NCBI GenBank assembly: GCA_963774955.1
Contig: CAVZGV010000006.1
Coordinates: forward strand, 159,224-223,223
DNA length: 64,000 nt
Direction of reading: 5' to 3'
Source: Candidatus Falkowbacteria bacterium
GTDB taxonomy: Bacteria > Patescibacteriota > Patescibacteriia > CAIXNZ01
Shown: piece by piece, positions 1 to 64,000 of the stretch
Numbering within the stretch: the first letter of the stretch is position 1
How the letters are laid out: the number at the start of each line of letters is the position of its first letter
The notes under the pieces: generated by a model
Told to the model about the DNA's origin: nothing
Databases searched by the model: none
What the model saw: only the letters and a program-made list of their open reading frames with translations
Made by a program: the position numbers and the translations under genes

Positions 1-24
1 AAACAAAACACAAAATCCAAAAAC

Positions 25-1140
25 TTAAAACCTTACCGAGCCGCGAACCCCGTAAGCGCCACCATGGACGCCCGGATTACTCCAACCCAGGAGGAACTGC
101 CTATCATGCCGACCCCAACCACCAAACGGGACGCCGCCCTTTCCTTTAAAATATGCCCCGGCATTCCAGCAACCATTGCCCTTGCCATCCCAGTCATCTA
201 TAACCTGATTATTTCTTTGCAGATATTCCATGAAATATATCAGCTGGGCTTCAGGAGTGGTAAACTGTTCGTTTGCGTACTGCTCCTCCGTCTGAATCTT
301 GGCCAGATATTCTTCAGGACTTTGTCCTGCCTCAAGCTGCTTTCTGCCTTCAATTTCCTGTCCCTTGCCTTCCGCAGGCAAGTCCGGCATGTCTTCAATC
401 ATTAAAATCTGCCAGCCACCAGTTTCGTTTATTAATTCCTGCTTGGTTTTGCCGCCATGATTATCGTCAAACTTTTTAACTCCATATACCAGATCACCTT
501 TAACGTCTGCGTCTTGGTATATATCATCAACATAAATAGGCCGTGGCTGGTCGTCTTCCATTTTCAATTCCAGCTTTGTCCCGTCTGTTGCCAGTAAATT
601 ACCCTCTCCATGCTTTTTCACTATTAATTCCCCTGCTTTTTCAGTAATTTCGCTTAATTTCATGCCAATCGGCACTAAAAGCAATTGGGTGAATCCCTGT
701 TCTCTTTTTTTATCCAGAATTTCAGCCTTGGCATTCATGCGTTTCAAGATCTCGTCATAACTCGGAATCGGCTGTTCATTGCCCAGAATATCTTTCATTC
801 CCCATTCCCCGTTTTTCAGCTTTTTCAAGATACCGACTTCTTTAAGCGTCTGAACTTGCTCTTCATATTGTTCCTTGAGATTTAATTCGCTCTCCAATTT
901 TTTACCGATAACCTCTGCTGTTTTCTTGTTTTTTAAATATGCCAGCAATTCCTGATATTTTTTCAGCGCTTTTGACAACTGATTGGCTGACTCATAGCCT
1001 TTGGCCTCGTCAATCATGGCCATGACTTTTTCTTTTTCATCAGGTGTCAGATCCATTTCCTTAACCCGACCCAAAACCTGCCTGGCTATTTCCAAGGCCG
1101 GATGTTCCTGCTTTTCTGATTGTTCCATTCCTTTTGACAT
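25..1140 (-). CDS. DGR variable (target) protein, paralog 1; C-type-lectin-like C-terminus; VR decayed
   Basis: About 70% identical to the ORFs at 19144..20283 and 21497..22642. Its last ~37 codons are homologous to the template repeat at 18727..18839. Conserved ...DDWDGxGxGCWNAGAYFKGxG motif precedes the variable tail, which ends SVRF. Confidence 0.75.
   Translation of the reverse strand: MSKGMEQSEKQEHPALEIARQVLGRVKEMDLTPDEKEKVMAMIDEAKGYESANQLSKALKKYQELLAYLKNKKTAEVIGKKLESELNLKEQYEEQVQTLKEVGILKKLKNGEWGMKDILGNEQPIPSYDEILKRMNAKAEILDKKREQGFTQLLLVPIGMKLSEITEKAGELIVKKHGEGNLLATDGTKLELKMEDDQPRPIYVDDIYQDADVKGDLVYGVKKFDDNHGGKTKQELINETGGWQILMIEDMPDLPAEGKGQEIEGRKQLEAGQSPEEYLAKIQTEEQYANEQFTTPEAQLIYFMEYLQRNNQVIDDWDGKGNGCWNAGAYFKGKGGVPFGGWGRHDRQFLLGWSNPGVHGGAYGVRGSVRF
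26..138 (-). repeat. DGR variable repeat VR1 (degenerate)
   Basis: 113-bp region aligns colinearly with the TR. It differs mostly at TR-adenine positions, but also shows a few non-adenine substitutions (e.g. gagccgcg vs gaggcccg) and an A-to-G change in the conserved 3' end (VRF vs VKF). Confidence 0.6.
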
Positions 1141-1155
1141 AAATTTTACTTAAGC

Positions 1156-1238
1156 GAAAACGGCTGACGTTATTGACACCCATATGTAGAGACACGGCGC
1201 GCCGTGTCTCTACCGTCCGCGATTAATAGCCGTTTTCT
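1156..1238. repeat. Nested palindrome with a REP-like GTAG-headed core (gtagagacacggcgcgccgtgtctctac, 1186..1213)
   Basis: Perfect 28-bp GC-rich palindrome flanked by 10-bp outer arms gaaaacggct/agccgttttc. Lies in the intergenic region between convergently and divergently arranged minus-strand genes. The core resembles the REP palindromes at 55081 and 55464. Confidence 0.5.
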
Positions 1239-1244
1239 TTGATC

Positions 1245-3668
1245 TTATATAGTATTGGTCATCAAATGAGAATACGGAGGTCTGTTCTTATACCGTTTAA
1301 TGGCCAAAGCAATAATTTCTTCCAAAAATTCGCCGTAATCTAAACCGGTTAATTTCGCGACTTCGGGCACGCAATTGCCCATATTGATGGACGGATTAGG
1401 ATTTAATTCCAAAACATAAGGATTATCATCCTTGTCCACGCGAATTTCTACCCGGCCATAATCATGGCAATCTAAAATATTATAGGTATCAAGCGCAATT
1501 TCACCCAGTAATGTTTCTAATTTTTTATTAATGTTTTTGGCCGGACGCTGGACAACGATGCCGGCTTTTTCAGGCGTCACATCCGGAGCAAATTTAATAT
1601 CATGAGTATAAATATGCCATTGTCCCTGAGCCATCTCTTTAAAAATTGACCGTGATAACGGCAAAACTTTCAAATCATCCTCCTCACTCCCCAAGATGGA
1701 AACGTCATATTCATCACCTTCAATATACTCTTCAATCAAAGCCGGACTACCCAGATCAACAATGACTTTTTTCAATTGCTTATGCAATTCTTCGATATTA
1801 GAAACGACAGACTCATTAGTTATGCCGATGGAATTGTCAGTATTAGATGGCTTCACAATCAACGGAAAGCGCAAATTAGGATTTATTTCATCATCCATGG
1901 AATAAATATAATCCCATTTAGGCGTAGGAATCCCGTGAAAAGACAATAATTTTTTAACCCTAATTTTATCAATACACAAACTTAAAGTCGAAGGATTAGA
2001 CCCTGTATAAGGTATTTGCAAAATATCATACAAAGCCGCGGCATGAGGTTCTAACAATGAAGAATCATTAATTCGTTCACAAACATTAAAAACCAAATCA
2101 ACATCACTGCTTTTTAGATCGTTATAAACCTTGTCAACATTATTAAAATCAAAGAAAGAAGTTTTATAGCCTTTGGCCTGCAAAGTTTTCTCAATATTTT
2201 TACCCACATCCATCAGCTCATGACCGACCAGATTTTCCGTATCTTCATACATATTACAAGCAATGCCAATGTGCAGTTTTTTCATCTGATTCTTGGTAAC
2301 TCGCCTGATCTTTTCAATTTTAGCGGCCCGGACAAATAAATTAGCAGCAATAGCGGCATGAGAAAACTTATTTTTCCTGGAAGTCTTACCGATTGACGAT
2401 TCAGGCGCAAACTTGGCAATTTCATATCTGATTTCTTTCAGAGCATTTTTCATATTATCCTGGGCATCAAGTAAGCTGTATCCGGAAACAGTGATCCAAC
2501 CTAAATTGTCATAGCCTTCAGGCGGGGCCAAAACCGGATCCCCAATTTCCTTATAGAAATGCATTTCCCCGACTGAAGACCATTTTTCAATCTCATAATT
2601 AATATTGGCGGAGATAAGCACGCCTGAATAATCAGGTCGGAAATCCTGGCCGATAATGTACTTGAGGGGAATTGACGGTTTTTTTATTTTTATAAAATAG
2701 CCCAAAGCGATCATAACCGCATATTCAATCAAATCAACACCCCAACAGCCCTTTATATAGGAATAAACATAATCACCGCCCATGCGCAGATTAATTTCAA
2801 TCGGCACAGGACCTAACGGAGTTGATTTGGCTTCCCAGTGAACCAGACCGTTTTGCAAGCCAAGTTTTTCCAGGGTTTCTTCGGCCTGTTCAAATAATTC
2901 CTGCTGTTTACTTGTTGGCAGACTTGAAGGGATAGATTGGCCGACTTCTACAAAAAAAGGTTCCTGAGTCTGAAAATTGTCGGAAATTGACCAGAATTTA
3001 ATTTTGCCGTTTTGGATAATAATATCAATATCAACTTCATCACCGTCAATATATTCTTCCACAAAAATATCCAGACCGTCAGCCAAAGCACTTTCAGTAC
3101 TGGTGGAAATATTTTTCTTAATGTAGTTATAAGTATTAATCAAATCATCCTTACTGTTTACTTTGATAACATAAGCGCTGGAAGCACCAAAAGCCGGCTT
3201 GATCACCACCGGAAACTTAAAATCTTCGGGCAAACTCTGGATCTCAGCCAGACTTTTTATAAGCAGATGCTTCGGGGTGGCGATGCCGTTTTCTTGGCAA
3301 AATTCCCTGAATAAATATTTATTTCTGACCCGCCTGGCAATATTAAAAGGAATGCCGATCCAATTGAATTTGTCGGCAATTTTAGAAGTCAGCAAAACAT
3401 CATCTTCCCAAAAAGTCACCACGCCGTTAATTTTCACTTCGGCATTATTGGCGATAAATTCCTTAATGGCATTAATACATTCGGTTTGGTTGGTATTATC
3501 AGCCAAAATCCAATGATCGACATAAGACGCGGCCCAATTTTTTTCCTTATTGAGACAGACGACTTTTAAACCCATTTTTTTTAATTTCTGCAAAATAAAA
3601 CGTTTTTTAAACGACCCGGTGTTAACCAATAAAATAGTTTTATCTGCGAAGCTGTTTCCGTTTTTCAT
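1245..3668 (-). CDS. Two-domain ATP-grasp ligase (N-terminal ATP-grasp plus C-terminal D-Ala-D-Ala-ligase-like ATP-grasp)
   Basis: 807 aa. The C-terminal half carries Ddl-like motifs (LYDILQIPYTGSNPSTLSLCIDKIRVKKLL ... LIVKPSNTDNSIGIT ... EEYIEGDEYDVSILG). The N-terminal half has a second ATP-grasp fold (FPVVIKPAFGASSAYV ... EEYIDGDEVDIDII). Confidence 0.6.
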   Translation of the reverse strand: MKNGNSFADKTILLVNTGSFKKRFILQKLKKMGLKVVCLNKEKNWAASYVDHWILADNTNQTECINAIKEFIANNAEVKINGVVTFWEDDVLLTSKIADKFNWIGIPFNIARRVRNKYLFREFCQENGIATPKHLLIKSLAEIQSLPEDFKFPVVIKPAFGASSAYVIKVNSKDDLINTYNYIKKNISTSTESALADGLDIFVEEYIDGDEVDIDIIIQNGKIKFWSISDNFQTQEPFFVEVGQSIPSSLPTSKQQELFEQAEETLEKLGLQNGLVHWEAKSTPLGPVPIEINLRMGGDYVYSYIKGCWGVDLIEYAVMIALGYFIKIKKPSIPLKYIIGQDFRPDYSGVLISANINYEIEKWSSVGEMHFYKEIGDPVLAPPEGYDNLGWITVSGYSLLDAQDNMKNALKEIRYEIAKFAPESSIGKTSRKNKFSHAAIAANLFVRAAKIEKIRRVTKNQMKKLHIGIACNMYEDTENLVGHELMDVGKNIEKTLQAKGYKTSFFDFNNVDKVYNDLKSSDVDLVFNVCERINDSSLLEPHAAALYDILQIPYTGSNPSTLSLCIDKIRVKKLLSFHGIPTPKWDYIYSMDDEINPNLRFPLIVKPSNTDNSIGITNESVVSNIEELHKQLKKVIVDLGSPALIEEYIEGDEYDVSILGSEEDDLKVLPLSRSIFKEMAQGQWHIYTHDIKFAPDVTPEKAGIVVQRPAKNINKKLETLLGEIALDTYNILDCHDYGRVEIRVDKDDNPYVLELNPNPSINMGNCVPEVAKLTGLDYGEFLEEIIALAIKRYKNRPPYSHLMTNTI

Positions 3669-5041
3669 AATAATTGTTTTAATTCCTCCTGATAAATATT
3701 TAGTAATTTAGATTGTAAATTTTTAGGCACTGTAACCATCGGATAAATTTTGAAAAATTTTCGCCGCAGCCTTTTTTCTTGTTTAATGGCTTTAGCCAGA
3801 TATTTTTCTTTGAATAAATCAATCAGTGCCCCGCGCCAACCATTGCGGTAAGCCAGCAAGAATGATAATAATTGTTCCTGCTCCACCTGGGACGGCATTT
3901 CATAAGCCCGACGGTTTTTTAAATTAAAAATAGGATAAAGTTGCTCGTATTTTTTTTCAAACATATCTTGTTTCATGCCGATTTTTTTGGGATCGCCGCC
4001 GACTGCCGCTGAATATAAAAATGCTTTGGCGCACATCGGGCATTTATTACACCACCTATCTTCCCTGGTCATTTCATAGGCGCAGGACATAACATACTTC
4101 AATAAATAAGGATACCGGCTGTACAAAATTTTCATTTCAGCCAAATTATAGATAGGTCCGACTAAACTGGCAACCTGATAATTATCGGCGGTAAACTTTT
4201 TCAATTCCTGATTTAATTTCAGGGCATAACCGGAAGACTGATCAAATGAAGGGTAAGCCTTATATCCGTCCTGCAGCCAAAAATCATCCAGATTTTTTTC
4301 ATTGCCTAGAATCAAATACTTAGCCTGATGATAATAGGCAAATGGCAGAAACTCCAGGGCAAAAGCCAGCATGCCATTGGAATTATCAAATTCTTCAATC
4401 TTAACCGGCCAATTTTTATTATAAAAAATACTATCAGCATTATCTTCCAGATATTCTATTTTTTCTTTTTCATTTTTGACAAAGGCTCTGATAATTTTTC
4501 GTTTATGTTCGTTTTCAATACTGTATTCCCCTTCCATTTCATTGACATAAACAAGTTGATATTTAAGGCCCAGTTCTTTGATCAGGCCATAAGTCAGTAA
4601 ACTATCCTTGCCAAAAGACAAAGCCAAAATCGCTTTATTATGCAAAGCTTGCTTTTGGGGAATTATTTTTTCCGATTTTTTAACATCAGCAAAACTTATT
4701 TTGCGATCTTTAAACAGATTAACCAGCCTGAGAACTTTAAGTCTATTGGCAAACCCGACATGAGGCAAGTCACCTAAAACACCTTGATCAGCAATTCGAT
4801 GCAAAAAAGGCCTGCCCATCTCAAAACCTATTTTTTTATCTGTCGCCACCCCCAAAGGACCGGTACGCGAATAAATAAAATTTTCCGCCAAAATATTCTT
4901 TCGCTCAAATTGTTTCCATATTTTTTGCGGGTAAATCACCGAGTACTGAGCTTCTCCATTTACAGAAATTCTAAAACCATCATTACCAACCTGATAAGAA
5001 ATTTTCAATTCAAAATTATTTTTACCTGAAATATTTTTCAT
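3665..5041 (-). CDS. PP-loop ATP pyrophosphatase superfamily protein (QueC-like SxGxDS motif plus C-x2-C-x2-C zinc motif)
   Basis: 458 aa. Motif ALSFGKDS resembles the PP-loop SGGxDS. A later CAYEMTREDRWCNKCPMC matches the Cys cluster of QueC-type amidoligases. Its stop overlaps the start of the upstream ATP-grasp gene by 4 bp, consistent with an operon. Confidence 0.45.
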   Translation of the reverse strand: MKNISGKNNFELKISYQVGNDGFRISVNGEAQYSVIYPQKIWKQFERKNILAENFIYSRTGPLGVATDKKIGFEMGRPFLHRIADQGVLGDLPHVGFANRLKVLRLVNLFKDRKISFADVKKSEKIIPQKQALHNKAILALSFGKDSLLTYGLIKELGLKYQLVYVNEMEGEYSIENEHKRKIIRAFVKNEKEKIEYLEDNADSIFYNKNWPVKIEEFDNSNGMLAFALEFLPFAYYHQAKYLILGNEKNLDDFWLQDGYKAYPSFDQSSGYALKLNQELKKFTADNYQVASLVGPIYNLAEMKILYSRYPYLLKYVMSCAYEMTREDRWCNKCPMCAKAFLYSAAVGGDPKKIGMKQDMFEKKYEQLYPIFNLKNRRAYEMPSQVEQEQLLSFLLAYRNGWRGALIDLFKEKYLAKAIKQEKRLRRKFFKIYPMVTVPKNLQSKLLNIYQEELKQLL

Positions 5042-5196
5042 CCTTGAAATAGAAAAATTTTGTATTTTATATTTTATTTTTTATATTATAAGTATATGAC
5101 TAGTGTTTTTTATTGTCAATGATTTTTTGGCTTTTTTAAGCCTAAAAAGTTACTAACGGTCAAAAAAAGAGTTCCGCATTGCGGAACTCTAAAAAA

Positions 5197-6273
5197 TTAT
5201 TTTAAACCATATCTTTGCGCCGCCGAATTGATGATAGCCAAAAGCATTTCATCATATCTTTTTCCGGTCAGCGCCCACATCTTGGCCAGATGGCCATCCC
5301 AACACCAACCTGGATTGGGATTGACTTCCAAAAGCCGCGGTCTGCAATGCGCATCCAGCCGCCAGTCAAAGCGGGCATAGTCGCGGCAATTAAAAATGAG
5401 GAATAATCTGACGGAATTATTAATCATCACTCTGGTCATGTCTTCCGGCAAACTTGCCGGCAAGGTCTTGATGCCCTGCCAGTAAGGCGAATCAGGCTGC
5501 CATTTGGATTCATAACCGGCCAGGCGCGGCAAATCCGACGGCAAATCTGAATAATCGTCCTCAATGATGGGTAAGACTTCATATTTGTTTGGCGGATAGC
5601 CGACAATGCCCAGACTCAAATCTTTACCCGGTAAAAATTCCTGAATTAGAATTTTATTGTCTGACGGTAAAATGGCTCTCAATTCGTCATAGGCAGTAAG
5701 CAAACTCTCAGCATCGTAAGCCACGCTTTTTTGGGTGATACCCATACTGCCGTCGCCCAGATTAGGTTTGACCAAAACCGGAAAAGTGCTGACCGCAGCC
5801 GGAGTCTGAAAAGTTCTGGGCACTCGAATGCCGATCTGCGCCGCAATCTGCAAAACAGATTCTTTGTCATAACACTGATTCAGACAAAAGACATCCCCGC
5901 CCGTATAAGGCAGCCCCAAATTTTTCAGAACCTGAGGAATTTCATCTTCCCGCCTGGGGTCATTCATATAACCCTCATCGCACAAATTCAGCACCAAACT
6001 TACTTTAGAGGCTAAAGCTTCTAAGCCTTCAAACAAAGTCTGATGATTTTCAAAATAGATAAACTCATACTCGGTCAGTAAAGCCAAGGCTTTTTTGAGT
6101 TTAATCACAACCTCAAAATCCTCTGAATTAAACTTACCGTCCAGTTTAACCTGGTCAGGCAAATTCGGATCGCCCAAAATGACGGCGATCAGTTTTTTCG
6201 ATTTAAGGTGCATGCTATCTTCCTCCATTATTTGAATATGATAATCTAATGCAATCGTTACTAAATTTTGCAT
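5197..6273 (-). CDS. D-alanine--D-alanine ligase-like ATP-grasp enzyme
   Basis: 358 aa. Motifs LKNLGLPYTGGDVFCLNQCYDKESV, FPVLVKPNLGDGSMGIT and LIQEFLPGKDLSLGIVG match the Ddl family ATP-grasp core. GC is somewhat elevated relative to neighbours. Confidence 0.6.
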   Translation of the reverse strand: MQNLVTIALDYHIQIMEEDSMHLKSKKLIAVILGDPNLPDQVKLDGKFNSEDFEVVIKLKKALALLTEYEFIYFENHQTLFEGLEALASKVSLVLNLCDEGYMNDPRREDEIPQVLKNLGLPYTGGDVFCLNQCYDKESVLQIAAQIGIRVPRTFQTPAAVSTFPVLVKPNLGDGSMGITQKSVAYDAESLLTAYDELRAILPSDNKILIQEFLPGKDLSLGIVGYPPNKYEVLPIIEDDYSDLPSDLPRLAGYESKWQPDSPYWQGIKTLPASLPEDMTRVMINNSVRLFLIFNCRDYARFDWRLDAHCRPRLLEVNPNPGWCWDGHLAKMWALTGKRYDEMLLAIINSAAQRYGLK

Positions 6274-6412
6274 TAATATCTAAGTGTACGTTGTGAAACA
6301 AAAAAAGTCAAGGCTTTTTACCCGACTTCTATTTTCCCTTATTTTAAAAAGTCTTTAGTTATAAACTATCCCCCAATCACAAAAGACTAAACTGGCTGCC
6401 GCTAGCTATAAA

Positions 6413-7510
6413 CTAACGACCAATTATCTTATATACCAATTCTACATATCTTTTGGTCGCCTCCTTATCCAGAAGCTGACTGATGTTACGGCCCAGATTC
6501 TGCCTTTCCGGAAAATTCTGCATCAAAGTATCTATGACCTGCACAAATGTTTCCTTAGTTAATTTATCCTGAGCTAAAATTTTTACCGAGTTATATTTGA
6601 AAAAATACTGGGCATTGATTTCCTGATGTCCTGGAATTGGGATTAATAAAGCTGCTTTACCCAAAGCTGCCAATTCCGTGAGAGTAGAAAAGCCTGCCCG
6701 GCTAACAATCAAGTCTGCAACAGCCATGGCATCAAAAATTTCCTGATTTAAAAATTCATAGTCGCGATAACGCTCTTCAATCATTTTTAAAGTCTCACGA
6801 TTAAAATAATCATTAAACTGGCCACTGATCATTTTGCCTTTACCGGTTAAATGAATAATTTGGTATTTTGTTATCAACTGGGCCAGAGTATCAAAAACGA
6901 CCTGATTTATTTGCTGAGCCCCAGTCCCCCCGCCAGTAATTAATATTGTCGGCAAGTCTGCCTTAAGTTTAAAAAATGCCCAAGCCTTCTCTTTGTTGCC
7001 TAACAGAACCTCAGTTCTGATCGGATTACCGATAACAAAAGTTTTTTTGGGATCAAAATGGTTCCTTGATTCTTCAAAGGTCACGCTCACGGCGGTTGCC
7101 TTTTTAGCCATCAGCTTATTGGCCAAGCCAATTTCCAGATCCTGCTGGTGAACAATGCTGGGAATTTTCAGTATCCGAGCTGCATACATGACCGGCACGG
7201 CAATAAAACTACCGGCAGTCAAAACAATATCCGGCTTGAATTTTCGTATTATAAAATATGATTTGATCAAACCACAGAGAAAACCAAAAGGCGCCAAAAT
7301 ATTCCAACCAGAGAAATAACGTCTCAATTTCGCGCTGGTAATTGTTTTAAACGGAATATTATATTTGGCTAAAAATTCTTTTTCCGGTCCTTGTTTTGTC
7401 CCCAACCATAAAACCTCCAGATTAGCTTCTCTGGTTTTTAATTCCTCATAAATTGCTACCAGCGGTGAAACACTCCCCATTGTTCCTCCGCCGGAAAATA
7501 ATACCTTCAT
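6413..7510 (-). CDS. murG: UDP-N-acetylglucosamine--N-acetylmuramyl-(pentapeptide) pyrophosphoryl-undecaprenol N-acetylglucosamine transferase MurG
   Basis: N-terminal MKVLFSGGGTMGSVSPLVAIYEEL (the G-loop of GT28) and C-terminal GGTGAQQINQ ... IPGHQEINAQ motifs. Start taken at the internal Met at 7510; the ORF track extends it to 7588. Confidence 0.88.
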   Translation of the reverse strand: MKVLFSGGGTMGSVSPLVAIYEELKTREANLEVLWLGTKQGPEKEFLAKYNIPFKTITSAKLRRYFSGWNILAPFGFLCGLIKSYFIIRKFKPDIVLTAGSFIAVPVMYAARILKIPSIVHQQDLEIGLANKLMAKKATAVSVTFEESRNHFDPKKTFVIGNPIRTEVLLGNKEKAWAFFKLKADLPTILITGGGTGAQQINQVVFDTLAQLITKYQIIHLTGKGKMISGQFNDYFNRETLKMIEERYRDYEFLNQEIFDAMAVADLIVSRAGFSTLTELAALGKAALLIPIPGHQEINAQYFFKYNSVKILAQDKLTKETFVQVIDTLMQNFPERQNLGRNISQLLDKEATKRYVELVYKIIGR

Positions 7511-7677
7511 GTATTTGATTATAAATTCTATATGGATTAAAAATCCCAAATGCCTAGTGACAAGCTTCAAATAAAATACAAGTTCCAACCTCCAAAATCA
7601 AAATTTGTTTATTATTTTAGAATTTGTATTTTGATATTTATTTGCTTTTTGAAATTTGTAATTTGGTGCTTTTAACC

Positions 7678-8793
7678 TTATTCCCTCGTCTGCCTCGAAA
7701 CATTTACTACAATCCCGCAAGCTGCCAGCAATACCATCATTGAAGTCCCGCCGTAGCTGACAAATGGAAGCGGCACTCCGGTCAAAGGCAGAAGCCCGAC
7801 CATAGCGCTAATATTAACAAATGATTGGATTAAAATCCAGGCGACAATACCGATGACCAGATGTTTGCCGAAATTATCAGGCGCCTTCTGTGCGATTTTC
7901 AGGCCACGGGACATTAGAAATAAATAGGCAATAATTAATAATGATGAAAAAATAAAACCCAGTTCTTCGGCAATAATCGCAAAAATTGAATCTCCGGCAA
8001 CTTCAGGCAAATATTGAAATTTTTGACGCGACATACCAAAGCCTCGGCCCCAAAAGCCACCGGAACCTATGGCTAAAAAAGCTTGGTTAATATGATAGCC
8101 TATTCCCTGCGGATCAAGTTCCGGATGTAAAAATATGGTAAAACGAGCAACACGATAAGGCGCTACTTTTATTAACAAAAATAAACCCAAGATCGAACCG
8201 ATGCCTACGCCAATCATATGTAAAAGATTAGCTCCACCGATAAAATATACTGTCAGGGCAATCATGGCAATAATTGTCATGGTCCCTAAATCAGGCTGTA
8301 AAACTAATAAAAAGATAATCACGCCCAAAATACATAAAAACGGCACCAGACCTTCACTGAAATTACCTGCCTTCTTTTGGCCGTGAGTGTCCAGCCAGGA
8401 CGCTAAATAAATTAAAAAAGTTAATTTTACCAATTCAGAAGGCTGGAAAGAAACGCCAAAAATATTAATCCAACTTTGCGCTGTACCGTAACCGGCGCCA
8501 ATTTTCGGTATAAAAACTAAGACTAACAAACCGATGGAACCCACCAGAGCAAAAAATGAGAATCGTTTTAAAATTTTATAATCCAGCAATGAAAAAAAGA
8601 TAAACGCCAATAAGCCCGGAATCAAACCCCAAAATATCTGATGTTTCAATAAGTAATAACTATCGTGATATTTTTCAAAAGACAATGAAACGCTGGCTGA
8701 AGACAGCATTACCAGCCCAAAAACGATAATCATAAATAACCCTATTATGAATCCATAATCCGGCTGATGCCAATTTTTAGTAAAAAAACGCAT
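7678..8793 (-). CDS. ftsW: SEDS-family peptidoglycan glycosyltransferase FtsW/RodA
   Basis: 10-TM profile. Conserved GGFWGRGFGMSRQKFQYLPEVAGDSIFAIIAEELGF and LPLTGVPLPFVSYGGTS motifs. Confidence 0.85.
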   Translation of the reverse strand: MRFFTKNWHQPDYGFIIGLFMIIVFGLVMLSSASVSLSFEKYHDSYYLLKHQIFWGLIPGLLAFIFFSLLDYKILKRFSFFALVGSIGLLVLVFIPKIGAGYGTAQSWINIFGVSFQPSELVKLTFLIYLASWLDTHGQKKAGNFSEGLVPFLCILGVIIFLLVLQPDLGTMTIIAMIALTVYFIGGANLLHMIGVGIGSILGLFLLIKVAPYRVARFTIFLHPELDPQGIGYHINQAFLAIGSGGFWGRGFGMSRQKFQYLPEVAGDSIFAIIAEELGFIFSSLLIIAYLFLMSRGLKIAQKAPDNFGKHLVIGIVAWILIQSFVNISAMVGLLPLTGVPLPFVSYGGTSMMVLLAACGIVVNVSRQTRE

Positions 8794-8794
8794 A

Positions 8795-10189
8795 TTATTT
8801 CACTAAATTCTTTACAGCATAATTAAACTGATCACCCCGATCGAATTCATTAATAAATAAACCAAAACTTGCTGCTCCGGGAGATAGAATAAACGTATCA
8901 CCAGGCTTTAATATATACTTCGCCTGTTTAAATGCTTCCTTCATGGAATCAACAAAAACCAAATTCTCATTATAATTTATCTTACGTAATTCTTTGACTA
9001 ATTTATCGGTTGCAGTTCCTTCAAACAAAATCAAAGACCTGACCTTTGCCTTGATGGTTTTCGCAAGTTCCCGAAACTCCAATTTCTTATCAGTGCCGCC
9101 GGCTAGAAGCACTACTTTTGGCGGAAAAGAATTTAAAGCGGCAATAACCGCATCCGGCGTGGTTGCCGTGGTATCATTATAATATTTGATACCGCCAAAT
9201 TCTCTGATCAACTGCAGCCTACCTTCAACGCCCTTAAACTCGGAGACTGCCTTTTTAATAATTCTAGTTGGTACGCCAAAGACTTTAGCCAAAGCAACTG
9301 CCCCCAAAACATTGGATAAGTTATGTGTTCCAACCAATAAAACTGATTTTACGGGTATAATCTTTTCTGCTTTGATTTTATTTTTAAATATCAGCCAGCC
9401 CTTATCTAAATAAGCGCCACTTTCTTTTTTACCTAATTTTGCCAGGCTATACCAGAATACATGTGAATGAGTCTTTGAACCCATAGCCCTGGTATAATCA
9501 TTATCTCTGTTTAGAATCAAATAATTATTAGGTTTTTGGAACTTAAATATTAAGGCTTTGGCCCGAGCATAATCAGCCATACTTTTATAAGTATTCAAAT
9601 GATCACGCATGACATTGGTAACCAAAGCATATTGAGGACTAATTTCGCGGTTTTCCAGACCTTCAACCTGCCAGGATGATAATTCTAAAACGACAGGAGT
9701 TTGTTGCCTAATTTTGGTTAAAGAATCAAGCGGCGAAACCCTGATATTACCGCCGAGAATAGTCTCCTTCTTATATTGTTTTATAATATGATAAATCAAA
9801 CTGGTGGTTGTGCTTTTACCTTTTGTGCCCGTGATACCGACTATTTTATCTGAAGAGCACAAGCTAAAAAACAGGCTCATATCGGTTTCAATCGGCACTT
9901 TATGTTTTTGAGCGGCCTGCAAATATTTATTCACACCATGCACCCCGGGGTTTTTAATCACCATATCTGCGTTAACAAAATCAGCGAGTTTGTGCTGACC
10001 TAAAACATAATTAATTTTAAAGCCCTTAAGCTGTTTAATTGAACTTGCCAATTGAAGCGCTGACTTCATATCAGTGACAGTCACCACTGCTCCCTTTTGA
10101 GCCAAAAATTTAGTCACACCCAAACCGCCTCCGTGCAAGCCGAGGCCCATAACTGTAACCTTTTTACCTTTAAAATCTATGTTCGCCAT
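8795..10189 (-). CDS. murD: UDP-N-acetylmuramoylalanine--D-glutamate ligase MurD
   Basis: N-terminal Rossmann VMGLGLHGGG and Mur-ligase P-loop ITGTKGKSTTTSLIYHI. Mur ligase C-terminal domain follows. Sits immediately upstream of ftsW. Confidence 0.88.
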   Translation of the reverse strand: MANIDFKGKKVTVMGLGLHGGGLGVTKFLAQKGAVVTVTDMKSALQLASSIKQLKGFKINYVLGQHKLADFVNADMVIKNPGVHGVNKYLQAAQKHKVPIETDMSLFFSLCSSDKIVGITGTKGKSTTTSLIYHIIKQYKKETILGGNIRVSPLDSLTKIRQQTPVVLELSSWQVEGLENREISPQYALVTNVMRDHLNTYKSMADYARAKALIFKFQKPNNYLILNRDNDYTRAMGSKTHSHVFWYSLAKLGKKESGAYLDKGWLIFKNKIKAEKIIPVKSVLLVGTHNLSNVLGAVALAKVFGVPTRIIKKAVSEFKGVEGRLQLIREFGGIKYYNDTTATTPDAVIAALNSFPPKVVLLAGGTDKKLEFRELAKTIKAKVRSLILFEGTATDKLVKELRKINYNENLVFVDSMKEAFKQAKYILKPGDTFILSPGAASFGLFINEFDRGDQFNYAVKNLVK

Positions 10190-10292
10190 AAGTCTAAAAC
10201 AAAAAAATACTACAAACGTATTTATACCTATTATACTGGAAAATTAGATAAAAAAAAAGCCCTTCGCGAGAACGAAAGACTTTTTTATTTTA

Positions 10293-10508
10293 TTAACATT
10301 TTGAAGCTACAATGATGGCAATGCCGATCACTACAGCTGCCAATAAAATCGCTGCAGCTAAAGGTTTTTTCATAACTCCTCGCAACGCTTTCGTATCAAC
10401 GACCAAACGATCAACTATCCAGACTGCGATAGCAAAACATACGGCTGAAGATATGGCCACCACAAAAATCCAGCCCAAGAGAATTACATAGTTGTTTAGA
10501 AATAACAT
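10293..10508 (-). CDS. Small two-TM membrane protein (hypothetical)
   Basis: 71 aa, two hydrophobic helices. No recognisable motif. Confidence 0.3.
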   Translation of the reverse strand: MLFLNNYVILLGWIFVVAISSAVCFAIAVWIVDRLVVDTKALRGVMKKPLAAAILLAAVVIGIAIIVASKC

Positions 10509-10607
10509 ATTACCCCTTCGCCCTCTGAAGCTCGAAGAGCGAAAGAGGGCCTTAATGATTTATTTTTCAGCCATAGGCTGATCCGCCTTTGGCGGATATT
10601 TTAATGT

Positions 10608-11519
10608 TTAGAATTTAACCGGAATACTGACCAAGTTGACTTCGGTCTCACCGTCTTTGCCAAAAACTTCAACAAAACCCTCTTTAGTCGTGGAAAATTC
10701 ATAAGATATTTTCAGGCTAAACTCGCCGAAACCGTCTGCCCCGATATTTTTAACAGAGCCTGAAACATCAATCAAAGTCTGGCCACTTTTACTTTTAACC
10801 CGGGCATAAATTTTATTATCCGCTGTTTTGGCTTTGCCTTCAATCTGAATCGGCGAACTCAGCTGTTCATCACCAACCGGCGAGCTAACTGTAATATCTC
10901 CGCTGGTGACAGAAGGCTTCGTTGTCGGAGTTGCGGTTGATCCGCATTTTTCAATTTTCAACATATCGCCTGTGCATGAATTATACCACCCTTCCTGATC
11001 AGTCCCAATTTTTCGGCATTCTTTATGACACTGCCCTTTACGGCATTCAATACGGAAATAAGCCCATTCTTCGCAAATACTTTCATCGCTAAAAACGCAG
11101 ATTGCCGCTTCACCTCCATCTTTAGTAAAGGCTTCTGAAGTCCCGCCGTCTTCCTTACATTTGGTTGCCGCTGGATTTGCCAAGGCAACATTTATATTAT
11201 CATTCAAATTGGTATTTACGTTAACATTATCATTAATATTTGTATTCACATTTGTATTGATGTTCGAATTGGAATTAATATTTGTATTCGCGTTGCTATT
11301 CACCTTAATCAGGTCATCACCGGTTAATGCGTTTCTAAGCAGACACCAGCCTGGGACATAATCCTCACCCTGAAAAACCTTAGTAATCTGACAAAGGGGG
11401 GAAAAAATAGTTGCCCAAAAGCCGACCGGAGAAAACGGCACTAAAAAGTAAACAATAAAAAACAAAATCAGCAAAATGTTTAATAAAAGTGATAATTTAC
11501 CGGTTGTTTTTGATTTCAT
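10608..11519 (-). CDS. Secreted/anchored hypothetical protein with Asn-rich tandem repeats and a Cys-rich domain
   Basis: N-terminal TM/signal. Low-complexity NTNINSNSNINTNVNTNINDNVNVNTNLNDNINV stretch encoded by imperfect hexanucleotide repeats (about 11170..11310), then a 10-Cys module. Confidence 0.6.
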   Translation of the reverse strand: MKSKTTGKLSLLLNILLILFFIVYFLVPFSPVGFWATIFSPLCQITKVFQGEDYVPGWCLLRNALTGDDLIKVNSNANTNINSNSNINTNVNTNINDNVNVNTNLNDNINVALANPAATKCKEDGGTSEAFTKDGGEAAICVFSDESICEEWAYFRIECRKGQCHKECRKIGTDQEGWYNSCTGDMLKIEKCGSTATPTTKPSVTSGDITVSSPVGDEQLSSPIQIEGKAKTADNKIYARVKSKSGQTLIDVSGSVKNIGADGFGEFSLKISYEFSTTKEGFVEVFGKDGETEVNLVSIPVKF

Positions 11520-11705
11520 ATGGTTAAGCCTTAATTCTTAATTCTTATTGTTATATATTATAGCATAAGTCCTACTCATTCGCTAATTACCTCGCATATT
11601 AGTATATTCTTATCCAATTAGTAAATTCCTTTAGTAACAAATTAAAAAGCTCGCAGTTGCCCGCAAGCTTTAAATCCCCTCATTTGGGGACGGAAGTCAA
11701 ATGTC

Positions 11706-12221
11706 TTATTGCTCTTTCTTCTTAAAAAAGACCTCAGCATAATGTACTATTTTTTTCTGGACCTCACTAACCAAATAGATCAGTTCCCGAAAAAACTCAT
11801 ACGATATCGCAAATGGAAATAGTACTACGATGTAGATGAAAGGTACTGCGCACATTAGTAATAATGTCGCAATCCAGACAGGCACAAAAATAAGCCCCGC
11901 ATCCTTATCAACGAAAAGCATAAGGAGTAAAAATCCAAAGTATATCAGCATAACTATACTGAAAATGGCATCAAATAGCATCCATTTAACACCACTCCAG
12001 CCATCTCGTATAGCCTTCGGGATGGCAAATATTCCGTACACGGCTAAAACAATTGCCAGAAGAATAAGAATAATAATTCCGACAAGAAATCCATCAACTA
12101 AAAATGACTCATCAATGTTAGGTGCAATCTCTTGGATTAAAGACTTAGCCAAAGATTTAAAAGGATAACCTATTAAACAAGCCAGCAATATCCCTTTTAA
12201 AACAAAGGTTCTTTTGTTCAT
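11706..12221 (-). CDS. Polytopic membrane protein (hypothetical)
   Basis: 171 aa with 4 predicted TM helices. Confidence 0.5.
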   Translation of the reverse strand: MNKRTFVLKGILLACLIGYPFKSLAKSLIQEIAPNIDESFLVDGFLVGIIILILLAIVLAVYGIFAIPKAIRDGWSGVKWMLFDAIFSIVMLIYFGFLLLMLFVDKDAGLIFVPVWIATLLLMCAVPFIYIVVLFPFAISYEFFRELIYLVSEVQKKIVHYAEVFFKKKEQ

Positions 12222-12438
12222 CAGATCCTCCTGACCTTATTAGTTTAAAAAACGCTTATTTGCTTCCGACATAACACCGCAAACCTCCAGCCAACATGGT
12301 CTGGATATTTAATATTTACATATAATTACACCCTCTGTCAATAAGGGTGCAACTTCATCCAACCGCACATAACTTCATAAAACCTCATATAACCTCAATT
12401 AAAAAAGCCTGCAGTTACCTGCAAGCTTTGCTGTTCCT

Positions 12439-13080
12439 TCATTTTGGGACGAAATTTTCCGTGGCGACTTTTAATTTCCCCAAAACATTTTCATAAATCG
12501 TGACCGAAGCGTTTTGGTAGAATTTGTCCCGGTGTCGTTGTTCAGCTTCTGCGAGACTTATCTGCTGAATCACTCTGGCATAAAGGATCATCCAGCTGCC
12601 ATGTCCGACAATCAACACGTCTTTACCAGCATAAAATTCGCGCAAATCAGCATTGAACGAATGAATGGCGAGTTCCACATCCTGGCCAGCTTGTCCGCCA
12701 AGTGCCCGATTATGAAACCAGCCTTCGCGCTTTTGAATTCTTGCTTCTTCCGGGTAAAACCTTTCGACCATTTCCCTGGGCATGGTATGCCAAATACCGC
12801 GCCAGTGCTCATTTAACCGGGAATCAATCACTGTCGGTGCACAACCCAACATTTCCAACAAAGTTTCCTGGGTTCGTCTGAAAGTTGAAGTAAAACAGGC
12901 ATCAAATGTGCCAAATTTTGCTTTCAGATATTCCCCGGTTTTTTGCGCCTGATCTCGGCCTTTAACTGTTAGAGGAAATTGGTGATTAGGTACCATTTCC
13001 AAGGATTCATCATCCCTACCCCTGGCATTACCTTCTGACTCAGCATGACGCACAATTACGATTCTTCTCGGCCAACCCAT
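12439..13080 (-). CDS. Histidine phosphatase family protein (phosphoglycerate-mutase-like)
   Basis: N-terminal IVIVRHAESEGN catalytic RHG motif. GC content is clearly higher than the surrounding genes. Confidence 0.75.
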   Translation of the reverse strand: MGWPRRIVIVRHAESEGNARGRDDESLEMVPNHQFPLTVKGRDQAQKTGEYLKAKFGTFDACFTSTFRRTQETLLEMLGCAPTVIDSRLNEHWRGIWHTMPREMVERFYPEEARIQKREGWFHNRALGGQAGQDVELAIHSFNADLREFYAGKDVLIVGHGSWMILYARVIQQISLAEAEQRHRDKFYQNASVTIYENVLGKLKVATENFVPK

Positions 13081-13091
13081 CTTTATCTCCT

Positions 13092-13421
13092 TTAAAAATT
13101 AATCCGGAATTCCAGACCATAAGGCTGAAAGCCCAAAGCCTGATAAAACTCGTGGACCAAAAGTCGTTCCTGCCTACTGGTGGCAATCAACTTATAACAG
13201 CCATATTCTCTGGCTTCATTTATTACCTTCTTAACCAACATTTTGCCCAGACCCTTTTTACGTTGCGATTCTGCCACCCACAAATCTTCCACCAGGCCAA
13301 AGGGCTGATCATGAAGATCATTATGCAAAATGTATAAATGTACGCGGGCGACTTCACGTTTTCTGATAACAACGGCAAAACGAATGCCGAAAGTATAGCG
13401 ATGATAAATTTTAACTTCCAT
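13092..13421 (-). CDS. GNAT-family N-acetyltransferase (short)
   Basis: RKKGLGKMLVKKVINEAREYGCYKLIATS resembles the acetyl-CoA binding motif A of GNATs. Confidence 0.55.
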   Translation of the reverse strand: MEVKIYHRYTFGIRFAVVIRKREVARVHLYILHNDLHDQPFGLVEDLWVAESQRKKGLGKMLVKKVINEAREYGCYKLIATSRQERLLVHEFYQALGFQPYGLEFRINF

Positions 13422-13455
13422 TTTTCCTCCTTGCCCCGCTACGCAGGGCTATATT

Positions 13456-13980
13456 TCAAAGAACGTGGTAATTATTATTAACCTTATTAAAAATAAATCT
13501 TATAATCTCCTGAATTTCTATATTAGCCGTATTAAACTCATCTTCACCGCTTATTTTAAAAGTCTCCTGCCAATAATCAATTATTTCCTTTTCTGTCACT
13601 TTGTATTTAACATCTGGAATCTCGCGGTTTAAATTACGGCATAAACAAACATGCAAGGGCGGATAAAGCAGAAAGGAATGAAATTCATAATTATATTTTT
13701 CCGCCAGTTCTTTATAGGCTTCATACTGGTATTTCTTTGAGGAATGGATATCAGCCAGAATATTTCTTCCCCGCTTCATTAATTCCTCGGCTAAGTGCAA
13801 AGCAGATTCAAAGGCTAATTCTGTCCGCCAGGGACTAGGCTGAGTCCAGTCAATTGCTCTTTTAAAAGCGTCAAAATCAATATAGCTGGCATTATCAAAT
13901 TTATCTTTAAGCAAACTTATGGTCGTGGTTTTACCGGCACAAATCGGACCGCGGATAATAATTATTTTAGGAGTTGCCAT
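13456..13980 (-). CDS. P-loop NTPase / small kinase-like protein
   Basis: Walker A IIIIRGPICAGKTTT near the N-terminus. 174 aa. Confidence 0.55.
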   Translation of the reverse strand: MATPKIIIIRGPICAGKTTTISLLKDKFDNASYIDFDAFKRAIDWTQPSPWRTELAFESALHLAEELMKRGRNILADIHSSKKYQYEAYKELAEKYNYEFHSFLLYPPLHVCLCRNLNREIPDVKYKVTEKEIIDYWQETFKISGEDEFNTANIEIQEIIRFIFNKVNNNYHVL

Positions 13981-14055
13981 AATGAGTACGGATCTTAGAT
14001 TTTGGATTTTAGATTATCAATTATAACTAAAATCTAGAACCTAGAATCTAAAACC

Positions 14056-14799
14056 TTATTTTAATAATTCCCACAGCCTTAAAAATATAATCTTTTGAGT
14101 TACATAAATCATTTTATTTTCAATAATCACGCCAACCGGCTGAGCCTTGGCATCGCGGGAAATAAAAGCGCACTTATCAGCATAAATAATAATATAAGTT
14201 TTTTGTTGGCTATCTTCGGCATTTAAATACTTGCGTTCATCCATACCGCGCAGTTCACCCTGTTTAGCAAAGGATATTGTCCTGACCTTAATTTTATTTT
14301 TTATGCGTTTATCAGAAAAATCTTCAAAGCCCTGATACAGATCTTTAGTAATGCCGGCGGCTGAATAAACAAAGTATTCTTTCTCTTCAGCCAGGATCAT
14401 GGAATCAAGCACGTCATCCAAAATCTGATGCACACCTTTTTTACCTTCGTAAAATTTTACAATCGGCATATTGCCGCCTTTATCCTGCAGAGCTTTTAAT
14501 TCAGGAATCAAATCCCCGAAATTAGCCTTAACCTTTTGCAGTTCTTTTTCCTTGTTTTCCACCAGCTTAACTAAAGTGACCGGATCTTCAGCCACAAATT
14601 TCTGCTTGGTATCCTGATGGAAATAAGTAACCAAGCCTTTTTCCTGCAAACTTTTCAAGAGGTCATAGGCTGTGCCCCTATTCACATCAGCCAGTTCAGC
14701 CAAAGAGCGCACCGAAATCGCGCCATATTCCAAAAGCGTCAAATAAACTTTAATTTCCTTGTCAGTAAGTCCTAATTTTTTAAATAATGTTAAATCCAT
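14056..14799 (-). CDS. TrmB-family transcriptional regulator
   Basis: N-terminal HTH LGLTDKEIKVYLTLLEYGAISVRSLAELADVNRGTAYDLLKSLQEKGLV is typical of TrmB regulators. A C-terminal sensor domain follows. Confidence 0.75.
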   Translation of the reverse strand: MDLTLFKKLGLTDKEIKVYLTLLEYGAISVRSLAELADVNRGTAYDLLKSLQEKGLVTYFHQDTKQKFVAEDPVTLVKLVENKEKELQKVKANFGDLIPELKALQDKGGNMPIVKFYEGKKGVHQILDDVLDSMILAEEKEYFVYSAAGITKDLYQGFEDFSDKRIKNKIKVRTISFAKQGELRGMDERKYLNAEDSQQKTYIIIYADKCAFISRDAKAQPVGVIIENKMIYVTQKIIFLRLWELLK

Positions 14800-15524
14800 A
14801 CGAATGAAAATAGTAATTAGTTATTAATAATTGGTAATTTATTTAAATCTCTAAATGATACAACGATAATTGGGTATTTTTTCGATTTTCTTTTTTATAT
14901 TTTATTTTTTAAAATCAATCTAAGAATTATTTTTCCAACTAAGCCTTAGATTGATCCTGAAGCACACGCTTCAGGATGTGAGATGTATTACCCGCTTAGT
15001 AATGAATACCAAACTAAGTGATTAAATTTTGAAACTCGGGGACAACTATACCCACCCCTACATTTCGTAACTTTCCCTCCGCCGTCCACTTGGTTAATAT
15101 TATTCGGGTAACGCTCTGTTTTTATCCCTCATCATAGATTTTTTCTACGATGAAAATTGTTGAAGGTCGAAGGAGATCCAGGCGGAAAGCGGCAGAGCCA
15201 TTTAGTTAATATTCGTGTGAATATTAGACTAAATGAACTCTGCGCGCCTCCCAACCCGGAATCTCCCTCGACCTTTTTTTAATGTACTACACGCCCTCCA
15301 TTTATCACTATTCTACTTTCATCATATACCCGCCCAAAATATTTGTCAAGTATTTTTCTACAAGTTTAAATTAGAATAGTGTATTTTACTTAATTTTAGC
15401 TTAATTATTATATATATTTTGTCAACATATTTTACTATAAAAAACAAAGTTATCCACAACGTACTAGAACTCGCAACGCTCGTTCAGTACGTTGCAGGCA
15501 GCAACAAAAAAGCGCAAACGACCT

Positions 15525-16610
15525 TTGTCTTTTGTCATTTCGGGTAAATGGTACCCAAACTGGTTGGTGAAAAGACAAAATTTCTGTTAAGGTTAGATTA
15601 AAATTGATACTTAATATTAAACTGGTTCAATATTATGAAAAAAAACTTGTCCAGATTGCTCCTCTAATAATGTAATTTTTTATGGCCAAAATGATTGCGG
15701 ACGGCAAAGATTCAAGTGCGGGAAGTGCAATCGACTGTTTGTTTTCCGCAATGCAAAGAATAAATTGAACCGCCAACTTAAATGGTTTAAATTATGGATA
15801 GCCGAAGGATATTCAGTCAGGCAAATTTCGGGAATTAGCCACCACAGCAGGAAAACAATTAAGGGAATAATCAGTTATTGGCTCGCAAAATTACCGAGCC
15901 CTTTAAACGTACAAACCGGAATAAAATATCTGCTTTTTGATGGTACATATTTCCACCGCATGAATTGCTTAATGCTGGCAATGAATAATGCCAATGGCCA
16001 AATCATCACAAATAGGTATTTAAGGCGTGAAAATTACTTTGCCGCCCTTGAGCTGTTCAAGGAGCTGTCAGATAAAGGAATCAAGCCTACAGCCATTACA
16101 ATTGACGGTAATACTAGCGTAATTAGAGCCTTAAAGGACGCATGGCCGAATATCGTAATACAGCGCTGTATCGTTCATATCCAGAGGCAGGGATTATCTT
16201 GGTTAAGAATGCGTCCTAAACTGGAGCCATCGATACAATTACGCAAGATATTACTGGCGGTAACAAACATTAACAATTATCCGGAAAAACATAAATTTAT
16301 TTCAGATTTTCATAAGTGGGAAAGAAAATTCGGCAAAGCGGTTTCAAGACTCGACTGTAACCACAAAGTCTTTAGTGATTTGCAAAGAACTAGAAGCTTA
16401 GTAATTCATGCCTTGCCCGACATGTTCCATTATTTAGATAATCCGAATATCGCCAAATCAACGAATAAACTTGAAGGATATTTTTCTCGTTTAAAAAGAT
16501 TGTATCGCCAGCATTCAGGATTAAGCAAAGATAACAGAAACAATTACATTAGCTGGTATATTCATTTCAAAAATCATTAATTCACCAACCAGTTTGGACC
16601 CCTTATACCC
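15525..16610 (+). mobile_element. IS1595-family-like insertion sequence, copy 1 (ends partly eroded)
   Basis: 1086 bp identical (100%) to 20301..21386. Terminal inverted repeats ggtacccaaactggttggtgaa / ttcaccaaccagtttggacccc. Encodes a zinc-ribbon DDE transposase. Confidence 0.8.
15765..16580 (+). CDS. DDE transposase, IS1595/ISXO2-like (C-terminal TNKLEGYFSRLKR ... NNYISWYIHFKN signature)
   Basis: 271-aa ORF. The same frame upstream (no ATG) encodes a zinc ribbon, CPDC-x15-CGRQRFKCGKC. An ATG at 15635 sits in another frame immediately 5' of an A8 run (15638..15645), so the full protein probably needs a +1 shift or transcriptional slippage. Confidence 0.75.
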   Translation: MNRQLKWFKLWIAEGYSVRQISGISHHSRKTIKGIISYWLAKLPSPLNVQTGIKYLLFDGTYFHRMNCLMLAMNNANGQIITNRYLRRENYFAALELFKELSDKGIKPTAITIDGNTSVIRALKDAWPNIVIQRCIVHIQRQGLSWLRMRPKLEPSIQLRKILLAVTNINNYPEKHKFISDFHKWERKFGKAVSRLDCNHKVFSDLQRTRSLVIHALPDMFHYLDNPNIAKSTNKLEGYFSRLKRLYRQHSGLSKDNRNNYISWYIHFKNH

Positions 16611-16775
16611 ATTTCGACCGGAGTGGAGAAATCCCTCAATAATCTAAGGGATGCCTCCATTTCAGTCGGTATGACAAATGGCATTTACGCTTCCCTATTT
16701 CCAATCCCTAATTCCTCAATCTTGACTTTACCTCATTTTTCTGCTAAACTTCCCTATTACCGATAAGGAGGCAAC

Positions 16776-17390
16776 ATGGATTTAAGGCCCATTCTTAAAC
16801 CCTATCTAAAAGGCGAACTAGTCACCATTTGGACAATTTGCCCGGTAACATCCTGGGAACATTTTCAAAAAGTCGGCCTGATCAAGGCTGATGGCCGCCG
16901 CGCCATGAAGAGTTACCGCGAAGCCTATCATTGGCTGATCGAGCAAATGGTAAAAAAAATACCAGGTCATAAACCTGGTCAATTCCCCACCTGGGCCTGG
17001 TATTATCCCCGCCCCGACCTACGCCACATAGCGCATTTAGCCACAGGGACCAAAGGGATATTGCTAACCTGCAAAGTCCCCGGCCAAAGAATGCTGCTGT
17101 CTGACTTTGGCGCCTGGCACCATGTGCTTAACCAATGGTATTTGCCGCTGACCAAAGAAGAAGATGATGCAGCCGACGAGGAAGAACGAGGCTGGTACAA
17201 ACTGCCAAATATCAGCCAAAAATACTGGCAGTTGCGCCTGGAAAAAAACATGCCCAGCTGGCAGCGTATCTTCGATCTGCAGGCTCTCAATAAATCAAAA
17301 CTGCTTGGTCCGGTTGAACAGATCCAAGCGACTGTTTCTTACATCAGACTGGACGAGGTGGTAAAAGTTACACCTTTTACTGCCCGCTAA
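16776..17390 (+). CDS. Hypothetical protein (GC-elevated, no recognised domain)
   Basis: 204 aa, about 50% GC against an AT-rich flank. Followed by an intrinsic terminator. Confidence 0.5.
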   Translation: MDLRPILKPYLKGELVTIWTICPVTSWEHFQKVGLIKADGRRAMKSYREAYHWLIEQMVKKIPGHKPGQFPTWAWYYPRPDLRHIAHLATGTKGILLTCKVPGQRMLLSDFGAWHHVLNQWYLPLTKEEDDAADEEERGWYKLPNISQKYWQLRLEKNMPSWQRIFDLQALNKSKLLGPVEQIQATVSYIRLDEVVKVTPFTAR

Positions 17391-17413
17391 GAACCCTCCG
17401 GGGTTCTTTTTTA
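17391..17413. terminator. Rho-independent terminator (gaaccctccggggttc plus T6), likely bidirectional
   Basis: Perfect 6-bp GC stem with a T-run. Lies between two convergent genes. Confidence 0.7.
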
Positions 17414-17447
17414 TATCAAAAAAGAGGACGATGCCCTCTTTATAATG

Positions 17448-18404
17448 CTAGTTTAAAAGCTCTATAGCCTGCCAGTTAAATTTGAATAACCCTTTCCGAC
17501 CAAATGGCTTAATAATCCCATAGTAGCTTGGGATATTTCTAAAATTCAATTTCTGAAAAATACGCCGCATATTCATTCCAGATAATTTCCTGTCATAAGA
17601 ATAAATAATACTCCCTAAAAAATGCAATCCTTGCTCTGCCTTGATAATTATATCATTTTTGAGGTTTATATTCAGGTTAAGACGAGTATTTAAAAAATTT
17701 ACAGCCAAATTCCTAAGTTCTCCTGCCCTCTCTTTACTCCCAGCCAAGATTATAAAATCGTCTCCGTATCTTAAATAAGCCATTGGCTTTAATATATTTT
17801 TAACATAGCGGTCAAATTCATTCAAATAAATATTGGCGAAAATCTGGCTGGTCAAATTGCCGATGGGCATTCCCCCGTTATTGCCCAAATCATAACTTAT
17901 AATCACCTTGGCAATTAAATTAAAACTGAACTTATCTTTAATTCTTAATTTAATAATATCTAATAAAATTTCCTGGCCCACAGAATCAAAGAACTTCTTA
18001 ATGTCAGAACGCCAGACATAACTATCAGGATATTGGCGTAAAAATGATTGTGTTCTTTTAATGGCCTTATGCAATCCTTTGCCTTTTCGGCATGACCAAG
18101 CATCATAAATAAAAGTTTTATCGTAAATCTCCACCAGATAGTCATAAATCAGCCGATGAACAATTTTATCGCGTAACGGCGCGACCGAAATCGTCCGTTT
18201 CTTATTATCAGTCACCTCAAAATATCTGTAATTGCCCGGTTGATAATTGTCAGTTATCAGCTCTTCATGAAGCTTAAACAATTCCGGCTCCAGATTATAT
18301 TTAAACTCATCAAATTCATAAGTCCGCTTTTTGCCTTTTTGGTATTCGCCAAAACAGCGCCATAAATTTGCTACACTGATGTCCATGGAACCATATCCGG
18401 TCAT
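17448..18404 (-). CDS. Diversity-generating retroelement reverse transcriptase
   Basis: RT motifs 1-7 are present (RTISVAPLRDKIVHRLIY, DIKKFFDSV, YLRYGDDFIIL, GLHFLGSII). Motif 4 reads PIGNLTSQIFANIYL, the [I/L/V]GxxxSQ form typical of DGR RTs rather than the QGxxxSP of group II intron or retron RTs. Adjacent Avd, TR and VRs support the call. Confidence 0.85.
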   Translation of the reverse strand: MTGYGSMDISVANLWRCFGEYQKGKKRTYEFDEFKYNLEPELFKLHEELITDNYQPGNYRYFEVTDNKKRTISVAPLRDKIVHRLIYDYLVEIYDKTFIYDAWSCRKGKGLHKAIKRTQSFLRQYPDSYVWRSDIKKFFDSVGQEILLDIIKLRIKDKFSFNLIAKVIISYDLGNNGGMPIGNLTSQIFANIYLNEFDRYVKNILKPMAYLRYGDDFIILAGSKERAGELRNLAVNFLNTRLNLNINLKNDIIIKAEQGLHFLGSIIYSYDRKLSGMNMRRIFQKLNFRNIPSYYGIIKPFGRKGLFKFNWQAIELLN

Positions 18405-18729
18405 AAATTTAATTTACGAGGTTTATAAGCAGATTATAGACCTTGACAGCCGGCTGACTAAAAGGTGGCGCTATTCTCTAGGCGTGAGTCTGGAAAACAG
18501 CATTTTATCATGTCTGGAACTCTTGATCATGGCCAAGAACGCGCCCAAGCCGCTCAAAGCGCCCTATCTGTACAAGGCAGACGCGCAATTGGAAATAATC
18601 CGCCTCAAACTGCGATTGCTTCTGGAGCTGAAACTGGCGAATGAAACTAAACTTTTCCAATTGCAGAGCCAATTGCAGGAAATAGGGCGCCAAGTCGGCG
18701 GCTGGCTGAAATCAGCGCAGAATAAATAA
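18379..18729 (+). CDS. avd: DGR accessory variability determinant (Avd; four-helix-bundle, bAvd-like)
   Basis: About 117 aa. Its C-terminal half (YKADAQLEIIRLKLRLLLELK ... EIGRQVGGWLKS) resembles my recollection of Bordetella phage bAvd (YAADAGLAMLRFWLRFL ... EVGRILGSWIARV). Divergent from the RT, with start codons overlapping at CCATGG. Confidence 0.65.
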   Translation: MSMEPYPVINLIYEVYKQIIDLDSRLTKRWRYSLGVSLENSILSCLELLIMAKNAPKPLKAPYLYKADAQLEIIRLKLRLLLELKLANETKLFQLQSQLQEIGRQVGGWLKSAQNK

Positions 18730-18842
18730 AACTTTACCGAGGCCCGAACCGAATTATTGTCATTATGATTGTCTGGATTATTCCAATTCAAGTTGAACTG
18801 ATGATTATTCCGATTCCAATTGCCAAACGGCACAGCGCCCTT
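18727..18842 (-). repeat. DGR template repeat (TR)
   Basis: 113-bp block colinear with the 3' ends of the three target genes. In the sense (minus) orientation it is Asn/AAY-codon rich (NWNRNNHQFNLNWNNPDNHNDNN). All 41 mismatches to VR2/VR3 fall on TR adenines. Confidence 0.85.
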
Positions 18843-18963
18843 GATTGATTTAGCTTGTCCATATACCTTAGATCGTCGCAACGATCCTCGGTCCATTGGC
18901 TTGGATTTTTCATCCACAGTAGCCCGGGAGGGCGAAGGTGGATAAGCTAAACTCAAACGTAAA

Positions 18964-18993
18964 GTTATATTTATTATTTTGCGCAAACGACAA
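18964..18993 (-). promoter_or_regulatory. Candidate sigma70-like promoter for the TR (and RT) transcript (TTGTCG-18-TATAAC on the minus strand), overlapped by a TTTGCGCAAA palindrome
   Basis: Hexamers read on the minus strand. A 10-bp perfect palindrome at 18978..18987 lies in the spacer. A second copy is at 19028..19037. Confidence 0.3.
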
Positions 18994-19143
18994 TGCAGTC
19001 TTAAAAACTGATCATTGCGATTTTTGATTTGCGCAAATTTACGGTAGCTGAATCTAAGTTCAGCATGTATTCACCGTATTACTGATTTAAAAATACAAAG
19101 ACAAAATATAAAAGCCTCAAAACCAAAACCCAAAGTCCAAATC

Positions 19144-20283
19144 TTAAAACTTTACCGAGGCCCGAACCGAACCACCGTCACTATGAGAGCCTGGATAACG
19201 CCAATCCAAGCGGAACTGACGATTAAACCGATTCCAACGGCCAAACGGCACAGCGCCTTTCCCTTTAAAATATGCCCCAGCATTCCAGCAGCCTTTGCCC
19301 TGTCCGTCCCAATCATCTATCATTTGATCATGATGTTGCAGCTGCTGTATTAAATATATCAGCTGCGCCTCGGGCGTGGTAAATTGTTCATCAGCGTACT
19401 GCTCCTCAGTCTGAATCTTGGCCAGATATTGTTCAGGGCTTTGGCCTGCGTCAAACTGTTGCCTGCCTTCTATGTCTTTTCCCTTGCCTTTTTCCGGTAA
19501 ATCCGGCAGGTCTTCAATAAACATCACTTGCCAACCTACGCTCTCCGAGCTTCGGTTGGCAAGCCAGCCGGATAAAAGTTCTGACTTAGTCTGACCTCCA
19601 TGGTTATCTTTATCAAACTTTTTAACTCCATAAACCAGATTACCGTTGATATCAGCATCTTTGTATTCATCATTTACAAAAACCGGCTGATTCTCATCTA
19701 GTTCCAACTTTGTGCCGTCTGTAGCCAGCAATTTGCCCTCTTTATGCTTTTTGATTATTAACTTCCCAGCTTTCTCTGCAATTTCACTTAGCTTCATGCC
19801 AATCGGCACCAAAAGCAACTGGGTAAAGCCCTGCTCTCTTTTTTTATCCAGCATTTCGGCTTTGGCTTCCATTCGATCCTTTATCTCCTGATAGCTCGGA
19901 ATCAGCTGTTCTTGCCCGAGAATATCAATCATGCCCCATTGGCCGTTTTTAAACTCCTGCAAGATGCCAACTTGTTTGAGTGTTTCCACTTGTTGGTCAT
20001 ATTGTTCCTGCAAATTAAATTCCTGTTCAAGATTTTCGCGTTTTAACTTACGTCCGTGAATTGTTTCCATTTTTGCCTTTACCTGCTGCAGTAAATTTAA
20101 AGCAGCCGACAAATTGCCGGCTTTTTCTGCATCGACGGCTTTGGTTACCAGTTCATTAATTTCCTGGCGCTGCTCATCAGTCATTTCCATTTCCTTAGCC
20201 TGCAACAAACTGCGTCTGGCCATTTCCATGACCGGCGCTTCGGGAGTTTGTAGTTTTTCCATTCCTTTTTTCATAAATTTCAT
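19144..20283 (-). CDS. DGR variable (target) protein, paralog 2; C-type-lectin-like C-terminal VR
   Basis: 379 aa. C-terminus ...GCWNAGAYFKGKGAVPFGRWNRFNRQFRLDWRYPGSHSDGGSVRASVKF. VR differs from TR only at TR adenines. Confidence 0.85.
   Translation of the reverse strand: MKFMKKGMEKLQTPEAPVMEMARRSLLQAKEMEMTDEQRQEINELVTKAVDAEKAGNLSAALNLLQQVKAKMETIHGRKLKRENLEQEFNLQEQYDQQVETLKQVGILQEFKNGQWGMIDILGQEQLIPSYQEIKDRMEAKAEMLDKKREQGFTQLLLVPIGMKLSEIAEKAGKLIIKKHKEGKLLATDGTKLELDENQPVFVNDEYKDADINGNLVYGVKKFDKDNHGGQTKSELLSGWLANRSSESVGWQVMFIEDLPDLPEKGKGKDIEGRQQFDAGQSPEQYLAKIQTEEQYADEQFTTPEAQLIYLIQQLQHHDQMIDDWDGQGKGCWNAGAYFKGKGAVPFGRWNRFNRQFRLDWRYPGSHSDGGSVRASVKF
19145..19257 (-). repeat. DGR variable repeat VR2
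   Basis: 19 of 19 substitutions versus TR sit at TR adenine positions. The 3' 27 bp (ggttcgggcctcggtaaagtttta, IMH-like) is identical to TR. Confidence 0.85.
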
Positions 20284-20284
20284 T

Positions 20285-21415
20285 TGGGCGAAAACGCCCG
20301 TTGTCTTTTGTCATTTCGGGTAAATGGTACCCAAACTGGTTGGTGAAAAGACAAAATTTCTGTTAAGGTTAGATTAAAATTGATACTTAATATTAAACTG
20401 GTTCAATATTATGAAAAAAAACTTGTCCAGATTGCTCCTCTAATAATGTAATTTTTTATGGCCAAAATGATTGCGGACGGCAAAGATTCAAGTGCGGGAA
20501 GTGCAATCGACTGTTTGTTTTCCGCAATGCAAAGAATAAATTGAACCGCCAACTTAAATGGTTTAAATTATGGATAGCCGAAGGATATTCAGTCAGGCAA
20601 ATTTCGGGAATTAGCCACCACAGCAGGAAAACAATTAAGGGAATAATCAGTTATTGGCTCGCAAAATTACCGAGCCCTTTAAACGTACAAACCGGAATAA
20701 AATATCTGCTTTTTGATGGTACATATTTCCACCGCATGAATTGCTTAATGCTGGCAATGAATAATGCCAATGGCCAAATCATCACAAATAGGTATTTAAG
20801 GCGTGAAAATTACTTTGCCGCCCTTGAGCTGTTCAAGGAGCTGTCAGATAAAGGAATCAAGCCTACAGCCATTACAATTGACGGTAATACTAGCGTAATT
20901 AGAGCCTTAAAGGACGCATGGCCGAATATCGTAATACAGCGCTGTATCGTTCATATCCAGAGGCAGGGATTATCTTGGTTAAGAATGCGTCCTAAACTGG
21001 AGCCATCGATACAATTACGCAAGATATTACTGGCGGTAACAAACATTAACAATTATCCGGAAAAACATAAATTTATTTCAGATTTTCATAAGTGGGAAAG
21101 AAAATTCGGCAAAGCGGTTTCAAGACTCGACTGTAACCACAAAGTCTTTAGTGATTTGCAAAGAACTAGAAGCTTAGTAATTCATGCCTTGCCCGACATG
21201 TTCCATTATTTAGATAATCCGAATATCGCCAAATCAACGAATAAACTTGAAGGATATTTTTCTCGTTTAAAAAGATTGTATCGCCAGCATTCAGGATTAA
21301 GCAAAGATAACAGAAACAATTACATTAGCTGGTATATTCATTTCAAAAATCATTAATTCACCAACCAGTTTGGACCCCTTATACCCGGTATGACAACGGG
21401 CGTTTTCGCCCTCGC
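20285..21415 (+). mobile_element. IS1595-family-like insertion sequence, copy 2 (complete, with 20-bp outer inverted repeats gggcgaaaacgcccgttgtc / gacaacgggcgttttcgccc)
   Basis: Core identical to copy 1. Starts 2 bp upstream of the target-2 start codon. Confidence 0.8.
20541..21356 (+). CDS. DDE transposase, IS1595/ISXO2-like (identical to 15765..16580)
   Basis: 100% nucleotide identity to copy 1, with the same upstream zinc-ribbon frame and A8 run (20414..20421). Confidence 0.75.
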   Translation: MNRQLKWFKLWIAEGYSVRQISGISHHSRKTIKGIISYWLAKLPSPLNVQTGIKYLLFDGTYFHRMNCLMLAMNNANGQIITNRYLRRENYFAALELFKELSDKGIKPTAITIDGNTSVIRALKDAWPNIVIQRCIVHIQRQGLSWLRMRPKLEPSIQLRKILLAVTNINNYPEKHKFISDFHKWERKFGKAVSRLDCNHKVFSDLQRTRSLVIHALPDMFHYLDNPNIAKSTNKLEGYFSRLKRLYRQHSGLSKDNRNNYISWYIHFKNH

Positions 21416-21496
21416 AAGTATTCACCGTATTATTAATTTTTAAAAAATCAAATCCGAAAACAATAAAACAATATCTCAAGTCCCAAACTCCAAATC

Positions 21497-22642
21497 TTAA
21501 AACTTTACCGAGGCCCGAACCGAAGCAAGGTCATAAGGAGCGTCTGGAGAACGCCAAGCCAAGTAGAACTGATGAAGATCCCGAACCCAAAGGCCAAACG
21601 GCACAGCGCCTTGCCCTTTAAAATATGCCCCAGCATTCCAGCAGCCTTTGCCCTGTCCGTCCCAATCATCTATCATTTGATCATGATGTTGCAGCTGCTG
21701 TATTAAATATATCAGCTGCGCCTCGGGCGTGGTAAATTGTTCATCAGCGTACTGCTCCTCAGTCTGAATCTTGGCCAGATATTGTTCAGGGCTTTGGCCT
21801 GCGTCAAACTGTTGCCTGCCTTCTATGTCTTTTCCCTTGCCTTTTTCCGGTAAATCCGGCAGGTCTTCAATAAACATGACTTGCCAACCTACGCTCTCCG
21901 AGCTTCGGTTGGCAAGCCAGCCGGATAAAAGTTCTGACTTAGTCTGACCTCCATGGTTATCTTTATCAAACTTTTTAACTCCATACACCAGATCACCATT
22001 TATATCAGCGTCTTTATATATTTCATCCACAAAAACAGGTTGTGGCTTGCCATTTTCATCTAATTTGATTTCCAGCTTGGCTCCGTCTGTTCCCAGCAAT
22101 TTGCCCTCTTTATGCTTTTTGATTATTAACTTCCCAGCTTTCTCTGCAATTTCACTTAGCTTCATGCCAATCGGCACCAAAAGCAACTGGGTAAAGCCCT
22201 GCTCTCTTTTTTTATCCAGCATTTCGGCCTTGGCTTCCATTCGTTTTTTAATCTCTTCATAGCTGGGTATTGGCTGTTCATTGCCTAAAATATCTACAAT
22301 TCCCCAGTTACCGTTTTTGAATTCCTGCAGAATACCTACTTCTTTTAAAGTCTGAAATTGTTCTTCGTATTGTTCCTTTAAATTTAATTCTTGTTCCAAA
22401 TTTTCTTTGGCTACATTCGCTTTTTGCAACTTTTCCATTTTTTTCTTGACCTGATTTAAAAGTTTTATAGCTCCGGCCAAATCTTTGGCATTTTCCTTGG
22501 CAACAGCCTGATCAATCAGTTCCATTATTTCCGCTTTTTGTTCAGCAGTCATTGCCATTTCCTTAACCGAACCCAAAACCTGCCTGGCCATGGCCAGAGC
22601 CGATGCTTCGGAATTTTTTACTTGTTCCATTTTTCTCGACAT
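21497..22642 (-). CDS. DGR variable (target) protein, paralog 3; C-type-lectin-like C-terminal VR
   Basis: 381 aa. C-terminus ...GCWNAGAYFKGQGAVPFGLWVRDLHQFYLAWRSPDAPYDLASVRASVKF. Lies directly downstream of mraY. Confidence 0.85.
   Translation of the reverse strand: MSRKMEQVKNSEASALAMARQVLGSVKEMAMTAEQKAEIMELIDQAVAKENAKDLAGAIKLLNQVKKKMEKLQKANVAKENLEQELNLKEQYEEQFQTLKEVGILQEFKNGNWGIVDILGNEQPIPSYEEIKKRMEAKAEMLDKKREQGFTQLLLVPIGMKLSEIAEKAGKLIIKKHKEGKLLGTDGAKLEIKLDENGKPQPVFVDEIYKDADINGDLVYGVKKFDKDNHGGQTKSELLSGWLANRSSESVGWQVMFIEDLPDLPEKGKGKDIEGRQQFDAGQSPEQYLAKIQTEEQYADEQFTTPEAQLIYLIQQLQHHDQMIDDWDGQGKGCWNAGAYFKGQGAVPFGLWVRDLHQFYLAWRSPDAPYDLASVRASVKF
21498..21610 (-). repeat. DGR variable repeat VR3
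   Basis: 22 of 22 substitutions versus TR sit at TR adenine positions. Confidence 0.85.
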
Positions 22643-22725
22643 ACGGTTAATCCCTTCTTACTCTTCTTACCCGTCTTCCCCCTTTTTACCCTTTCCAAAC
22701 AGACTTCAAACTTCGAACTTCAATC

Positions 22726-23784
22726 TTAGTAAATTTTGTCCATCAGCACTATAATCACCCCGATCACCGCCATGACCGTGGCAATCAGCCAAAAGCGCAT
22801 GACGATTTTGCACTCAGTCCAACCTTGGGCTTCCAGATGATGATGAATCGGCGCGGAGATAAATACTTTACGCTTAAAATATTTTTTGGAGAACATTTGT
22901 GTGGCGGAGGATAAGGCTTCAATCACGAACAAAAATCCGATTACCGGCAAAATTAAAACTGAGTTGGTCAGCATGGCCACTATGCCTAAAGTAACTCCCA
23001 ACCCCATGGAACCGGTATCTCCCATCATAAATCTGGCCGGATTAATATTGAACCACAAAAAGGAAATCAAGGCACCGACAATCACCCCGCAAAAAGTCGC
23101 TAAATCATATCTACCTTGGGTAAAAGCGATTATGGCAAAGGCAGCAAAAGCCGAGGCCAAAAGTCCGCCGGCCAAACCGTCCAGGCCGTCGGTAATATTT
23201 ACTGCGTTGGAAGTGGCCACAATGATAAAAGTAAAAATCGGAATATACCACCAACCGATTTGAAAATCACCAATAAACGGTACCCGAATTAAATCCCAAT
23301 CCAATTTAAAATAAAACCAGAAAGCGCTAACCAAAGCAATGACCGTATAAATTAATAACTTGTAACGCATTTGCAAACCACCGCCTTTGGGGCCAATACC
23401 CTTGATATTTAAAACATCATCAAACATACCGACCAGCGCTGAAGCGACTAAAGCACCCAGAGGTAAAAGCGTCTGAGACCTGGTCAAAAAGTTTAACTTA
23501 TCAAAAATCTCCCAGGTAGTCCATTGCGCCAAAGCGTAAAAAATTAAAGCCAGAGCCAAAACAGTAACCCAAATTAAAATGCCTCCCATGGTCGGCGTAC
23601 CCGCCTTATGCGCATGTAATTGGGACATGACCGGAGCTCCGCCATCCGCAGTTCTGATTTTCTTGCCCCAATTATACTTGTACATAAAAAAAGTCAAGGC
23701 CGGAGTCCATAAAATTGCTACCACGAAAGCCAAAGCGCTAAGAAATAAAATTTTTACGATAATAAATGCATCCATATATTTCAA
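22726..23784 (-). CDS. mraY: Phospho-N-acetylmuramoyl-pentapeptide transferase MraY
   Basis: 10-TM protein with NAVNITDGLDGLAGG and MMGDTGSMGLG motifs. Confidence 0.9.
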   Translation of the reverse strand: MKYMDAFIIVKILFLSALAFVVAILWTPALTFFMYKYNWGKKIRTADGGAPVMSQLHAHKAGTPTMGGILIWVTVLALALIFYALAQWTTWEIFDKLNFLTRSQTLLPLGALVASALVGMFDDVLNIKGIGPKGGGLQMRYKLLIYTVIALVSAFWFYFKLDWDLIRVPFIGDFQIGWWYIPIFTFIIVATSNAVNITDGLDGLAGGLLASAFAAFAIIAFTQGRYDLATFCGVIVGALISFLWFNINPARFMMGDTGSMGLGVTLGIVAMLTNSVLILPVIGFLFVIEALSSATQMFSKKYFKRKVFISAPIHHHLEAQGWTECKIVMRFWLIATVMAVIGVIIVLMDKIY

Positions 23785-23809
23785 AAATCTTTTTATTAAT
23801 AATAAAAGT

Positions 23810-24196
23810 TTAAATATTTAAAAGGATTACAAACATTCCCGCCAGAAAAAGAATGATCTGAATTATTGTCTGAGAAAAGATAAAAAGATAACTAATCATC
23901 TTTTCCTGCAAGAAAAAAATGTAAGCCAATGTATTATTCAAAATAATTATAATTAAGCCCAGAATTGGAATTATAAAAACGTTATACCAGGGTCCAATAT
24001 TATCAATGCCGAAATAAATATTATAGTGCAAAGAAATCTGCCCGAGTTCAGACAGATATGATAAAGGGTGCAATTTGAAATATAAAGCGCCCCACAATGT
24101 AACATTTACAAGCACGCTAACCACGAAATTTATTTTTACCCACAAATCTTCGCGGTAGGGATGTTCAAAAAATTTAGAAATACTATAAAGCCACAT
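23810..24196 (-). CDS. Small polytopic membrane protein (hypothetical)
   Basis: 128 aa, 4 hydrophobic segments. Confidence 0.4.
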   Translation of the reverse strand: MWLYSISKFFEHPYREDLWVKINFVVSVLVNVTLWGALYFKLHPLSYLSELGQISLHYNIYFGIDNIGPWYNVFIIPILGLIIIILNNTLAYIFFLQEKMISYLFIFSQTIIQIILFLAGMFVILLNI

Positions 24197-24223
24197 ATTT
24201 TTAAGTCAAAAGTAAAAAGTTAA

Positions 24224-24255
24224 AGCCGCGGAGCGGCTTCCCGCTACGCGGGAAA
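24224..24255. repeat. Tandem double-hairpin element agccgcggagcggc + ttcccgctacgcgggaa (copy 1 of 2)
   Basis: GC-rich in an AT-rich spacer. A near-identical copy of about 50 bp is at 62598..62629, in the same context between two minus-strand genes. Confidence 0.6.
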
Positions 24256-24377
24256 GTAGAAAGTTAAAAGTTTGGAATTAATTATCTAAATTTTAGCATA
24301 AATAGGTTAAAAATAAAAGCCCTGATTTTTCAGAACTTCTATTCGTATATTCGTTATAAATTCGTATTTCGTAGATC

Positions 24378-25586
24378 TTACTTTCTTTTTACAGGCGACA
24401 TTTTGCGCAAACGTTCCACGATTTTCGGTAAAACCGCAATCACCCGGTCAATTTCCTTGGCTGTGGTAAATTTACCCAGGGTAAAACGGATTGAGGCATG
24501 GCAATCTTCCGGAGGTATGCCCATGGCCCGTAGGACATGCGACGGCTCTAAAGATCCTGAAGCACAGGCTGAGCCCGTAGAAACAGCAATGCCTTCCAGG
24601 TCCAGCATTAAAAGCATACTTTCCCCTTCAGCACCTAAAAAGCTGATGTTGGCATTAGCCGGCACCCTATTAGTAATATCGCCATTAATCTGAGTGTCTG
24701 GAATCTTTTTGGTTAAACCGGAAATCAATTTATCCCGCAACTTTTTTATTTGGTTATTGGTTATTGGTGCTTGGTGATTGACCAGCTCGACTGCGGCGCC
24801 CAATCCGACTATACCGGCGACGTTATAAGTACCTGGTCTGATATTATATTCTTGATGACCGCCAAAAGTTATGGATTTAATCGGCGTACCTTCTTTAACA
24901 AACAAAGCGCCGACTCCTTTGGGCCCATAAATTTTATGTCCAGAAATGGTTATCAGATCAACTTTTAGACTTTCAGCCTTCATTGGGCAGTAATTTACAG
25001 CCTGCACGGCATCAGTATGAAAATAGATTTTATCGAATGAATTTTTAATCTTGCGTTTGGCATTTGCGTTTTCGATTAAATCGCCAATTTTTCTCAGCGG
25101 CTGAATCGTACCGATTTCATTATTCACATACATAATGGAAACTAAAATCGTATTAGCCTTAATCGCGGCTTTGATTTCATCAATTTTTACGATCCCTTTG
25201 CTATCCACATTAACGTAAGTCGTTTCAACCAGACCTTCTTTAACCAATTCCTGACAAACTTCCAAAATAGCCGGATGTTCAATTTTTGAAGTTATAATAT
25301 GGGGTAAAAAATCGGGTTTATTTTTTTTAAAGGCCATAACCAAACCGCGCAAAGCTAAGTTATTGCTTTCCGTCGCGCCTGAAGTGAATATCACTTCTTT
25401 AAACTTACTGCCAAACAATGTAGCCAGCTGTTCCCTGGCCCAGTCCACGCCTTTGATTGCATCCTGACCGAAAGAATGTAATGAGGAGGCGTTGCCAAAA
25501 ATTTCCGTCATATACGGATGAATTTTTTTTCTGACTTCCGGATCAATCGGCGTAGTCGCGGAATGATCCAAATATATTTTTTGCAT
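24378..25586 (-). CDS. iscS: Cysteine desulfurase (IscS/NifS, class V aminotransferase)
   Basis: PLP-lysine region ISGHKIYGPKGVGALFV. Conserved C-terminal active-site Cys loop STGSACASGSLEPSHVLRAMG. Confidence 0.9.
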   Translation of the reverse strand: MQKIYLDHSATTPIDPEVRKKIHPYMTEIFGNASSLHSFGQDAIKGVDWAREQLATLFGSKFKEVIFTSGATESNNLALRGLVMAFKKNKPDFLPHIITSKIEHPAILEVCQELVKEGLVETTYVNVDSKGIVKIDEIKAAIKANTILVSIMYVNNEIGTIQPLRKIGDLIENANAKRKIKNSFDKIYFHTDAVQAVNYCPMKAESLKVDLITISGHKIYGPKGVGALFVKEGTPIKSITFGGHQEYNIRPGTYNVAGIVGLGAAVELVNHQAPITNNQIKKLRDKLISGLTKKIPDTQINGDITNRVPANANISFLGAEGESMLLMLDLEGIAVSTGSACASGSLEPSHVLRAMGIPPEDCHASIRFTLGKFTTAKEIDRVIAVLPKIVERLRKMSPVKRK

Positions 25587-25661
25587 AGGTTACAAATATA
25601 AAAATTAAATACAAATTATTACGAATTTTAGTACCGGATAAAAACCAAACTGTTTTTATCT

Positions 25662-26666
25662 CTAGTTGCCCGCTGACAATTCCGGTTTGTGGGGATTGAG
25701 CTTATTGCCTGTTTCATAGACTGACTGCGGCTTGTCCCAATCCTCCTTTAGGTTTTGAATTCTAAATTTTAAGCCGTCAAGAAAAGCGTCGATATCCGCT
25801 GTTTTTTTAAACAGAGGCGCGTAAAGCGGATCATCTTTGATAATGGCTAAGGGATCCTGCCCTTTAAGATAATCATGAACAAGTATTTTTACCCCCTTAG
25901 ACTTATCATCAGCAATTATTCGCGCTGATTTCTCAGGGCCTGAGCCGACTTCTACCAATATCATCTGAGTATCTTTGGACTTTTCAGTAATAATAGTCCT
26001 GACATTGGCCCGCGGATTTTTAGCCGGGTTATCATCATTTTCCCTGATAGTATAAAAATCGCTGTAAAATATCTTTTCCGGCTGTCCTTCTTTTTTTTCA
26101 ACCTCCAGGGTTCTAACCCAGCGTACCGGCCGTAATTTATCACCTATTTTAAATAAGCCCTCGTCTAAGCGGTTGTATTCGATTTTCTGAGGAAATTTTT
26201 CCCCATTTTCATCCAGCTCATAAGTATAAACCATGGTGCCATGCGATTGTTCCAGGGCTTCACCTTCAGCTTCATTAATTTTTTCAAAACTTTTATCCAT
26301 GACAGCCTTTCTTAGGCTGACTTCAATGCGGTCGGCCCTGGCAGGCTGTTTTTGACTGATAAAAAACTCATGGGTCAATTTATCTGTTTCAGCTTTAGCC
26401 TTCACCGTGGCCAGAGTCACAAATTGCCCCCTGGTGTCCTCGGCATAGGAAGTGTCCCGACGATCTTCATACGCGACCACATAATATTTGCCGGGATAGT
26501 CAGCGACTAAAGGAGCAAAAGCCTCAGGCAAGGCCACGGCTTCATTTTCACCACGGCTGGCGATTTTGTTTTTTTTCGCCAAAGCAAAAAGATCCTGAAT
26601 TAAAGGGAAAGGACGCTTAAGCTCCTGTTTGGAAGGTATAGCTAATGGAGAATCTATATTTTTCAT
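25662..26666 (-). CDS. Hypothetical protein within the isc operon
   Basis: 334 aa with no recognisable motif. Co-oriented and tightly spaced with the isc genes. Confidence 0.5.
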   Translation of the reverse strand: MKNIDSPLAIPSKQELKRPFPLIQDLFALAKKNKIASRGENEAVALPEAFAPLVADYPGKYYVVAYEDRRDTSYAEDTRGQFVTLATVKAKAETDKLTHEFFISQKQPARADRIEVSLRKAVMDKSFEKINEAEGEALEQSHGTMVYTYELDENGEKFPQKIEYNRLDEGLFKIGDKLRPVRWVRTLEVEKKEGQPEKIFYSDFYTIRENDDNPAKNPRANVRTIITEKSKDTQMILVEVGSGPEKSARIIADDKSKGVKILVHDYLKGQDPLAIIKDDPLYAPLFKKTADIDAFLDGLKFRIQNLKEDWDKPQSVYETGNKLNPHKPELSAGN

Positions 26667-26705
26667 AAATTATAATATTTAATTCTTCAGACTTTGTTTC
26701 CTGTC

Positions 26706-26930
26706 TTATACCGCGACAACTTCTTTGACGCCCTTAACCTTATCCTTAATCTCCGCCTCAATACCCATTTTCAAAGTCATCTGGGACATAGGACAATGGG
26801 AACAAGCGCCCTGCAACCTGACTTTAACTATGCCGGTTTTTTCATCAACATCAACCAGCTCCACGTCGCCGCCGTCCATCTGCAAACTCGGACGGATGGT
26901 TTCTAAAATTTTTTCAACTTCTTTTTTCAT
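26706..26930 (-). CDS. Nfu/NifU C-terminal-domain Fe-S cluster carrier
   Basis: 74 aa with CSHCPMS (CxxC) motif and VEKILETIRPSLQMDGGDVELV. Confidence 0.75.
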   Translation of the reverse strand: MKKEVEKILETIRPSLQMDGGDVELVDVDEKTGIVKVRLQGACSHCPMSQMTLKMGIEAEIKDKVKGVKEVVAV

Positions 26931-26981
26931 ATTTTTATAATTTACTTCTTAAATTTTAACTTTGTACTTTTTACTTCAAAC

Positions 26982-27404
26982 TTAACAATGCGCGTGTTCC
27001 TCTTCTTCCAAATCCTCTGTAAAAACCTCTCCGCGATAATTAGCCACAGCCTTTTTCAAACCGGCCGCTGCTAAAACAGAACAGTGGATTTTTTCCTTGG
27101 GCATACCACCAAGTTTTTCGGCAATTTCCTCACGGGTAATTTTCAGGGCTTCATCAATGGTTTTGCCTTTGGCCAGTTCGGTCAACATGGAAGACGAGGC
27201 AATGGCTGAACCGCAACCTAACGTTTGAAATTTGATATCTTTAATAATCTCCTGCCCCTTTTTATCTTTATCAACTTTAATATAAATCTTCATCATGTCG
27301 CCGCAGATCGGATTACCAACTTCGCCCACCCCGCTGGGATTTTCAATCTCTCCCTGATTGCGCGGATTTTTAAAATGTTCCATTAAAATTTCAGAGTATT
27401 GCAT
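26982..27404 (-). CDS. iscU: Fe-S cluster assembly scaffold IscU
   Basis: NPRNQGEIENPSGVGEVGNPICGDMMKIYIKV ... LGCGSAIASSSMLTELAKGKT, with the conserved IscU Cys ligands. Confidence 0.9.
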   Translation of the reverse strand: MQYSEILMEHFKNPRNQGEIENPSGVGEVGNPICGDMMKIYIKVDKDKKGQEIIKDIKFQTLGCGSAIASSSMLTELAKGKTIDEALKITREEIAEKLGGMPKEKIHCSVLAAAGLKKAVANYRGEVFTEDLEEEEHAHC

Positions 27405-27489
27405 ATTTTTTAGATTATAGGTTTTAGATTTTAGGTTTTAGTTCTTCAACCACAAGCCAAAATCTAAAATCCAAGATCTAAAATCTTAT

Positions 27490-27888
27490 TTAAATTAAAT
27501 CACTTAATTTTATAGAACTTAAAGTTTTACTTATCCCCTGATCCAGTTTCTGCCACACTATCTTAGTCTGGCAATCACAGCTTTTTTGACCGCATAGCCC
27601 TCCCAAACCGGCACAAATATATGGAGCCAAACTTCCCTCAAGGGCTGTGAAAATATCCTTTACTGAAATTTTTGATACTGGCTTGGCTAATTTATATCCG
27701 CCGTTAACGCCTTGAGCACTGACTACAAGTTTAGCCTTTTTTAACCTAGCAAAAAGACGCTCCAAATAAGCCAAAGAGATTTTTTCCTGTTTGGCAATTT
27801 TAGCCAGCGAATAAGGCTCTTGCCCCTGATTTTTCGCCAGATTCACCAAAGCTCTTAAACCATATTCTGATTTCGTAGAAAACATCAT
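27490..27888 (-). CDS. iscR: Rrf2-family transcriptional regulator (IscR-like)
   Basis: N-terminal wHTH STKSEYGLRALVNLA. A C-terminal Cys cluster (C..C....C) could ligate a cluster. Confidence 0.8.
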   Translation of the reverse strand: MMFSTKSEYGLRALVNLAKNQGQEPYSLAKIAKQEKISLAYLERLFARLKKAKLVVSAQGVNGGYKLAKPVSKISVKDIFTALEGSLAPYICAGLGGLCGQKSCDCQTKIVWQKLDQGISKTLSSIKLSDLI

Positions 27889-27950
27889 AACTTATTAAAT
27901 AACCCACCAAAATGGTTGGTGTTTAAAGTATAACATATTTATCCACATTG

Positions 27951-27989
27951 TCAAAAAAAACCCGCCGGTCAGCATTACGGCGGGTTTAA
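27951..27989 (-). terminator. Rho-independent terminator (cccgccg...cggcggg hairpin flanked by A8/T3; T8 on the minus strand)
   Basis: Perfect 7-bp GC stem. T-run on the minus strand follows the spoVG-like gene. Confidence 0.7.
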
Positions 27990-27992
27990 AAT

Positions 27993-28496
27993 CTATAAGG
28001 CTACCTTTTTGACCCAGGTTTTTTCGCTGATGTCATCCAACGAATCTGGAGTCTTTGAAGTTACCACAATAATATTCGCCTCTGGATTCAAAGAACAAGC
28101 AAGAGTGAAAGAGTTCCCCTCTTCATCTTTCCAGTGCAGTTTGTTTGGGAACTTCCTTTGAGGCTCAAAATCCACTAAGGTAAAGAAGCAACAATTAGGC
28201 AGCTCGGAAAAAAGCATTCTGCTGATACCCAAGTGTCTTTCTAGCCAGTCTTCAAAATGTGCCAAAACCAGTTCTTCCACTTTTCTGCGGACTTCCAGCC
28301 CCACCGGAAAAGCAACATCCACAAAGTTATCATTTTCATTTTTTTTGTTCGGCCAGGCAACAAATAATCCCTGATTGCTTTTGATGACCTTCAAACCCAC
28401 TACCCTAAGCCAACCACTAACTGTCAGGTTAATCCTTGCCTTGAGTTTTTCCTGGTTAACAAAATCAACGTTAATATCAGATATTTCAATATCCAT
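27993..28496 (-). CDS. spoVG: SpoVG-family protein with C-terminal extension
   Basis: N-terminus MDIEISDINVDFVNQEKLKARINLTVSGWLRVVGLKVIKSNQGLFVAWPNKK matches the SpoVG fold signature (...GLFVAMPS). Confidence 0.75.
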   Translation of the reverse strand: MDIEISDINVDFVNQEKLKARINLTVSGWLRVVGLKVIKSNQGLFVAWPNKKNENDNFVDVAFPVGLEVRRKVEELVLAHFEDWLERHLGISRMLFSELPNCCFFTLVDFEPQRKFPNKLHWKDEEGNSFTLACSLNPEANIIVVTSKTPDSLDDISEKTWVKKVAL

Positions 28497-28640
28497 AGGT
28501 CCCTCCTTTTAAATTATACTTAAGCCTAAGCCTAGCATAAACTTTGGGTTTCTAAATGTCAAATCCTCTGTTGACAGTAATTTTCTATTATGTTAATATA
28601 TTCCTATAACTTTAGACTTTAAACTTTTAACTTAAAATTT

Positions 28641-28925
28641 ATGTCACATAAAAAAGCTGGCGGTAGTTCCGCCTATGGCCGCGATTCCCAGGCCCAAAGA
28701 TTGGGCGTTAAAAGGTACGGTGGCCAATATGTCAAGGCTGGTAATATCCTGGTTCGCCAAAGAGGTATTAAAATCAGGCCCGGCCAGAATGTCATGAAAG
28801 GCAAAGATGACACTCTATTTTCAATCATTGACGGCATTGTCAAATTTACTGAAAAGAAAATCAGAAAATTCGATAACGCTTTAACCAAAACCAAATTTGT
28901 CAATGTTTTACCAGTCAAAAAATAA
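28641..28925 (+). CDS. rpmA: 50S ribosomal protein L27
   Basis: [51 protein letters not shown] is canonical L27. Confidence 0.9.
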
Positions 28926-28971
28926 TTCTAAAAAACGGGCATTTCAATGCCTGTTTTTTAATAAAAAACAT

Positions 28972-30771
28972 ATGTCACCAAAAAATTTCGAAAAATTTAA
29001 CCCAAGCGCAGAAATGGAAGGAAAAAAGAAGTCCAGGGAGAAATTATCTATTTTTAAAAACAAACTACTAAAAAGATTGGTCATCCCTGCCACAGTAGCC
29101 TATCTTGCCTTTGCTCCTTCTTTTAAACTCCAAGCCCAGGAAACCGAATTACCAGTAGATAAACCAGCTAAAGAAAAAACAGGCAAAGATTTACCTATGA
29201 CCTGGCAACAGCTCGAAGAACAAATTAAAAAGAAAATTAAATTACCCAAACTTGAAACCACTTTTTTACAGGAAAACGATAAGGGTGAGGCAGAATTCAA
29301 CTACTGGTCAATCCTTGCTCCGGTACAACTTGAATTTTCCAGAGAAACAAAATCCCAGAATGAAGTTATCGCTAATTTACCTTATGAATATGCCCGTCTA
29401 TTTGATTCGGCCGCACCTTTACGCGAAAAAGATAAAGAAAAAATCATTAACAATATTGACCAAGAGTTGAAAAATCAACTTGGCGAAGAATTAATCGGTT
29501 TAGACTGGAGCCAAAGAGTCCATACTCATCATAAACGTAAGCAAATGCCTTCACTTACTGAAATTGATTATATAACACTAGTCGGAACAACTTCGCCCGA
29601 AGGGCCTGAGTTAAAAGGCCCCAAAACAATTGGACCGGATGCAATTGATAGCGAAAATCTCCAATTAGGCGAACTTAGAGCCAAAAATATGGAGTCAGTA
29701 GTAAATAAGTACCTCCAGAAAAAAGGGATCAAAATTACCAAATCAGGGAAAGAAAACATGGACATGACCAATCCTGCGAATATTAAAAGTCATGAAATTC
29801 AGTTTACGCCCAAGGAAATGGAACAATTAGCCGGTATTGCTCGAGAATTAAAAGTCACAGGCGCAGATGACATGGAAATGGTTTATAACCTGATTAGAAT
29901 GTATAATGACGATCGAATTGATAAGCCCATTTTAGCCAAACAGCTGGATAAGCTTATTGCCGGTAAAAGATCAGTTGTTGTCAAACTTGGTTATGAGAAT
30001 AAAAAAGATCAAACATTATTAGTGCCGGTTCCTTTATTACTACTACTACCTTTGATTTTAAGACGACGTAAAAATAAAAATCAGCCACCAAATGAACCGA
30101 CTGTTCCCCCGACTGAGCCGGAAATTCCCCCAACTGAAGCAGAAACGCCACCTGCTGAAGGTATGCCTGAACCAACCGCTGAAACTTTAATGCCAATACC
30201 GCTAGAAAATGAAACACCACTTTCACCCGAAAAAATCACTAACACTATTCCAGAAAACGTAACGCCACTTTCACCCGAAGAAATCACTAACACTATCAAT
30301 GAACTCCCGCAAATACTGGTGGGGACAAAATTACCTTCACCAGAAAGTTCTGAATATAAAAACATGGAGGAAGCCACAGTTTGTGATGATTTGAATGTTT
30401 TTTGGAATGACCCCAAAGTTGTCAGCCGCGGCCTAAATTACCAGGGACTTACCGATGAAATGAAGACCAGCTATAACTCATTCGAGGACAACGGACAAAG
30501 GGAATTATTTTTAGCTTATAAAATTTTAAAGGCTTGGGAGTCAAATGATAAGCTCTGCCGCAAGGAAGCCGGCGTAAGCAATGAACACCTTAATGATTAT
30601 TTAGACTATGAAAAACAACCCCAACAAATACTCTGGAGCAAAATGCATGCCCGTAAAATGTTAGAATTAATTGAGACTCAAAAAAAATCCGCGGATAAAA
30701 GCATTGATGATCTTTTGACGGAAGAAGCAATCAAGCTCCAACTGCGCAGATTTGAAAAAAATCAAAATTAA
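28972..30771 (+). CDS. Membrane-anchored hypothetical protein with Pro-rich segment and a tandem 42-bp repeat
   Basis: N-terminal signal/TM, internal TM LLVPVPLLLLLPLILRRRKNK, then PPNEPTVPPTEPEIPPTEAETPP and a duplicated PLSPE(K/E)ITNTI unit (about 30210..30300). Start placed at the Met after the L27 stop; the ORF track begins at a TTG at 28897. Confidence 0.55.
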   Translation: MSPKNFEKFNPSAEMEGKKKSREKLSIFKNKLLKRLVIPATVAYLAFAPSFKLQAQETELPVDKPAKEKTGKDLPMTWQQLEEQIKKKIKLPKLETTFLQENDKGEAEFNYWSILAPVQLEFSRETKSQNEVIANLPYEYARLFDSAAPLREKDKEKIINNIDQELKNQLGEELIGLDWSQRVHTHHKRKQMPSLTEIDYITLVGTTSPEGPELKGPKTIGPDAIDSENLQLGELRAKNMESVVNKYLQKKGIKITKSGKENMDMTNPANIKSHEIQFTPKEMEQLAGIARELKVTGADDMEMVYNLIRMYNDDRIDKPILAKQLDKLIAGKRSVVVKLGYENKKDQTLLVPVPLLLLLPLILRRRKNKNQPPNEPTVPPTEPEIPPTEAETPPAEGMPEPTAETLMPIPLENETPLSPEKITNTIPENVTPLSPEEITNTINELPQILVGTKLPSPESSEYKNMEEATVCDDLNVFWNDPKVVSRGLNYQGLTDEMKTSYNSFEDNGQRELFLAYKILKAWESNDKLCRKEAGVSNEHLNDYLDYEKQPQQILWSKMHARKMLELIETQKKSADKSIDDLLTEEAIKLQLRRFEKNQN

Positions 30772-30780
30772 TGCCAATAA

Positions 30781-30810
30781 AAAACGCCCCGTGTCGCGGG
30801 GCGTTTTTTT
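30781..30810. terminator. Rho-independent bidirectional terminator (acgccccgtgtcgcggggcgt between A4/T7)
   Basis: Perfect GC-rich stem with a T-run. Confidence 0.75.
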
Positions 30811-30961
30811 ATTTTACTATTTTTCCTTCTTTACCATATTATCTATAAAACGTTGAGCATATTAAAATCTAATTTCCTTTCAAAATGTCCCCGGGGTAAC
30901 GGCTGATTAAATTTAAAAGTTTCCCCTATTGGCATTTTTGGCATAAATTTAAAAAGAATAT

Positions 30962-31657
30962 TTATTTAACCTCCGGCAAATTAAAGTCTTTGAGATCAGG
31001 CAGATTAGACATATCAGTTATTTGAACATCTTTCGGTAGTTCAAACATATTATCCGGAATCACGCTAAAATCAAAATTTTCATAATTTACCACGGTTGTA
31101 ACCTTGCCGTCGTCGGTTTCTATCCTAACCGGCAAACCATATTTTTGCCATAACCATTCCTTAGTCGTAGTACCTCCCCATTTATACTGGATAACTAAAC
31201 AATTTTTGCCGTCTACTACCTCACTACCAATGACTTCCGGCTGATACTGACTAATACTGTCCGCCTCATCAATAATTGATTTTTCCTTTTGCTGACCAAG
31301 CCCCAAGCTCATTTTAACGGCTGTATTTGCTGAAGGAGTATAAATATACATAGTCTGATCTTCCTGGTTAAAAATCGAAACAGCCTTATCGGCTTCCATT
31401 CTCATTTTATTCTCTCTAAACCAAAATTTCTGAATCATATCCGCGCCTGCGGCATCTTTAGTCACGATATCATACCTTATATTCTTAATATTTTTTGTCC
31501 GGCCCAAAAGGATATCCAAAGAATCGCTTTCCGCCAGATTGCTATTGCCCATTACCAGGGTCTGCTCGCCGTCCTGAACAAAACTTCTTTTACACCCGCC
31601 TAAAACAACTAACATTATTAAACCGATGAATAAAAAAAGGAATTTTTTATTTGTCAT
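30962..31657 (-). CDS. Lipoprotein (hypothetical)
   Basis: Signal peptide plus lipobox VLGGC. Confidence 0.55.
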   Translation of the reverse strand: MTNKKFLFLFIGLIMLVVLGGCKRSFVQDGEQTLVMGNSNLAESDSLDILLGRTKNIKNIRYDIVTKDAAGADMIQKFWFRENKMRMEADKAVSIFNQEDQTMYIYTPSANTAVKMSLGLGQQKEKSIIDEADSISQYQPEVIGSEVVDGKNCLVIQYKWGGTTTKEWLWQKYGLPVRIETDDGKVTTVVNYENFDFSVIPDNMFELPKDVQITDMSNLPDLKDFNLPEVK

Positions 31658-31772
31658 ATTGATTAACTTATTTCGTAAACTTCACCTGCTTTAATTTTAA
31701 TGCCTTTATGCAAAAAAAACAAGAAGACCCTGCAACTGCAACCGAGTCTTCCTGTTTTATATTAGAGGTAAA

Positions 31773-32234
31773 TTATGGCACAATAAAATTCGTGGTCAGA
31801 GTTTGTCCGTCCGCCAAAGTGGCTGTTACCGCATAATTTCCGCTGGGCCAGTCTTTGGTCGGTTTAGAAAACGAAAAACTACTGATTATATCGCCTTCCA
31901 TTTGAGTATCATTGGCTACGGGACCGACCTTATCACCGGATGGCAAATAAGTCAATTCAGCTGTAACTTTTAAACCGGTTTTGGCTCCGAGGATATAAGC
32001 GGAAACACCTATTTCCGGAGTAGTGGCACTAAAGCTGGTTTTATTTTCAGCAACAGTTCCCTGATCATCAAAAACATCACTAATTAAGAGTTTGGACAAA
32101 GTTGAGCCGACTACTACGGTAGTACTTCCTGTTTCTAACCCATTGGTATTGTCAACTTGATTTGTGATTAAATCTGTTTGAGTACAGGCGGTCAGCCAGA
32201 TTACTGCCGATATTAAAATAAGTAATTTTTTCAT
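31773..32234 (-). CDS. Lipoprotein (hypothetical)
   Basis: Signal peptide plus lipobox LTAC. Confidence 0.5.
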   Translation of the reverse strand: MKKLLILISAVIWLTACTQTDLITNQVDNTNGLETGSTTVVVGSTLSKLLISDVFDDQGTVAENKTSFSATTPEIGVSAYILGAKTGLKVTAELTYLPSGDKVGPVANDTQMEGDIISSFSFSKPTKDWPSGNYAVTATLADGQTLTTNFIVP

Positions 32235-32250
32235 ATCTCAGAATTTAATT

Positions 32251-33869
32251 CTAAGAAATCGCCGCCTTGATAAACTCTCTGAAAAGCGGATGCGGTTTTA
32301 GGGGCCTGGATTTAAACTCAGGATGAAACTGGGTAGCCACGAAGAATTTATGGTTCGGGACTTCGATAATTTCCACCAAACTGTTATCAGGAGATGTACC
32401 GGCAATCAACAAGCCTTTTTCTTCCAGCAATTTCCTATATTCATTATTAAATTCGTAACGATGGCGATGACGTTCGGAAATTTCTTTCTGGCCATATGCC
32501 TTGTAACTGACCGAATCTTTGTTTAAGACGCAAGGATACGCACCCAAACGCATAGTACCGCCCATTTTCTTTAATTTTATTTTATCAATCTGATCTTCCA
32601 TGGTATGCACAACCGGATATGGAGTGTTTTCATCAACTTCAGGCGTATTAGCCTTATCCAGACCGGCCATATGGCGGGCAAATTCGATTGTTGCCAATTG
32701 CATGCCATAACACAAGCCTAAATACGGTATATTATTTTCCCGGCAATATTTAATGGCCTGAATCTTGCCTTCAATTCCCCGGCTCCGAATCCGCCCGGTA
32801 CAATAATGCCGTCATACTTTTTTAATTCCGCCAGCTTACTCGGGTCTTTTTCAAATTCTTCCGAATTAATCCAGCATAATACCGGCTGACGGTTATTGGC
32901 CCAGCTCGCATGTTTAATCGCCTCAATTACCGAAATATATGAATCCGACAAAGTAAAATTGCCAGTGGCAAAATATTTACCCACAATGCCGATATTTACT
33001 TTCTCATGAGCTGAATCTATTTTCTCGATTAATTTTACCCAATCTTTCAAATCCTTACCCTTGGCTTTCAGTCCGAATTTAGCTAAAATTTTCTCCCCCA
33101 GTTCTTCTTTCTCAAAATTCAAGGGAATTTCATAAATATTATCAACGTCTGGCGCGGAAATTGCATTGCCCTTGGCAATATTACAAAAAGTTGCTAATTT
33201 TTCTTTTCTAACTTCATCCAAAGGTACGTCAGCTCGGCACAGGATAAAATCCGGGAATATACCGGTTGAATTTAAAGTCCTAACCGCAGTCTGGGTCGGT
33301 TTGGTTTTCATTTCACCGATTTTTGAAGGAATCGGGAAATAACTGACCAGCATAACAATCACATCATTAGGCACTTCTGTCCTCATCATACGAGCCGCTT
33401 CCAAAAATAAAATATTTTGATATTCTCCCACTGTCCCGCCGATTTCAATAATGGTAAAATCCGCCTTGGCCAGTTCAGCTGCTTTTTTAATGCGGGAAAT
33501 CACTTCTAAAGGCACATGGGGTACGACTTCCACACATTTACCGCCGTATTCTAAATTTCTTTCCCGTTGGATTACGCTTAAGTAAACACGACCGGTGGTC
33601 ATGTAATTTGTCGATAAAATATCTCGGTCTAAAAATCTCTCATAATTACCGATATCCTGATCAGTCTCATCACCGTCATCAGTCACAAAAACTTCGCCGT
33701 GTTCGGTCGGATTCATAGTGCCGGCATCGACATTAATATAGGGATCAATTTTTATGGCCGTAACATTATAGCCTTTACTCTGTAAAATTTTTCCGATTGA
33801 AGCGCAGGAAACGCCCTTGCCCACGCCGGACATCACCCCGCCGGCCACAAAGATAAATTTAGGAGTCAT
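32251..33869 (-). CDS. pyrG: CTP synthase PyrG, split by a single-nucleotide frameshift near 32775-32780 (two ORFs: 32718..33869 and 32251..32715)
   Basis: N-terminus [54 protein letters not shown]. The downstream ORF carries the glutamine amidotransferase motifs LCYGMQ, HRHRYE and QFHPEF. Shifting one nucleotide after GGFG restores [28 protein letters not shown]. Confidence 0.85.
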
Positions 33870-34012
33870 ATGATTGAAAAGTTTTATTAAGTTATATTAG
33901 GTTGTATGAAGTTTTATAAGGTTGCATCTTGTGTTTTAAGCAACTTTATATAACATAATAAAACATCATACAACCTTATACAACCTCAGGTTAAACCAAA
34001 AAAGAGAGGCTT

Positions 34013-34459
34013 TTAATCCTCTCTAGTGACAGTTAGTCCGACCTTGGCTGTCACTCCGGAGCCAAAATCAATCAACACATCAAAATAACCCAAACTTTTT
34101 ATCGGCTGCTCAAGCTTCACGTATTTACTTTCAATATTATAATTGCGAGCCTTTAGCTCATCTGCGATCTTCTGGGCATTTATAGAACCAAACAATGTTT
34201 TCTTCTCATCTGCCTTGGCTTTGACAATGATTTTAATATTATTTATTTTCTTGGCTATTTCCTTAAATTTTTTGGCGCGATTAGCCAAAGCCTTGGTCTG
34301 AGAATTTTTCTTTTGTTCCATCTCCCTGACTGAAAGCTCCGTTGCAATCTGCACGAGTTTGTTCGGTAGTAAATAATTGCGGGCGTAACCATCGCTCACT
34401 TGTTTTATTTCACCTGCTTTCCCCAACTCGGGTACATTTTTTACTAAAATTACTTTCAT
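34013..34459 (-). CDS. rplI: 50S ribosomal protein L9
   Basis: MKVILVKNVPELGKAGEIKQVSDGYARNYLLPNKLV is the canonical L9 N-domain. Confidence 0.85.
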   Translation of the reverse strand: MKVILVKNVPELGKAGEIKQVSDGYARNYLLPNKLVQIATELSVREMEQKKNSQTKALANRAKKFKEIAKKINNIKIIVKAKADEKKTLFGSINAQKIADELKARNYNIESKYVKLEQPIKSLGYFDVLIDFGSGVTAKVGLTVTRED

Positions 34460-34524
34460 ATTTAATAAAAAAATTAAGCTTAAAATCTTAATTTCCCCTT
34501 TCCCTTATATTACACCCAAATAAA

Positions 34525-34896
34525 CTATTTGCCAAATAAACCAGCCCAAAAACCTTTTTTCTCCTCGGTTTCTTCCGCAGGCTGAGACGCCTGTTGAGAT
34601 TCGGCGATAATTTGGTTATAAATTCGCTGCGCTTCCTGTTTAACCAGATCCGAATCATAATCGCCGCTATGGGCTGTATAACCTTCATATGAGGCCTTTT
34701 TTTGGTCCAAATGCAGGTTTAAAACCAAAGGCTCTTCAGAATTGATATACATATGGAACCTGGGATAAAAATCATTGCGTAAACGCTTAACATAGCTGGT
34801 TTGCCCTGTCCGCGAATCACGGATAAACCCATAGCCGCAGCGTCTGACCAGAAAGTCAGCTTTTTGATGTAATTTTTGAGTAAAAGTAATTTTCAT
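34525..34896 (-). CDS. Hypothetical protein upstream of rplI
   Basis: About 123 aa, no recognisable motif. Start taken at MKITF. Confidence 0.4.
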   Translation of the reverse strand: MKITFTQKLHQKADFLVRRCGYGFIRDSRTGQTSYVKRLRNDFYPRFHMYINSEEPLVLNLHLDQKKASYEGYTAHSGDYDSDLVKQEAQRIYNQIIAESQQASQPAEETEEKKGFWAGLFGK

Positions 34897-35042
34897 AATA
34901 TACTCAAATATACCATTAAAATCTAGAAAAATCAAGTTAACTAATTACCAATCAATTCCTTGACAATTTTATCTAACTAATGCTAAAATTCCCTGATGGT
35001 TTTAGGGAAAGAACATTAACAATAAGAAAAAAGGAGAAAAAA

Positions 35043-36677
35043 ATGAAAACCAGGATTATCGTGTTACTCTTCGGCCTGCTAATTAGCTTGCTGGTGATTA
35101 ATTGCGCCTGTCCCGATGATGACTGCAAAAGCTGTCCACAGAATCCACCGACGCAAACAAATAATCAGGCGTACCTATCAATAATCAACTCCAATCCGCA
35201 ATTTCATCTTGTACATGTTGGTGCGAAAAACTTTTTTTGGCAGGAAGGTCTTATATTGACCAGCTATGGTTATGAAGCGAATCCCGCCTCCCAAGAGACG
35301 GTAATTATTACCGCCATATCATTTGAGGATACATATTCAGGAACAAACAATCTGAATGAAATCAACAACCTTAGATTATTCATTCAAATTGCCAATGGTT
35401 ATTGCCCGCCGGCCGATGCTTTAAACGATGTCAGCGGTATTATAAATCTGCCGGTAGAACCAAGTCCCCAACATGCAAACATTTCTCTGACTGAACCGGT
35501 TATCTTAGAACCCGGTGATTGTGCCAGAATTAGGATTGTCGGGGACTTATCTGAAACCGCCGACACGACTACTCCAGGCAGTCATGACATGGAGTTTACT
35601 GATGTAACTGCATTCGGAGTTGAATCACTCGAAACTTTAACCGAGGACAACCAACATCTTTTTATTCATCACCAGCATGAAAGAGTGACCAACGTACCTG
35701 CCGATCCTGGACATTTGTCGATTCAGCCTGATTTGTCTGAACCATATGAGAATATTATTCTCGACAGTTCAACTTTACAGTCAGTTGCAATTTTCCGGGT
35801 AAACGCATACGGCTATGAAGATATTAACCTTCAAAGTCTCAAACTTACGGACTTAGGAAACGGCAAGGCAGCCTCAACCTGTTATCTTTTTAGCAACTCA
35901 AGAAATGACGGACAATCTGTTTCACAACCGATAGCTTCAGCCGCTATGTCTGCGACTGATCCTGCCTTTTGCGAACTTTCATTTGATGCTGTCACAGTCT
36001 CAGCCGGATCATCCGTACTTTTGACGGTCAAAGCTGATTTCAATAACATCAATGATTTCAACCTGTACGACGATGATCTATTTCAACTGGCTGTAAGCAA
36101 CCCCATGACGGATCTGACAGGCATCGGCTTAATCACAAATCAGGTAATTCACGGCCAGCCTGAAAGTCAACAGGCAACTGAAAATTACATTTTTCAGTCA
36201 AGACCTTATGTCAGTTTAAGCCCTGAATCACCTTCTGGTTTATTTGTCCCCAGCGCCATGACTCTCATTGGAATTTTTAAAATATCTGCAGCGCCTGGCG
36301 GCAATATTTCCTTCATCGATTCATTCTTAAATGGCATGTCCTTTGATATCACAACCTCCTGTGATACTATTCACAATAGCTATATCTATCTTAAAGATGG
36401 ATACAGCAATCTCTTAGATTCCGGGCAAGTATATACTTGCGATCAAAACGCTATTGCTGGGATTACATTTGTACCTAATAATTTCACCATAGTAGCCAGT
36501 ACTTCCCAAAAAATATATGTCTATTTGGACACAACCCAATTTACAGGACCAAATAATGTTATCCAAATCGGCATGAGAACTGTCCACAGCTGGGGTATAA
36601 ACAACTTCGGCGGTTACGGACATACCCATGTTATCATCCCAGGCGGCATTTATGCACCGATCCTGGTGAAACCATAA
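35043..36677 (+). CDS. Secreted hypothetical protein
   Basis: Signal peptide MKTRIIVLLFGLLISLLVINCACP. About 545 aa, Ser/Thr/Asn-rich. Followed by a terminator. Confidence 0.55.
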   Translation: MKTRIIVLLFGLLISLLVINCACPDDDCKSCPQNPPTQTNNQAYLSIINSNPQFHLVHVGAKNFFWQEGLILTSYGYEANPASQETVIITAISFEDTYSGTNNLNEINNLRLFIQIANGYCPPADALNDVSGIINLPVEPSPQHANISLTEPVILEPGDCARIRIVGDLSETADTTTPGSHDMEFTDVTAFGVESLETLTEDNQHLFIHHQHERVTNVPADPGHLSIQPDLSEPYENIILDSSTLQSVAIFRVNAYGYEDINLQSLKLTDLGNGKAASTCYLFSNSRNDGQSVSQPIASAAMSATDPAFCELSFDAVTVSAGSSVLLTVKADFNNINDFNLYDDDLFQLAVSNPMTDLTGIGLITNQVIHGQPESQQATENYIFQSRPYVSLSPESPSGLFVPSAMTLIGIFKISAAPGGNISFIDSFLNGMSFDITTSCDTIHNSYIYLKDGYSNLLDSGQVYTCDQNAIAGITFVPNNFTIVASTSQKIYVYLDTTQFTGPNNVIQIGMRTVHSWGINNFGGYGHTHVIIPGGIYAPILVKP

Positions 36678-36682
36678 TTCAA

Positions 36683-36714
36683 AGACCCCCGCAACGCGGG
36701 GGTCTATTTTTATT
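36683..36714. terminator. Rho-independent terminator (agacccccgcaacgcgggggtct plus T-run)
   Basis: Perfect stem with a gcaacgc loop, the same architecture as the terminators at 38565 and 50298. Confidence 0.75.
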
Positions 36715-37063
36715 TAGCTTTTTGAAATTTCACAATTATCACCGGATCATACTTATTACCCAGCTCATCCTGAATTTCTACTTTTTCCCCTTTCATCAAT
36801 TTGTTAAACGCCATGTCGCTGATCATTTCATTATCAGCCTCAATATCCAGTTTCAGATCTTCAAGTTTTTCAAAGTCTTTGATCATGGCTGTCTTAATCA
36901 CTTTTTCTATTTCCTTTTTCTGGATTTTTACTTTTTCCAAATCATCATTAATTTCCTGATATTCGCTGTGATGCGACAATTCGCTTTTATAAGCATCGCG
37001 GATTAATTTTTGCTTGTTTTTAAAATCTTTTACTCGGTCAAAAATTTCTTGGATTTCTGGCAT
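36710..37063 (-). CDS. Hypothetical coiled-coil protein (K/E-rich)
   Basis: 117 aa, charged and helical. Confidence 0.4.
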   Translation of the reverse strand: MPEIQEIFDRVKDFKNKQKLIRDAYKSELSHHSEYQEINDDLEKVKIQKKEIEKVIKTAMIKDFEKLEDLKLDIEADNEMISDMAFNKLMKGEKVEIQDELGNKYDPVIIVKFQKAK

Positions 37064-37448
37064 ACGCTATAAAAAGTAATAATTAAAACACCATTTCATT
37101 ATACAGGAAATCATCGGAGTTTTCAATTGTTGATAAAGTACCTTTAAAGACTTAGAATCGTATATTTAACAGATTTTTCACGATATACCCCAAAATTACC
37201 CTAAAATTTATTATACCACAAAATCTACATTTCAATTTATTCCTAAAATTAGCCCCAAAAAGCAAATAATCAGCCAAAATACTTGACAATTATTTACAAA
37301 TTTGTTAAGTTAGTCTATTGTTAAAGAAAAAGGAGGGTGGCACCTTTAAATACAAATATTAGGCAAAGGCAAAGGAAACTGTTTCGGTTAACCCGTTTTC
37401 CGTTGGAAAACGAGAAGTATCAAAAAACAAGGAAAAGGAGAAAAGAAG

Positions 37449-38540
37449 ATGAACAAAGGTTTGAAGACTTTCGTGACTGTGGTGGCCATGCTTATGCTGG
37501 CCCTGTCCTTCAACTGCGCGCCTCCCGGGACTTCGGGCGGCGGTGACCCCCCGGCCACCTCACCGGACAACCCCACCGAGGTTATTCTCGATGTCGGCAT
37601 CGACTTCACCGACGACGTCACCGGCTCGAATCCCTACTGGGATGTCAGCCCGCTTCTCGTAACCCCCGGCGTACCGCCCACGGAACTGCGCATTTTCGGC
37701 TCCATCGAGTCCCGAGCCTGCTACGATCCGTACAACTGCGCAGTCGATCGGACTTCGGAAGTCGTCGGCGGCCAGTGGCATCGCACCTACAGGGTGCCGA
37801 TCAATACGCCGCTTCATATCGGCTATTCGCTCGGCAATTACCTGCGGGCCGACGCCATTACTATCAATGGAGTACCGCTGACTACCTACCAGGCCCTGGG
37901 CACTGCCCCGGCCCAGTGGGGCGTCGCCTGCTTCATTATCAATCGCAATACGGACGGAACCAATACGGTCACCGGTAACCCCTCCTGCACCGCCGTCGCC
38001 CGGCGCGCGCAGCTCGTGGTCACCGGCGATTCGGGAGGCAGCGGCCTCAATTCATACTCCAACGGCATCTACAATATGCCCTACGACGATCCCATCTTCA
38101 TGAGTACGGGTTCGTATGTGGCCTATTCGGGTGCCGCCGGAGAAGGCCCGATAACCATCCAGACCGGTCTGTGGCAAAACCCCACACCCGGCGGCATCAC
38201 GCAGAGCATGGTCTACAACGCCACGCTCAACGCCTATGTCGAGGATATCCCCTTCCTGCTTTCGACCCAGGCCAACTTCTGGGCCCTGCATCACCCGCCC
38301 CGCGACCCGACTTGCACCGGAGCCGTTCCGGCTTGTCCCGCGGAAGTCCAGTACGGCGCTTACATGAACATCATGCCCCTGGCTGGCGGCGCCGTGCAGT
38401 GCACAACCCAGTTGTGGCACTACGTCGATTTCGACGCCACGGCAGCCTCGTACGTCGGCGAAACCTTCAACGGTTTCAATCCGACCACGAACTGCATTAT
38501 CCAGGACCCCGACACGCGCGACGCGCCTGCCGGCACCTGA
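37449..38540 (+). CDS. Secreted hypothetical protein encoded by a strongly GC-rich (likely horizontally acquired) gene
   Basis: Signal peptide MNKGLKTFVTVVAMLMLALSFNCAPP. About 60% GC versus an AT-rich genome. Native-style terminator downstream. Confidence 0.6.
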   Translation: MNKGLKTFVTVVAMLMLALSFNCAPPGTSGGGDPPATSPDNPTEVILDVGIDFTDDVTGSNPYWDVSPLLVTPGVPPTELRIFGSIESRACYDPYNCAVDRTSEVVGGQWHRTYRVPINTPLHIGYSLGNYLRADAITINGVPLTTYQALGTAPAQWGVACFIINRNTDGTNTVTGNPSCTAVARRAQLVVTGDSGGSGLNSYSNGIYNMPYDDPIFMSTGSYVAYSGAAGEGPITIQTGLWQNPTPGGITQSMVYNATLNAYVEDIPFLLSTQANFWALHHPPRDPTCTGAVPACPAEVQYGAYMNIMPLAGGAVQCTTQLWHYVDFDATAASYVGETFNGFNPTTNCIIQDPDTRDAPAGT

Positions 38541-38564
38541 TTCCCCTGACCTTTGCCACCCAAA

Positions 38565-38600
38565 AGCCCCTCCGCAACGCGGAGGGGCTTTTCTTATTCT
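38565..38600. terminator. Rho-independent terminator (agcccctccgcaacgcggaggggct plus T-run)
   Basis: Perfect 11-bp stem. Confidence 0.75.
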
Positions 38601-38609
38601 TTTTCAATC

Positions 38610-39884
38610 TTATTTTATTAAAGTTTGTAAAATTTCTACGGCTTTATCCAATTGCGGATCTTTATCGTTACCAAAGTCATCTTCTGTCAATTCCACTTCC
38701 ACGTCAGGCTTTATGCCTTCACCATCAATCGTGTTTTCATTGGGTGTCAGCCATTGAGCTATTGTCAATTTAATTGCGGAGCCGTCATCAAGTGGATATA
38801 AACTCTGGACCGAACCTTTGCCAAATGATTTTTCGCCAACTAAGGTAGCAATTTTATAATCTTTCAAGGCACCGGCTACAATTTCCGAACCTGACGCGCT
38901 ACCCTGATTAATCAGGACAACTGTCGGAAAATCCTTTAACCGGGGCGTTACTGTGGATTTATGTTCCTGCAACCGACCATCGCTATATTTTTCAAAAACT
39001 ACAATTTTATCATCCACCCATTCACTGGCCACATCAATTGCCGTATTTAATAAACCACCGGGATTATTTCTTAAATCAAAAATTATACCTTTGGGATTTT
39101 TAGCAACTATAGCCATAATCGCTTTATTAAAATCAGCGTCTGTATCTTCATTAAAATAACGTAATTCCAGATGGACAATATTATTATCCAACATTTGCCA
39201 CTTAACACTCTGAATCTGAATTTTTTGTCTGGTAATCTTATATTCCTTTACTTGATCCATCCCATTACTGGCAACAGTCAAAGCTACCTCACTACCCCTC
39301 GGACCTCTTATTCTACTGACCGCGTAATCCAGACTCATGCCGGCAGTATCTTCGCCGTCTATGGCATAAATCTTATCCCCGCTTTTCAAACCGCCTTTTT
39401 CCGCCGGGGAATCCGGCAAAGGCGCTACTATAGTCAACTGTTCTTTTTTAATAGCTACTTCAGCTCCGATACCTTCAAAACTGCCGCCTAATTCATCATT
39501 AAATTTTTTATTGGTTTCCGGATCAAAGAATATAGAATGCGGATCTCCCAAGGCGGCCACACTACCGGCAATTGCTCCGTAATAAAGCTTTGTTTCACTG
39601 ACCGGTTGTTGGACATAATTATCTTCGATAAGCTTCCAAGCATCCCAAAACATTTTAAAATTGACGTCATTAGACAAAAATTTAGGTTCAACCTTTTTAT
39701 TATAGACTTGGCCGGAATCAATAACCTCGCTGGCATCATTAATTATTTTATATGACTGTCTGCCGCTAACTAACCCTAAAAGAAAGGCAATAAAAATCAG
39801 CAGCAATATTACATAAAACTTCATAAAACTACCGAAAAATTTTTTCTCTTGTTTTGGGGGACCCCAAAGCGAAGGCATTTCCAT
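38610..39884 (-). CDS. ctpA: S41-family C-terminal processing peptidase (Prc/CtpA-like) with PDZ domain
   Basis: PDZ GLKSGDKIYAIDGEDTAGMS. Catalytic region IIFDLRNNPGGLLNTAIDVASEW ... GSASGSEIVAGAL. Confidence 0.85.
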   Translation of the reverse strand: MEMPSLWGPPKQEKKFFGSFMKFYVILLLIFIAFLLGLVSGRQSYKIINDASEVIDSGQVYNKKVEPKFLSNDVNFKMFWDAWKLIEDNYVQQPVSETKLYYGAIAGSVAALGDPHSIFFDPETNKKFNDELGGSFEGIGAEVAIKKEQLTIVAPLPDSPAEKGGLKSGDKIYAIDGEDTAGMSLDYAVSRIRGPRGSEVALTVASNGMDQVKEYKITRQKIQIQSVKWQMLDNNIVHLELRYFNEDTDADFNKAIMAIVAKNPKGIIFDLRNNPGGLLNTAIDVASEWVDDKIVVFEKYSDGRLQEHKSTVTPRLKDFPTVVLINQGSASGSEIVAGALKDYKIATLVGEKSFGKGSVQSLYPLDDGSAIKLTIAQWLTPNENTIDGEGIKPDVEVELTEDDFGNDKDPQLDKAVEILQTLIK

Positions 39885-39981
39885 AGTTTAAAAATTATCA
39901 ACGCTCTTGGCGTGATGCCGCCATAGCGGCAAAATTTAGAACACACAGTTATCTTAACAAAAATTTACCAACCGTGCAATC

Positions 39982-40010
39982 TTGAAAATTTGGCGCTTAT
40001 ACGCTACAAT
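39982..40010 (+). promoter_or_regulatory. sigma70-like promoter upstream of murA (TTGAAA-17-TACAAT)
   Basis: Hexamers with 17-bp spacing, about 85 bp upstream of the murA ATG. Confidence 0.4.
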
Positions 40011-40093
40011 GATAATATCAAAAAATTTAATCACTAAACACTGCGAATCGTCAATATTTAAATAATACCCTGGATTTTAATTATATATAACCT

Positions 40094-41350
40094 ATGGAAA
40101 AATATATCATTAATGGAGGCAGAAAATTAAGCGGCGAAATCTCTGTTTCAGGCGCAAAAAATTTGGCGCTTAAAATATTTCCGGCGGCAATATTATCTGA
40201 TCAGCCGATTTTAATTAAAAATGTGCCTGAGATTGAGGACATGCAGCGTTTGATTGAATTGATGAAAGATCTGGGTGCGAAAATAACCCGTCAAGCCAAA
40301 GGAGAATATCTAATTTCCACCAAAGGCATTAACAAAACAAAATTAAGACCTGATTTAGTTCATTGGCTGCGTTCATCTATTATGCTAGCCGGACCGATGC
40401 TGGCAAAATTTGGCGAAGTGACCCTCTCCCATCCTGGCGGATGCGTCATAGGCCAAAGACCGATTGATTTATTTTTGGAGGGATTTCAAAAAATGGGAGC
40501 CAAAATGATTGACGGCGGAACCGATTATACCTTACGAACAAAAAAATTAAAAGGCGCAAAAATTATCCTGCCTAAAATCAGTGTAACCGTAACTGAAAAT
40601 TTAATGATGGCAGCCACTTTGGCTGAAGGGGTAACTGAAATTAAGAATGCGGCCATGGAACCGGAAATTGTAGCCTTAGCTGAATATTTAAATACTCAAG
40701 GCGCCAAAATTCATGGTGCGGGCACACCAATTATTACCATAACTGGAGTCAAAGAATTATCAGCAGGTGAATTTGAAATTATTCCCGATCGGATTGAAAC
40801 AGGCACTTTCACTATTTTGGGGTTAATAACCAACAGCCGGATTAAGATCACCAACTGTAACCCTGAACATATTGAAAATTTGCTCTACACCCTGAATAAA
40901 GCCGGCGCCAAGCTGGACATTGGGCCTGATTACATTATCACCCACCCCAGTCAGTTACATGGCGCTAATATTGTTACCCACGAATACCCCGGATTCCCAA
41001 CCGACTTGCAGGCACCTTTCAGCGTCTTAATGACTCAGGCTCAGGGTATCAGCCTCATCCATGAAACAATATTTGAAGGCCGTTTGTTTTATACTGATAT
41101 TTTAAACCAAATGGGCGCCAATATAATCATGTGTGATCCGCATCGTGTCGTCATCAACGGACCGACTCCGCTTTATGGCCGTAAAGTAGTCAGCCCTGAT
41201 CTACGCGCAGGTATAAGTTTGGTCTTGGCAGCTCTGGTTGCTCAGGGCACTTCAACCATAGATAATATTTATCAAATAAACCGTGGTTATGAAAATATTG
41301 TACCTAAACTCCAAAAATTAGGGGTTGATATTAAACAAATTAGCGACTAG
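40094..41350 (+). CDS. murA: UDP-N-acetylglucosamine 1-carboxyvinyltransferase MurA
   Basis: MEKYIINGGRKLSGEISVSGAKNLALKI is the canonical EPT-family N-terminus. Active-site Cys loop GGCVIGQRPIDLF. Confidence 0.9.
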   Translation: MEKYIINGGRKLSGEISVSGAKNLALKIFPAAILSDQPILIKNVPEIEDMQRLIELMKDLGAKITRQAKGEYLISTKGINKTKLRPDLVHWLRSSIMLAGPMLAKFGEVTLSHPGGCVIGQRPIDLFLEGFQKMGAKMIDGGTDYTLRTKKLKGAKIILPKISVTVTENLMMAATLAEGVTEIKNAAMEPEIVALAEYLNTQGAKIHGAGTPIITITGVKELSAGEFEIIPDRIETGTFTILGLITNSRIKITNCNPEHIENLLYTLNKAGAKLDIGPDYIITHPSQLHGANIVTHEYPGFPTDLQAPFSVLMTQAQGISLIHETIFEGRLFYTDILNQMGANIIMCDPHRVVINGPTPLYGRKVVSPDLRAGISLVLAALVAQGTSTIDNIYQINRGYENIVPKLQKLGVDIKQISD

Positions 41351-41352
41351 AT

Positions 41353-42735
41353 ATGCACATCAAAACCAGAAGAATTATAATGTTTTCTTTTATCCTGGCC
41401 TTTTTTATCTTAGCGCCTGTATTACTTTTTTATGCCTCAGGTTATCGTTTAGATTTCAAACGCTACCAAATCATTAAAACCGGCACCCTTTTTATTGAAG
41501 CTAAAGATATAAAAAAAGCAAATCTATATCTTAACGAAAAATTATACGAAAAGCAATTTGACGAAAAAATGTTTATCTATAATCTCATACCGGGAGAATA
41601 TACAATCAAATTGGAAAAGGACGGCTTTCACCCCTGGCAAAAAAAATCCGTAATTAATAGCAGCATGACCACCTTTGTCAAAGACGCAATATTATTCAAA
41701 AATGAAGTTCCCCTGCAACTGGTCGACGGTAAGATTATCAATTTTTCCTTATCGCCAGACTGGCAAAAAATTATTTATATTATCGCAAATGAGCCCTTTG
41801 ATGAATTTTATTTGTATGACATCGCCACAAATCAAAAAACCTTTTTATACCGCACAGCCTCCCAAGAAAGGCCGATTGACTTGGCCTGGGCACCAAGCAG
41901 TAAAAAAATCCTTACCCATTATGACACTAATTATGTGATTTTAGATAGTCAAAATAATAATAACCTCGCAGTAAATGAAATTACCAAGTTCAATCCGGCT
42001 AATGTTGTCTGGGATAATGGCAGCGATAATGTTCTGTATGCCCAATATCAAAATTCTCTATATAATATTGATCTATTTGGTAAAAACCTAGAAAAAATTT
42101 ACACAGCTGAAACAGGGAAATTATCGACGGAATTTCTAATTAACGGTAAGGATATTTTCTATATAACCCAAAATGAAAGTAATAACATACTCGCCAAATA
42201 TAATTCACAATTCAAAACTGACAAGAAGATACTCGAGCTCGGGAAATCCAGCAATTATAAATTCATTAACGGTATTAAAAATTATCTCGGGCTGATTGAT
42301 CTGGATCAAGAAAGGCTTCATTTGATCAAAATGAATAATAGCGACCTGGAAATAATCATTAGTTCGAAAGATCCGATCAAGGAATTCACGGCCAGAGATG
42401 CCTTATGGAACGACAGGAACAATCAGTTACTGCTTTATAACGATTTCGAAATTTCCACCTACCAAACTGATTCCAACAAAGAAGATGTTATTAACCGCTA
42501 TGGTCAGCAAATCAAAAAAATCGGCTGGTATCCTGATTTTGAGCATTTGGTAATCATGTTTGAAAACAACCTCCAAATTATTGATCTAACTCAAGAGGTC
42601 GGGACCAGAAATGCCATTAACATAATTAAGTTTGACAAGCTAAATGATTTTAACCTTGACCGAAATGGAGAAAAAATATTCTTTAGCGGAGCAATCGGCA
42701 AGCAACAAGGCATTTACCAATTGAATCTAAAATAA
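41353..42735 (+). CDS. Membrane-anchored protein with PEGA domain and a beta-propeller-like region (hypothetical)
   Basis: N-terminal TM. LIPGEYTIKLEKDGFHPWQKK matches the PEGA motif. Confidence 0.5.
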   Translation: MHIKTRRIIMFSFILAFFILAPVLLFYASGYRLDFKRYQIIKTGTLFIEAKDIKKANLYLNEKLYEKQFDEKMFIYNLIPGEYTIKLEKDGFHPWQKKSVINSSMTTFVKDAILFKNEVPLQLVDGKIINFSLSPDWQKIIYIIANEPFDEFYLYDIATNQKTFLYRTASQERPIDLAWAPSSKKILTHYDTNYVILDSQNNNNLAVNEITKFNPANVVWDNGSDNVLYAQYQNSLYNIDLFGKNLEKIYTAETGKLSTEFLINGKDIFYITQNESNNILAKYNSQFKTDKKILELGKSSNYKFINGIKNYLGLIDLDQERLHLIKMNNSDLEIIISSKDPIKEFTARDALWNDRNNQLLLYNDFEISTYQTDSNKEDVINRYGQQIKKIGWYPDFEHLVIMFENNLQIIDLTQEVGTRNAINIIKFDKLNDFNLDRNGEKIFFSGAIGKQQGIYQLNLK

Positions 42736-42742
42736 ATTTAAA

Positions 42743-42773
42743 AAGAATCTCGAGACCCGGGATTCTTTTTTTT
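42743..42773. terminator. Rho-independent terminator (agaatc...gattct hairpin plus T8)
   Basis: Lies between two convergent genes. Confidence 0.6.
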
Positions 42774-42793
42774 GTAATCTATATATATTTAAA

Positions 42794-43528
42794 TTAAAGT
42801 TTGCTGGCCCAGATACTTGCCTTGAGTAATTCAGAATATGAATCAACATCAAACCATTCTTCCTTTAAGATATCGAAAGTCATTTGATTTTTACGGATGT
42901 AATAATTGTTAACATCGACTAATTCCAATTCACCGCGTATTGACGGCTGCAGACTGGGTATTACTTGCCAGACCTGAGAATCATAAAGACTTAAGCCGGT
43001 TATAGCCAAATCGCTTTTTGAAGATAAGGGGCGTTCTTCTATGCCGATAACCTCAGCCTTTTCAATTTTGGCAATTGTAAACAATTCCGGTTTAACGACT
43101 TGTTTAAGGATAATTTTAGCGCCGCTGCCATTAGCTTCAAATTCATTTATGAAAAGGCTAATATCCTGTTCGATTATATTATCGCCCAAAATCACCGCGA
43201 CTTTGTCATCCTGGGCAAAAGCCTGACAAAGACTTAAGGCTTGGGCAATGCCACGAGCTTCTTTTTGCACGCCAAAGCTAAATTCTATATTTTTAAAATA
43301 ATGAGGGTTTAAAAGCTTTTTAAACTGATCAATACTTTCACTGCCTGTAACCACCATGATTTTATTCAAGCCGGCCTTGGCCAGAGTTTCTATCGGATAA
43401 AAAATCATCGGTTTATCATAAACCGGCAACAAATGTTTATTCACAACGGCAGTGCAGGGATACATACGCGATCCCATTCCGCCTGCAATAATGATCCCTT
43501 TCATAAAAAAATTAAAGTTTAGATACAA
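42794..43528 (-). CDS. Sugar-phosphate nucleotidyltransferase (RmlA-like), paralog 1
   Basis: GIIIAGGMGSRMYPCTAVVNKHLLPVYDKPMIFYPIETL matches the NTP_transferase G-loop. Confidence 0.75.
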   Translation of the reverse strand: MYLNFNFFMKGIIIAGGMGSRMYPCTAVVNKHLLPVYDKPMIFYPIETLAKAGLNKIMVVTGSESIDQFKKLLNPHYFKNIEFSFGVQKEARGIAQALSLCQAFAQDDKVAVILGDNIIEQDISLFINEFEANGSGAKIILKQVVKPELFTIAKIEKAEVIGIEERPLSSKSDLAITGLSLYDSQVWQVIPSLQPSIRGELELVDVNNYYIRKNQMTFDILKEEWFDVDSYSELLKASIWASKL

Positions 43529-44243
43529 ATTTGTCCTGTAATTTTTCCTTAGCTAAATTTTGAGCTTTGAGCAAACTGTCAAAAGTACCAGCATCAATCC
43601 AGTCCCCTGCCACAATAGCGACATCCAGTTCACCTTTAGCCAAATACCAATTATGTAAATCAACGATCTCAGTCTCCCCCCTTGAACTAGGCTGCAAATT
43701 TTTAGCGGCTTCTACCACCCGGTGATCATAAAGATACAAACCGGTAATGGCATAATCGCTCAGCCACTCCTGAGGTTTTTCAACTATTTTTACAGCTTTT
43801 AAATTATCATCAAACTTAACCACGCCGAATCTTTCAGGATCTGGGACTTTCCTGGCAAAAACCTTGGCCCCTGATTTGAAATTTTTTATATCCTCGACAA
43901 AATCATCCTCAAAAATATTATCACCCAAAATCATAGCCACATTTTCCTGGTCAATGAAATTTTCACCGATTACAAATGCTTCGGGCAGACCTGAGGGTTT
44001 GTCCTGAATTTCATAAGTAAATCTGACACCGAAATCCTTTCCGCTGCCCAATAAATTCAAAAAGTCACCGGCTTTTTCCGGCGCCACAATGATCAGAATT
44101 TCCTTAATCCCGGCCTTAATCAGGGTATTTAAAGGATAATAAATCATGGGCCGGTTATAGACCGGTAATAATTGTTTGCTGGTTACTTTGGTGCAGGGTC
44201 GCAACCGAGTCGCTGCCCCGCCTGCTAATATTATTCCGCGCAT
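43512..44243 (-). CDS. rmlA: Glucose-1-phosphate thymidylyltransferase-like nucleotidyltransferase (RmlA-like), paralog 2
   Basis: MRGIILAGGAATRLRPCTKVTSKQLLPVYNRPMIYYPLNTL. Overlaps the stop of the paralog upstream. Confidence 0.8.
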   Translation of the reverse strand: MRGIILAGGAATRLRPCTKVTSKQLLPVYNRPMIYYPLNTLIKAGIKEILIIVAPEKAGDFLNLLGSGKDFGVRFTYEIQDKPSGLPEAFVIGENFIDQENVAMILGDNIFEDDFVEDIKNFKSGAKVFARKVPDPERFGVVKFDDNLKAVKIVEKPQEWLSDYAITGLYLYDHRVVEAAKNLQPSSRGETEIVDLHNWYLAKGELDVAIVAGDWIDAGTFDSLLKAQNLAKEKLQDKFVSKL

Positions 44244-44336
44244 ATTCGAAACTTAAATTATTAAATGATTTATTTATCTCGACAGATAATCAAGTCAAGG
44301 CCTATATCCCAATTTCTCAACGGAGGCAACTTAGTA

Positions 44337-45119
44337 TTAATCAAGGCCGAATGAGCACGGACGTTTCGCCGGCCTGACATAGTCCTGACTGCTACAAGGC
44401 AAAACCTTAACCTCAAATTTAGCCAGTTCTATTATTTTTTGGGCAAATTCATACCAGCTGATACCGCCTGCTTTAGTTTCATTAGTCACATGATAAACTC
44501 CAAAAGGCAAATCATTATTTAAAATATATAACATCTGTCTGGCCAAATCAACAGTATAAGTCGGCTTGCCAAACTGGTCATTAACGACTTTTAACTCTTG
44601 CCCCTCTTTGCCTAATTTCAACATGGTTTCAACAAAATTATTGCCGTTTTTACCGTAAAGCCAGGAAGTGCGGATTAAATAATATTTATCTGAAATCATT
44701 TTTAAAGTTTTTTCGCCTAAAAATTTTGATTCACCGTAAAAATTAACAGGACCAAATTCCTGAGAATCCTCCTTATAACCTTTTTCGTTTTGACCGTTAA
44801 AAACATAATCAGTGGAAATGTGGACTAAAACAGCCCCAACTTTCTTTGCCACCAAAGCTAAATAACCAACAGCCTGATTGTTCAGCTGCAAAGCCAAATC
44901 CTTGTGGGTTTCGCAATCATCAACTGCCGTATAGGCGGCACAGTTAATAATGATTTGAGGCTTTAACTGGGTTATTTTATCATCCACCTGATTTTGATCA
45001 GTTATATCAATTTCCGCCTTATCCCAAAGGGTTAAACTACAATCAAGCAAAACCTTGGCCAAATCCTGACCCAGCATGCCTTTCGCGCCCAAAATTAAAA
45101 TTTTAGTCTGTTTATCCAT
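44337..45119 (-). CDS. rmlD: dTDP-4-dehydrorhamnose reductase RmlD
   Basis: ILILGAKGMLGQDL Rossmann motif. ISTDYVFNG and YGESKFLGEK catalytic YxxxK. RTSWLYG motif. Confidence 0.8.
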   Translation of the reverse strand: MDKQTKILILGAKGMLGQDLAKVLLDCSLTLWDKAEIDITDQNQVDDKITQLKPQIIINCAAYTAVDDCETHKDLALQLNNQAVGYLALVAKKVGAVLVHISTDYVFNGQNEKGYKEDSQEFGPVNFYGESKFLGEKTLKMISDKYYLIRTSWLYGKNGNNFVETMLKLGKEGQELKVVNDQFGKPTYTVDLARQMLYILNNDLPFGVYHVTNETKAGGISWYEFAQKIIELAKFEVKVLPCSSQDYVRPAKRPCSFGLD

Positions 45120-45187
45120 ACATTAAATTTATCCTAAAAACCCCAATTACGCAAATAAAAAAGCCTCTTGCCATAAAACAAAAGGCT

Positions 45188-45547
45188 TTAATCATCATTC
45201 TGTTCTAAAAACTCCCCAAAAGAAGACTCCTCAAATATGTCCTGCCACAAATCAGCGCTGGGGAAATACAGATCAACCTTGGCAACATTTGCTTGGGATT
45301 TTTCCCAATCTTCAGTTTCTTTATACCAGTAGGCCAGTAATCCATAAACAATGGGCAGTGTGCCATCCTGAGCTATTCCGAGCAACCACTCTTCCAGCTG
45401 GGAAATCAGATAAGTAAACCGTAAACCGGTAAATTCAATGAAGAAATCCAGGCACTGCTGGTCATTAAACTGAAGTTCCATTTGTTCATTAAAAACTTTT
45501 AGTTTTTTCAGCCAGAGCTCTTTTTCCGCAGAAGAAAAAACTATCAT
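45188..45547 (-). CDS. Hypothetical protein
   Basis: 119 aa, acidic. No recognisable motif. Confidence 0.35.
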   Translation of the reverse strand: MIVFSSAEKELWLKKLKVFNEQMELQFNDQQCLDFFIEFTGLRFTYLISQLEEWLLGIAQDGTLPIVYGLLAYWYKETEDWEKSQANVAKVDLYFPSADLWQDIFEESSFGEFLEQNDD

Positions 45548-45619
45548 TTAATTACCTCCTTATTTAAGAATCCTATGTATTATCATATGCAAATTTAAAT
45601 TAAATGTCAAGATTATCCC

Positions 45620-45648
45620 TTGACTTTAGCCAAAATTAATGCTATAAT
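45620..45648 (+). promoter_or_regulatory. Near-consensus sigma70 promoter (TTGACT-17-TATAAT), overlapped by inverted repeat gtcaag-N9-cttgac
   Basis: Hexamers about 35 bp upstream of the 45685 ORF. A 6-bp inverted repeat spans the -35 element. Confidence 0.5.
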
Positions 45649-45684
45649 TACCATATAAACTCTTATATAATAAGCTTAATAAAT

Positions 45685-46248
45685 ATGCCTAGGTTTGAAA
45701 ATATAGAACAAGCTGGAAAGCGCGATCTTAAAAAATTTCAGGCCGTCGTCTCAGAAGGCCTGAGAAAGGATCCTGCAGCCCAAGAGGCCAATTCTAAATT
45801 AAATATGTTAGGTCAACAGCGTGATGAGCGCTGGAATCTTAGTAATGAAGGTGAAAAAGGTGTTCAAGGGATTATTTCTAAGTTTGACCAGGATAATCAA
45901 CAACTATTAAAAAATCTGGCCGAGGATTTTAGTTCTGAAAAACAAACAAAGTCTGATCTTTGTGAAGCCATAATTCTTAAAGCTCAGGCGATGCTTCCCG
46001 ACATGACGGTTAAAGGCTTAGAAGATCAAATAAGCCAGGCCAAAAATAATAAAGATTTCCAGGGCCATGCCAAATCAATGGAAAACATCTCGCTACTGAC
46101 TCAAATCTGGGATAACCAACTTAAAGCCTTGGAAACTAAAAGTAAAGAAGGCCAGGAGCTTTCTACTGCTGATAAATATAAGAAAGTAAAATTGGATAAG
46201 GCCGTAAACCAAGCGAGGAAAATTATGATCGATTATAGCTGGGCCTAA
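45685..46248 (+). CDS. Hypothetical K/E/Q-rich helical protein
   Basis: 187 aa, no motif. Confidence 0.4.
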   Translation: MPRFENIEQAGKRDLKKFQAVVSEGLRKDPAAQEANSKLNMLGQQRDERWNLSNEGEKGVQGIISKFDQDNQQLLKNLAEDFSSEKQTKSDLCEAIILKAQAMLPDMTVKGLEDQISQAKNNKDFQGHAKSMENISLLTQIWDNQLKALETKSKEGQELSTADKYKKVKLDKAVNQARKIMIDYSWA

Positions 46249-46323
46249 ATCTAAAAAATTATTTTAAATTCAATTTCTATTACTTAAATAAATTCGTAGA
46301 ACTAACAATTAAACTATATTAAT

Positions 46324-46824
46324 ATGAAGACGGAATTTGAAAGCCCAAACTTAGCAGGGGGAAAAATGCCAGGGATAATGTCCAATGAAGAAGCCATGAG
46401 GCAAGCTCAGCAGGAAGGTGCCACTTTAATGCAAACATTAGACAGAGAAAGTACAAAAATGGAACAAGCCACCCCTGAAAAATTGGTTGAATATGTTAAA
46501 TATTGCGAGAAAAGAATTGGCAGCGATCCTCGTATAAAAACTTATCCCGGCCTGGATGAAAGTGTGCGCAAAGCCGAAAGAAAAGCCCTGGCACTTTTGG
46601 AAGATCAGGGGCTGGAAATGGTATCAAAAAAAATCATGGCAGCTAAAAAACTTACTCCGGCTGAGAAAGCCAATATTACTGAAACCGTCATTGATGACTT
46701 GGATCAAATGATAACTTACTGGCAAAAAAAATCTGAAGGCAAGATTGATTTGGCCAGTTCGGAAAAGCTTAAAAGATTAATGTTTGATGCGAAAACCCTA
46801 AAAGATTCGCAATTTAATGCTTAA
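46324..46824 (+). CDS. Hypothetical K/E-rich helical protein
   Basis: 166 aa, no motif. Confidence 0.4.
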   Translation: MKTEFESPNLAGGKMPGIMSNEEAMRQAQQEGATLMQTLDRESTKMEQATPEKLVEYVKYCEKRIGSDPRIKTYPGLDESVRKAERKALALLEDQGLEMVSKKIMAAKKLTPAEKANITETVIDDLDQMITYWQKKSEGKIDLASSEKLKRLMFDAKTLKDSQFNA

Positions 46825-47251
46825 ATAATCTATATTTATGTCAAAAACTCTCCGCATACATAGGAGAGTTTTTGCTTTACTTAAATGCTTAATTTGCTAT
46901 AATTAAATTAAATAGCTCGTAATTTAATTTATTGACTATGGATTTCCAAGCCAAAGCAGCCAAAATCAAAGAGCTTTTTGATAATTTCTTGATTAAATTG
47001 TCAAATATTCAGCGTAAGAAGCTGGAAGTTTTTAAGCGACTTGAAAGCCAGCAAGAACGGAAAAAAATCGAAAACATCGAAGAAAAAATTAAAAATTTAT
47101 AAATTTATTTTTATGACCACAAATCATTACCAGAAAAAAGCCAAAAAAATCTTCAAGCATACCCTGACTTTTTTAAGTAACCTCGCAAAAATTCAGAGTA
47201 AAAAATACAAGCTCTACAATAAACTATCTAATTCCAAATAATCAATATTTT

Positions 47252-48100
47252 ATGAATACCGAAACCCAACCAAGTGCTTCAAGAAAACGCGAACAATTAG
47301 TCAGCCAAGAGGCCAAAATAGTATCTGGTATAAATAGCCAGGAAGATTTTGATGAAATGATGGCTTCAATCGCTCTGGAAGCCGAGGCTCCGCTTAAAGA
47401 TGCCAGTTCAACTCCCCTAGACAAAAAATATCCTCAAGAAGCCGGACTAATAGATGCTGAAACCAAAAAGCTGGTAGCAGAGTTTATTAGTAAGGTTAAA
47501 GCAGCAAATGAAGGTACTGTACCTCCGGCCTTTAAAAAATTGGAGGAAAAATATCCGGGTGGTGCCTGGACTGAGGATAGAGTAGCGGCTTTAAGGGCTA
47601 AAATGGCTAAAAGAGGGGCTGTCGAGGCTACACCAAAAATCTCATCTGAAGAGGAAGCTGAGCAAAAGGCCCAAGGCGAACGTTTCCGGGCTATGGGCGA
47701 ATTAACTACAAATTTGATGGAAGAAGACAATAAACTCAATACCGTTATCAACCAAATGGAATCAGGCGAAATTACCGGTGCTCAGGAAAAAACGATTGAA
47801 ACACTTGATAAATTCATAGAAGCAAAACTTATAGAACTTAAAGTGTCAGCGCAGGAACGCTTTGAAATTCTTAAATTATTACCGAATTTTATAAAGGCTA
47901 AAAAGACTGTTTTGGAATTTCACATCAACCGCGATGAAGCCACGGCCGCAACAATGGAAAAAAATTATAAACAAGGCAAAATCCAAGGTGAAGTTGACCC
48001 CAGCACCAAAAAAGTAATTCCGCCCAAAAGAATAGATTTTCTCAGATTAAAGGCCAAAAAATCCAGGGCTGAATTGCAGAGATACAATATAGCGGCATAA
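47252..48100 (+). CDS. Hypothetical K/E/A-rich helical protein
   Basis: 282 aa, no motif. Followed by a terminator. Confidence 0.4.
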   Translation: MNTETQPSASRKREQLVSQEAKIVSGINSQEDFDEMMASIALEAEAPLKDASSTPLDKKYPQEAGLIDAETKKLVAEFISKVKAANEGTVPPAFKKLEEKYPGGAWTEDRVAALRAKMAKRGAVEATPKISSEEEAEQKAQGERFRAMGELTTNLMEEDNKLNTVINQMESGEITGAQEKTIETLDKFIEAKLIELKVSAQERFEILKLLPNFIKAKKTVLEFHINRDEATAATMEKNYKQGKIQGEVDPSTKKVIPPKRIDFLRLKAKKSRAELQRYNIAA

Positions 48101-48120
48101 AATATTTTAACCTACTTAAA

Positions 48121-48150
48121 AGGACTCCGCGCTACGGAGTCCTTTTTATT
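48121..48150. terminator. Rho-independent terminator (aggactccgcgctacggagtcct plus T5)
   Basis: Perfect 9-bp stem, loop gcgctac. Confidence 0.7.
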
Positions 48151-48620
48151 ATTTTTTCAATTTTACGGATAACATTTTTGCTTTCCATTATTTTCCGATG
48201 ATGAAAATCAATAAAAATCAACCAGCTGGCCACTAAAACACCGGCAGAATCTATCAGGACATCACGATAAGTCCCGACCCTGCCTGATATAAATGACTGA
48301 TGATATTCATCAGAAACTGCATATAAAACTGTAAAAATAAAGGCCCAGCCAATATCCCAGTAAATATGTTTCTTCTCGGTCTGGCGTAAAATCCTAAAAA
48401 TCAAGAGAGTTAAAACTGCAAATTCAAACATATGGGCCATTTTACGTAAAATGAAACTCCAGATATCAAAAGAGCTGAAGAATCCTAACGACTGGTTGGA
48501 CAAAAAATAAATTGCCGCCATCCAGACAACCACCGAAATGTATTTTTCATATTTCTGAAAATGTTTGTGGTTGATTAGATTTTGGACTTTAGATTTTAAA
48601 TTTTGGATTATTTTTGACAT
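48132..48620 (-). CDS. VanZ-like membrane protein
   Basis: 4 TM helices. AHMFEFAVLTLL ... YAVSDEYHQSFISGRVGTYRDVLIDSAG resembles the VanZ family core. Confidence 0.55.
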   Translation of the reverse strand: MSKIIQNLKSKVQNLINHKHFQKYEKYISVVVWMAAIYFLSNQSLGFFSSFDIWSFILRKMAHMFEFAVLTLLIFRILRQTEKKHIYWDIGWAFIFTVLYAVSDEYHQSFISGRVGTYRDVLIDSAGVLVASWLIFIDFHHRKIMESKNVIRKIEKIIKRTP

Positions 48621-48665
48621 TAGTATGTATATTTAGATTAAATATTAACTTCCAAACTTTAGACT

Positions 48666-49673
48666 TTACTTGCCGTATTGTTTTTTATAATATTCTTGAT
48701 ATTCCCCTGATTTTACCCGTTGCCACCACGGTTCATTATTTTTATACCAGTCAATAGTTTGTTTTAAACCATCAGCCAAACTGACCAAAGGCTCCCAGCC
48801 CAATTCTTGCTTAGCTTTAGAATAATCCATCGCATAACGCAAATCATGCCCGGGGCGGTCTTTGACATATTCAATCATCTCCTCGCCGCTACCCATTAAA
48901 CCCAAAATCTTTTTAGTCAGCTCGATATTGGTAATTTCACTATTTCCGCCGAGACAATATGTCTGGCCGCTTTTACCTTTCTGAATAATAGCATCAATAC
49001 CTCGGCAATGATCGGCCACAAAAATCCAGTCACGCACATTTTTACCGTCACCGTAAACCGGTACTTTTTTATTGGCCATTAAGTTGGTTATAAAAAGCGG
49101 GATCATTTTTTCCGGGAAATGGTAGGGCCCGTAATTATTGGAACAATTGGAAATGGTAATGGGCAAGCCATGGGTGTAATGATAAGCCCGCACCAGATGA
49201 TCAGAAGCGGCCTTAGACGCTGAATAAGGGTTGCGGGGGTTATAATGGGACTTTTCAGTAAAAGGAGCGCCGTCAAGGCTTAAATCGCCAAAAACTTCAT
49301 CAGTGGAAATATGATGGAACCTGACTCCCCCGTTATTTTTGGCAGCATCAAGCAAGGTCATGGTCCCTTCGACATTGGTACGAATAAAATCCTTGCTAGA
49401 CATGACCGAACGATCCACATGTGATTCTGCGGCAAAATGGACGATCAAATCAACCTTGTCACTCACCAAGCCATTAACCAGTTCAAAATCACAAATATCT
49501 CCCTGAACAAATTTGTAATTGAGATTCTTCTCAATAGCCTGCAAATTCTCTGAATTACCAGCATAAGTCAGTTTATCCAGATTAACTATAAAATCATCAG
49601 GATGATTGTTCAGCCAGTAACGGACGAAATTGGAACCGATAAACCCGGCTCCGCCGGTGATAAGTAGCTTCAT
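48666..49673 (-). CDS. rmlB: dTDP-glucose 4,6-dehydratase RmlB
   Basis: MKLLITGGAGFIGSNFVRYW, catalytic YSASKAASD (YxxxK), and HFAAESHVDRS. Confidence 0.9.
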   Translation of the reverse strand: MKLLITGGAGFIGSNFVRYWLNNHPDDFIVNLDKLTYAGNSENLQAIEKNLNYKFVQGDICDFELVNGLVSDKVDLIVHFAAESHVDRSVMSSKDFIRTNVEGTMTLLDAAKNNGGVRFHHISTDEVFGDLSLDGAPFTEKSHYNPRNPYSASKAASDHLVRAYHYTHGLPITISNCSNNYGPYHFPEKMIPLFITNLMANKKVPVYGDGKNVRDWIFVADHCRGIDAIIQKGKSGQTYCLGGNSEITNIELTKKILGLMGSGEEMIEYVKDRPGHDLRYAMDYSKAKQELGWEPLVSLADGLKQTIDWYKNNEPWWQRVKSGEYQEYYKKQYGK

Positions 49674-49815
49674 AACGTTGTATAAGGTTTTATTAGGTTG
49701 TATGAGGTTATATTAGGTTGCCATTTAAGCAACTTCATATAACTTAATAAAACATTTTTATAAAATCATGCTATAATATATATAATTTATCATATTAATT
49801 TATTAAAATCAATCT

Positions 49816-50334
49816 ATGCAAACTGCAATACGCAAGGGCTTTAGTTTTGGCTTAACCTCCGGGGTAATTACAACCTTAGGCCTTATGGTCGGCTTAAACG
49901 CCAGTACTCATTCAGAACTGGTAGTTGTCGGCGGTATTATATCAATAGCCATTGCTGATGCTTTTTCAGACGCCCTGGGTATTCATATTTCAGTTGAATC
50001 TGAAGCTAAATATTCCAAAAAACAAATCTGGGCCGCCACTGTAAGCACCTTTTTAGCTAAATTTATTTTTGCTTTAACCTTTATTGTGCCTATTTTAATC
50101 TTCAGCAATACAACCGCTATTATTATCGGGTCTGTCTGGGGCATCTTACTGCTGGCAGTCTATTCTTTTTATTTAGCCAGGCGCCAAAAAATCCAACCCC
50201 ACAAAGTAATCGGCGAACATTTACTAATTGCCATTGCCGTCATAATTATTACGCAAGTTGTCGGCACCTGGGTAAGAAATACTTTTATAATAAAAAAAGA
50301 CCCCGCGTCGCGGGGTCTTTTTTTATTTAATTAA
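49816..50334 (+). CDS. Polytopic membrane protein (VIT/CCC1-like, tentative)
   Basis: 172 aa with 4-5 TM helices. The C-terminal residues are encoded through the terminator hairpin. Confidence 0.35.
   Translation: MQTAIRKGFSFGLTSGVITTLGLMVGLNASTHSELVVVGGIISIAIADAFSDALGIHISVESEAKYSKKQIWAATVSTFLAKFIFALTFIVPILIFSNTTAIIIGSVWGILLLAVYSFYLARRQKIQPHKVIGEHLLIAIAVIIITQVVGTWVRNTFIIKKDPASRGLFLFN
50298..50326. terminator. Bidirectional rho-independent terminator (agaccccgcgtcgcggggtct between A7/T7)
   Basis: Perfect stem. Overlaps the 3' ends of both convergent genes. Confidence 0.75.
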
Positions 50335-50778
50335 ATTCAAATCACCATTGATTACAATCGGCCGCATCCCCTTGATTTCCTCAAAATAACTGACGCCTTC
50401 GGGGATTGGGTTATATAAATAAATAGGCTTTTTTAACCAGAAAGCCACGCCAGCCTCCATCAAAGTATTGCCACCGATGTAATTCGTTACGCCGTTTTTA
50501 TCATAATTTAAAACTAAAATCACATCAGCCTTATCAACCTTTTCAAAATGCCACATTATGGCTTCATTTTTTCTTTGCCAAACCCAGTCTTCATTAAGAT
50601 TATTTTTCACGTCATTCTTACGTGTTTGATAATAGTCAAGAATTGAGACAGAATCTCCTTGATCATTTTTTACCCGATTAGGTGGAATTAAAACTTCATG
50701 ACCCATCTTTTCCAATTGGCTTTTAACTTCCAAAATCTGCGGATAAAATTTGATTGAAGCGCAAATAGTTATGATCAT
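50323..50778 (-). CDS. Nucleoside 2-deoxyribosyltransferase-like protein
   Basis: MIITICASIKFYPQ ... DVILVLNYDKNGVTNYIGGNTLMEAGVAFWLKKPIYL fits the Rossmann-like deoxyribosyltransferase / YtoQ-type fold. Confidence 0.5.
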   Translation of the reverse strand: MIITICASIKFYPQILEVKSQLEKMGHEVLIPPNRVKNDQGDSVSILDYYQTRKNDVKNNLNEDWVWQRKNEAIMWHFEKVDKADVILVLNYDKNGVTNYIGGNTLMEAGVAFWLKKPIYLYNPIPEGVSYFEEIKGMRPIVINGDLNLIK

Positions 50779-50789
50779 AATTCAAAATT

Positions 50790-51683
50790 TTAGACTTTAT
50801 TTTCACGCTGAGTTAGCACAAATTCTAAATCTTTTTCATACTGTTTTTTTCTTTTAGCTTTTTCCCCGATAAACTGTTTTTTACGTACTGCTAAAGATTC
50901 CTTTTCGGCAAAAATAGGGTTTTTGTCATGTTCAGCCAAAACCTCTAAAGCCTTATCTACGCCATTATAAAGTTTTTCATCTTTGGAAAATGGCTTGTCG
51001 TACTTTGTCAGATATGCAGTAACATGTTTTTGATCAACTACCCCTCTTAACATAACCTCGCCATGCCTTGGCCCAGCAATTTGTGAAACCATAGAAACTG
51101 GCACATCTAGAACTGCAACTACATTACCATACCTGGCTGCTTCATGGGGATCAGTAGTCGCGGAAACGAATGGAGAAACACCTGACCGTGAACTGCCTCT
51201 GGCATGTAAAAACTGCAATTGGGTAATAATCTCGCTGATAGGATTTCCTAAAATCACTCTTTTTTCAATTTTTGCTAAATCATTATCAAGATGTATTTTT
51301 TCATCAGGTTGTAATAACGGACGGACCCTTTCTACATATTTTAAAAATTTTTCATACGTAAGATTATTTGCCAATTCAGTGACTTCTTCTTTTAATTCTT
51401 GCAGTTTTTTTAAGTTAAAATCACCACTATGCTCAACAATTTTACGCAAAGCAAAAGGCAGCTGTTCCAAAATACTCCGGTCACATTTAACCAAACCACG
51501 ATAAACCCGAATCATTTTTTCCTTCGCAGGCTGATCTTTTTTTAAAACAATCACATCTTCAAAGATCTCATCATTTACTGAAAAATCATCATACTGAATT
51601 TGGGCCCGTGCTATCACATTCTTAACGCTGTTAGTAACAGCTGATTCACCCTCGATTTTTCTATCCTCAAAAATATTTACCAT
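50790..51683 (-). CDS. Hypothetical protein with ADP-ribosyltransferase-like R / S-x-T / ExE-like motifs (paralog A)
   Basis: IRVYRGL ... GVSPFVSATTDPHEA ... PRHGEVMLRGVVD. Order and composition resemble the R-S-E ART clade (compare C3 VYRR, STS, QLEVLLPRG). Confidence 0.35.
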   Translation of the reverse strand: MVNIFEDRKIEGESAVTNSVKNVIARAQIQYDDFSVNDEIFEDVIVLKKDQPAKEKMIRVYRGLVKCDRSILEQLPFALRKIVEHSGDFNLKKLQELKEEVTELANNLTYEKFLKYVERVRPLLQPDEKIHLDNDLAKIEKRVILGNPISEIITQLQFLHARGSSRSGVSPFVSATTDPHEAARYGNVVAVLDVPVSMVSQIAGPRHGEVMLRGVVDQKHVTAYLTKYDKPFSKDEKLYNGVDKALEVLAEHDKNPIFAEKESLAVRKKQFIGEKAKRKKQYEKDLEFVLTQRENKV

Positions 51684-51688
51684 ATTAA

Positions 51689-52207
51689 TTATCTATATCC
51701 AATTAAATCCTTATTATCTCTGATAGTCTTGGGCTCTAATTTTTCTGATTCCGCCGGATAGCCAAGTGGCAATAAAGCAATTGGTTTTAAATTATTCTTT
51801 AAATCGAGAGTTTTTCTAATACCTTTTTCCTTCTTATCATCTTCTGGCTTGTAACCTGATAAATAAACACTGCCTAAACCTAGATCGTAACTGGCTAAAA
51901 GGATATTTTGAGTTGCCAAGACACCATCTTCCACAAAACGTACCGGCGATTTTTCCAAATCAATACAAATTAAAATAAGAGCCGGGGCATTGATTATTAT
52001 CGGCCGATTATCTTCATGATCCAGCTCGGCTAATTTAGCTTTCAACTCCTGAGATTTTATAATAAAAAATTGCCAGGGTTGAGAATCATGGGAAGAAGGC
52101 GCATATTTAGCGGCTTCAATGATTTTTTCAATAATATCGACTGGAACTTCCTTATCGGAGAATTTACGAATTGAACGACGAGTTTTGATGCAATTTAGTG
52201 TTTCCAT
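51689..52207 (-). CDS. Nitroreductase-family protein
   Basis: METLNCIKTRRSIRKFSDKEVP ... YAPSSHDSQPWQFFIIK is the classic nitroreductase N-terminus. Confidence 0.8.
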   Translation of the reverse strand: METLNCIKTRRSIRKFSDKEVPVDIIEKIIEAAKYAPSSHDSQPWQFFIIKSQELKAKLAELDHEDNRPIIINAPALILICIDLEKSPVRFVEDGVLATQNILLASYDLGLGSVYLSGYKPEDDKKEKGIRKTLDLKNNLKPIALLPLGYPAESEKLEPKTIRDNKDLIGYR

Positions 52208-52256
52208 AGCATTAATAATGATTTAATCTTATTTTCCCCCTTAATTTTTTATTTCT

Positions 52257-53456
52257 TTACATCCCGCTTATTTGTTCCAGCACTTTTTCTTGCTTTTCAG
52301 AATCCTCCATTCTCCTTTTTTCGGTCCCAACTCTTTGCATAAGTTCAGCCAAAAACATTTCAGAAATATTCTTCTTGTCAATAATCTTAATTCCTAATTT
52401 GCCCGCAATTTCTTCTAGATACGAGCCGGGGTCATTCCCCTCATGAATGACACTTTTTAATTGAACCAACAGAGCATCAAATATTTCTTCTTTAGCTTTT
52501 GAATAAACATCATCATTTTCAGCCTGCAATTTATCAATATCTATTACAATTTGAGGAAATTCTTCTTTCAAGCGCTCGGTTCTTTTAAGTCTTACTAATT
52601 TCAAATCAATGGGCAGTTGTTTTTTATCAGCTTCATCTTCCTGAGCTAATTTTTGTTTTCTTAAAGCCACTGCCTCCTGTTCAGATACTTTTGGGACACC
52701 GATTTTCTGATCTAAAATCTTCATGGCCGTTGCCAGTTCCTGATAAAAATCTTCTGTTTTGGGATTCTGTTCATATGGCACAAAGGCTTTTATATATTTA
52801 GGATCCAAGGCCCCTTTTAAATTAAGCTCATGCCCCTCGACATTCATATCGGAAATCATTGAAAGAGGCACCTCAACAACCATCACCGCCTTGCCAAATC
52901 CAGTGGCATATTCGGCCTTCGGAACAAAAGAAATAAAAGGAGTCATACCCGAAGTAGCCTTTGCAGTACCTTCCAGTATTTGCATACGATTTATCTTATT
53001 CCTAACGCTCTCTCCTTCTAATACGCATTCTTCTACATTTCTCACCTTTTCCTCTAAGGATTTAATTTCTTGCGGTTCCAGTCTCGGCTTAGCCTTTTCC
53101 ACATAGTTTAGTAAATTCTCATATGTCGGGTTTTGAGCCAGATCATCAACTTCTGTTTTTAAATCATTCATAATCTCCAACTGCCTTTCACCGTTTTTTT
53201 CTTTAAAAGTACGCATAGCAAAAGGCACCTGCTCTAAAAGATTTTTGTCAATTTGATTAAGACCGCGATAAATACGGATAGTCGGCTCCTTTTCTTCAGT
53301 CTGCTGATCCAATATTATCAATTGATTAATATATTTTTGCGGTAAAGAGACGACCTCATGTTTAACTTTTTGCGCAGACAAAACAGCCTCAACCTGCTGT
53401 TTGATAGTTAAAGTCTGTTCTTGTCTAATGTTATTCTCTTGGGGTTGTTCTGACAT
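52257..53456 (-). CDS. Hypothetical protein, paralog B of 50790..51683 (ART-like motifs partly degenerate)
   Basis: IRIYRGL ... LEQVPFAMRTF ... GMTPFISFVPKAEYA ... EGHELNLKGALD. Shares blocks with paralog A. Confidence 0.35.
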   Translation of the reverse strand: MSEQPQENNIRQEQTLTIKQQVEAVLSAQKVKHEVVSLPQKYINQLIILDQQTEEKEPTIRIYRGLNQIDKNLLEQVPFAMRTFKEKNGERQLEIMNDLKTEVDDLAQNPTYENLLNYVEKAKPRLEPQEIKSLEEKVRNVEECVLEGESVRNKINRMQILEGTAKATSGMTPFISFVPKAEYATGFGKAVMVVEVPLSMISDMNVEGHELNLKGALDPKYIKAFVPYEQNPKTEDFYQELATAMKILDQKIGVPKVSEQEAVALRKQKLAQEDEADKKQLPIDLKLVRLKRTERLKEEFPQIVIDIDKLQAENDDVYSKAKEEIFDALLVQLKSVIHEGNDPGSYLEEIAGKLGIKIIDKKNISEMFLAELMQRVGTEKRRMEDSEKQEKVLEQISGM

Positions 53457-53469
53457 AAATATTAATAAA

Positions 53470-53937
53470 TTATTCTATATTCGCCGGCACTTTATAAACA
53501 TATTTAACCTTATGATATTCTTTTTCATACTGCGGATCACTAACTTTTTTAACCCCTGGTAATTTTTCTGCTGCCCTGATAGAAGCTTGATTATCTAAGT
53601 CAATAGTTAAAATCACCTGGGGTAAATTTAGCTTAGCCATTAGTTCATCAGTCAATTTCCTGGCTAAACCCTGACCTCGAAACTTCGGATCAACCACGTA
53701 ATGCAGGATATTTTGGTCCTGACCAATATCATAGACGCCGACAATGCCGACTTTGTCTCCGGTCGTGCTTAAACCAGTGAAATACTTCTGATTCTCATAT
53801 GCATCATTACCAAGGGCAATCCAACCCTCTTTACCCTCCAAAAATTCAAAATATGGCTTATCAAAATCAGCCAGTTCGCCTAATTCAATCTTTTTACTCT
53901 CTTTGAATTCGCCTTTCATAGAATTTTCAATATCCAT
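53470..53937 (-). CDS. GNAT-family N-acetyltransferase
   Basis: GQGLARKLTDELMAKLNLPQVILTIDLDNQASIRAAEKLPG shows GNAT motif A/B-like segments. Confidence 0.55.
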   Translation of the reverse strand: MDIENSMKGEFKESKKIELGELADFDKPYFEFLEGKEGWIALGNDAYENQKYFTGLSTTGDKVGIVGVYDIGQDQNILHYVVDPKFRGQGLARKLTDELMAKLNLPQVILTIDLDNQASIRAAEKLPGVKKVSDPQYEKEYHKVKYVYKVPANIE

Positions 53938-53939
53938 AT

Positions 53940-54347
53940 TTAATACTTATTAATATTTACTTTGCCCCTTAACCTTTTCTTTTCCGAAACATGTTTTTTT
54001 GATTCCAGCCTTTTTTCTTTGGAACTTCTGGTCGGTTTGGTCGCAATTCGTTTTTTCTCAGGGATCAAAGCCCAGTTAACCAACTGATTTAATCTATGGA
54101 TAACAACTTCCTTATTCTGCGCCTGGGAGCGTTCACTTTGTGAAGACATGATCAATTCACCCCTTGCAGTCAGCCTGCTGTGTAATTTGTGTAAAAGCAA
54201 ATGCTTCTGCTCAGGCGTTAAAATCTGGGAATTATAAACATCCCAGCGCAGAGTCGCTTTGGTTTCAACCTTGTTAACGTTCTGTCCTCCTTTTCCCCCG
54301 CTCCGGGAAAAAGTGACTTCCAGTTCTTTTTCCGGAATTATAAACAT
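53940..54347 (-). CDS. arfB: Alternative ribosome-rescue factor ArfB (peptidyl-tRNA hydrolase, GGQ domain)
   Basis: SRSGGKGGQNVNKVETKATLRW GGQ motif plus a basic C-terminal tail. About 135 aa. Confidence 0.8.
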   Translation of the reverse strand: MFIIPEKELEVTFSRSGGKGGQNVNKVETKATLRWDVYNSQILTPEQKHLLLHKLHSRLTARGELIMSSQSERSQAQNKEVVIHRLNQLVNWALIPEKKRIATKPTRSSKEKRLESKKHVSEKKRLRGKVNINKY

Positions 54348-54353
54348 AATATT

Positions 54354-54779
54354 TTAGGTTTCAGACTCAATCGCGTATTTGATCAATTGCGCCAGTTTTT
54401 CCGCCTCATCTGCGCTGTAACTCTTGCCTGGCCAGTGCTGGAGTCCGTCAGACTCTGTTCTGGGCACAATATGCCAGTGTAAATGATGGATAATCTGTCC
54501 AGCTAGCCTACCGTTATTAGCTTCCAAATTAAACGAATCTAAACCCTGAACCGCAATTACTGCCTTGGCGATTTTTTTTGTGGCAACGATCATCGCCTTT
54601 AATGTTTCGTCCTCAGCATCCAGCATATTGAATGAATGTTTTTTGGGTACCACCAGGGTATGACCGGGGTTAACAGGATGTATATCCAAAAAAGCAATTA
54701 CGTTATCGTCTTCATAAACTTTATTAGCCGGAATAATTTCCTTGATAATTTTACAAAATAAACAATCTTCGTTTGTCAT
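54354..54779 (-). CDS. HIT-family (histidine triad) protein
   Basis: C-terminal IHHLHWHIVPR histidine triad. Confidence 0.85.
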   Translation of the reverse strand: MTNEDCLFCKIIKEIIPANKVYEDDNVIAFLDIHPVNPGHTLVVPKKHSFNMLDAEDETLKAMIVATKKIAKAVIAVQGLDSFNLEANNGRLAGQIIHHLHWHIVPRTESDGLQHWPGKSYSADEAEKLAQLIKYAIESET

Positions 54780-54799
54780 AAAATTAAAAATTAAATAAA

Positions 54800-55426
54800 T
54801 TATTTTTCCATTGAATCAACTAATTCGGGGTAATTTATGCTGGTATATTGCCAATCTTCAGGTAAACCGTGCTTGATCTGATTATAAACAGTATAATCGT
54901 AATGAAAATCCCAATCCTTTTCCTGGTGTACAATGTTGTCATGGAAGCGGATTATGTGGTCATAGAATGATTTTTGCCATTTAAATTTTGGATGCGGATT
55001 GGGCTGACCAGAGAGGGATACAAATTGACTCCTAAAACTTTCAAACTGCTTGTCCGGATATTCGTAATCTTCGCGTCCACGTAGGCGACACGTCGGCGTG
55101 TCGCCTACGTTGGGGAGGTAATTCCCGAACGTGTAACCCATTACCACATTTATATCGCGAGAAGTATTTTCTTTCAATGACTTAATAATTTGTGAAATAT
55201 TAAAATGCTCATTGGGTCTAATTAACAAATTAACATGATCATAAATTATTGAAAAACCGTACAGTTTGAATCCCTTCAATTGTTTGCATAACTTTAAATT
55301 TTCCATGAACAAATCGCAAAATATTTGTTCCTTAAAATAAGGATAATTATCCTGCGTTTTTACCACAATGTAATAAACGGCATCTGGTACATATATTCTT
55401 TTGGGAGAATTTTTATGTAATGGCAT
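54800..55426 (-). CDS. IS200/IS605-family TnpA / REP-associated tyrosine transposase (RAYT)-like protein with degenerate HUH (HVN) and an in-frame REP palindrome
   Basis: YYIVVKTQDNYPYF N-motif. IYDHVNLLIRP in place of HUH. IKSLKENTSRDIN. WQKSFYDHIIRF catalytic-Tyr region. The REP core at 55081..55108 encodes VGDTPTCRLRG inside the ORF. Confidence 0.55.
   Translation of the reverse strand: MPLHKNSPKRIYVPDAVYYIVVKTQDNYPYFKEQIFCDLFMENLKLCKQLKGFKLYGFSIIYDHVNLLIRPNEHFNISQIIKSLKENTSRDINVVMGYTFGNYLPNVGDTPTCRLRGREDYEYPDKQFESFRSQFVSLSGQPNPHPKFKWQKSFYDHIIRFHDNIVHQEKDWDFHYDYTVYNQIKHGLPEDWQYTSINYPELVDSMEK
55081..55108. repeat. REP-like GTAG-headed palindrome gtaggcgacacgtcggcgtgtcgcctac (intragenic copy)
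   Basis: 28-bp perfect palindrome. Identical to the core at 55464..55491. Confidence 0.7.
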
Positions 55427-55456
55427 ATTTCATATATCTTCTACTTCGACGCACAC

Positions 55457-55498
55457 GATTCATGTAGGCGACACGTCGGCGTGTCGCCTACATGAATC
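55457..55498. repeat. REP-like GTAG-headed palindrome (extended 42-bp form gattcatgtaggcgacacg tcgg cgtgtcgcctacatgaatc)
   Basis: Immediately upstream of the RAYT-like gene start. Confidence 0.7.
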
Positions 55499-55502
55499 CC
55501 AT

Positions 55503-55955
55503 TTATTCAATTACATAAGGAGAATTTACATCCTTTTCCCACCTAATTTCATCAACCGCTTCTATCTTGCCCTCTCCCCGATATAATTTGTCCGGTAAAT
55601 TTATGGAATATGCGGGAATTTCAGAAATACATTTATATCCGTGAACCACACCAGGCGGGACCAAAACTCCGACCGGATTATTTTCTCCGACTTCAATTGT
55701 TTCCTGCTGACCAAAAGTTTTACTCCCCTGCCGATTGTCCCACAAATACAAAGTGAAATTACCCGGTCCCACAAAAATAAAAAAATCACTCTGAAACTTA
55801 TGTTCGTGCGGTCCGCGAATAACACCTGACTTGGTTACAGAAACATAACCCATAACCGGCTGATATTTAGCTTCGTCCTGACGATAAATTTCGGTCAACC
55901 AGCCGCGCTCGTCGCTAAATTTTTCTAACTTTTTTATAATTACTCCTTGTAACAT
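55503..55955 (-). CDS. dTDP-4-dehydrorhamnose 3,5-epimerase-like cupin (RmlC-like)
   Basis: 150 aa. RGPHEHKFQSDFFIFVGPGNFTLYLWDNR ... GVLVPPGVVHGYKC resemble the RmlC/cupin core. Confidence 0.55.
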   Translation of the reverse strand: MLQGVIIKKLEKFSDERGWLTEIYRQDEAKYQPVMGYVSVTKSGVIRGPHEHKFQSDFFIFVGPGNFTLYLWDNRQGSKTFGQQETIEVGENNPVGVLVPPGVVHGYKCISEIPAYSINLPDKLYRGEGKIEAVDEIRWEKDVNSPYVIE

Positions 55956-56326
55956 AAAATTGTGAAATAATTACTAATTATCACCGTGGCCAAACCGACT
56001 AAAATCGCCAGCCAGCCGATTTGTCTGGTCAAATAAGCCGTAAAAATTCCAATAAACACCGAGAACAGTATAATCGTAGAATAATCTAAAAAATTAAGCT
56101 TTTTAACTTCTTTCTGTTCGGGCTGAAAATAAAAAATCGTTATCACTCCCAAAATTATCAGACCAAACATCAGTAAGGACAAATTAATATAATTGGTAAC
56201 AATACGGGGTTTGATGATTTCCAGCACGGCAAATATGGAAAATAAAAAATAAAGGCCCAAAAAGACAGCCCTGGCAATGGCAAAAAGCAAATTTTTCATT
56301 TTCGGACTAAAATTGATTTTTAACAT
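55940..56326 (-). CDS. Small polytopic membrane protein (hypothetical)
   Basis: 128 aa, 4 TM segments. Confidence 0.4.
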   Translation of the reverse strand: MLKINFSPKMKNLLFAIARAVFLGLYFLFSIFAVLEIIKPRIVTNYINLSLLMFGLIILGVITIFYFQPEQKEVKKLNFLDYSTIILFSVFIGIFTAYLTRQIGWLAILVGLATVIISNYFTILCYKE

Positions 56327-56963
56327 ATTGAAAATAATTTAATAAATTCTGAAAAATATTATCCTGCCACAAGGGCTTTCTGCTTAAAATGACCCGGACA
56401 TTCTTCAAGTAAACGCCTTCGTCTTCTGTCTTTAAATCAGGAACAGATAACATAAATCGCAATTTGCCGTTATTTATATTCTTATCAGCCAGATCAAAGT
56501 CCACATTTTTAATTTTATAGTCTTTTGAGGCTACTGGCAAATCCTCCAAGGGCTTCAAATCCCAGCCCGCTTCGCCGCGAGGCGAGCCGGTTTTCATATT
56601 CGGTCCCAGAGAGATTTTATAACCAAATTCATTTTGATATTCAAGATAAACGGTCGCTTTTTCAAAATTACGCGGTAAATATAAATCAAAATAAATTGGC
56701 TCTGCTTTTACATAATTTATATCAGTCATGGTCACCCTATCTTGCGGTTTTAAAACGGAAAAATACGGGGTAAATTTCAAAAAATCAGTGCTAACTTCCA
56801 GCTTGCCATTCCAGGCTAAATCCATAGCCAGTAAAAACAAAATCACAGACAAAACGCCCAATCCGACAAAAAGCATAATAATTTTACTAATCACCCTGTT
56901 CAGATCCATAATAAGGATAAATAATTTTAAATAATCGCTCCTTTTCGTTAATATCAACGCCAT
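56307..56963 (-). CDS. Membrane-anchored hypothetical protein
   Basis: N-terminal TM, 218 aa. Confidence 0.4.
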   Translation of the reverse strand: MALILTKRSDYLKLFILIMDLNRVISKIIMLFVGLGVLSVILFLLAMDLAWNGKLEVSTDFLKFTPYFSVLKPQDRVTMTDINYVKAEPIYFDLYLPRNFEKATVYLEYQNEFGYKISLGPNMKTGSPRGEAGWDLKPLEDLPVASKDYKIKNVDFDLADKNINNGKLRFMLSVPDLKTEDEGVYLKNVRVILSRKPLWQDNIFQNLLNYFQYVKNQF

Positions 56964-58533
56964 CAGCCAACATTATATCAAAATCCATAATTGCAGCTGA
57001 TAAGTCATACAAAAACTGATCATCTTCAAAAGCATAATAATATATAGGTATTCCGCTAAAAACCAGGTCGGTGACGTAAATAAAGTCATCAACCGTCATC
57101 CGGCCGATCACCTTCCTTTCCGGAAAAAATATTTTATCGCTGCGCTGACTGACGATAACAGCATTGGGCTCAGTCAGGCTGACAATCTTCTTGTTAATTT
57201 CATTATAATCTCTGATATTCTTTTTAATACTCAATAAATTGTCATTGCCCAGAAAAAAAAGAGCCTCTAGCGAAAAAAACAAAACTGACAAACCCAAGCC
57301 TAAGCTTAAAATAATCCGCTTTTTTTTGGATCCAACAAGGTTAATTATTTGCCGGTAAAAAATCGCAGCCAGAGGTAAGGCCAGAATATAAACCGGCAAG
57401 AAATAACGGACATAAGAAATACCGATCCGATTCAGCTGCAAAGTCATCAAATCAACAAAAACCCAACTGCCATAATATATTATTAAATATAATGAAACGG
57501 AAATAGAAATCAAAAAATATACTGCGTGTTCTTTATTGTTATACTTTTTTATAAAGAATAATAGACCCAAAGTAGCGGCGATAAAAAGCCACCAGAACAA
57601 ACTGATAAAATAAGTATAGATGCTAACCAGTGCGGTCTTGGGATGGACGCCGAAAGGTATAATTAAAAATTTAACAAAATTTACAATATCCGCACCTGCG
57701 GTTTTAAATTCCGCTGGCAATTGACTTGTCAGGCTAGAACCATTTTCCAGCCTTAAATAGCCGAAAGACAAAAAGCTACCATAAGTAATTTGATTGTAAT
57801 ACAAGATCGGCATAAAAACCGTGACCAAAACTGTCAACCCGATCAAGACATACTGCCATTTGATTTTTTGCTTATAAATCAAAAGCAAAAATCCGACCAG
57901 ACCCAAAATCCATAAAAATTCATTAGTCCTGATGGTTAAGGCCAAACTGACCAAGAACGAACCCAAAATAATATAAAGAGTATTGTTTTGTTTAACCGCC
58001 TTATCAATTTTCAGAAGATAATAAAGTCCAATCATTAAAAAAGATAAAAAGGCGATATTGGGCAACATGCTGAAATTAGCATAATACCACCAGGCGGGAT
58101 TCAAATAAAATAAAATGGTGCTGATAAAGGCAATATTTGGCTCAAATAAACGCAACAAAATTTTATAGAAATAAAGTCCGGCCAGTACGGCCAAGAGCGG
58201 AGTTAGAAACTGAACCAAGCCGATGCCTACTATTTTACCGATCAGTCCGTAAATCAACAGCAGGCCTAAAAACGAACCCGGCACGATATTTCCCTGATAA
58301 ACATTAAAGCTGCGCGGTTTCACTAAATTGGCGGCAATTTTATTCAAAGGTTCGGCTACGCTTAAACTAGTATGTTCAATATAATTATTAATGAAAAAAT
58401 AATTGGCAGTCTCATCCGGCCAGGTATAATGGTGCCCCGAATTACCAAAAATTAAAAACGAGTAGATAAAAAAGAATATCACGGCTAAGATGGCTAAGAT
58501 CACGATTGGTTTGTTTTTCAGGTTTAAGTTCAT
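56887..58533 (-). CDS. Large polytopic membrane protein, possible GT-C glycosyltransferase (ArnT/PMT-like)
   Basis: About 12 TM helices with a periplasmic C-terminal domain. Located in the rhamnose/GT gene neighbourhood. Assignment by topology only. Confidence 0.35.
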   Translation of the reverse strand: MNLNLKNKPIVILAILAVIFFFIYSFLIFGNSGHHYTWPDETANYFFINNYIEHTSLSVAEPLNKIAANLVKPRSFNVYQGNIVPGSFLGLLLIYGLIGKIVGIGLVQFLTPLLAVLAGLYFYKILLRLFEPNIAFISTILFYLNPAWWYYANFSMLPNIAFLSFLMIGLYYLLKIDKAVKQNNTLYIILGSFLVSLALTIRTNEFLWILGLVGFLLLIYKQKIKWQYVLIGLTVLVTVFMPILYYNQITYGSFLSFGYLRLENGSSLTSQLPAEFKTAGADIVNFVKFLIIPFGVHPKTALVSIYTYFISLFWWLFIAATLGLLFFIKKYNNKEHAVYFLISISVSLYLIIYYGSWVFVDLMTLQLNRIGISYVRYFLPVYILALPLAAIFYRQIINLVGSKKKRIILSLGLGLSVLFFSLEALFFLGNDNLLSIKKNIRDYNEINKKIVSLTEPNAVIVSQRSDKIFFPERKVIGRMTVDDFIYVTDLVFSGIPIYYYAFEDDQFLYDLSAAIMDFDIMLADGVDINEKERLFKIIYPYYGSEQGD

Positions 58534-58683
58534 TGATGTATGTTTATAATCCAGCGAATTACGAATTAAATACGAATATACGAATGGCGCCTAAATCCTT
58601 TAATTTCGTATATTCGTAAAAAATTCGTACTTTCGTAGGGTCTATTACCTTTTATTTTAGCAAAAATATGATAAAATGAAAAC

Positions 58684-60750
58684 ATGGTAAAAAAACTTAT
58701 TACAATTAGTCTTTTGGTTCTAACTTTAGCCGTTTTATTAAATTTAAACTGGCTCCAATCCCCTTCTTTAGGGGTGGTTTTAAGTTTAGCTTATTTACTG
58801 ATCTTCGGTTATTTACTGGGAAAGATCATTTTCCCGAACCAAGATAACGCTTGGAAAATTGTTTTTGGGCCTTTTTCTCTGTTATCAACCTACTCACTTA
58901 TTGGTGCCATAATTTACTATCTGTACCGCCTAGACCAGCTTGTTGTCAGTATTATCTTGGCTATCTGTTCCCTGACAATAATTTATTTCCGCGACACCAA
59001 AACTCAAACTTTAAATTTTAATTTCAGACCATCTTTAACGAACATAAAGTCATACTTGCAATCCCTACCCTTAACTCTCAGCTATTTAATTTTAGTTACC
59101 CTCTCGATTTATATAGTTTTTACCCACGGCACAACAGAGGCAATAAAATCGCCCTGGCAAATTATTCCCTCTGCCTTTTTTATTATTTATTTCCTGGCGA
59201 CTTTTAACCTGATTTTTCTTTTATTTAAATTTAAAAGTTTTTTAAATTATTATTTAGTCTGGCTGCATTTTTTTGTAACTACCGGTATAGCTTTGTTTAT
59301 TTACCGACTGGGCTTTGGCTTTGATCCTTTTATCCATCAGGCTACTGAACTGGCGATTTTCAAGCAGGGCCTGATTTTACCCAAGCCATTTTACTATCTT
59401 GGACAATATTCTTTAGTCATAACCCTGTCACATTTATTTCAAGTTTCCGTTAGCTGGCTAGATAAGCTTTTACTCCCCTTACTTTTGGCGATTTTCTTAC
59501 CGTTTACCTTGGCAACTACATTCATTAAAACTTTTAACTGGCCAAAGAATCTGGCCTGGATTTTGAGTCTGCTCTTTTTGATTCTTCCCTTTGAACTTTT
59601 TATTGCCACGACACCCCAAGCCCTGGCCAATCTTTTTGCCATTATAATTCTATTCCTTTCATTTCTCTACCTCAAAGACCGTCAAATACCGTTTTGGTAC
59701 CTATGCATTTTGGCACTAACCACTCTGGCAATCCACGCCCTTTCCGGCATCCCGGTTGCCATATATTTAATCCTGGTCTGGCTAATCAGCCACAAAAACA
59801 AAATGACTCAAGTGCTATTACCGATATTCGCCATATTCGCTGGGCTTTCTTTACCATTCGCATTATATCTAAACTCTCTGATTTCTATTTATTCAGTAAG
59901 CTTCAACTGGCAAAATTTCAATTTACTCTCCTGGCCAACAATCTTTAGCCGCCAATTTAATTTCTTTCTTGACCTAGCTTACTTGTATCAATATAGTATT
60001 CATTGGTTGTTACTTTTTTTTGTAATAGTAACATTATATACAGTTATAAAAAAACATTTATTGCCGTACTTTCTGCCCTGTTTACTGACCTTTTTAATTC
60101 TGGCTATTAATGCCGTCTTTCTGAATTTTACCAAAGTATCAATGATCATTGACTATGAGCAAGCTGAATTTTCCCAACGAGTTTTACAATTAGCCCTCTA
60201 CTTTTTATTGCCTATTGCCATCTATGGTTTATACCAAATTTTAGAGAAATTAAAGACTAAAACCTTTATCTATCAATCTGCTTTTATAATTGGCCTTACT
60301 CTTGCACTCACCCTGACTCTATATTTAAGTTACCCCCGTTTTGACGACTACGACAATTCCAAGTTTATTAATGTTTCCCTATCTGACTTTCAAACCGTAA
60401 ACTTTATAGAACAAAACAGTCAAGGTCAAAATTATATAGTCTTAGCTAATCAAATGGCCTCGGCTGCAGCCATTAAAACCTTCGGCTTTTCCAGATATTA
60501 CAATGGACAATATTTTTATCCGATACCCACGGGAGGAGAACTTTACCGCTATTTTGAAACCATGATTTATGAGACTCCGGACAAAAAAAACCTGGAACAA
60601 GCCATGGATAAAGTCGGAGTCAAAGTCGCCTATTTTATTCTGCCTTCGTACTGGAGCCGTTATGCTCTGATAACCGAAGAGGCTAAAAAACACGCTGATG
60701 TGATCTATAACCTAGATGATAAAGTTATGATTTTCAAATATTTTCGTTAA
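58684..60750 (+). CDS. Large polytopic membrane protein with C-terminal soluble domain (possible GT-C glycosyltransferase)
   Basis: 688 aa, more than 12 TM helices. Same neighbourhood logic as above. Confidence 0.35.
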   Translation: MVKKLITISLLVLTLAVLLNLNWLQSPSLGVVLSLAYLLIFGYLLGKIIFPNQDNAWKIVFGPFSLLSTYSLIGAIIYYLYRLDQLVVSIILAICSLTIIYFRDTKTQTLNFNFRPSLTNIKSYLQSLPLTLSYLILVTLSIYIVFTHGTTEAIKSPWQIIPSAFFIIYFLATFNLIFLLFKFKSFLNYYLVWLHFFVTTGIALFIYRLGFGFDPFIHQATELAIFKQGLILPKPFYYLGQYSLVITLSHLFQVSVSWLDKLLLPLLLAIFLPFTLATTFIKTFNWPKNLAWILSLLFLILPFELFIATTPQALANLFAIIILFLSFLYLKDRQIPFWYLCILALTTLAIHALSGIPVAIYLILVWLISHKNKMTQVLLPIFAIFAGLSLPFALYLNSLISIYSVSFNWQNFNLLSWPTIFSRQFNFFLDLAYLYQYSIHWLLLFFVIVTLYTVIKKHLLPYFLPCLLTFLILAINAVFLNFTKVSMIIDYEQAEFSQRVLQLALYFLLPIAIYGLYQILEKLKTKTFIYQSAFIIGLTLALTLTLYLSYPRFDDYDNSKFINVSLSDFQTVNFIEQNSQGQNYIVLANQMASAAAIKTFGFSRYYNGQYFYPIPTGGELYRYFETMIYETPDKKNLEQAMDKVGVKVAYFILPSYWSRYALITEEAKKHADVIYNLDDKVMIFKYFR

Positions 60751-60775
60751 AAACCCGTTCTTTCAAGGAGGAAAA

Positions 60776-61141
60776 ATGCCCCGACCTGATACAGAGCTGC
60801 TAATAAGGTTTGAGCGTATTAATCGCCTTTATTTTCAAGGGCAATACCGGCTAAAAAGCCTAGCCTGGTCTTCACAGCCGTTTACCGGGATCTATCGCGG
60901 TTATGACTGCGCTGGATGCTGGGCATTTTTTACACCAACGCATCGAATCTACCTGAATGTTTGCCTGAAAGGCAAATGCCCCCTATATGTGCTTGATTAC
61001 CTGATCTATCACGAATGCCTGCACTTATATTGGAATCGACATTGTCAAAGTTTCATGGCCGAGGAACAAAAGTTCAAACATTATCTCAAAGCCGATCAAT
61101 GGCTAAAAAAACATGAACAACTAAAAAAAGCGACTTGCTAA
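60776..61141 (+). CDS. Small HExxH-motif protein (SprT/WLM-like zinc-metallopeptidase fold, tentative)
   Basis: YLIYHECLHLYWNRHC contains HECLH. Confidence 0.3.
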   Translation: MPRPDTELLIRFERINRLYFQGQYRLKSLAWSSQPFTGIYRGYDCAGCWAFFTPTHRIYLNVCLKGKCPLYVLDYLIYHECLHLYWNRHCQSFMAEEQKFKHYLKADQWLKKHEQLKKATC

Positions 61142-61191
61142 GCAGGTCGCCTTTTTATATACTGCCGATAAATTTTTGATTTTATAGTTTA

Positions 61192-62583
61192 TTATTTTGC
61201 CTGACCGTTTTCTACCCAAATCACATTTGAACAGCTGAAATTCTGTGCCTGATCCAGGCTGCAAACCCGATAATACACATTGCCCGGACTGGTAATATTT
61301 ACTTCTTTATCCAAATAAGACTCATTGCCCTTGGTTGTCTTGGTCAGATATCCGGCAGTCGGAAATAATAAATTAGCATCAGTGATTGATTTCAATATTC
61401 TATATTCCTTAAAATCTTCTTCATTATTAGCTGTCCAGCTCAAGCTGACTCCACTGACTGAAATTATTGCCTGAAGCTGAGGCACTGCTGGCGGTGTAGA
61501 ATCTTTAGCTGCGACCGAAATATCAAGCACATTGCCACAACTGACTTTTGCACTGGTTTTAACCACACAAACACGATAATAATACTGCTTCCCCGCCCCG
61601 ACTGTATCATCGGTAAAAGATACCAAGTCCTTATTAGCTGAAGATTTGATAACAAGATCATCCGGATATTTCAGATCGCTATGTTGTTCTGAACGGACTA
61701 TTTTATACAGACTAAAATTATCCGCAACATAAGGTGACCAGCTCAATTTCACGCTACCAACCTTTTGTTCGGCCTTAAGCGCCAAGCTGTCACTAATTAT
61801 TTCGTAGTTCGGCTCCTGTTCCGGCAAAACTTCAACCAAACCCTTATCCAGATCAAAATTCCATTTATACCAGGTTTCCTTGGCCAAGATCTGCTGTTCA
61901 AAAGTATCTATTTTGAACAGATCTTTTTTAGCGGCCTTAAAGTCTATCAGTGCTTTTTCATTAGCATCCAAACGACTGGACATTAAAATATTATCCTTAT
62001 CCATAATATCGACTTTCACCTGATTTTCCATAACTAAAATAGCCAGATATTCTGTTTCGTCATTTACAATAATTTCAAATTTTGTGCCTAAAGCGGTAAT
62101 TTTCGCCTGTAAAACAACAACCTGATACTGTCCAGCTGTGGTTATATTATTGTATATTCTACCTCTTAATAACTTTATGACCACATTATTTTCATCCAGC
62201 TTATCTACGATTATTTCAGTATTTGCAGCCAAACGAATCTTAGTCCCGTCATCGAGACCCAAAACCGCGAGACTGTTTTCACCGGTTTTTATTTTGTCGC
62301 CCTGATGTAAAACTGCTTTATCAATGGCTTTCTCATAGCCTTTAACCGCGATATCTACCATAACATCGCCTTGCAAAAGGCTAATTTCGCCGCTGATTAT
62401 TTTTGTTTCTATAATCTCTGCATTATTTAAATTATCCTCCAGAACCGGCTTGTTTAATTCAATTTTAGAAAAATAATTAATATAGAACCAATAAATCAAA
62501 GCGCCGACAATCATAAAAATGAGGACTACAATTACCCATTGGAAAGGATTGCTTTTTCTTTTATAATAATACATCATAGACAA
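61192..62583 (-). CDS. Membrane-anchored protein with fibronectin-III-like repeats (hypothetical)
   Basis: N-terminal TM. Two blocks of the form SWSP...Y(K/R)I(V/L)(R/K)S...YYYRVC, reminiscent of Fn3. Confidence 0.45.
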   Translation of the reverse strand: MSMMYYYKRKSNPFQWVIVVLIFMIVGALIYWFYINYFSKIELNKPVLEDNLNNAEIIETKIISGEISLLQGDVMVDIAVKGYEKAIDKAVLHQGDKIKTGENSLAVLGLDDGTKIRLAANTEIIVDKLDENNVVIKLLRGRIYNNITTAGQYQVVVLQAKITALGTKFEIIVNDETEYLAILVMENQVKVDIMDKDNILMSSRLDANEKALIDFKAAKKDLFKIDTFEQQILAKETWYKWNFDLDKGLVEVLPEQEPNYEIISDSLALKAEQKVGSVKLSWSPYVADNFSLYKIVRSEQHSDLKYPDDLVIKSSANKDLVSFTDDTVGAGKQYYYRVCVVKTSAKVSCGNVLDISVAAKDSTPPAVPQLQAIISVSGVSLSWTANNEEDFKEYRILKSITDANLLFPTAGYLTKTTKGNESYLDKEVNITSPGNVYYRVCSLDQAQNFSCSNVIWVENGQAK

Positions 62584-62597
62584 AGTCCAAAGTATAA

Positions 62598-62629
62598 GCC
62601 GCGGAGCGGCTTCCCGCTACGCGGGAAAG
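62598..62629. repeat. Tandem double-hairpin element (copy 2 of 2; see 24224..24255)
   Basis: agccgcggagcggcttcccgctacgcgggaa identical to copy 1. Confidence 0.6.
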
Positions 62630-62690
62630 TTAAAAGTCTAAAGTTTTGGCATAATTTAAATAATATATCCCATTATTTAGCCTTTAACCT

Positions 62691-63869
62691 TTACAGCGAT
62701 AATAACTTATAGATATAATTTTTTATATCCCACTCTGTTGCTCTTATTTTAGCATTTTCTGACATTTGTGTGAACTTATCCACGTTATCCTGGCAGTGTC
62801 TCAGCTTATTCAACAGGCTGATTTTATTACCAGCCTCAAAAAGATAGCCGTTTACTCCCTCCTGAACTAATTCAGGCACTCCGCCGATTGCCGCGGCAAT
62901 GACCGGAGTCCCGCAATTAAAGCTGTCGTAAATCAAAGTCGGTGAATTTTCATAGCATAATGATGGCAAAACCGCATAATGTATCTTCTTAAATACCTGC
63001 TGACTCAATAAATTAGCGGGAATATAGCCCATAAATTCCAGCCACTTGGCTTGCCCATATTTTTCTCTCAAGGCTTTTTCCAGCCTGCCTTTACCCACAA
63101 TATATAATTTACAATTATTATCCCGGGCAAATTCTTCAAAAACTTTAAGTAATAAAATAATGCCTTTGTGTCGTTCTAACTGTCCCAAAAAAAGATAATT
63201 AATCTTCTGGTCGGGAAAAACTTTTTTATAATCAACCGGTTCCAGAATAACTGGATTGGGCAAAATAACTTTTTGCGATTTAGCGAAAAAACCGTAATTA
63301 GTATAAAAGTCCAGCAGCCATTTTGAAGGTGAAACAACAATTTCAGGACTGTTAAAAAGCGCCTTAGTTATCTGGGCAAATACCCAGCAGTAAAAACCCA
63401 GATGTTCCTTACCCTTAATAATTAGACCTGACGGATTGACCAACTGAACATCATGAAGTGTATGAATATTCCTAATTTTCAGACTCCTTACGGCTTTTAA
63501 TGTTAAATAACCCAAGCCCTTAAGATTGTGAGTTAAGACTAATTGCGGGTTTTCCTGTTTTAATATTTTCTTCACCTGATAATACGAATGCAAATTAAAA
63601 GTATCAACAATATGCCAAATAAACCTTGGCCAGAAAGGCTGGGAATTAATATCGACGAAAGAAAAAATGTTTTTCGGATAAAAACGATAGACCTTAATAT
63701 CATCCATTTCCTTGGCTGAAAATTTTGTTTTTTCAGGCTTGGCCGAAATGGTAATTACAAAAACATCGTGGCCGTTTTTTTTCAGTTCTTTAACGATATT
63801 GGAAAAAACCACTTCTGCTCCCCCGCGCCGATACGGCTTATAGAGACTATTAATGAGAGCAATTTTCAT
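62691..63869 (-). CDS. Glycosyltransferase family 4 (GT-B, GT1-like)
   Basis: C-terminal E-x7-E region AAAIGGVPELVQEGVNGYLFE and N-terminal GGAEVV. Confidence 0.75.
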   Translation of the reverse strand: MKIALINSLYKPYRRGGAEVVFSNIVKELKKNGHDVFVITISAKPEKTKFSAKEMDDIKVYRFYPKNIFSFVDINSQPFWPRFIWHIVDTFNLHSYYQVKKILKQENPQLVLTHNLKGLGYLTLKAVRSLKIRNIHTLHDVQLVNPSGLIIKGKEHLGFYCWVFAQITKALFNSPEIVVSPSKWLLDFYTNYGFFAKSQKVILPNPVILEPVDYKKVFPDQKINYLFLGQLERHKGIILLLKVFEEFARDNNCKLYIVGKGRLEKALREKYGQAKWLEFMGYIPANLLSQQVFKKIHYAVLPSLCYENSPTLIYDSFNCGTPVIAAAIGGVPELVQEGVNGYLFEAGNKISLLNKLRHCQDNVDKFTQMSENAKIRATEWDIKNYIYKLLSL

Positions 63870-64000
63870 AATTATTTAACTAATTTTTTATATAGATTTT
63901 CCAACTGGAGGATTAATGTCTGCTGATTGTATGTTTTTTCCGTCCTCTCTCTGGCGGCCTGGCCCATCTTGCTTCGGTAGTCGTCATTAAATAGTAGTTT

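Follow-up and report, generated by a model that had tools for sequence, protein, structure and literature searches.

When two identical copies of an IS flank the core of a DGR, have the two copies and the DNA between them moved together, or did each copy arrive on its own? The question is raised by the window considered here (the whole stretch of DNA analysed, 64 kb), where two copies of one IS, both on the + strand and so in direct orientation, flank 3,690 nt of cargo. This is the basic layout of a composite transposon, and a preliminary description took it for a composite-transposon-like unit. Our answer, to which we would give a probability of about 0.7, is that the IS inserted twice, separately, each time in its own hairpin repeat, and that the IS-DGR-IS pair has never transposed as a unit. 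This reading draws on features that can be observed directly: the repeat with its IS family and core boundaries, the structure of the flanks, and the IS-free DGR cores of relatives.

The repeat itself is real. Base-by-base comparison at an offset of 4,776 gives one uninterrupted identical run, 15525-16610 and 20301-21386 (1,086 nt, 100%), around a DGR core and one target, as had been described; the end of the unit had been placed too far out at 21415, as the exact repeat stops at 21386 and the flanking palindrome at 21411. Identity ends sharply: after 0 differences in 1,086 nt there are 5 in the adjoining 15 nt to the left, and on the right a 57-nt indel falls exactly at the end of the IS core. 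The boundaries of that core were set from 11 full-length copies in metagenomic contigs (81-94% identity), plus partial copies. Every full-length related copy aligns exactly to core positions 1-1069 and the flanks diverge outside, giving a conserved core of 1,069 bp, GGGTA...TACCC, at 15542-16610 and 20318-21386. The 17 identical nt to the left of both window copies (TTGTCTTTTGTCATTTC) fall outside the core common to related copies; each exact repeat is made up of this flank and the core. In the 64-kb window, only these four ends match the inverted-repeat core of the IS (0 expected by chance). To the right of the core, copy 1 has 57 extra nt (16611-16667) before GGTATGACAA, which in copy 2 directly abuts the core.

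What kind of IS is this? The label "IS1595-like" that was first attached to it does not hold. The NCBIfam model for IS1595 (NF033547) gives E=0.004 and 16.9 bits vs a cutoff of 75, covering the C-terminal 40 aa only, and a Pfam search of the transposase returned no DDE_Tnp_IS1595 domain. Pfam Transposase_mut (PF00872), which marks Mutator-type DDE enzymes, scores 32.5 bits vs a gathering score of 21. The best-ranking NCBIfam models are IS1249 (NF033544; E=2.6e-46, 158 vs cutoff 300), the IS256 Zn-variant (NF048019, IS256_Zn_var; E=2.7e-38, 132 vs cutoff 150) and IS256 (53 vs cutoff 150), yet all three stay under their cutoffs. Judged by its sequence, the element is best described as a Zn-ribbon IS of the Mutator/IS256 superfamily, nearest to the IS1249 and IS256 Zn-variant models. 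With the IS1249 group and Zn-variant of the IS256 family it shares its single gene, imperfect ~40-nt terminal inverted repeats, and a DDE transposase of Mutator type whose N-terminus bears a four-Cys zinc ribbon; it differs in scoring below the curated cutoffs, in being shorter (1.07-1.09 kb), in its 5-bp apparent duplication and in an ATG that lies out of frame across a conserved A8 run. The transposase gene of copy 1 (15635-16580, +) has its ATG at 15635 and the A8 run at 15638-15645, and the 313-codon frame with the Zn-ribbon and DDE regions (15639-16580) is in +1 relative to that ATG; copy 2 (20411-21356, +) is arranged in the same way. The ATG-A8 arrangement is kept in all relatives examined (55% to 94% amino-acid identity), and the frame is intact except for this common frameshift. 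IS256 family elements duplicate 8-9 bp of their target. Here only 5 bp appear to be duplicated: ATTTC at copy 1, and in relatives ATTGC, AGAAT, and others.

The flanks are where the two copies can be told apart, and each copy is seated in a palindrome of its own. Copy 1, downstream of the DUF3841 gene and the RT, lies within a palindrome of ~110 nt, PE1. The left arm of PE1 (15510-15541) runs from an outer arm through TTGTC to ATTTC (15537-15541), the pentamer abutting the IS; the remainder (16611-16692) opens with the direct-repeat copy of ATTTC (16611-16615) and runs through an inner hairpin (to 16667) and GGTATGACAA (16668-16677) into the other outer arm. The core of copy 1 is thus bordered on both sides by a 5-bp direct repeat. 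PE1 minus the IS and one ATTTC folds as a single long hairpin (z = -4.35), and its outer arms pair at 11/15 positions only. Copy 2 sits in the spacer between targets 2 and 1, between the perfect inverted arms of PE2 (20/20 nt, including TTGTC; z = -9.3). The left arm (20286-20317; GGGCGAAAACGCCCGTTGTC plus TTTTGTCATTTC) is separated by 2 nt from the ATG annotated for target 1 (20283), and by 11 nt from a likelier start at 20274; the right arm (21387-21411; GGTATGACAACGGGCGTTTTCGCCC) immediately follows GGTGAATACTTGC, a conserved motif in the 3′ flank of target 2. In their outer 15 nt the PE2 arms pair with each other at 15/15 positions, and with the PE1 arms at 9-10/15. Copy 2 is without a 5-bp direct repeat (ATTTC left, GGTAT right); it is not a simple insertion under the rule of copy 1, and a later hairpin deletion or some other mechanism must be assumed. 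Both copies have the same 17 nt left of the core and the same 10 nt of GGTATGACAA to its right, while their outer arms differ; the inner arms may belong to the mobile unit.

A search for target-site duplications found the ATTTC/ATTTC pair at copy 1 alone. No direct repeat brackets the whole 5.9-kb unit: the left flank of copy 1 ends ...TTGTCATTTC and the right flank of copy 2 begins GGTATGACAACGGG.... The flanks pair within each copy, not across the unit, and because the two flanks of each copy form a matched palindrome, the inner flanks belong with the outer ones.

Related copies indicate where such an IS inserts. In their flanks an ATTNC-type pentamer or its complement always abuts the core, with TGTC to one side and a hairpin arm to the opposite side. 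The sites that these relatives enter adjoin a TGTC-ATTNC-G motif in hairpin repeats of REP-like type. The same related contigs (L010-L017, L021) hold many unoccupied TGTCATTGC-GAGCG...GCAATC units, including one in L021 at the contig end, ~630 nt downstream of the RT; this relative is 82% identical. The pattern recurs in an IS species of 55% identity, whose left-flank and right-flank pentamers (GAAAT, GCAAT, GGAAT) can be paired, although they come from different, possibly chimeric contigs; metagenomic contigs that cross the IS are probably often chimeric, which weakens any inference of duplication from them. Fixed-position insertion together with unoccupied palindromic units is thus present in L010-L017 and L021. 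In the window both copies lie in palindromes, PE-like sequence occurs only beside the IS, and there is no unoccupied PE-like hairpin elsewhere in the 64 kb; the putative standing of PE as an independent target repeat in this genome takes its support from the related contigs, not from this genome.

On the reading that we prefer, a Mutator/IS256-superfamily IS would have inserted twice near the chromosomal DGR of a Parcubacteria-like (CPR) bacterium. It would recognise the TGTC-ATTNC-G motif in hairpin repeats and duplicate the pentamer, and each insertion would have entered a separate palindromic (REP-like) element, PE1 or PE2. Two copies would be found at the DGR because two such hairpins flank its core, and target-site choice would make the IS-DGR-IS arrangement a by-product ("pseudo-composite") and not a co-transposed unit. 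Hairpin targeting is a putative mechanism in this genome, and it has precedents: REP-targeting is documented for IS elements of five families, including IS256 (ISRm5) (PMC1525189). Like those elements (ISPsy8, ISRm22, ISPpu9/10, ISRm5; Tobes and Pareja 2006, PMC1525189), this IS would insert at one set point of a palindromic unit and leave a short direct repeat there, with some copies lacking perfect repeats; it differs in its CPR host, in its 5-bp duplication at TGTC-ATTNC-G, and in that the window holds only occupied hairpins, targeting being deduced from related contigs.

The DGR itself does not respect the bracket. The bracketed DNA has the base composition of its surroundings. Within the bracket, a DUF3841 gene (16776-17390, +; PF12952, E=1e-24) converges with the DGR reverse transcriptase (RT; 17448-18404, -; IGNLTSQ and YGDD motifs), with convergent terminator-like hairpins at 17389-17441. 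The avd gene (bAvd / DivGenRetAVD; about 18385-18729, +) is antisense to the RT and lies between it and the template repeat (TR; 18727-18842, sense on the - strand). Target gene 1 (19144-20283, -; VR1 19145-19260) is inside the bracket and target gene 2 (21497-22642, -; VR2 21498-21613) outside; 19/20 mismatches of VR1 to the TR, and 23/24 of VR2, are at TR adenines. With Avd, an RT bearing the SQ motif, and TR/VR differences at TR adenines, the locus qualifies as a DGR. A third target paralogue (25-1140, -), 17 kb away and remote from the DGR core, carries a decayed VR3 (26-141): of its 36 mismatches to the TR, 13 fall at positions other than A. The DGR thus reaches beyond the bracket, to target 2 and to the remote, decayed target 3.

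It had been suggested that the IS arrangement explains the duplication of the targets. Identity between targets 1 and 2 is 56-74% over the 5′ third but reaches 100% in blocks (~390 nt and ~120 nt) of the 3′ part, a pattern that fits old paralogues with gene-converted 3′ parts; the third paralogue lies far from the IS pair, and an IS-free relative also carries tandem target paralogues, so the suggestion has little to recommend it. IS-free relatives are informative in other ways. The order target-TR-avd(antisense)-RT occurs without any IS in L008, L009, L021, L022, and L023, with avd again antisense between TR and RT in L008, L009, and L021, and relatives whose RTs are 72-82% identical have the DGR core and lack the IS. 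None of the sequences compared showed an empty site. The order in the window is collinear with these relatives across the position of the inner IS end. Synteny stops right after the RT; DUF3841 is absent from the relatives' DGRs, which have other genes downstream of the RT. Taken with the position of target 2, this makes the DGR older and larger than the IS bracket.

How recent are the insertions? Perfect identity was originally read as a sign of recent transposition. The identity stands and recent movement of the IS is plausible, but gene conversion, or an assembly consensus over the repeat, would give equal identity. It is possible, although we consider it unlikely, that these are older independent insertions made identical in this way and not by recent transposition. 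The abrupt end of identity on both sides would suit such an origin, although transposition gives equally sharp boundaries at IS ends. The identical blocks inside the otherwise diverged target genes suggest that conversion or repeat collapse is active at this locus, and short-read contigs that cross this IS in public metagenomes join left and right flanks in inconsistent pairs; the palindromic pairing of both copies' flanks, however, argues against wrong joins.

A more doubtful proposal is that the arms are not target DNA at all, being instead variable element termini, or inverted duplications of flanking DNA made on insertion, of an element of ~1.13 kb without a classical duplication. The restriction of PE-like sequence in the window to the vicinity of the IS is what one would then expect. 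In addition, the left extensions of L003 and copy 2 agree at 27/31 nt (87%), equalling the divergence of the cores, and copy 2, L010, and L013 share an extended inverted repeat, TGTCATTNC-core-GNNATGACA. Against this, cores that are 94-97% identical bear unrelated extensions (L006, L002, and L007 vs the window), unoccupied units are common in related contigs, and the outer arms of the two window copies differ despite identical cores.

That both IS and their contents were mobilised by the outer ends and inserted as one 5.9-kb unit is highly improbable: the copies are direct and identical, their outer inverted repeats are intact, the transposase frame is uninterrupted save for the shared frameshift, DGRs are known to hitchhike with transposons (PMC3521204) and relatives' synteny ends right after the RT, but no direct repeat surrounds the unit, the ATTTC duplication belongs to copy 1 by itself, the flanks of each copy make a matched palindrome, the order of the DGR continues collinear with IS-free relatives across the inner end, composition is not distinct, and target 2, which relies on the same TR, sits outside, so that the bracket divides a functional DGR. 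Tn9 with IS1 and ISApl1-mcr-1-ISApl1 likewise have two identical IS in the same orientation around a cargo, with outer ends intact; here, each IS instead has its own signature and palindrome with no target-site duplication around the unit, the cargo boundary cuts a functional DGR, and no second occurrence of the unit was seen. There are reports of IS inserting into DGR loci (Schillinger et al. 2012, PMC3521204), and as in mobile-element-associated DGRs (PMC3521204) this DGR adjoins transposase genes; in the present case the IS neither inactivates a DGR component nor demonstrably moves the DGR.

Two separate insertions can nonetheless have consequences for what lies between them. RecA-dependent deletion or duplication could plausibly use the 1.09 kb of perfect direct homology. 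An exchange between the two copies would delete a 4,776-bp module, or release it as a circle, with one IS, DUF3841, RT, avd, TR, and target 1, and its loss would leave targets 2 and 3 without a diversifier. We think it very unlikely that the DGR core is in fact an excisable, translocatable 4.8-kb circle with one IS, which could be lost, freezing targets 2 and 3, or re-integrate into other hairpin repeats or into CPR genomes with the same IS.

It is important to remember, then, that an identical IS pair can mimic a composite transposon, and that here it is the flanks that reveal two separate hairpin insertions. The side results, of modest value, are a seemingly undescribed group of hairpin-targeting IS (IS256 superfamily) in CPR bacteria, the conserved start-codon/A8 frameshift in the transposase gene, and a DGR lineage with antisense avd. 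Should the IS pair indeed excise the DGR core, hypermutation would have a simple, irreversible off-switch, and re-integration of the circle, if true, would be a route of DGR transfer in bacteria without obvious phages or plasmids.

The stretches 15525-16610 and 20301-21386 are the same 1,086-nt sequence, 100% identical in one unbroken run when the window is compared with itself at an offset of 4,776, and both lie on the + strand. The inverted-repeat core of the insertion sequence (IS) is present at these four ends alone in the whole window (chance expectation, none). The preliminary description of two identical, same-orientation IS copies (copy 1 and copy 2) around the DGR core and one target is therefore sound as an observation, although its family name and some of its coordinates need correcting. 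Between the copies lie a DUF3841 gene (16776-17390, +), a DGR-type RT with IGNLTSQ and YGDD motifs (17448-18404, -), avd (about 18385-18729, +, antisense to RT), TR (18727-18842, sense on the - strand), and target 1 (19144-20283, -), which has its variable repeat, VR1, at 19145-19260; target 2 (21497-22642) lies just outside copy 2. Recent transposition, gene conversion, and consensus filling of repeats could each account for the perfect identity of the copies. As a general expectation, recombination between direct copies of this kind would remove 4,776 bp, namely one IS, DUF3841, RT, avd, TR, and target 1.

The element is best assigned from its transposase, which combines a four-Cys zinc ribbon at the N-terminus with a DDE domain. 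Pfam Transposase_mut (Mutator/IS256) scores 32.5 bits against a cutoff of 21, and NCBIfam IS1249 (E=2.6e-46, 158 bits, cutoff 300) and the IS256 Zn-binding variant (E=2.7e-38, 132 bits, cutoff 150) rank far ahead of NCBIfam IS1595 (E=0.004, 16.9 bits, cutoff 75); the Pfam IS1595 domain was not found in the transposase. The IS1595-like label must accordingly be dropped, and these matches place the element in the IS256 superfamily, near the IS1249 and Zn-variant groups. A protein search returned >1,000 relatives; the few with a name are labelled no further than “transposase”, with an unclassified bacterium or the Patescibacteria group as source. A scan of genome contigs with the transposase gave a Bacteroidales hit, 35% identical, as its sole match, and a scan of viral contigs for the IS end gave none.

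DNA of related copies was obtained by a metagenome pattern scan and exact-protein look-ups. All full-length copies (81-94% identity) align to the identical 1,069 bp and their flanks diverge beyond it, so we take this stretch as the conserved core; it starts GGGTAAATGG... at 15542 and 20318 and ends ...CCTTATACCC at 16610 and 21386. Eight A's directly follow the transposase ATG (15635; window sites 15635-15645 and 20411-20421), and the zinc-ribbon/DDE frame, which has a TGA of its own shortly upstream, is offset by +1 from this start codon. Every relative examined, from 55% to 94% protein identity (L006, L010-L020, and L024-L033, the contigs with related IS copies), keeps this arrangement; as it is present even in a species of 55% identity, it is a family feature rather than a defect of the window copies. 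The pattern suggests programmed transcriptional slippage or frameshifting straight after the start codon.

How the two copies arrived can be read from their flanks. Copy 1 reads ...AAGCGCAAACGACCT-TTGTCTT-TTGTC-ATTTC-(core)-ATTTC-GACCGG...(hairpin)...CAGTC-GGTAT-GACAA-ATGGCATTTACGCTT, with a 5-bp direct repeat at 15537-15541 and 16611-16615. Without the core and one ATTTC, these flanks form a single imperfect palindrome of about 110 nt (z = -4.35). Copy 2 reads GGGCGAAAACGCCCG-TTGTCTT-TTGTC-ATTTC-(core)-GGTAT-GACAA-CGGGCGTTTTCGCCC. Here a direct repeat is absent, as is the 57-nt inner hairpin present at copy 1, and the outermost 20 nt on each side are a perfect inverted repeat, which closes into a 20-bp hairpin once the core is removed (z = -9.3). 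For the outer 15 nt, pairing is 15/15 between the two arms of copy 2, only 9-10/15 between copy 2 and copy 1 arms, and 11/15 between the two arms of copy 1. Each IS therefore sits in its own palindromic, REP-like element (PE1 and PE2), which argues for two separate insertions and makes assembly chimeras unlikely at the joins across each IS.

The same evidence bears on the proposal that the roughly 5.9-kb unit is composite-transposon-like. Because inner and outer flanks are matched within each copy, the unit was not delivered as one piece. Direct reading of the flanks revealed no 8-9-bp target duplication at either IS or around the unit; the search for target-site duplications that had been suggested yielded the ATTTC pentamer at copy 1 and nothing at copy 2 or around the whole unit. 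A duplication around the unit is the key test of a composite transposon, and we therefore consider the IS-DGR-IS layout best called a pseudo-composite arrangement.

The simplest idea for the missing pentamer repeat at copy 2 is that the inner hairpin was deleted after insertion. A rival reading is that the inner arms may themselves be mobile along with the IS, and fuzzy matching and blastn-short found no solo PE copy or unoccupied hairpin of this kind elsewhere in the window, as that reading would have it. IS-mediated inversion or flank exchange could likewise be invoked for the missing repeat; it is rejected because the copy 2 flanks form a perfect palindrome and because homologous exchange between IS copies keeps the type of each flank. 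The bracket was also considered as a foreign island, but its base composition resembles that of its surroundings and lends this no support.

Next to the core, the related contigs all follow one scheme: an ATTNC pentamer (or its complement) adjoins the core, one side continues outward with TGTC, and the opposite side with a hairpin arm (GAGCG..., GACCGG...). Where flanks could be trusted or matched, the pentamer is a direct repeat (ATTGC, AGAAT, GAAAT, GGAAT, GCAAT); some of these contigs pair their flanks inconsistently, as short-read assembly over a 1-kb repeat would. Unoccupied TGTC-ATTGC-GAGCG...GCAATC units are frequent in contigs carrying the related IS, singly, in tandem, or in alternating orientation, and one lies at the end of L021, which among the DGR relatives that could be retrieved is the closest; its RT is about 630 nt upstream of that unit. 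As a candidate empty site in the window, 61188-62367 is homologous to a flank of L006, but has no hairpin repeat at the matching place. Related IS copies also occur in tandem or tail-to-tail, 48-91 nt apart, a spacing of one or two hairpin units (L013 1-90, L019 1-220, L024 2283-2400); these could be neighboring insertions into repeat arrays, could mark junctions of circles or dimers, or could come from loops in the assembly.

The DGR extends past the bracket and predates it. Comparison with related genomes, as had been proposed, recovered the DGR core without any IS in a Parcubacteria MAG (L008) and in L009, L021, L022, and L023 (RT 72-82% identical), in the order target-TR-avd(antisense)-RT, collinear with window 19678-17470. 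These relatives carry other genes downstream of RT, and DUF3841 is therefore no part of the DGR. VR2 differs from TR at 24 positions, 23 of them TR adenines, and VR1 at 20, of which 19 are. A third target paralogue (25-1140, -) lies 17 kb from TR; its VR-like stretch (VR3, 26-141) has 36 mismatches to TR, 13 at non-adenine positions and some in the 3′ end, and this target is probably decayed or orphaned.

Nor does the IS pair explain the duplication of targets. In their first ∼400 nt, targets 1 and 2 share only 56-74% identity, whereas the IS copies are 100% identical, and L008 shows target paralogues in tandem with no IS present. Further 3′ there are 100%-identical blocks (19250-19640 and 19733-19850 in target 1; 21603-21993 and 22101-22218 in target 2), which suggest gene conversion between paralogues or assembly repeat collapse; upstream flanks are unrelated and downstream flanks only ∼64% identical. 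On these comparisons, the two appear to be old paralogues with conversion rather than a duplication that the IS copies made or that is of the same age as them.

Several non-coding features were also noted. Some 75-90 nt downstream of each VR is a conserved GGTGAATACWTGC and then a short hairpin (19040-19075, 21397-21430; L021 ∼575-610; also L022 and L023), whose stems vary by locus with pairing kept (TGAAC/ATTCA, TGACC/GGTTA, TAACC/GGTTA). This position is taken at target 2 by the PE2 arm GGGCGAAAACGCCC. The 700 nt at 14800-15510 hold no reading frame of at least 60 aa and show long-range pairing of GGTCGAAGGAGATCC ... GGAATCTCCCTCGACC, after which comes a run of T near 15157-15280. This may be an unannotated structured RNA; Rfam gave no matches at gathering scores in the window and none credible in this stretch. 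Intergenic 13991-14056 and 27419-27485 carry TCTAAAATC/GATTTTAGA-like units, mutually inverted and 13.4 kb apart, with arms of 25-28 nt that are 86-92% complementary. Similar TTTGGA/TTTTGG-rich sequence follows target-gene stop codons, and such stretches probably represent a motif common in 3′ flanks of this genome rather than element ends.

Within the DGR, avd (18385-18729, +) lies antisense between TR and RT (both -), as it does in relatives (L008 876-1175, L021 895-1194), and Avd is visibly better conserved than RT (79-82% identical). RNA of the TR-to-RT spacer would be antisense to avd.

Copy 2 and its palindrome lie 2-11 nt upstream of the target 1 start and split target 1 from target 2. 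Promoter-like sites directed outward from copy 2 to target 1 number 24, against 18.7 ± 4.2 in shuffled sequence, which is not above expectation; with no convincing outward promoter, expression of target 1 may be altered by copy 2.

Earlier work has described DGRs beside transposons as well as DGR loci with IS insertions (PMC3521204), and IS targeting of REP sequences is documented for five families, IS256 included (PMC1525189). To these known themes the present arrangement adds a new member. For the specialist, two side observations hold more interest than the bracket itself: a CPR IS that probably targets hairpins and whose A8 frameshift is conserved, and the antisense avd.

Follow-up and report, generated by a model that had tools for sequence, protein, structure and literature searches.

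A chromosomal B3-type diversity-generating retroelement in a Candidatus Falkowbacteria genome, with a candidate circularly permuted RNA scaffold 5' of its template repeat

Known systems

Diversity-generating retroelements (DGRs) are reportedly abundant in CPR bacteria (Paul et al. 2017, Nat Microbiol), in which B3 is the majority DGR type, and to our knowledge all biochemistry and structure of DGR RNA derives from one phage element. In that of Bordetella phage BPP-1 (mtd-avd-TR-brt), sequence passes from a template repeat (TR) to a variable repeat (VR) with adenine specificity, and a structured spacer lies 3' of the TR. The order of the RNA elements is given by the bRT-Avd-RNA structure 8ub7 (Handa et al., bioRxiv 10.1101/2023.10.23.563531): a template:primer duplex, then immediately a second "stop" duplex, a small hairpin, an A-rich single strand and a long hairpin with a UNCG-type tetraloop. 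The B3 architecture, TR-(avd)-RT, was defined by Wu et al. 2018 (NAR 46:11, PMC5758913), and in the B3 DGRs of CPR and DPANN avd is inverted, the reverse transcriptase (RT) is short (~320 aa), and the targets lack Pfam domains and carry the VR at the C-terminus.

Layout of the locus

The locus, found in a window of 64,000 nucleotides (contig CAVZGV010000006.1), is almost certainly a DGR, and its reading as a protein-diversifying system in the sequence-only reading is supported. All of the parts are there and apparently intact: a TR, two VRs, an RT, an Avd and lectin-fold targets (Table 1). On the minus strand the order is target 2 with VR2, an insertion sequence (IS), target 1 with VR1, a structured non-coding RNA of ~240 nt, the TR, avd (inverted) and the RT. 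The interval 17448-22642 had been taken as one complete DGR; it does hold all parts, but it also includes an unrelated IS (20286-21411).

With avd between TR and RT on the opposite strand, the architecture is B3, and there is no categorical difference from the CPR/DPANN B3 DGRs in gene order, orientation, RT length or target organization. The inverted avd was considered as a novelty and ruled out, since Wu et al. 2018 (PMC5758913) had already described this arrangement as B3; this DGR is a further example of the CPR-typical B3. What sets this copy apart is the IS between its two cognate targets, the non-cognate third paralog, and the target family, which has only about 70 known members. The closest relatives are in Parcubacteria, Peregrinibacteria and other CPR MAGs. 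Wherever the RT end is kept in related loci, avd and RT are divergent and overlapping, as here; an upstream VR is present in 37 of these loci, with 611 A-mismatches against 79 non-A. In a scan of genome contigs with a degenerate IMH pattern, the sole match was a related Parcubacteria contig from Lac Pavin. A DUF3841 gene was considered as a DGR accessory and ruled out, since it is not kept beside related RTs. Two direct IS copies flank DUF3841-RT-avd-TR-target 1, and a composite transposon is a matter of speculation; target-site duplications were not seen for it, and the termini of the two IS copies differ.

Table 1. Positions of the features of the DGR locus and its surroundings in the window.
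Feature	Position	Strand	Description	Evidence
Third target-family paralog	25..1140	-	VR-like 3' end with 36 mismatches to TR, 13 non-adenine	
Terminator-like hairpin and T-run	17421..17441	-	immediately past RT stop codon	consensus scan only
DGR reverse transcriptase gene	17448..18404	-	318 aa	Pfam RVT_1, 58 bits
avd (accessory variability determinant)	18385..18729	+	114 aa from ATG; ORF opens at TTG 18331	
Best promoter-like site, TAGTCA-16-TATAAT	18433..18460	-	inside avd coding sequence	10/12 consensus matches
P1 3' strand (GUAAAGUUUUAUUUAUU)	18721..18737	-	last 11 nt of TR and 6 nt beyond	MFE fold, covariation
TR	18727-18839	-	113 nt, 34 adenines, 12 AAY codons in frame	repeat finding, alignment, counting
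Conserved structured non-coding RNA	18843..19078	-	~240 nt, between target 1 and TR	
P2 3' strand	18856-18847	-	structured RNA	
P4 hairpin	18887-18870	-	structured RNA; UGCG tetraloop	
Conserved single strand UGAAAAAUCCAAGCCAAUGG	18912-18893	-	structured RNA	
P3 hairpin	18942-18913	-	structured RNA	
P2 5' strand	18954-18944	-	structured RNA	
P1 5' strand	18975-18959	-	structured RNA	
P0b long hairpin	19037-18978	-	structured RNA	
P0a hairpin	19078-19040	-	structured RNA	
Target gene 1	19144..20283	-	379 aa; N-terminal helical bundle and C-terminal FGE/CLec-fold domain (predicted)	
VR1	19145-19257	-	19 A-to-N differences from TR	alignment, explicit counting
IS256/IS1249-like insertion sequence	20286..21411	+	transposase 20541-21356; perfect 20-bp terminal inverted repeats	
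Target gene 2	21497..22642	-	381 aa; paralog of target 1, 78% aa identity	
VR2	21498-21610	-	22 A-to-N differences from TR	alignment, explicit counting

Adenine specificity of the repeats

A recount of the aligned repeats reproduced exactly the TR length and the two difference counts given in the sequence-only reading: all 41 mismatches fall at TR adenines, and both VRs match the TR at each of its 79 non-A positions (hypergeometric P = 1.1e-12 for VR1 and 3.7e-15 for VR2; combined P <1e-26). VR1 and VR2 differ from one another at 20 positions, every one a TR-A position. The run of AAY codons noticed earlier in the TR sense frame comes to 12, and the 27 adenines mutated in at least one VR are all at codon positions 1 or 2. 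The 3'-terminal 27 nt (TTCGGTTCGGGCCTCGGTAAAGTTTTA), already described as identical in TR and VRs, are also absent elsewhere in the window (0 expected by chance); the first 17 nt of this block are GC-rich, and IMH and IMH* are without any difference. The three adenines within the P1 part of the TR are never mutated.

Both VRs finish exactly at the stop codons of their target genes, whose coordinates had been given correctly according to the open reading frame list. The TR is intergenic, the overlying 140-aa ORF (18564-18986) being spurious, without homolog or domain. Thus the VRs are coding and the TR lies outside any functional gene. DNA directly upstream of the two VRs is 99.7% identical over 365 bp, suggesting that the last homing events were recent relative to the neutral substitution rate. 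The DGR has probably been active in recent times.

Reverse transcriptase and Avd

A PDB phmmer search with the RT gave Bordetella phage bRT as the best solved relative (8ub7_A, E=2.4e-32, residues 13-286 aligned), ahead by 13 orders of magnitude of the next matches, which are retron-type and group II RTs (1.6e-19 or weaker). The motifs SDIKKFFDS (133-141), IGNLTSQ (181-187) and YGDD (213-216) align with bRT D138, I181/G182/Q187 and D215/D216, the catalytic and SQ-motif residues. Judged by motif 4 ([I/L]GxxxSQ) and phmmer closeness to bRT, the RT is assigned to the DGR clade, in agreement with the type first proposed for it. The RT and avd ORFs are intact and the RT catalytic motifs are all kept. 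The public gene call of the RT begins at Met7 (18386). A promoter-like site lies ~30 nt upstream of the RT start; it is a consensus match with putative function.

The Avd homolog expected beside the RT matches Pfam PF22296 bAvd (51.1 bits, cut-off 40) and, under the cut-off of 80, the NCBIfam equivalog model DivGenRetAVD (65.8 bits), with 4dwl Bbp7 (E=0.009) and 8ub7_B Avd (E=0.06) as best PDB matches. The locus thus has the Avd of Avd-type DGRs, encoded on the strand opposite RT, TR and targets. It is divergent from the RT, the two starts overlapping head-to-head by 20 nt, and its stop codon abuts the TR 3' end.

Targets, third paralog and insertion sequence

The predicted fold of the C-terminal domain of the targets is the FGE/C-type-lectin one that known DGR variable proteins have, as had been suggested; a Foldseek search of this fold against the PDB gave no significant matches. 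The family has no Pfam domain and no Pfam FGE-sulfatase match, and sequence identity to Treponema denticola TvpA and Thermus aquaticus TaqVP (FGE-type CLec fold) is <10%. This unannotated family is located among cell-wall synthesis genes. No population variants of the targets are on record, the five proteins checked all being singleton clusters.

Absent from the sequence-only reading were the IS between the targets and the third paralog with its unmatched VR-like end. On account of its 13 non-adenine mismatches, the third paralog does not count among the present targets of this TR; either it is an orphan or a different TR, located beyond the window, serves it. The IS separates the two targets and does not belong to the DGR. 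A gap of 2 bp lies between its left end and the target-1 start codon, and at its right end a P0a-like element downstream of VR2 is truncated.

A conserved structured RNA 5' of the TR

The helices in Table 1 were tested on an alignment of 64 loci. In this alignment 88.7% of cells are paired, against 38-48% in slid controls, and covariation is 0.608 against 0.11-0.14, matched by 0 of 500 shuffles. P1 has 75.9% of cells paired (37-52% in slid controls), and P2 is recovered de novo by RNAalifold, with 11 of its 12 pairs compensatory. The single-sequence MFE fold (-108.9 kcal/mol, z=-4.9) includes the same helices. A nearly invariant G at 18738, just 5' of the P1 3' strand, is the predicted first template base. 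No Rfam family matches the structured RNA.

In the 125 nt 3' of the TR, RNAalifold found 0 conserved pairs among 47 loci, and the variation follows avd codons. A spacer-like structure antisense to avd was rejected on this result. The helper RNA appears to precede the TR, not to follow it. Hairpin P0a lies ~65 nt past VR1, is truncated past VR2, and is also present after VRs without a TR behind (at a related locus, L004, plus the remnant after VR2); a GC-rich inverted repeat after the VR is not universal among DGRs (Wu et al. 2018, PMC5758913).

Comparison with the Bordetella RNA and proposed mechanism

The two systems have in common adenine-specific transfer, aligned RT active-site and SQ-motif residues, an Avd, a CLec-fold variable protein (predicted here) and a GC-rich invariant 3' IMH-like block. 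Unlike in BPP-1, avd is here encoded on the opposite strand with an overlap of the RT start, the IMH/IMH* mismatch is absent, the DGR is chromosomal and not phage-borne, and the target carries an N-terminal helical bundle instead of being a tail fibre. No Bordetella-like structured spacer was found 3' of the TR; equivalent helices lie 5' of it in the same internal order, and each of the Bordetella RNA elements has a candidate counterpart. From 5' to 3' these are hairpins, the primer strand, a short linker, a stop-duplex strand, a small hairpin, an A-rich single strand, a long tetraloop hairpin, the other stop-duplex strand and the TR. This would be a circular permutation of the Bordetella avd/TR/spacer RNA order, with the spacer equivalent 5' of the TR, and such a permutation would explain how the system copes with an inverted avd right after the TR. 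Where the primer helix of Bordetella has ~10 bp, the putative one here has ~17 bp. The RNA probably functions like that of Bordetella without sharing its layout, and the structured RNA is reasonably likely to work as the proposed scaffold and primer.

An RNA covering scaffold and TR would be bound by the RT-Avd complex, and the TR 3' end (GUAAAGU..., 18737-18721) would pair with a strand ~220 nt upstream (18975-18959) as helix P1. cDNA synthesis would be primed in cis at the end of P1, begin on the near-invariant G at 18738 and extend 5'-ward through the TR with misincorporation opposite adenines, halting short of P2, the closing helix of the scaffold, which lies 8 nt upstream of the TR. This product may then replace VR1 or VR2, with homology provided by the identical 27-nt 3' block and an A-free 18-nt 5' block, and up to 16 codons of the ligand-binding face of the CLec-fold domain would be recoded. 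The overall explanation, a chromosomal B3-type DGR, carries high confidence. Extension to the whole B3 class is tentative, with slightly less than even confidence: an RT-Avd-recruiting, cis-priming scaffold would be a circular permutation of the Bordetella DGR RNA, tied to the TR 3' end by a ~17-bp P1 and closed upstream by a 10-12-bp P2, and the DNA 3' of the TR would merely be antisense avd. Neither Rfam 15 nor the searchable literature yielded a description of a permuted B3 scaffold.

Alternative explanations

It is hardly conceivable that three related repeats underwent ordinary divergence or gene conversion beside a group II intron- or retron-type RT. For such a reading speak the top NCBIfam model of the RT, the group II intron RT/maturase TIGR04416 (135.7 bits), and public annotations of relatives, which read "retron-type" or "group II intron" RT. 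However, that score is far under the cut-off of 300 (the retron model reaches 53 bits against 235), the RT has no maturase or endonuclease extension, and Rfam over 15000-23000 gave only a sub-threshold chance match to the S15 leader, with no group II intron or retron RNA. The adenine counts, the bRT relationship and the Rfam search effectively refute this explanation. The locus could also be a fossil, its parts intact and diversification ceased, e.g. since arrival of the IS, so that the VR differences record past activity only. Both IS boundaries, the drifted third paralog and the lack of recorded population variants would fit, but the complete adenine restriction over 2 x 113 nt, the intact RT and avd, and the near-identical VR flanks argue for recent homing and make a fossil unlikely.

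The RNA may instead have the canonical Bordetella layout, in which a functional spacer-like RNA follows the TR and would here be antisense to avd; the upstream structure would then be something such as a target-gene 3' UTR or terminator, or a DNA-level target-recognition element comparable to the hairpin that follows the VR in Bordetella. In the one structural study to survey CPR DGRs (Handa et al., bioRxiv 10.1101/2023.10.23.563531), single-sequence folds that took in only 40 nt before the TR and 100 nt after it predicted stem-loops closely following the TR for many DGRs with an Avd, CPR ones among them. As P0a also follows TR-less VRs, at least P0a could be a VR-flank element. Against this, the 125 nt after the TR lack conserved pairs, covariation is strong in P1, P2 and P4, and P1 is formed with the 3' end of the TR itself, which a UTR or terminator role leaves unexplained. 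A canonical layout is thus quite improbable.

Significance

As a DGR, the locus is one more well-resolved CPR example, DGR abundance in CPR being already known, and it adds two freshly diversified paralogous targets and an unannotated lectin-fold family. CPR elements with avd inverted behind the TR cannot share the phage layout. The covariation-supported scaffold 5' of the TR lets the majority type of DGR in uncultured bacteria be modelled in concrete terms. The priming nucleotide is predicted near 18958-18959, with 18738 as first template base and 18847-18856 as stop helix, and the model would define a minimal RNA for reconstituting or engineering compact RT-Avd systems.

Adenine-restricted differences between the repeats

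Three co-oriented repeat copies of about 113 nt, all on the minus strand, were found from the ORF list and a repeat finder: the template repeat (TR) and the variable repeats (VR1 and VR2) in which two target genes end. Alignment and explicit counting gave 19 mismatches of TR with VR1 and 22 with VR2, as a sequence-only reading had claimed. Its further claim that all substitutions fall at sense adenines holds to the base: the TR sense (minus) strand has adenine at 41 of 41 mismatches, and none of its 79 non-adenine positions is changed in either VR (hypergeometric P = 1.1e-12 for VR1 and 3.7e-15 for VR2, with 34 adenines in the 113-nt TR). Between VR1 and VR2 there are 20 differences, every one at a TR-adenine position. 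The final 27 nt, also noted in that reading, are indeed common to the three copies and are found nowhere else in the window. Read in frame, the TR is GAVPFGNWNRNNHQFNLNWNNPDNHNDNNSVRASVKF, in which the proposed run of AAY codons is confirmed (n = 12), and 27 of 27 adenines with a mutation in one or both VRs are at codon position 1 or 2.

Features of the diversity-generating retroelement (DGR) and its neighbors, in window numbering
Feature	Position	Strand	Remarks
Third target paralog	25-1140	-	VR-like 3' end
Second IS256/IS1249-like copy (copy 1)	15510-16691		direct orientation to the 20286-21411 copy
DUF3841 gene	16776-17390	+	converges on RT
RT gene	17448-18404	-	Pfam RVT_1
avd	18385-18729	+	Pfam bAvd
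TR	18727-18839	-	ORF list and repeat finder
Helix P1	18975-18959 with 18737-18721	-	covariation; MFE
Helix P2	18954-18944 with 18856-18847	-	94% paired, covariation
VR1	19145-19257	-	ends exactly at stop codon of target 1
Target gene 1	19144-20283	-	379 aa; ORF list
IS256/IS1249-like IS	20286-21411	+	perfect 20-bp inverted repeats
VR2	21498-21610	-	ends exactly at stop codon of target 2
Target gene 2	21497-22642	-	381 aa; paralog of target 1

Reverse transcriptase and Avd

The reverse transcriptase (RT) passes no NCBIfam model, the top one being group II RT/maturase (135.7 bits, cut-off 300). Its best relative among all PDB sequences is the Bordetella phage DGR RT (bRT) in the bRT-Avd-RNA complex (8ub7_A, E=2.4e-32), and retron-type and group II RTs rank behind (1.6e-19 or weaker), which bears out the assignment as a DGR-type RT. 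In the alignment, GMPIGNLTSQIFANIY of the RT is matched to GIPIGSLTSQLFANVY of bRT, RYGDD to RYMDD and SDIKKFFDS to SDFSKFFPS; these aligned motifs are the template- and dNTP-site residues of bRT (Handa et al., bioRxiv 10.1101/2023.10.23.563531). The accessory variability determinant (Avd) passes Pfam bAvd (51.1 bits, cut-off 40) and does not reach the NCBIfam equivalog cut-off. Its meaningful PDB matches are to Bbp7/Avd only, and with the Pfam match these uphold the reported Avd homolog near the RT.

Architecture and related loci

The avd gene is on the strand opposite to the RT, TR and targets, with its stop codon abutting the TR 3' end. The avd and RT starts overlap head to head by 20 nt (18385-18404), as in most related loci, and the promoter of each gene must therefore fall within the coding sequence of the other. 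No obvious Shine-Dalgarno sequence is present at either start. The same layout is seen in the closest RT relatives (72-82% identity), which are L001 (from a Lac Pavin Parcubacteria MAG), L003, L004 and L086, and in 80 metagenome loci that Avd retrieved, in all cases that include the RT end. In 37 of those Avd loci, a same-strand VR precedes the TR by ~400-550 nt. Their TR/VR mismatches number 611 at TR adenines versus 79 elsewhere; the positions of the 79 were not broken down, and they probably reflect mainly the window edge past the end of TR/VR homology.

The element has architecture B3, TR-(avd)-RT, to which 90% of CPR DGRs reportedly belong and which hardly occurs outside them (Wu et al. 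2018, PMC5758913). The inverted avd is thus not new, as it is already part of this architecture. Adenine restriction, RT, Avd and architecture together support the DGR interpretation, and as one more member of a known CPR class, B3, the element is of moderate interest in itself. In L001 (576-640), the TR-adjacent target lacks most of its VR, apparently by deletion, with the first ~22 nt of the VR joined directly to the scaffold hairpin. L001 also has an intact cognate VR in a gene 5 kb off, downstream of the RT, and the RT is followed by a second gene of four-helix-bundle type (23S_rRNA_IVP/Avd-like).

Target paralogs, insertion sequences and probable recent activity

The VR-like end of the third target paralog departs from the TR at 36 positions, of which 13 are non-adenines, and this gene is either an orphan or served by a different TR beyond the window. 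Another site of the contig carries a fourth paralog (P0003), whose VR-like C-terminus also lacks a match to the TR. The two may represent a second DGR in the genome or orphaned targets. A cognate TR for either would end in GGGGTTCGCGGCTCGGTAAGGTTTTA. No signal peptide or membrane segment is visible by eye in the targets.

The two IS copies have a common core of 1090 bp with 2 mismatches only (15522-16611 versus 20298-21387). Their terminal inverted repeats are clearly different, copy 1 has an additional ~56-bp insert with a hairpin near its right end, and no target-site duplications were seen for either. As they bracket DUF3841-RT-avd-TR-scaffold-target1, the IS copies could conceivably delete or mobilize the DGR core. 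In the IS beside target 1, the left inverted repeat starts 2 bp upstream of the annotated ATG (20281-20305), so the native promoter and ribosome-binding region have been displaced, and the true start could be at internal Met codons M4 or M8. The other end cuts the conserved hairpin downstream of VR2: 21412-21497 holds the first ~20 nt of the P0a element (AAUACGGUGAAUACUUGC), which the IS then interrupts, and this suggests that every target copy formerly had a P0a hairpin.

Back-to-back terminator-like hairpins (17389-17441) lie between the DUF3841 gene and the RT. This gene is not conserved beside related DGRs, and is thus probably unrelated to the element. The context is chromosomal; no phage genes were seen in it, and the neighborhood includes an MraY-like glycosyltransferase, MurD, Ddl-like ligase, IscS and NifU. 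Peptidoglycan-synthesis genes surround the target paralogs (1245-10189 and 22726-23784), namely a Ddl-like ATP-grasp fusion, MurD and an MraY-like glycosyltransferase 4.

The 365 bp directly upstream of the VRs have a single mismatch between targets 1 and 2 (99.7% identity), against 20 differences in the 113-nt VRs. Together with the lack of non-adenine TR mismatches, this indicates that homing took place after the targets were last duplicated or converted, and recently when measured against neutral change. Each of the proteins forms a singleton cluster. Judged from its sequence, this is a genuine DGR and probably functional; it could be compromised by the IS beside target 1 and by the third paralog not matching the TR.

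A conserved RNA structure 5' of the TR

Conservation within the family extends over the 300 nt that separate the target-1 stop codon from the TR, and compensatory change is abundant there. A structure was named from an alignment of 64 loci and then counted, with partners slid by 1-3 columns and 500 shuffles as controls. In the named structure 88.7% of cells are paired (38-48% slid), 427 cells are changed on both sides (80-110 slid), and the covariation score is 0.608 (0.11-0.14 slid); 0/500 shuffles attain the observed values. Covariation thus establishes the RNA structure itself.

Helix P2 has up to six pair types per position and is recovered de novo by RNAalifold. P1 joins the strand just 5' of P2 to the last 11 nt of the TR and 6 nt past it; over its 17 pairs, 75.9% are paired (37-52% in controls) and covariation is 0.31 (0.07-0.13). 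Its variants are ACUUUAC/GUAAAGU in the window and CCCUCAC/GUGAGGG, CCCUUAG/CUAAGGG and CCCAUAG/CUAUGGG in other loci. These helices recur in the single-sequence MFE fold of 19085-18720 (-108.9 kcal/mol, against -81.6 +/- 5.6 for shuffles; z = -4.9).

From 5' to 3', hairpins P0a and P0b come before the P1 5' strand. A linker of 4 nt, one of them a near-invariant G, joins this to the P2 5' strand, in which a bulged G is near-invariant. Next are P3, a hairpin that is small and variable, and a conserved single strand rich in A (UGAAAAAUCCAAGCCAAUGG, 18912-18893). Hairpin P4 has a conserved tetraloop, UGCG, of the UNCG type; after it come the P2 3' strand, 8 nt, and the TR, whose 3' end supplies the second strand of P1. 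The TR base directly 5' of P1 (18738) is a near-invariant G, and three adenines within P1 are mutated in neither VR. P0a (GGUGAAUAG...hairpin...GGCUACC) is present in ~45 loci. As it is also found after VRs with no TR behind them (L004, and the truncated copy after VR2), it may instead be a VR-flank element, like the hairpin downstream of the Bordetella VR.

On the 3' side of the TR (antisense avd), RNAalifold gave 0 conserved pairs across 47 related loci, and variation tracks avd codon positions. No Rfam family covers the RNA 5' of the TR, and no description of it was found in the literature searched, where an earlier one may have been missed. The survey of Handa et al. covered only the span from 40 nt before the TR to 100 nt after it (bioRxiv 10.1101/2023.10.23.563531).

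Comparison with the Bordetella DGR RNA

The Bordetella DGR RNA comprises the avd 3' end, the TR and a 140-nt spacer, which begins with an Avd-binding hairpin and then a primer strand, the pairing partner of the TR 3' end. After a gap of two nucleotides comes one strand of a 'stop' duplex, with its partner just upstream of the TR, followed by a small hairpin, unpaired adenosines with a single-stranded 'thumb ring', and a long bRT-binding hairpin (Handa et al., bioRxiv 10.1101/2023.10.23.563531). The window RNA has an equal order of elements, yet they are placed before the TR and not after it; the Bordetella TR continues into the structured spacer, whereas the TR here continues into antisense avd. 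The near-invariant G at 18738 resembles the initiating G117 of Bordetella.

From the element order, this G and the unmutated P1 adenines, we infer functions for the RNA parts by analogy: cis-priming would occur from the end of P1, the TR would be copied toward P2, and cDNA synthesis would terminate before P2. On this model the RNA-cDNA junction would fall at C18959/G18958, G18738 would be copied first, and the transcript with the TR would start at ~19078 or further upstream and reach at least to 18721. A possible reading at class level is that B3 DGRs have their RNA scaffold in circular permutation, on the 5' side of the TR, which, if true, would concern the class and not the window copy alone.

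Follow-up and report, generated by a model that had tools for sequence, protein, structure and literature searches.

The mechanistic work on DGR reverse transcription that we know of all comes from one phage element, in which the essential RNA lies 3' of the template. The locus described here raises the question of where such RNA would lie in a DGR whose interval between the template repeat (TR) and the reverse transcriptase (RT) gene is occupied by the accessory gene avd on the opposite strand. It is part of a 64,000-nt stretch of DNA from a Candidatus Falkowbacteria bacterium (the window), and a first-pass annotation had regarded its architecture as unusual, implying unconventional transcription and perhaps antisense regulation or a priming region embedded in the spacer. 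The locus comprises:

17421..17441, minus strand: terminator-like hairpin 3' of the RT stop codon
17448..18404, minus strand: DGR reverse transcriptase gene, 318 aa from ATG 18404 (alternative start 18386, 312 aa); Pfam RVT_1, E=1.3e-15
18385..18729, plus strand: avd accessory gene, 114 aa, with a further in-frame ATG at 18379 and a TAA stop at 18727-18729; Pfam bAvd PF22296
18727..18842, minus strand: TR, defined by alignment with VR1 and VR2, with mismatches at TR adenines
19144..20283, minus strand: target gene 1, with VR1 at 19145-19260
21497..22642, minus strand: target gene 2 (a paralog), with VR2 at 21498-21613

With an RT, a TR, two VRs and an Avd homolog, the locus is a genuine DGR. 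The RT, the only one in the window, carries the DGR-type motifs IGNLTSQ and YGDD, which are invariant in the homolog alignment. The majority of its 3849 homologs are from CPR bacteria (hosts include Parcubacteria, Peregrinibacteria, Gracilibacteria, and Saccharibacteria), and both the best homologs and the 80 related loci that were compared are from Patescibacteria/CPR MAGs. The plus-strand ORF between TR and RT is, as the first-pass annotation had it, a true Avd homolog: it matches Pfam bAvd PF22296 at 51.5 bits (cutoff 40; E=1.6e-13), and its N-terminus (M-E-P-Y-P-V-I-N) fits the family consensus M-[DE]-x-L-P-I-I-N. An HMM of the avd family matches 18385..18729 (E=8e-56) and nothing else in the window, so that there is no conventional avd elsewhere in it. 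Mismatches to TR fall at TR adenines in 19 of 20 cases for VR1 and in all 22 for VR2; the two VRs are not identical to each other, and each reaches the stop codon of its own target ORF, at the 3' end of the gene. The last 27 nt (TTCGGTTCGGGCCTCGGTAAAGTTTTA) are the same in TR, VR1, and VR2 and form an IMH-like 3' segment. RT, avd, and both target ORFs are intact.

The geometry described earlier was confirmed by measurement: TR and RT are both on the minus strand with antisense avd between them, the end of TR is 322 nt from the RT start (about 320 nt had been given), and the avd stop codon adjoins the TR 3' end, falling within the last 3 nt of TR/VR homology. The view that this is unusual did not survive a comparison of gene order. 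The layout is the published Architecture B3, TR-(avd)-RT, which according to Wu et al. 2018 (NAR 46:11, PMC5758913) makes up 90% of their CPR set; here, too, an opposite-strand avd separates TR from RT and there is no further accessory gene. TR, avd, and RT are ordered and oriented as in B3 DGRs, the upstream target gene with a 3' VR and the CPR hosts are likewise shared, and at the level of architecture there is no difference. Among the 80 relatives fetched, avd is divergent from and adjacent to RT in approximately 65; relatives at 40-79% RT identity retain the geometry, including the 342-nt length of avd, 35 of 53 loci have a TR end no more than 6 nt from the stop codon of avd, and VR is separated from TR by 260-340 nt. 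Judged by this conservation, the arrangement is far beyond chance. The locus is therefore an ordinary CPR-type DGR in the standard published B3 layout, and its architecture adds nothing new. A literature search for opposite-orientation avd in CPR DGRs gave only Wu et al. 2018 and Table S3 of Handa et al. (bioRxiv 10.1101/2023.10.23.563531), and the available part of the former makes no mention of the 20-nt 5' overlap, of the TR end on the avd stop, or of an upstream structured RNA.

The overlap itself had been described as two start codons lying back to back within a CCATGG palindrome. Both ATGs and the site exist (CCATGG at 18383-18388, the plus-strand avd ATG at 18385-18387, and the second Met codon of RT as the complement of 18384-18386), but the most likely start of the RT is the ATG further upstream, at 18404, since homologs at 72-79% identity begin MTGYGS-I-DIS, with a conserved MTGYGS and with Ile replacing the second Met. 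The overlap of the coding 5' ends is therefore 20 nt long rather than 2:

18385..18404: avd and RT coding sequences overlapping head to head at their 5' ends, 20 nt, with CCATGG (18383-18388)

An in-frame RT ATG lies 17-23 nt upstream of the avd ATG in 50 of 65 relatives, and the overlap is most commonly 20 nt (30 loci), or else 17 nt (13 loci) or 23 nt (7 loci). Initiation at the second Met (18386), with start codons that overlap by 2 nt, is the database gene call: the identical database protein (P0001) has 312 aa and begins MDISV. CCATGG occurs in only five of the 65 loci, and three of these (L038, L043, and L050) have no in-frame upstream ATG. Against the Ile codon in close homologs and the upstream ATG in most relatives, we consider this start unlikely. 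The CCATGG site is incidental, the back-to-back ATGs stemming from an Ile-to-Met substitution. A Shine-Dalgarno motif is absent at either RT ATG, which is uninformative because only 7 of the 52 long ORFs in the window have one.

The VR-TR gap (18843-19077, approximately 235 nt) contains a covarying structured RNA, with the following elements:

18725..18736, minus strand: TR-side segment of helix P0 (the TR 3' end with the avd stop codon, plus 2 further nt), which pairs with the upstream primer-like strand
18960..18971, minus strand: primer-like strand AAUAUAACUUUA, ending in the conserved adenosine 18960
18832..18973, minus strand: core structured RNA, P1-P3, from pairing in the MAFFT alignment, RNAalifold, and covariance model R1
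18944-18955 with 18846-18856, minus strand: P1, 11 bp and one bulge, ending 3 nt before TR
18912-18943, minus strand: P2 hairpin, part of the core RNA
18893-18911, minus strand: A-run and single strand, part of the core RNA
18870-18887, minus strand: P3 hairpin with a UGCG loop, part of the core RNA
18976..19038, minus strand: SL-B, a long stem-loop adjoining the primer-like strand on its 5' side, from per-sequence MFE folds and RNAalifold
19041..19077, minus strand: SL-A (ACGGUG-AAUA...-hairpin-CUACCGU), with an outer and an inner helix from RNAalifold

In the window, 11 of the 12 positions of P0 are paired. Across 40 loci, 77.6% of cells pair, compared with 33-47% when the partner is slid along, and the covariation score of 0.38 compares with at most 0.165 and is reached by none of 500 shuffles. 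The conserved adenosine forms an A-U pair in 34 of 39 sequences and, by analogy with the phage element, is a candidate priming nucleotide; the nucleotide that follows it likewise complements TR in most loci, which leaves the precise site of priming uncertain. In a MAFFT alignment of P1-P3, paired cells make up 88% of the total, as opposed to 33-47% after sliding, and both partners change in 25 of the 26 pairs; P1 is 95.6% paired with 10 of its 11 pairs covarying, and both P1 and P3 were predicted independently by RNAalifold. Covariance model R1 has a single match in the window, at 91 bits, and one match per locus in 57 loci (17 of them outside the seed alignment), always directly 5' of TR. Both helices of SL-A were recovered by RNAalifold with compensatory changes, and its GGUGAAUA / CUACCG motif is kept in 43 loci; the same two-helix stem-loop is found at the position of SL-B by per-sequence MFE in most loci, with the inner helix recovered by RNAalifold in a 16-sequence subset. 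On a raw MAFFT alignment of 38 loci, RNAalifold returned 0 pairs for the 100 nt 5' of the primer-like strand because that alignment is poor; subset alignment gave the SL-A helices and the inner helix of SL-B. An Rfam search of both strands of 17300-19400 (E<=1) matched nothing, and no description of an RNA arrangement 5' of TR in CPR DGRs was found in the searchable literature.

The closest comparison is with the Bordetella phage BPP-1 DGR, the RNA anatomy of which is taken from Handa et al. (bioRxiv 10.1101/2023.10.23.563531) and Handa et al. 2018 (PMC6182149). Both systems have an RT, Avd, adenine-specific transfer from TR to VR, and an invariant 3' TR/VR segment, and their RNAs present like elements in like order: a primer strand (here primer-like) whose final nucleotide is A and which base-pairs with the 3' end of TR; a gap of 2-3 unpaired nt; a duplex of 11 bp, interrupted by one unpaired nt, whose second strand lies immediately upstream of TR; and then a stem-loop, adenosines, a single-stranded stretch, and a long stem-loop, with UNCG-type loops in both. 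In BPP-1, however, avd precedes TR in the same orientation and the RNA elements are all found 3' of TR, in a non-coding spacer, whereas here the covarying strand that pairs with the TR 3' end and terminates in a conserved A (the next nucleotide also pairing) is 5' of TR together with the other elements, as in a circular permutation; the stop duplex closes locally, and antisense avd fills the TR-RT gap. There is no sequence similarity between the two RNAs, and functions are assigned here by analogy.

We propose that the RNA in the VR-TR gap performs the role of the Bordetella phage spacer, shifted 5' of TR. The primer-like strand would pair with the TR 3' end (P0) and the conserved A18960 would prime, which would give the upstream RNA a priming function; after 2-3 unpaired nt, P1 (11 bp, one bulge, ending 3 nt before TR) would halt cDNA synthesis. 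P2, the A-run, the single strand, and the UGCG-capped P3 would then correspond, in order, to the phage stop stem-loop, the A-minor adenosines, the thumb ring, and the RT-binding stem-loop. Some relatives have TR/VR differences at TR adenines within the segment paired in P0, and cDNA synthesis could thus begin further 3' than this model says. A strict version, which places the cDNA start exactly one nt to the 5' side of the U facing A18960, is weakened by these A-site differences and is retained as inference only. The primer-like strand in relatives is also complementary to the VR 3' end, and where TR and VR differ in the first seven positions it agrees with VR in 39 cases versus TR in 17; this hints at a role for an RNA strand in recognition or rewriting of the homing site (IMH).

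The topology is also retron-like, in that P0 encloses P1-P3 and TR. As in retron msr-msd RNA (PMC8867640 and general background), a 5' strand pairs with the template 3' end, like a2/a1, and terminates at a candidate branch nucleotide, and stem-loops, the template, and a downstream RT gene follow. Unlike a retron, the RT belongs to the DGR clade (by its DGR hallmarks and DGR RT neighbors), the conserved nucleotide is A rather than the G whose 2'-OH yields branched msDNA, the product would home into VRs rather than persist as msDNA, and Avd is required in DGRs. Taken as a whole, the locus is a B3 CPR-type DGR of the form target(VR) - structured RNA - TR - (opposite-strand avd) - RT, probably with the 5' RNA as the spacer equivalent. 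The more general proposal, that in TR-(avd)-RT DGRs of CPR the priming and stop RNA is a retron-like module 5' of TR, a circular permutation of the phage spacer, and that the TR-RT interval is functionally empty and can therefore be occupied by avd, is put forward tentatively, at slightly less than an even chance.

The principal competing location for the RNA is the one known from the phage, 3' of TR, such that avd would be dual-use, its antisense strand supplying an Avd-binding stem-loop, a primer, and one strand of the stop duplex. This is how Handa et al. tabulate CPR DGRs, and it fits the suggestion of a spacer-embedded priming region made on first reading. Their Table S3 predicts stem-loops 13-36 nt downstream of TR in many CPR DGRs, along with upstream/downstream duplexes for many, and flags overlap with the Avd gene; TR adjoins avd in most relatives; and a 7-bp hairpin occupies nt 10-28 after TR in the window:

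18702..18720, minus strand: local hairpin CUGCGCUGAUUUCAGCCAG from an MFE fold, just 3' of TR in antisense avd; lineage-specific

The relevance of this hairpin is uncertain, and its position matches the Avd-binding stem-loops that Handa et al. predict in other CPR DGRs. It is common only to the closest relative (L001), the hairpins of other loci being in different registers, and folding the 60 nt that follow TR by MFE in 60 loci gave no hairpin in common. RNAalifold returned 0 consensus pairs both for the first 70 nt after TR (36 loci), where an Avd-binding stem-loop directly downstream of TR would lie, and for the whole antisense-avd spacer (30 loci). Neither was a phage-type stop duplex across TR detected: RNAduplex energies for the 60 nt preceding TR paired with the 200 nt following it equal those of shuffles (median z = -0.15), and the segment just upstream of TR instead pairs further upstream, as P1. 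In three relatives (L050, L068, and L070) the RNA-TR unit has no avd downstream, and all three retain the head-to-head avd/RT pair; in L068 and L050 the unit is found downstream of RT on the opposite strand, its TR end adjoining the RT stop, and in L070 TR is 665 nt away from avd. In Table S3 of Handa et al., a Peregrinibacteria DGR with an RT of the same family as here is among those without confident downstream elements. A functional spacer RNA 3' of TR is thus improbable, and a priming region within the spacer is not borne out, the covarying RNA and the strand that pairs with the TR 3' end being upstream of TR. We infer that the approximately 320-nt TR-RT spacer is dispensable and that avd fills the gap without a cis-acting RNA function.

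Alternatively, the head-to-head avd/RT pair and antisense avd could have been selected for regulation, with transcriptional interference or an RNA duplex coupling or limiting the levels of Avd and RT and hence limiting mutagenesis. The first-pass annotation is right that neither gene is left intergenic room for a promoter; the avd and RT 5' ends overlap by about 20 nt and the TR end sits on the avd stop. At least two transcription units are needed, as Wu et al. 2018 (PMC5758913) also state for DGRs whose components lie on both strands. Avd would come from its own plus-strand transcript, with a promoter inside the RT 5' coding region, and the RT would be translated either from a TR transcript that reads through or from one that starts at a promoter inside avd. 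The regulatory explanation draws on this necessary placement of either promoter within the opposite gene, on the 17-23 nt overlap being kept even where TR is elsewhere, and on a sigma-70-like TAGTCA-16-TATAAT inside avd, 29 nt upstream of the RT ATG. However, that TATAAT is conserved only in a minority of loci, a promoter scan of 17300-19300 gave 3 sites against 5.6 expected in shuffles (none in the VR1-TR gap), and gene compaction in very small genomes accounts for the overlap equally well; we regard selection for regulation as doubtful. It is compatible with the explanation preferred here. The RNA-TR unit has no convincing promoter in the window. In relatives it appears, from sequence motifs, to be its own transcription unit: in L019 a terminator is followed by TTGCAA-16-TACAAT, ending 7 nt before SL-A, and in 26 of 43 loci SL-A is preceded, at a distance of 9-12 nt, by a TAnnnT hexamer. 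The cassette might also be a decaying, IS-disrupted relic with a geometry that has no current function. Two identical IS copies flank the RT-avd-TR-target1 unit, and one of them, 5 nt away from the start of target gene 1 on the upstream side, breaks the sequence downstream of VR2; current activity of the cassette is therefore not assured. Set against the intact ORFs, TR/VR differences that are nearly all at adenines, VRs that differ mutually, and RNA elements that all score well against the family model (91 bits), a relic is highly improbable.

The potential importance of the locus lies in the RNA 5' of TR, not in the architecture. If many natural DGRs carry these same functional parts 5' of the template, predictions limited to 40 nt upstream and 100 nt downstream of TR miss them, and minimal engineered DGRs derived from such small systems should keep the 235 nt upstream of TR and can omit the spacer. 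The relation between the primer-like strand and the VR end would, if true, be a testable lead on how the cDNA finds its target.

The window encodes the following components of a diversity-generating retroelement (DGR), where TR is the template repeat and VR1 and VR2 are the variable repeats of target genes 1 and 2:

17448..18404, minus strand: reverse transcriptase (RT) gene (RVT_1, E=1.3e-15)
ending at 18729, plus strand: avd ORF, 114-116 aa (Pfam bAvd, above the curated cutoff, E=1.6e-13)
18727..18842, minus strand: TR, 116 nt, alignable to VR1 and VR2 below
19145..19260: VR1, at the 3' end of a paralogous target ORF
21498..21613: VR2, at the 3' end of a paralogous target ORF

TR adenines account for 19/20 and 22/22 of the differences between the copy at 18727..18842 and the other two copies, and the last 27 nt are the same in all three; thus, the element is a true DGR that has a single TR and a pair of VRs. 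In the RT, the DGR-type motifs IGNLTSQ and YGDD are invariant among homologs, the best of which occur in Parcubacteria, Peregrinibacteria, Gracilibacteria, and further CPR genomes. The bAvd match confirms the first-pass annotation of the plus-strand ORF as an Avd homolog, and neither a second avd (family HMM) nor a second RT (phmmer) was found in the 64 kb. A 140-aa minus-strand ORF (18564-18986) covering the 3' end of avd along with TR and the structured RNA described below is almost certainly not a gene. Two IS copies (15512-~16620 and 20288-~21396; 99-100% identical, direct orientation), each encoding a 271-aa Mutator-family transposase, bracket the DUF3841 gene, RT, avd, TR, RNA, and target gene 1 in a composite-transposon-like arrangement; terminal inverted repeats are at 20308-20347 and 21357-21396, and the second copy begins 5 nt upstream of the target gene 1 start codon.

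The inverted avd had been regarded as unusual, a description that the comparative data contradict. The cassette classes of Wu et al. (2018; PMC5758913) include B3, TR-(avd)-RT, in which the reverse strand encodes avd. Of 80 related loci taken from a collection with one genome per species (RT identity 40-79%), ~65 have an avd that is divergent from and overlaps the RT start, with an almost invariant length of 342 nt. Where a TR/VR pair was detectable, the TR/VR homology ends ≤6 nt from the avd stop codon in 35 of 53 loci, and the VR-to-TR gap is typically 260-340 nt. The window DGR is therefore a typical member of the known B3 class.

The RT and avd ATGs had also been placed back to back within the palindrome CCATGG. 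The site and its coordinates are correct (CCATGG, 18383-18388; Avd ATG, 18385-18387; second RT Met, complement of 18384-18386), and an identical database protein of 312 aa begins at that Met; however, an RT start at this position is at odds with the relatives. Four homologs that cover the RT N-terminus (72-79% identity) open with MTGYGS-I-DIS, in which Ile replaces the second Met, so the upstream ATG is the only start available to them. Across the 65 loci of the same layout, the usual sequence is TCC ATA GAT (RT S-I-D), with avd ATG GA. on the opposite strand; CCATGG without an upstream ATG occurs in only three, and the avd/RT coding overlap, counted from the first in-frame RT ATG, is 20 nt long at 30 loci, while 13 others have 17 nt and 7 have 23 nt. 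The avd start at 18385, rather than 18379, aligns with the family consensus M-[DE]-x-L-P-I-I-N. Based on these alignments, RT most likely starts at 18404 and avd at 18385, with a 20-nt head-to-head overlap; the palindrome would then be a by-product of the Ile-to-Met change, and the CCATGG site is incidental. A Shine-Dalgarno motif is absent at both starts, which is uninformative because only 7/52 window ORFs of ≥150 aa have one; given this scarcity and the A/T-rich upstream regions, Shine-Dalgarno-independent initiation is the main mode in this organism. In two Peribacteria loci (L013 and L020; 4460-4495 in each), a perfect 12-bp hairpin within the RT gene (GTGCTATCGTCG-TAG-ACGATAGCAC) carries an in-frame TAG in its loop; this interrupted form is conserved, as the proteins differ elsewhere, and the TAG could be a programmed read-through or regulatory feature.

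It had further been proposed that the TR-RT spacer, which here is antisense avd, might embed a priming region. In the Bordetella phage DGR, a 140-nt spacer 3' of TR supplies an Avd-binding stem-loop, a primer strand whose last residue is the priming nucleotide A56, one of the two stop-duplex strands, a short stem-loop, A-minor adenosines, a thumb ring, and an RT-binding stem-loop (Handa et al., bioRxiv 10.1101/2023.10.23.563531). Nothing conserved was detected downstream of TR in the window's family, for which such a region is not supported: MFE folds of related loci have no common hairpin, and RNAalifold predicts 0 pairs for both the first 70 nt after TR (36 loci) and the whole spacer (30 loci). 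Spacer conservation has a 3-nt periodicity, as Avd coding would give, and the local hairpin at 18702-18720 is common only to the closest relative. In Table S3 of Handa et al., for which a downstream search was applied to CPR DGRs and Avd overlap was flagged, a Peregrinibacteria DGR of the window's RT family is among those without confident elements.

A structured RNA is located 5' of TR, comprising two stem-loops (SL-A and SL-B), a primer-like strand, and three helices (P1-P3):

19077-19041, minus strand: SL-A
19038-18976, minus strand: SL-B
18971-18960, minus strand: primer-like strand AAUAUAACUUUA, then CG
18955-18944, minus strand: P1 5' strand
18943-18912, minus strand: P2 hairpin
18911-18893, minus strand: GAAAAA and single strand
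18887-18870, minus strand: P3 hairpin, UGCG loop
18856-18846, minus strand: P1 3' strand, with TR starting three nt later

Across 39 loci aligned by plain MAFFT, pairing in P1-P3 reaches 88%, versus 33-47% with the 3' partners slid; both sides change in 25/26 pairs, and the score was reached by 0/500 shuffles. P1 (11 bp, one bulged nucleotide) is 95.6% paired. RNAalifold independently predicts P1 and P3, and SL-A and the SL-B inner helix emerged both from RNAalifold run on a subset of loci and from folding the sequences one by one. The covariance model built from this alignment (R1) has a single match in the window (18832..18973, 91 bits) and one match each in 57 of the 80 loci (17 of them outside the seed alignment), always directly 5' of TR and on its strand. 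The RNA has no match in Rfam, and no description of it was found in the accessible literature (Paul et al., 2017, not covered). Five more distant loci (L067, L069, L074, L075, and L077; Saccharibacteria, Dormiibacterota), with avd ~2 kb downstream of RT and no R1 match, look like a different architecture, perhaps with a different RNA. The 5' half of SL-A (19063-19093, containing ACGGUGAAUA) is repeated at 21414-21444, downstream of VR2, where the IS end cuts the copy off; either part of the RNA module was copied along with the target gene, or the IS deleted the remainder.

The order of elements can be set against that of the phage RNA:

Bordetella phage: stop strand 1 - TR - Avd stem-loop - primer strand ending in A56 - 2 nt - stop strand 2 (11 bp, 1 unpaired nt) - short stem-loop - AA - single-stranded thumb ring - RT-binding stem-loop
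Window: primer strand ending in A - 2-3 nt - stop strand (P1 5', 11 bp, 1 unpaired nt) - P2 stem-loop - A-run - single strand - P3 stem-loop, UNCG-type loop - stop strand (P1 3') - TR

The phage Avd stem-loop is 3' of TR, whereas SL-A and SL-B are 5' of the primer-like strand, where a permutation would put an Avd stem-loop. The topology matches that of retron msr-msd RNA, in which a 5' strand paired to the template 3' end is followed by a branch nucleotide, stem-loops, template, and RT gene. Because of these likenesses, an analogy backed by covariation, the upstream RNA would be the functional equivalent of the spacer.

The primer-like strand pairs at 11/12 positions with 18736-18725, which comprises the last TR nucleotides, the avd stop codon (18727-18729, inside the final 3 nt of TR/VR homology), and two more nt. 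With the conserved A as anchor on one side and the avd stop codon on the other, the 12 pairs of this helix (P0) are 77.6% paired across 40 loci, versus 33-47% when slid, with a covariation score of 0.38 (≤0.165 when slid) and 81 cells changed on both sides (≤30 when slid); at one pair, for example, 19 sequences have C-G and 18 have U-A. This pairing would explain why TR ends on the avd stop codon, and the functional 3' end of the RNA appears to overlap the last 5 nt of avd, with nothing further downstream needed.

Relatives also have complementarity to TR at the nucleotide that follows the conserved A, and in some of them the paired segment includes TR adenines that are not shared with VR. At TR/VR differences within the first seven paired positions, the strand complement matches VR in 39 instances and TR in 17 (in locus L042, TR is TGAGAGATT, and both VR and the strand complement are TGAGGGTTT); beyond the homology, across the avd stop codon, it matches TR in 93 instances and VR in 26. 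Random adenine mutagenesis would not give rise to this pattern. The primer-like strand may have the VR end (homing site) as a second pairing partner, or it may serve as the template from which the VR end is copied. The effect is invisible in the window, where TR equals VR over these positions; loci with a VR-siding strand include L042, L025, L015, L061, and L063. Immediately 5' of the duplex, 11/12 cases have A in TR and C in VR, the C being the complement of the next RNA nucleotide; random adenine mutagenesis does not account for this either.

DGR components on different strands require at least two transcription units, as stated in the cassette survey of Wu et al. (2018; PMC5758913). Downstream of the target gene, relatives often have a GC hairpin and T-run of the rho-independent terminator type, then a -10-like TAnnnT hexamer 9-12 nt before SL-A (26/43 loci), on which basis the RNA-TR unit probably has its own promoter in relatives. 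In locus L019, a terminator (3274-3293) precedes TTGCAA-16-TACAAT, which ends at 3326, 7 nt before SL-A (scan); locus L006 (region 3300-3358) has a terminator and no promoter-like match upstream of SL-A. No clear promoter for the RNA-TR unit was identified in the window. Transcription of avd has to begin inside the RT 5' coding region, and RT could be translated from TR-transcript read-through or from a promoter inside avd, where TAGTCA-16-TATAAT (18460-18433) is only partly conserved; such promoter-like sites are no more frequent than in shuffles. Putative antisense interplay between avd mRNA and the read-through transcript is possible. Two terminator-like hairpins lie back to back (17389-17441) between RT and the convergent DUF3841 gene (16776-17390, plus strand).

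In two loci, the RNA-TR unit is downstream of RT on the opposite strand (L050, 4915-5145; L068, 3590-3815), where the 3' end of TR directly adjoins the RT stop codon, and in L070 it is at 1615-1910, with TR 665 nt upstream of avd. The avd/RT head-to-head overlap is kept in all three, which indicates that the RNA-TR unit and the avd/RT pair are separable modules and provides independent support for antisense avd being dispensable to the RNA-TR unit. As a structure, the retron-like upstream RNA has good support, and its role in this family, judged by analogy, is plausible.
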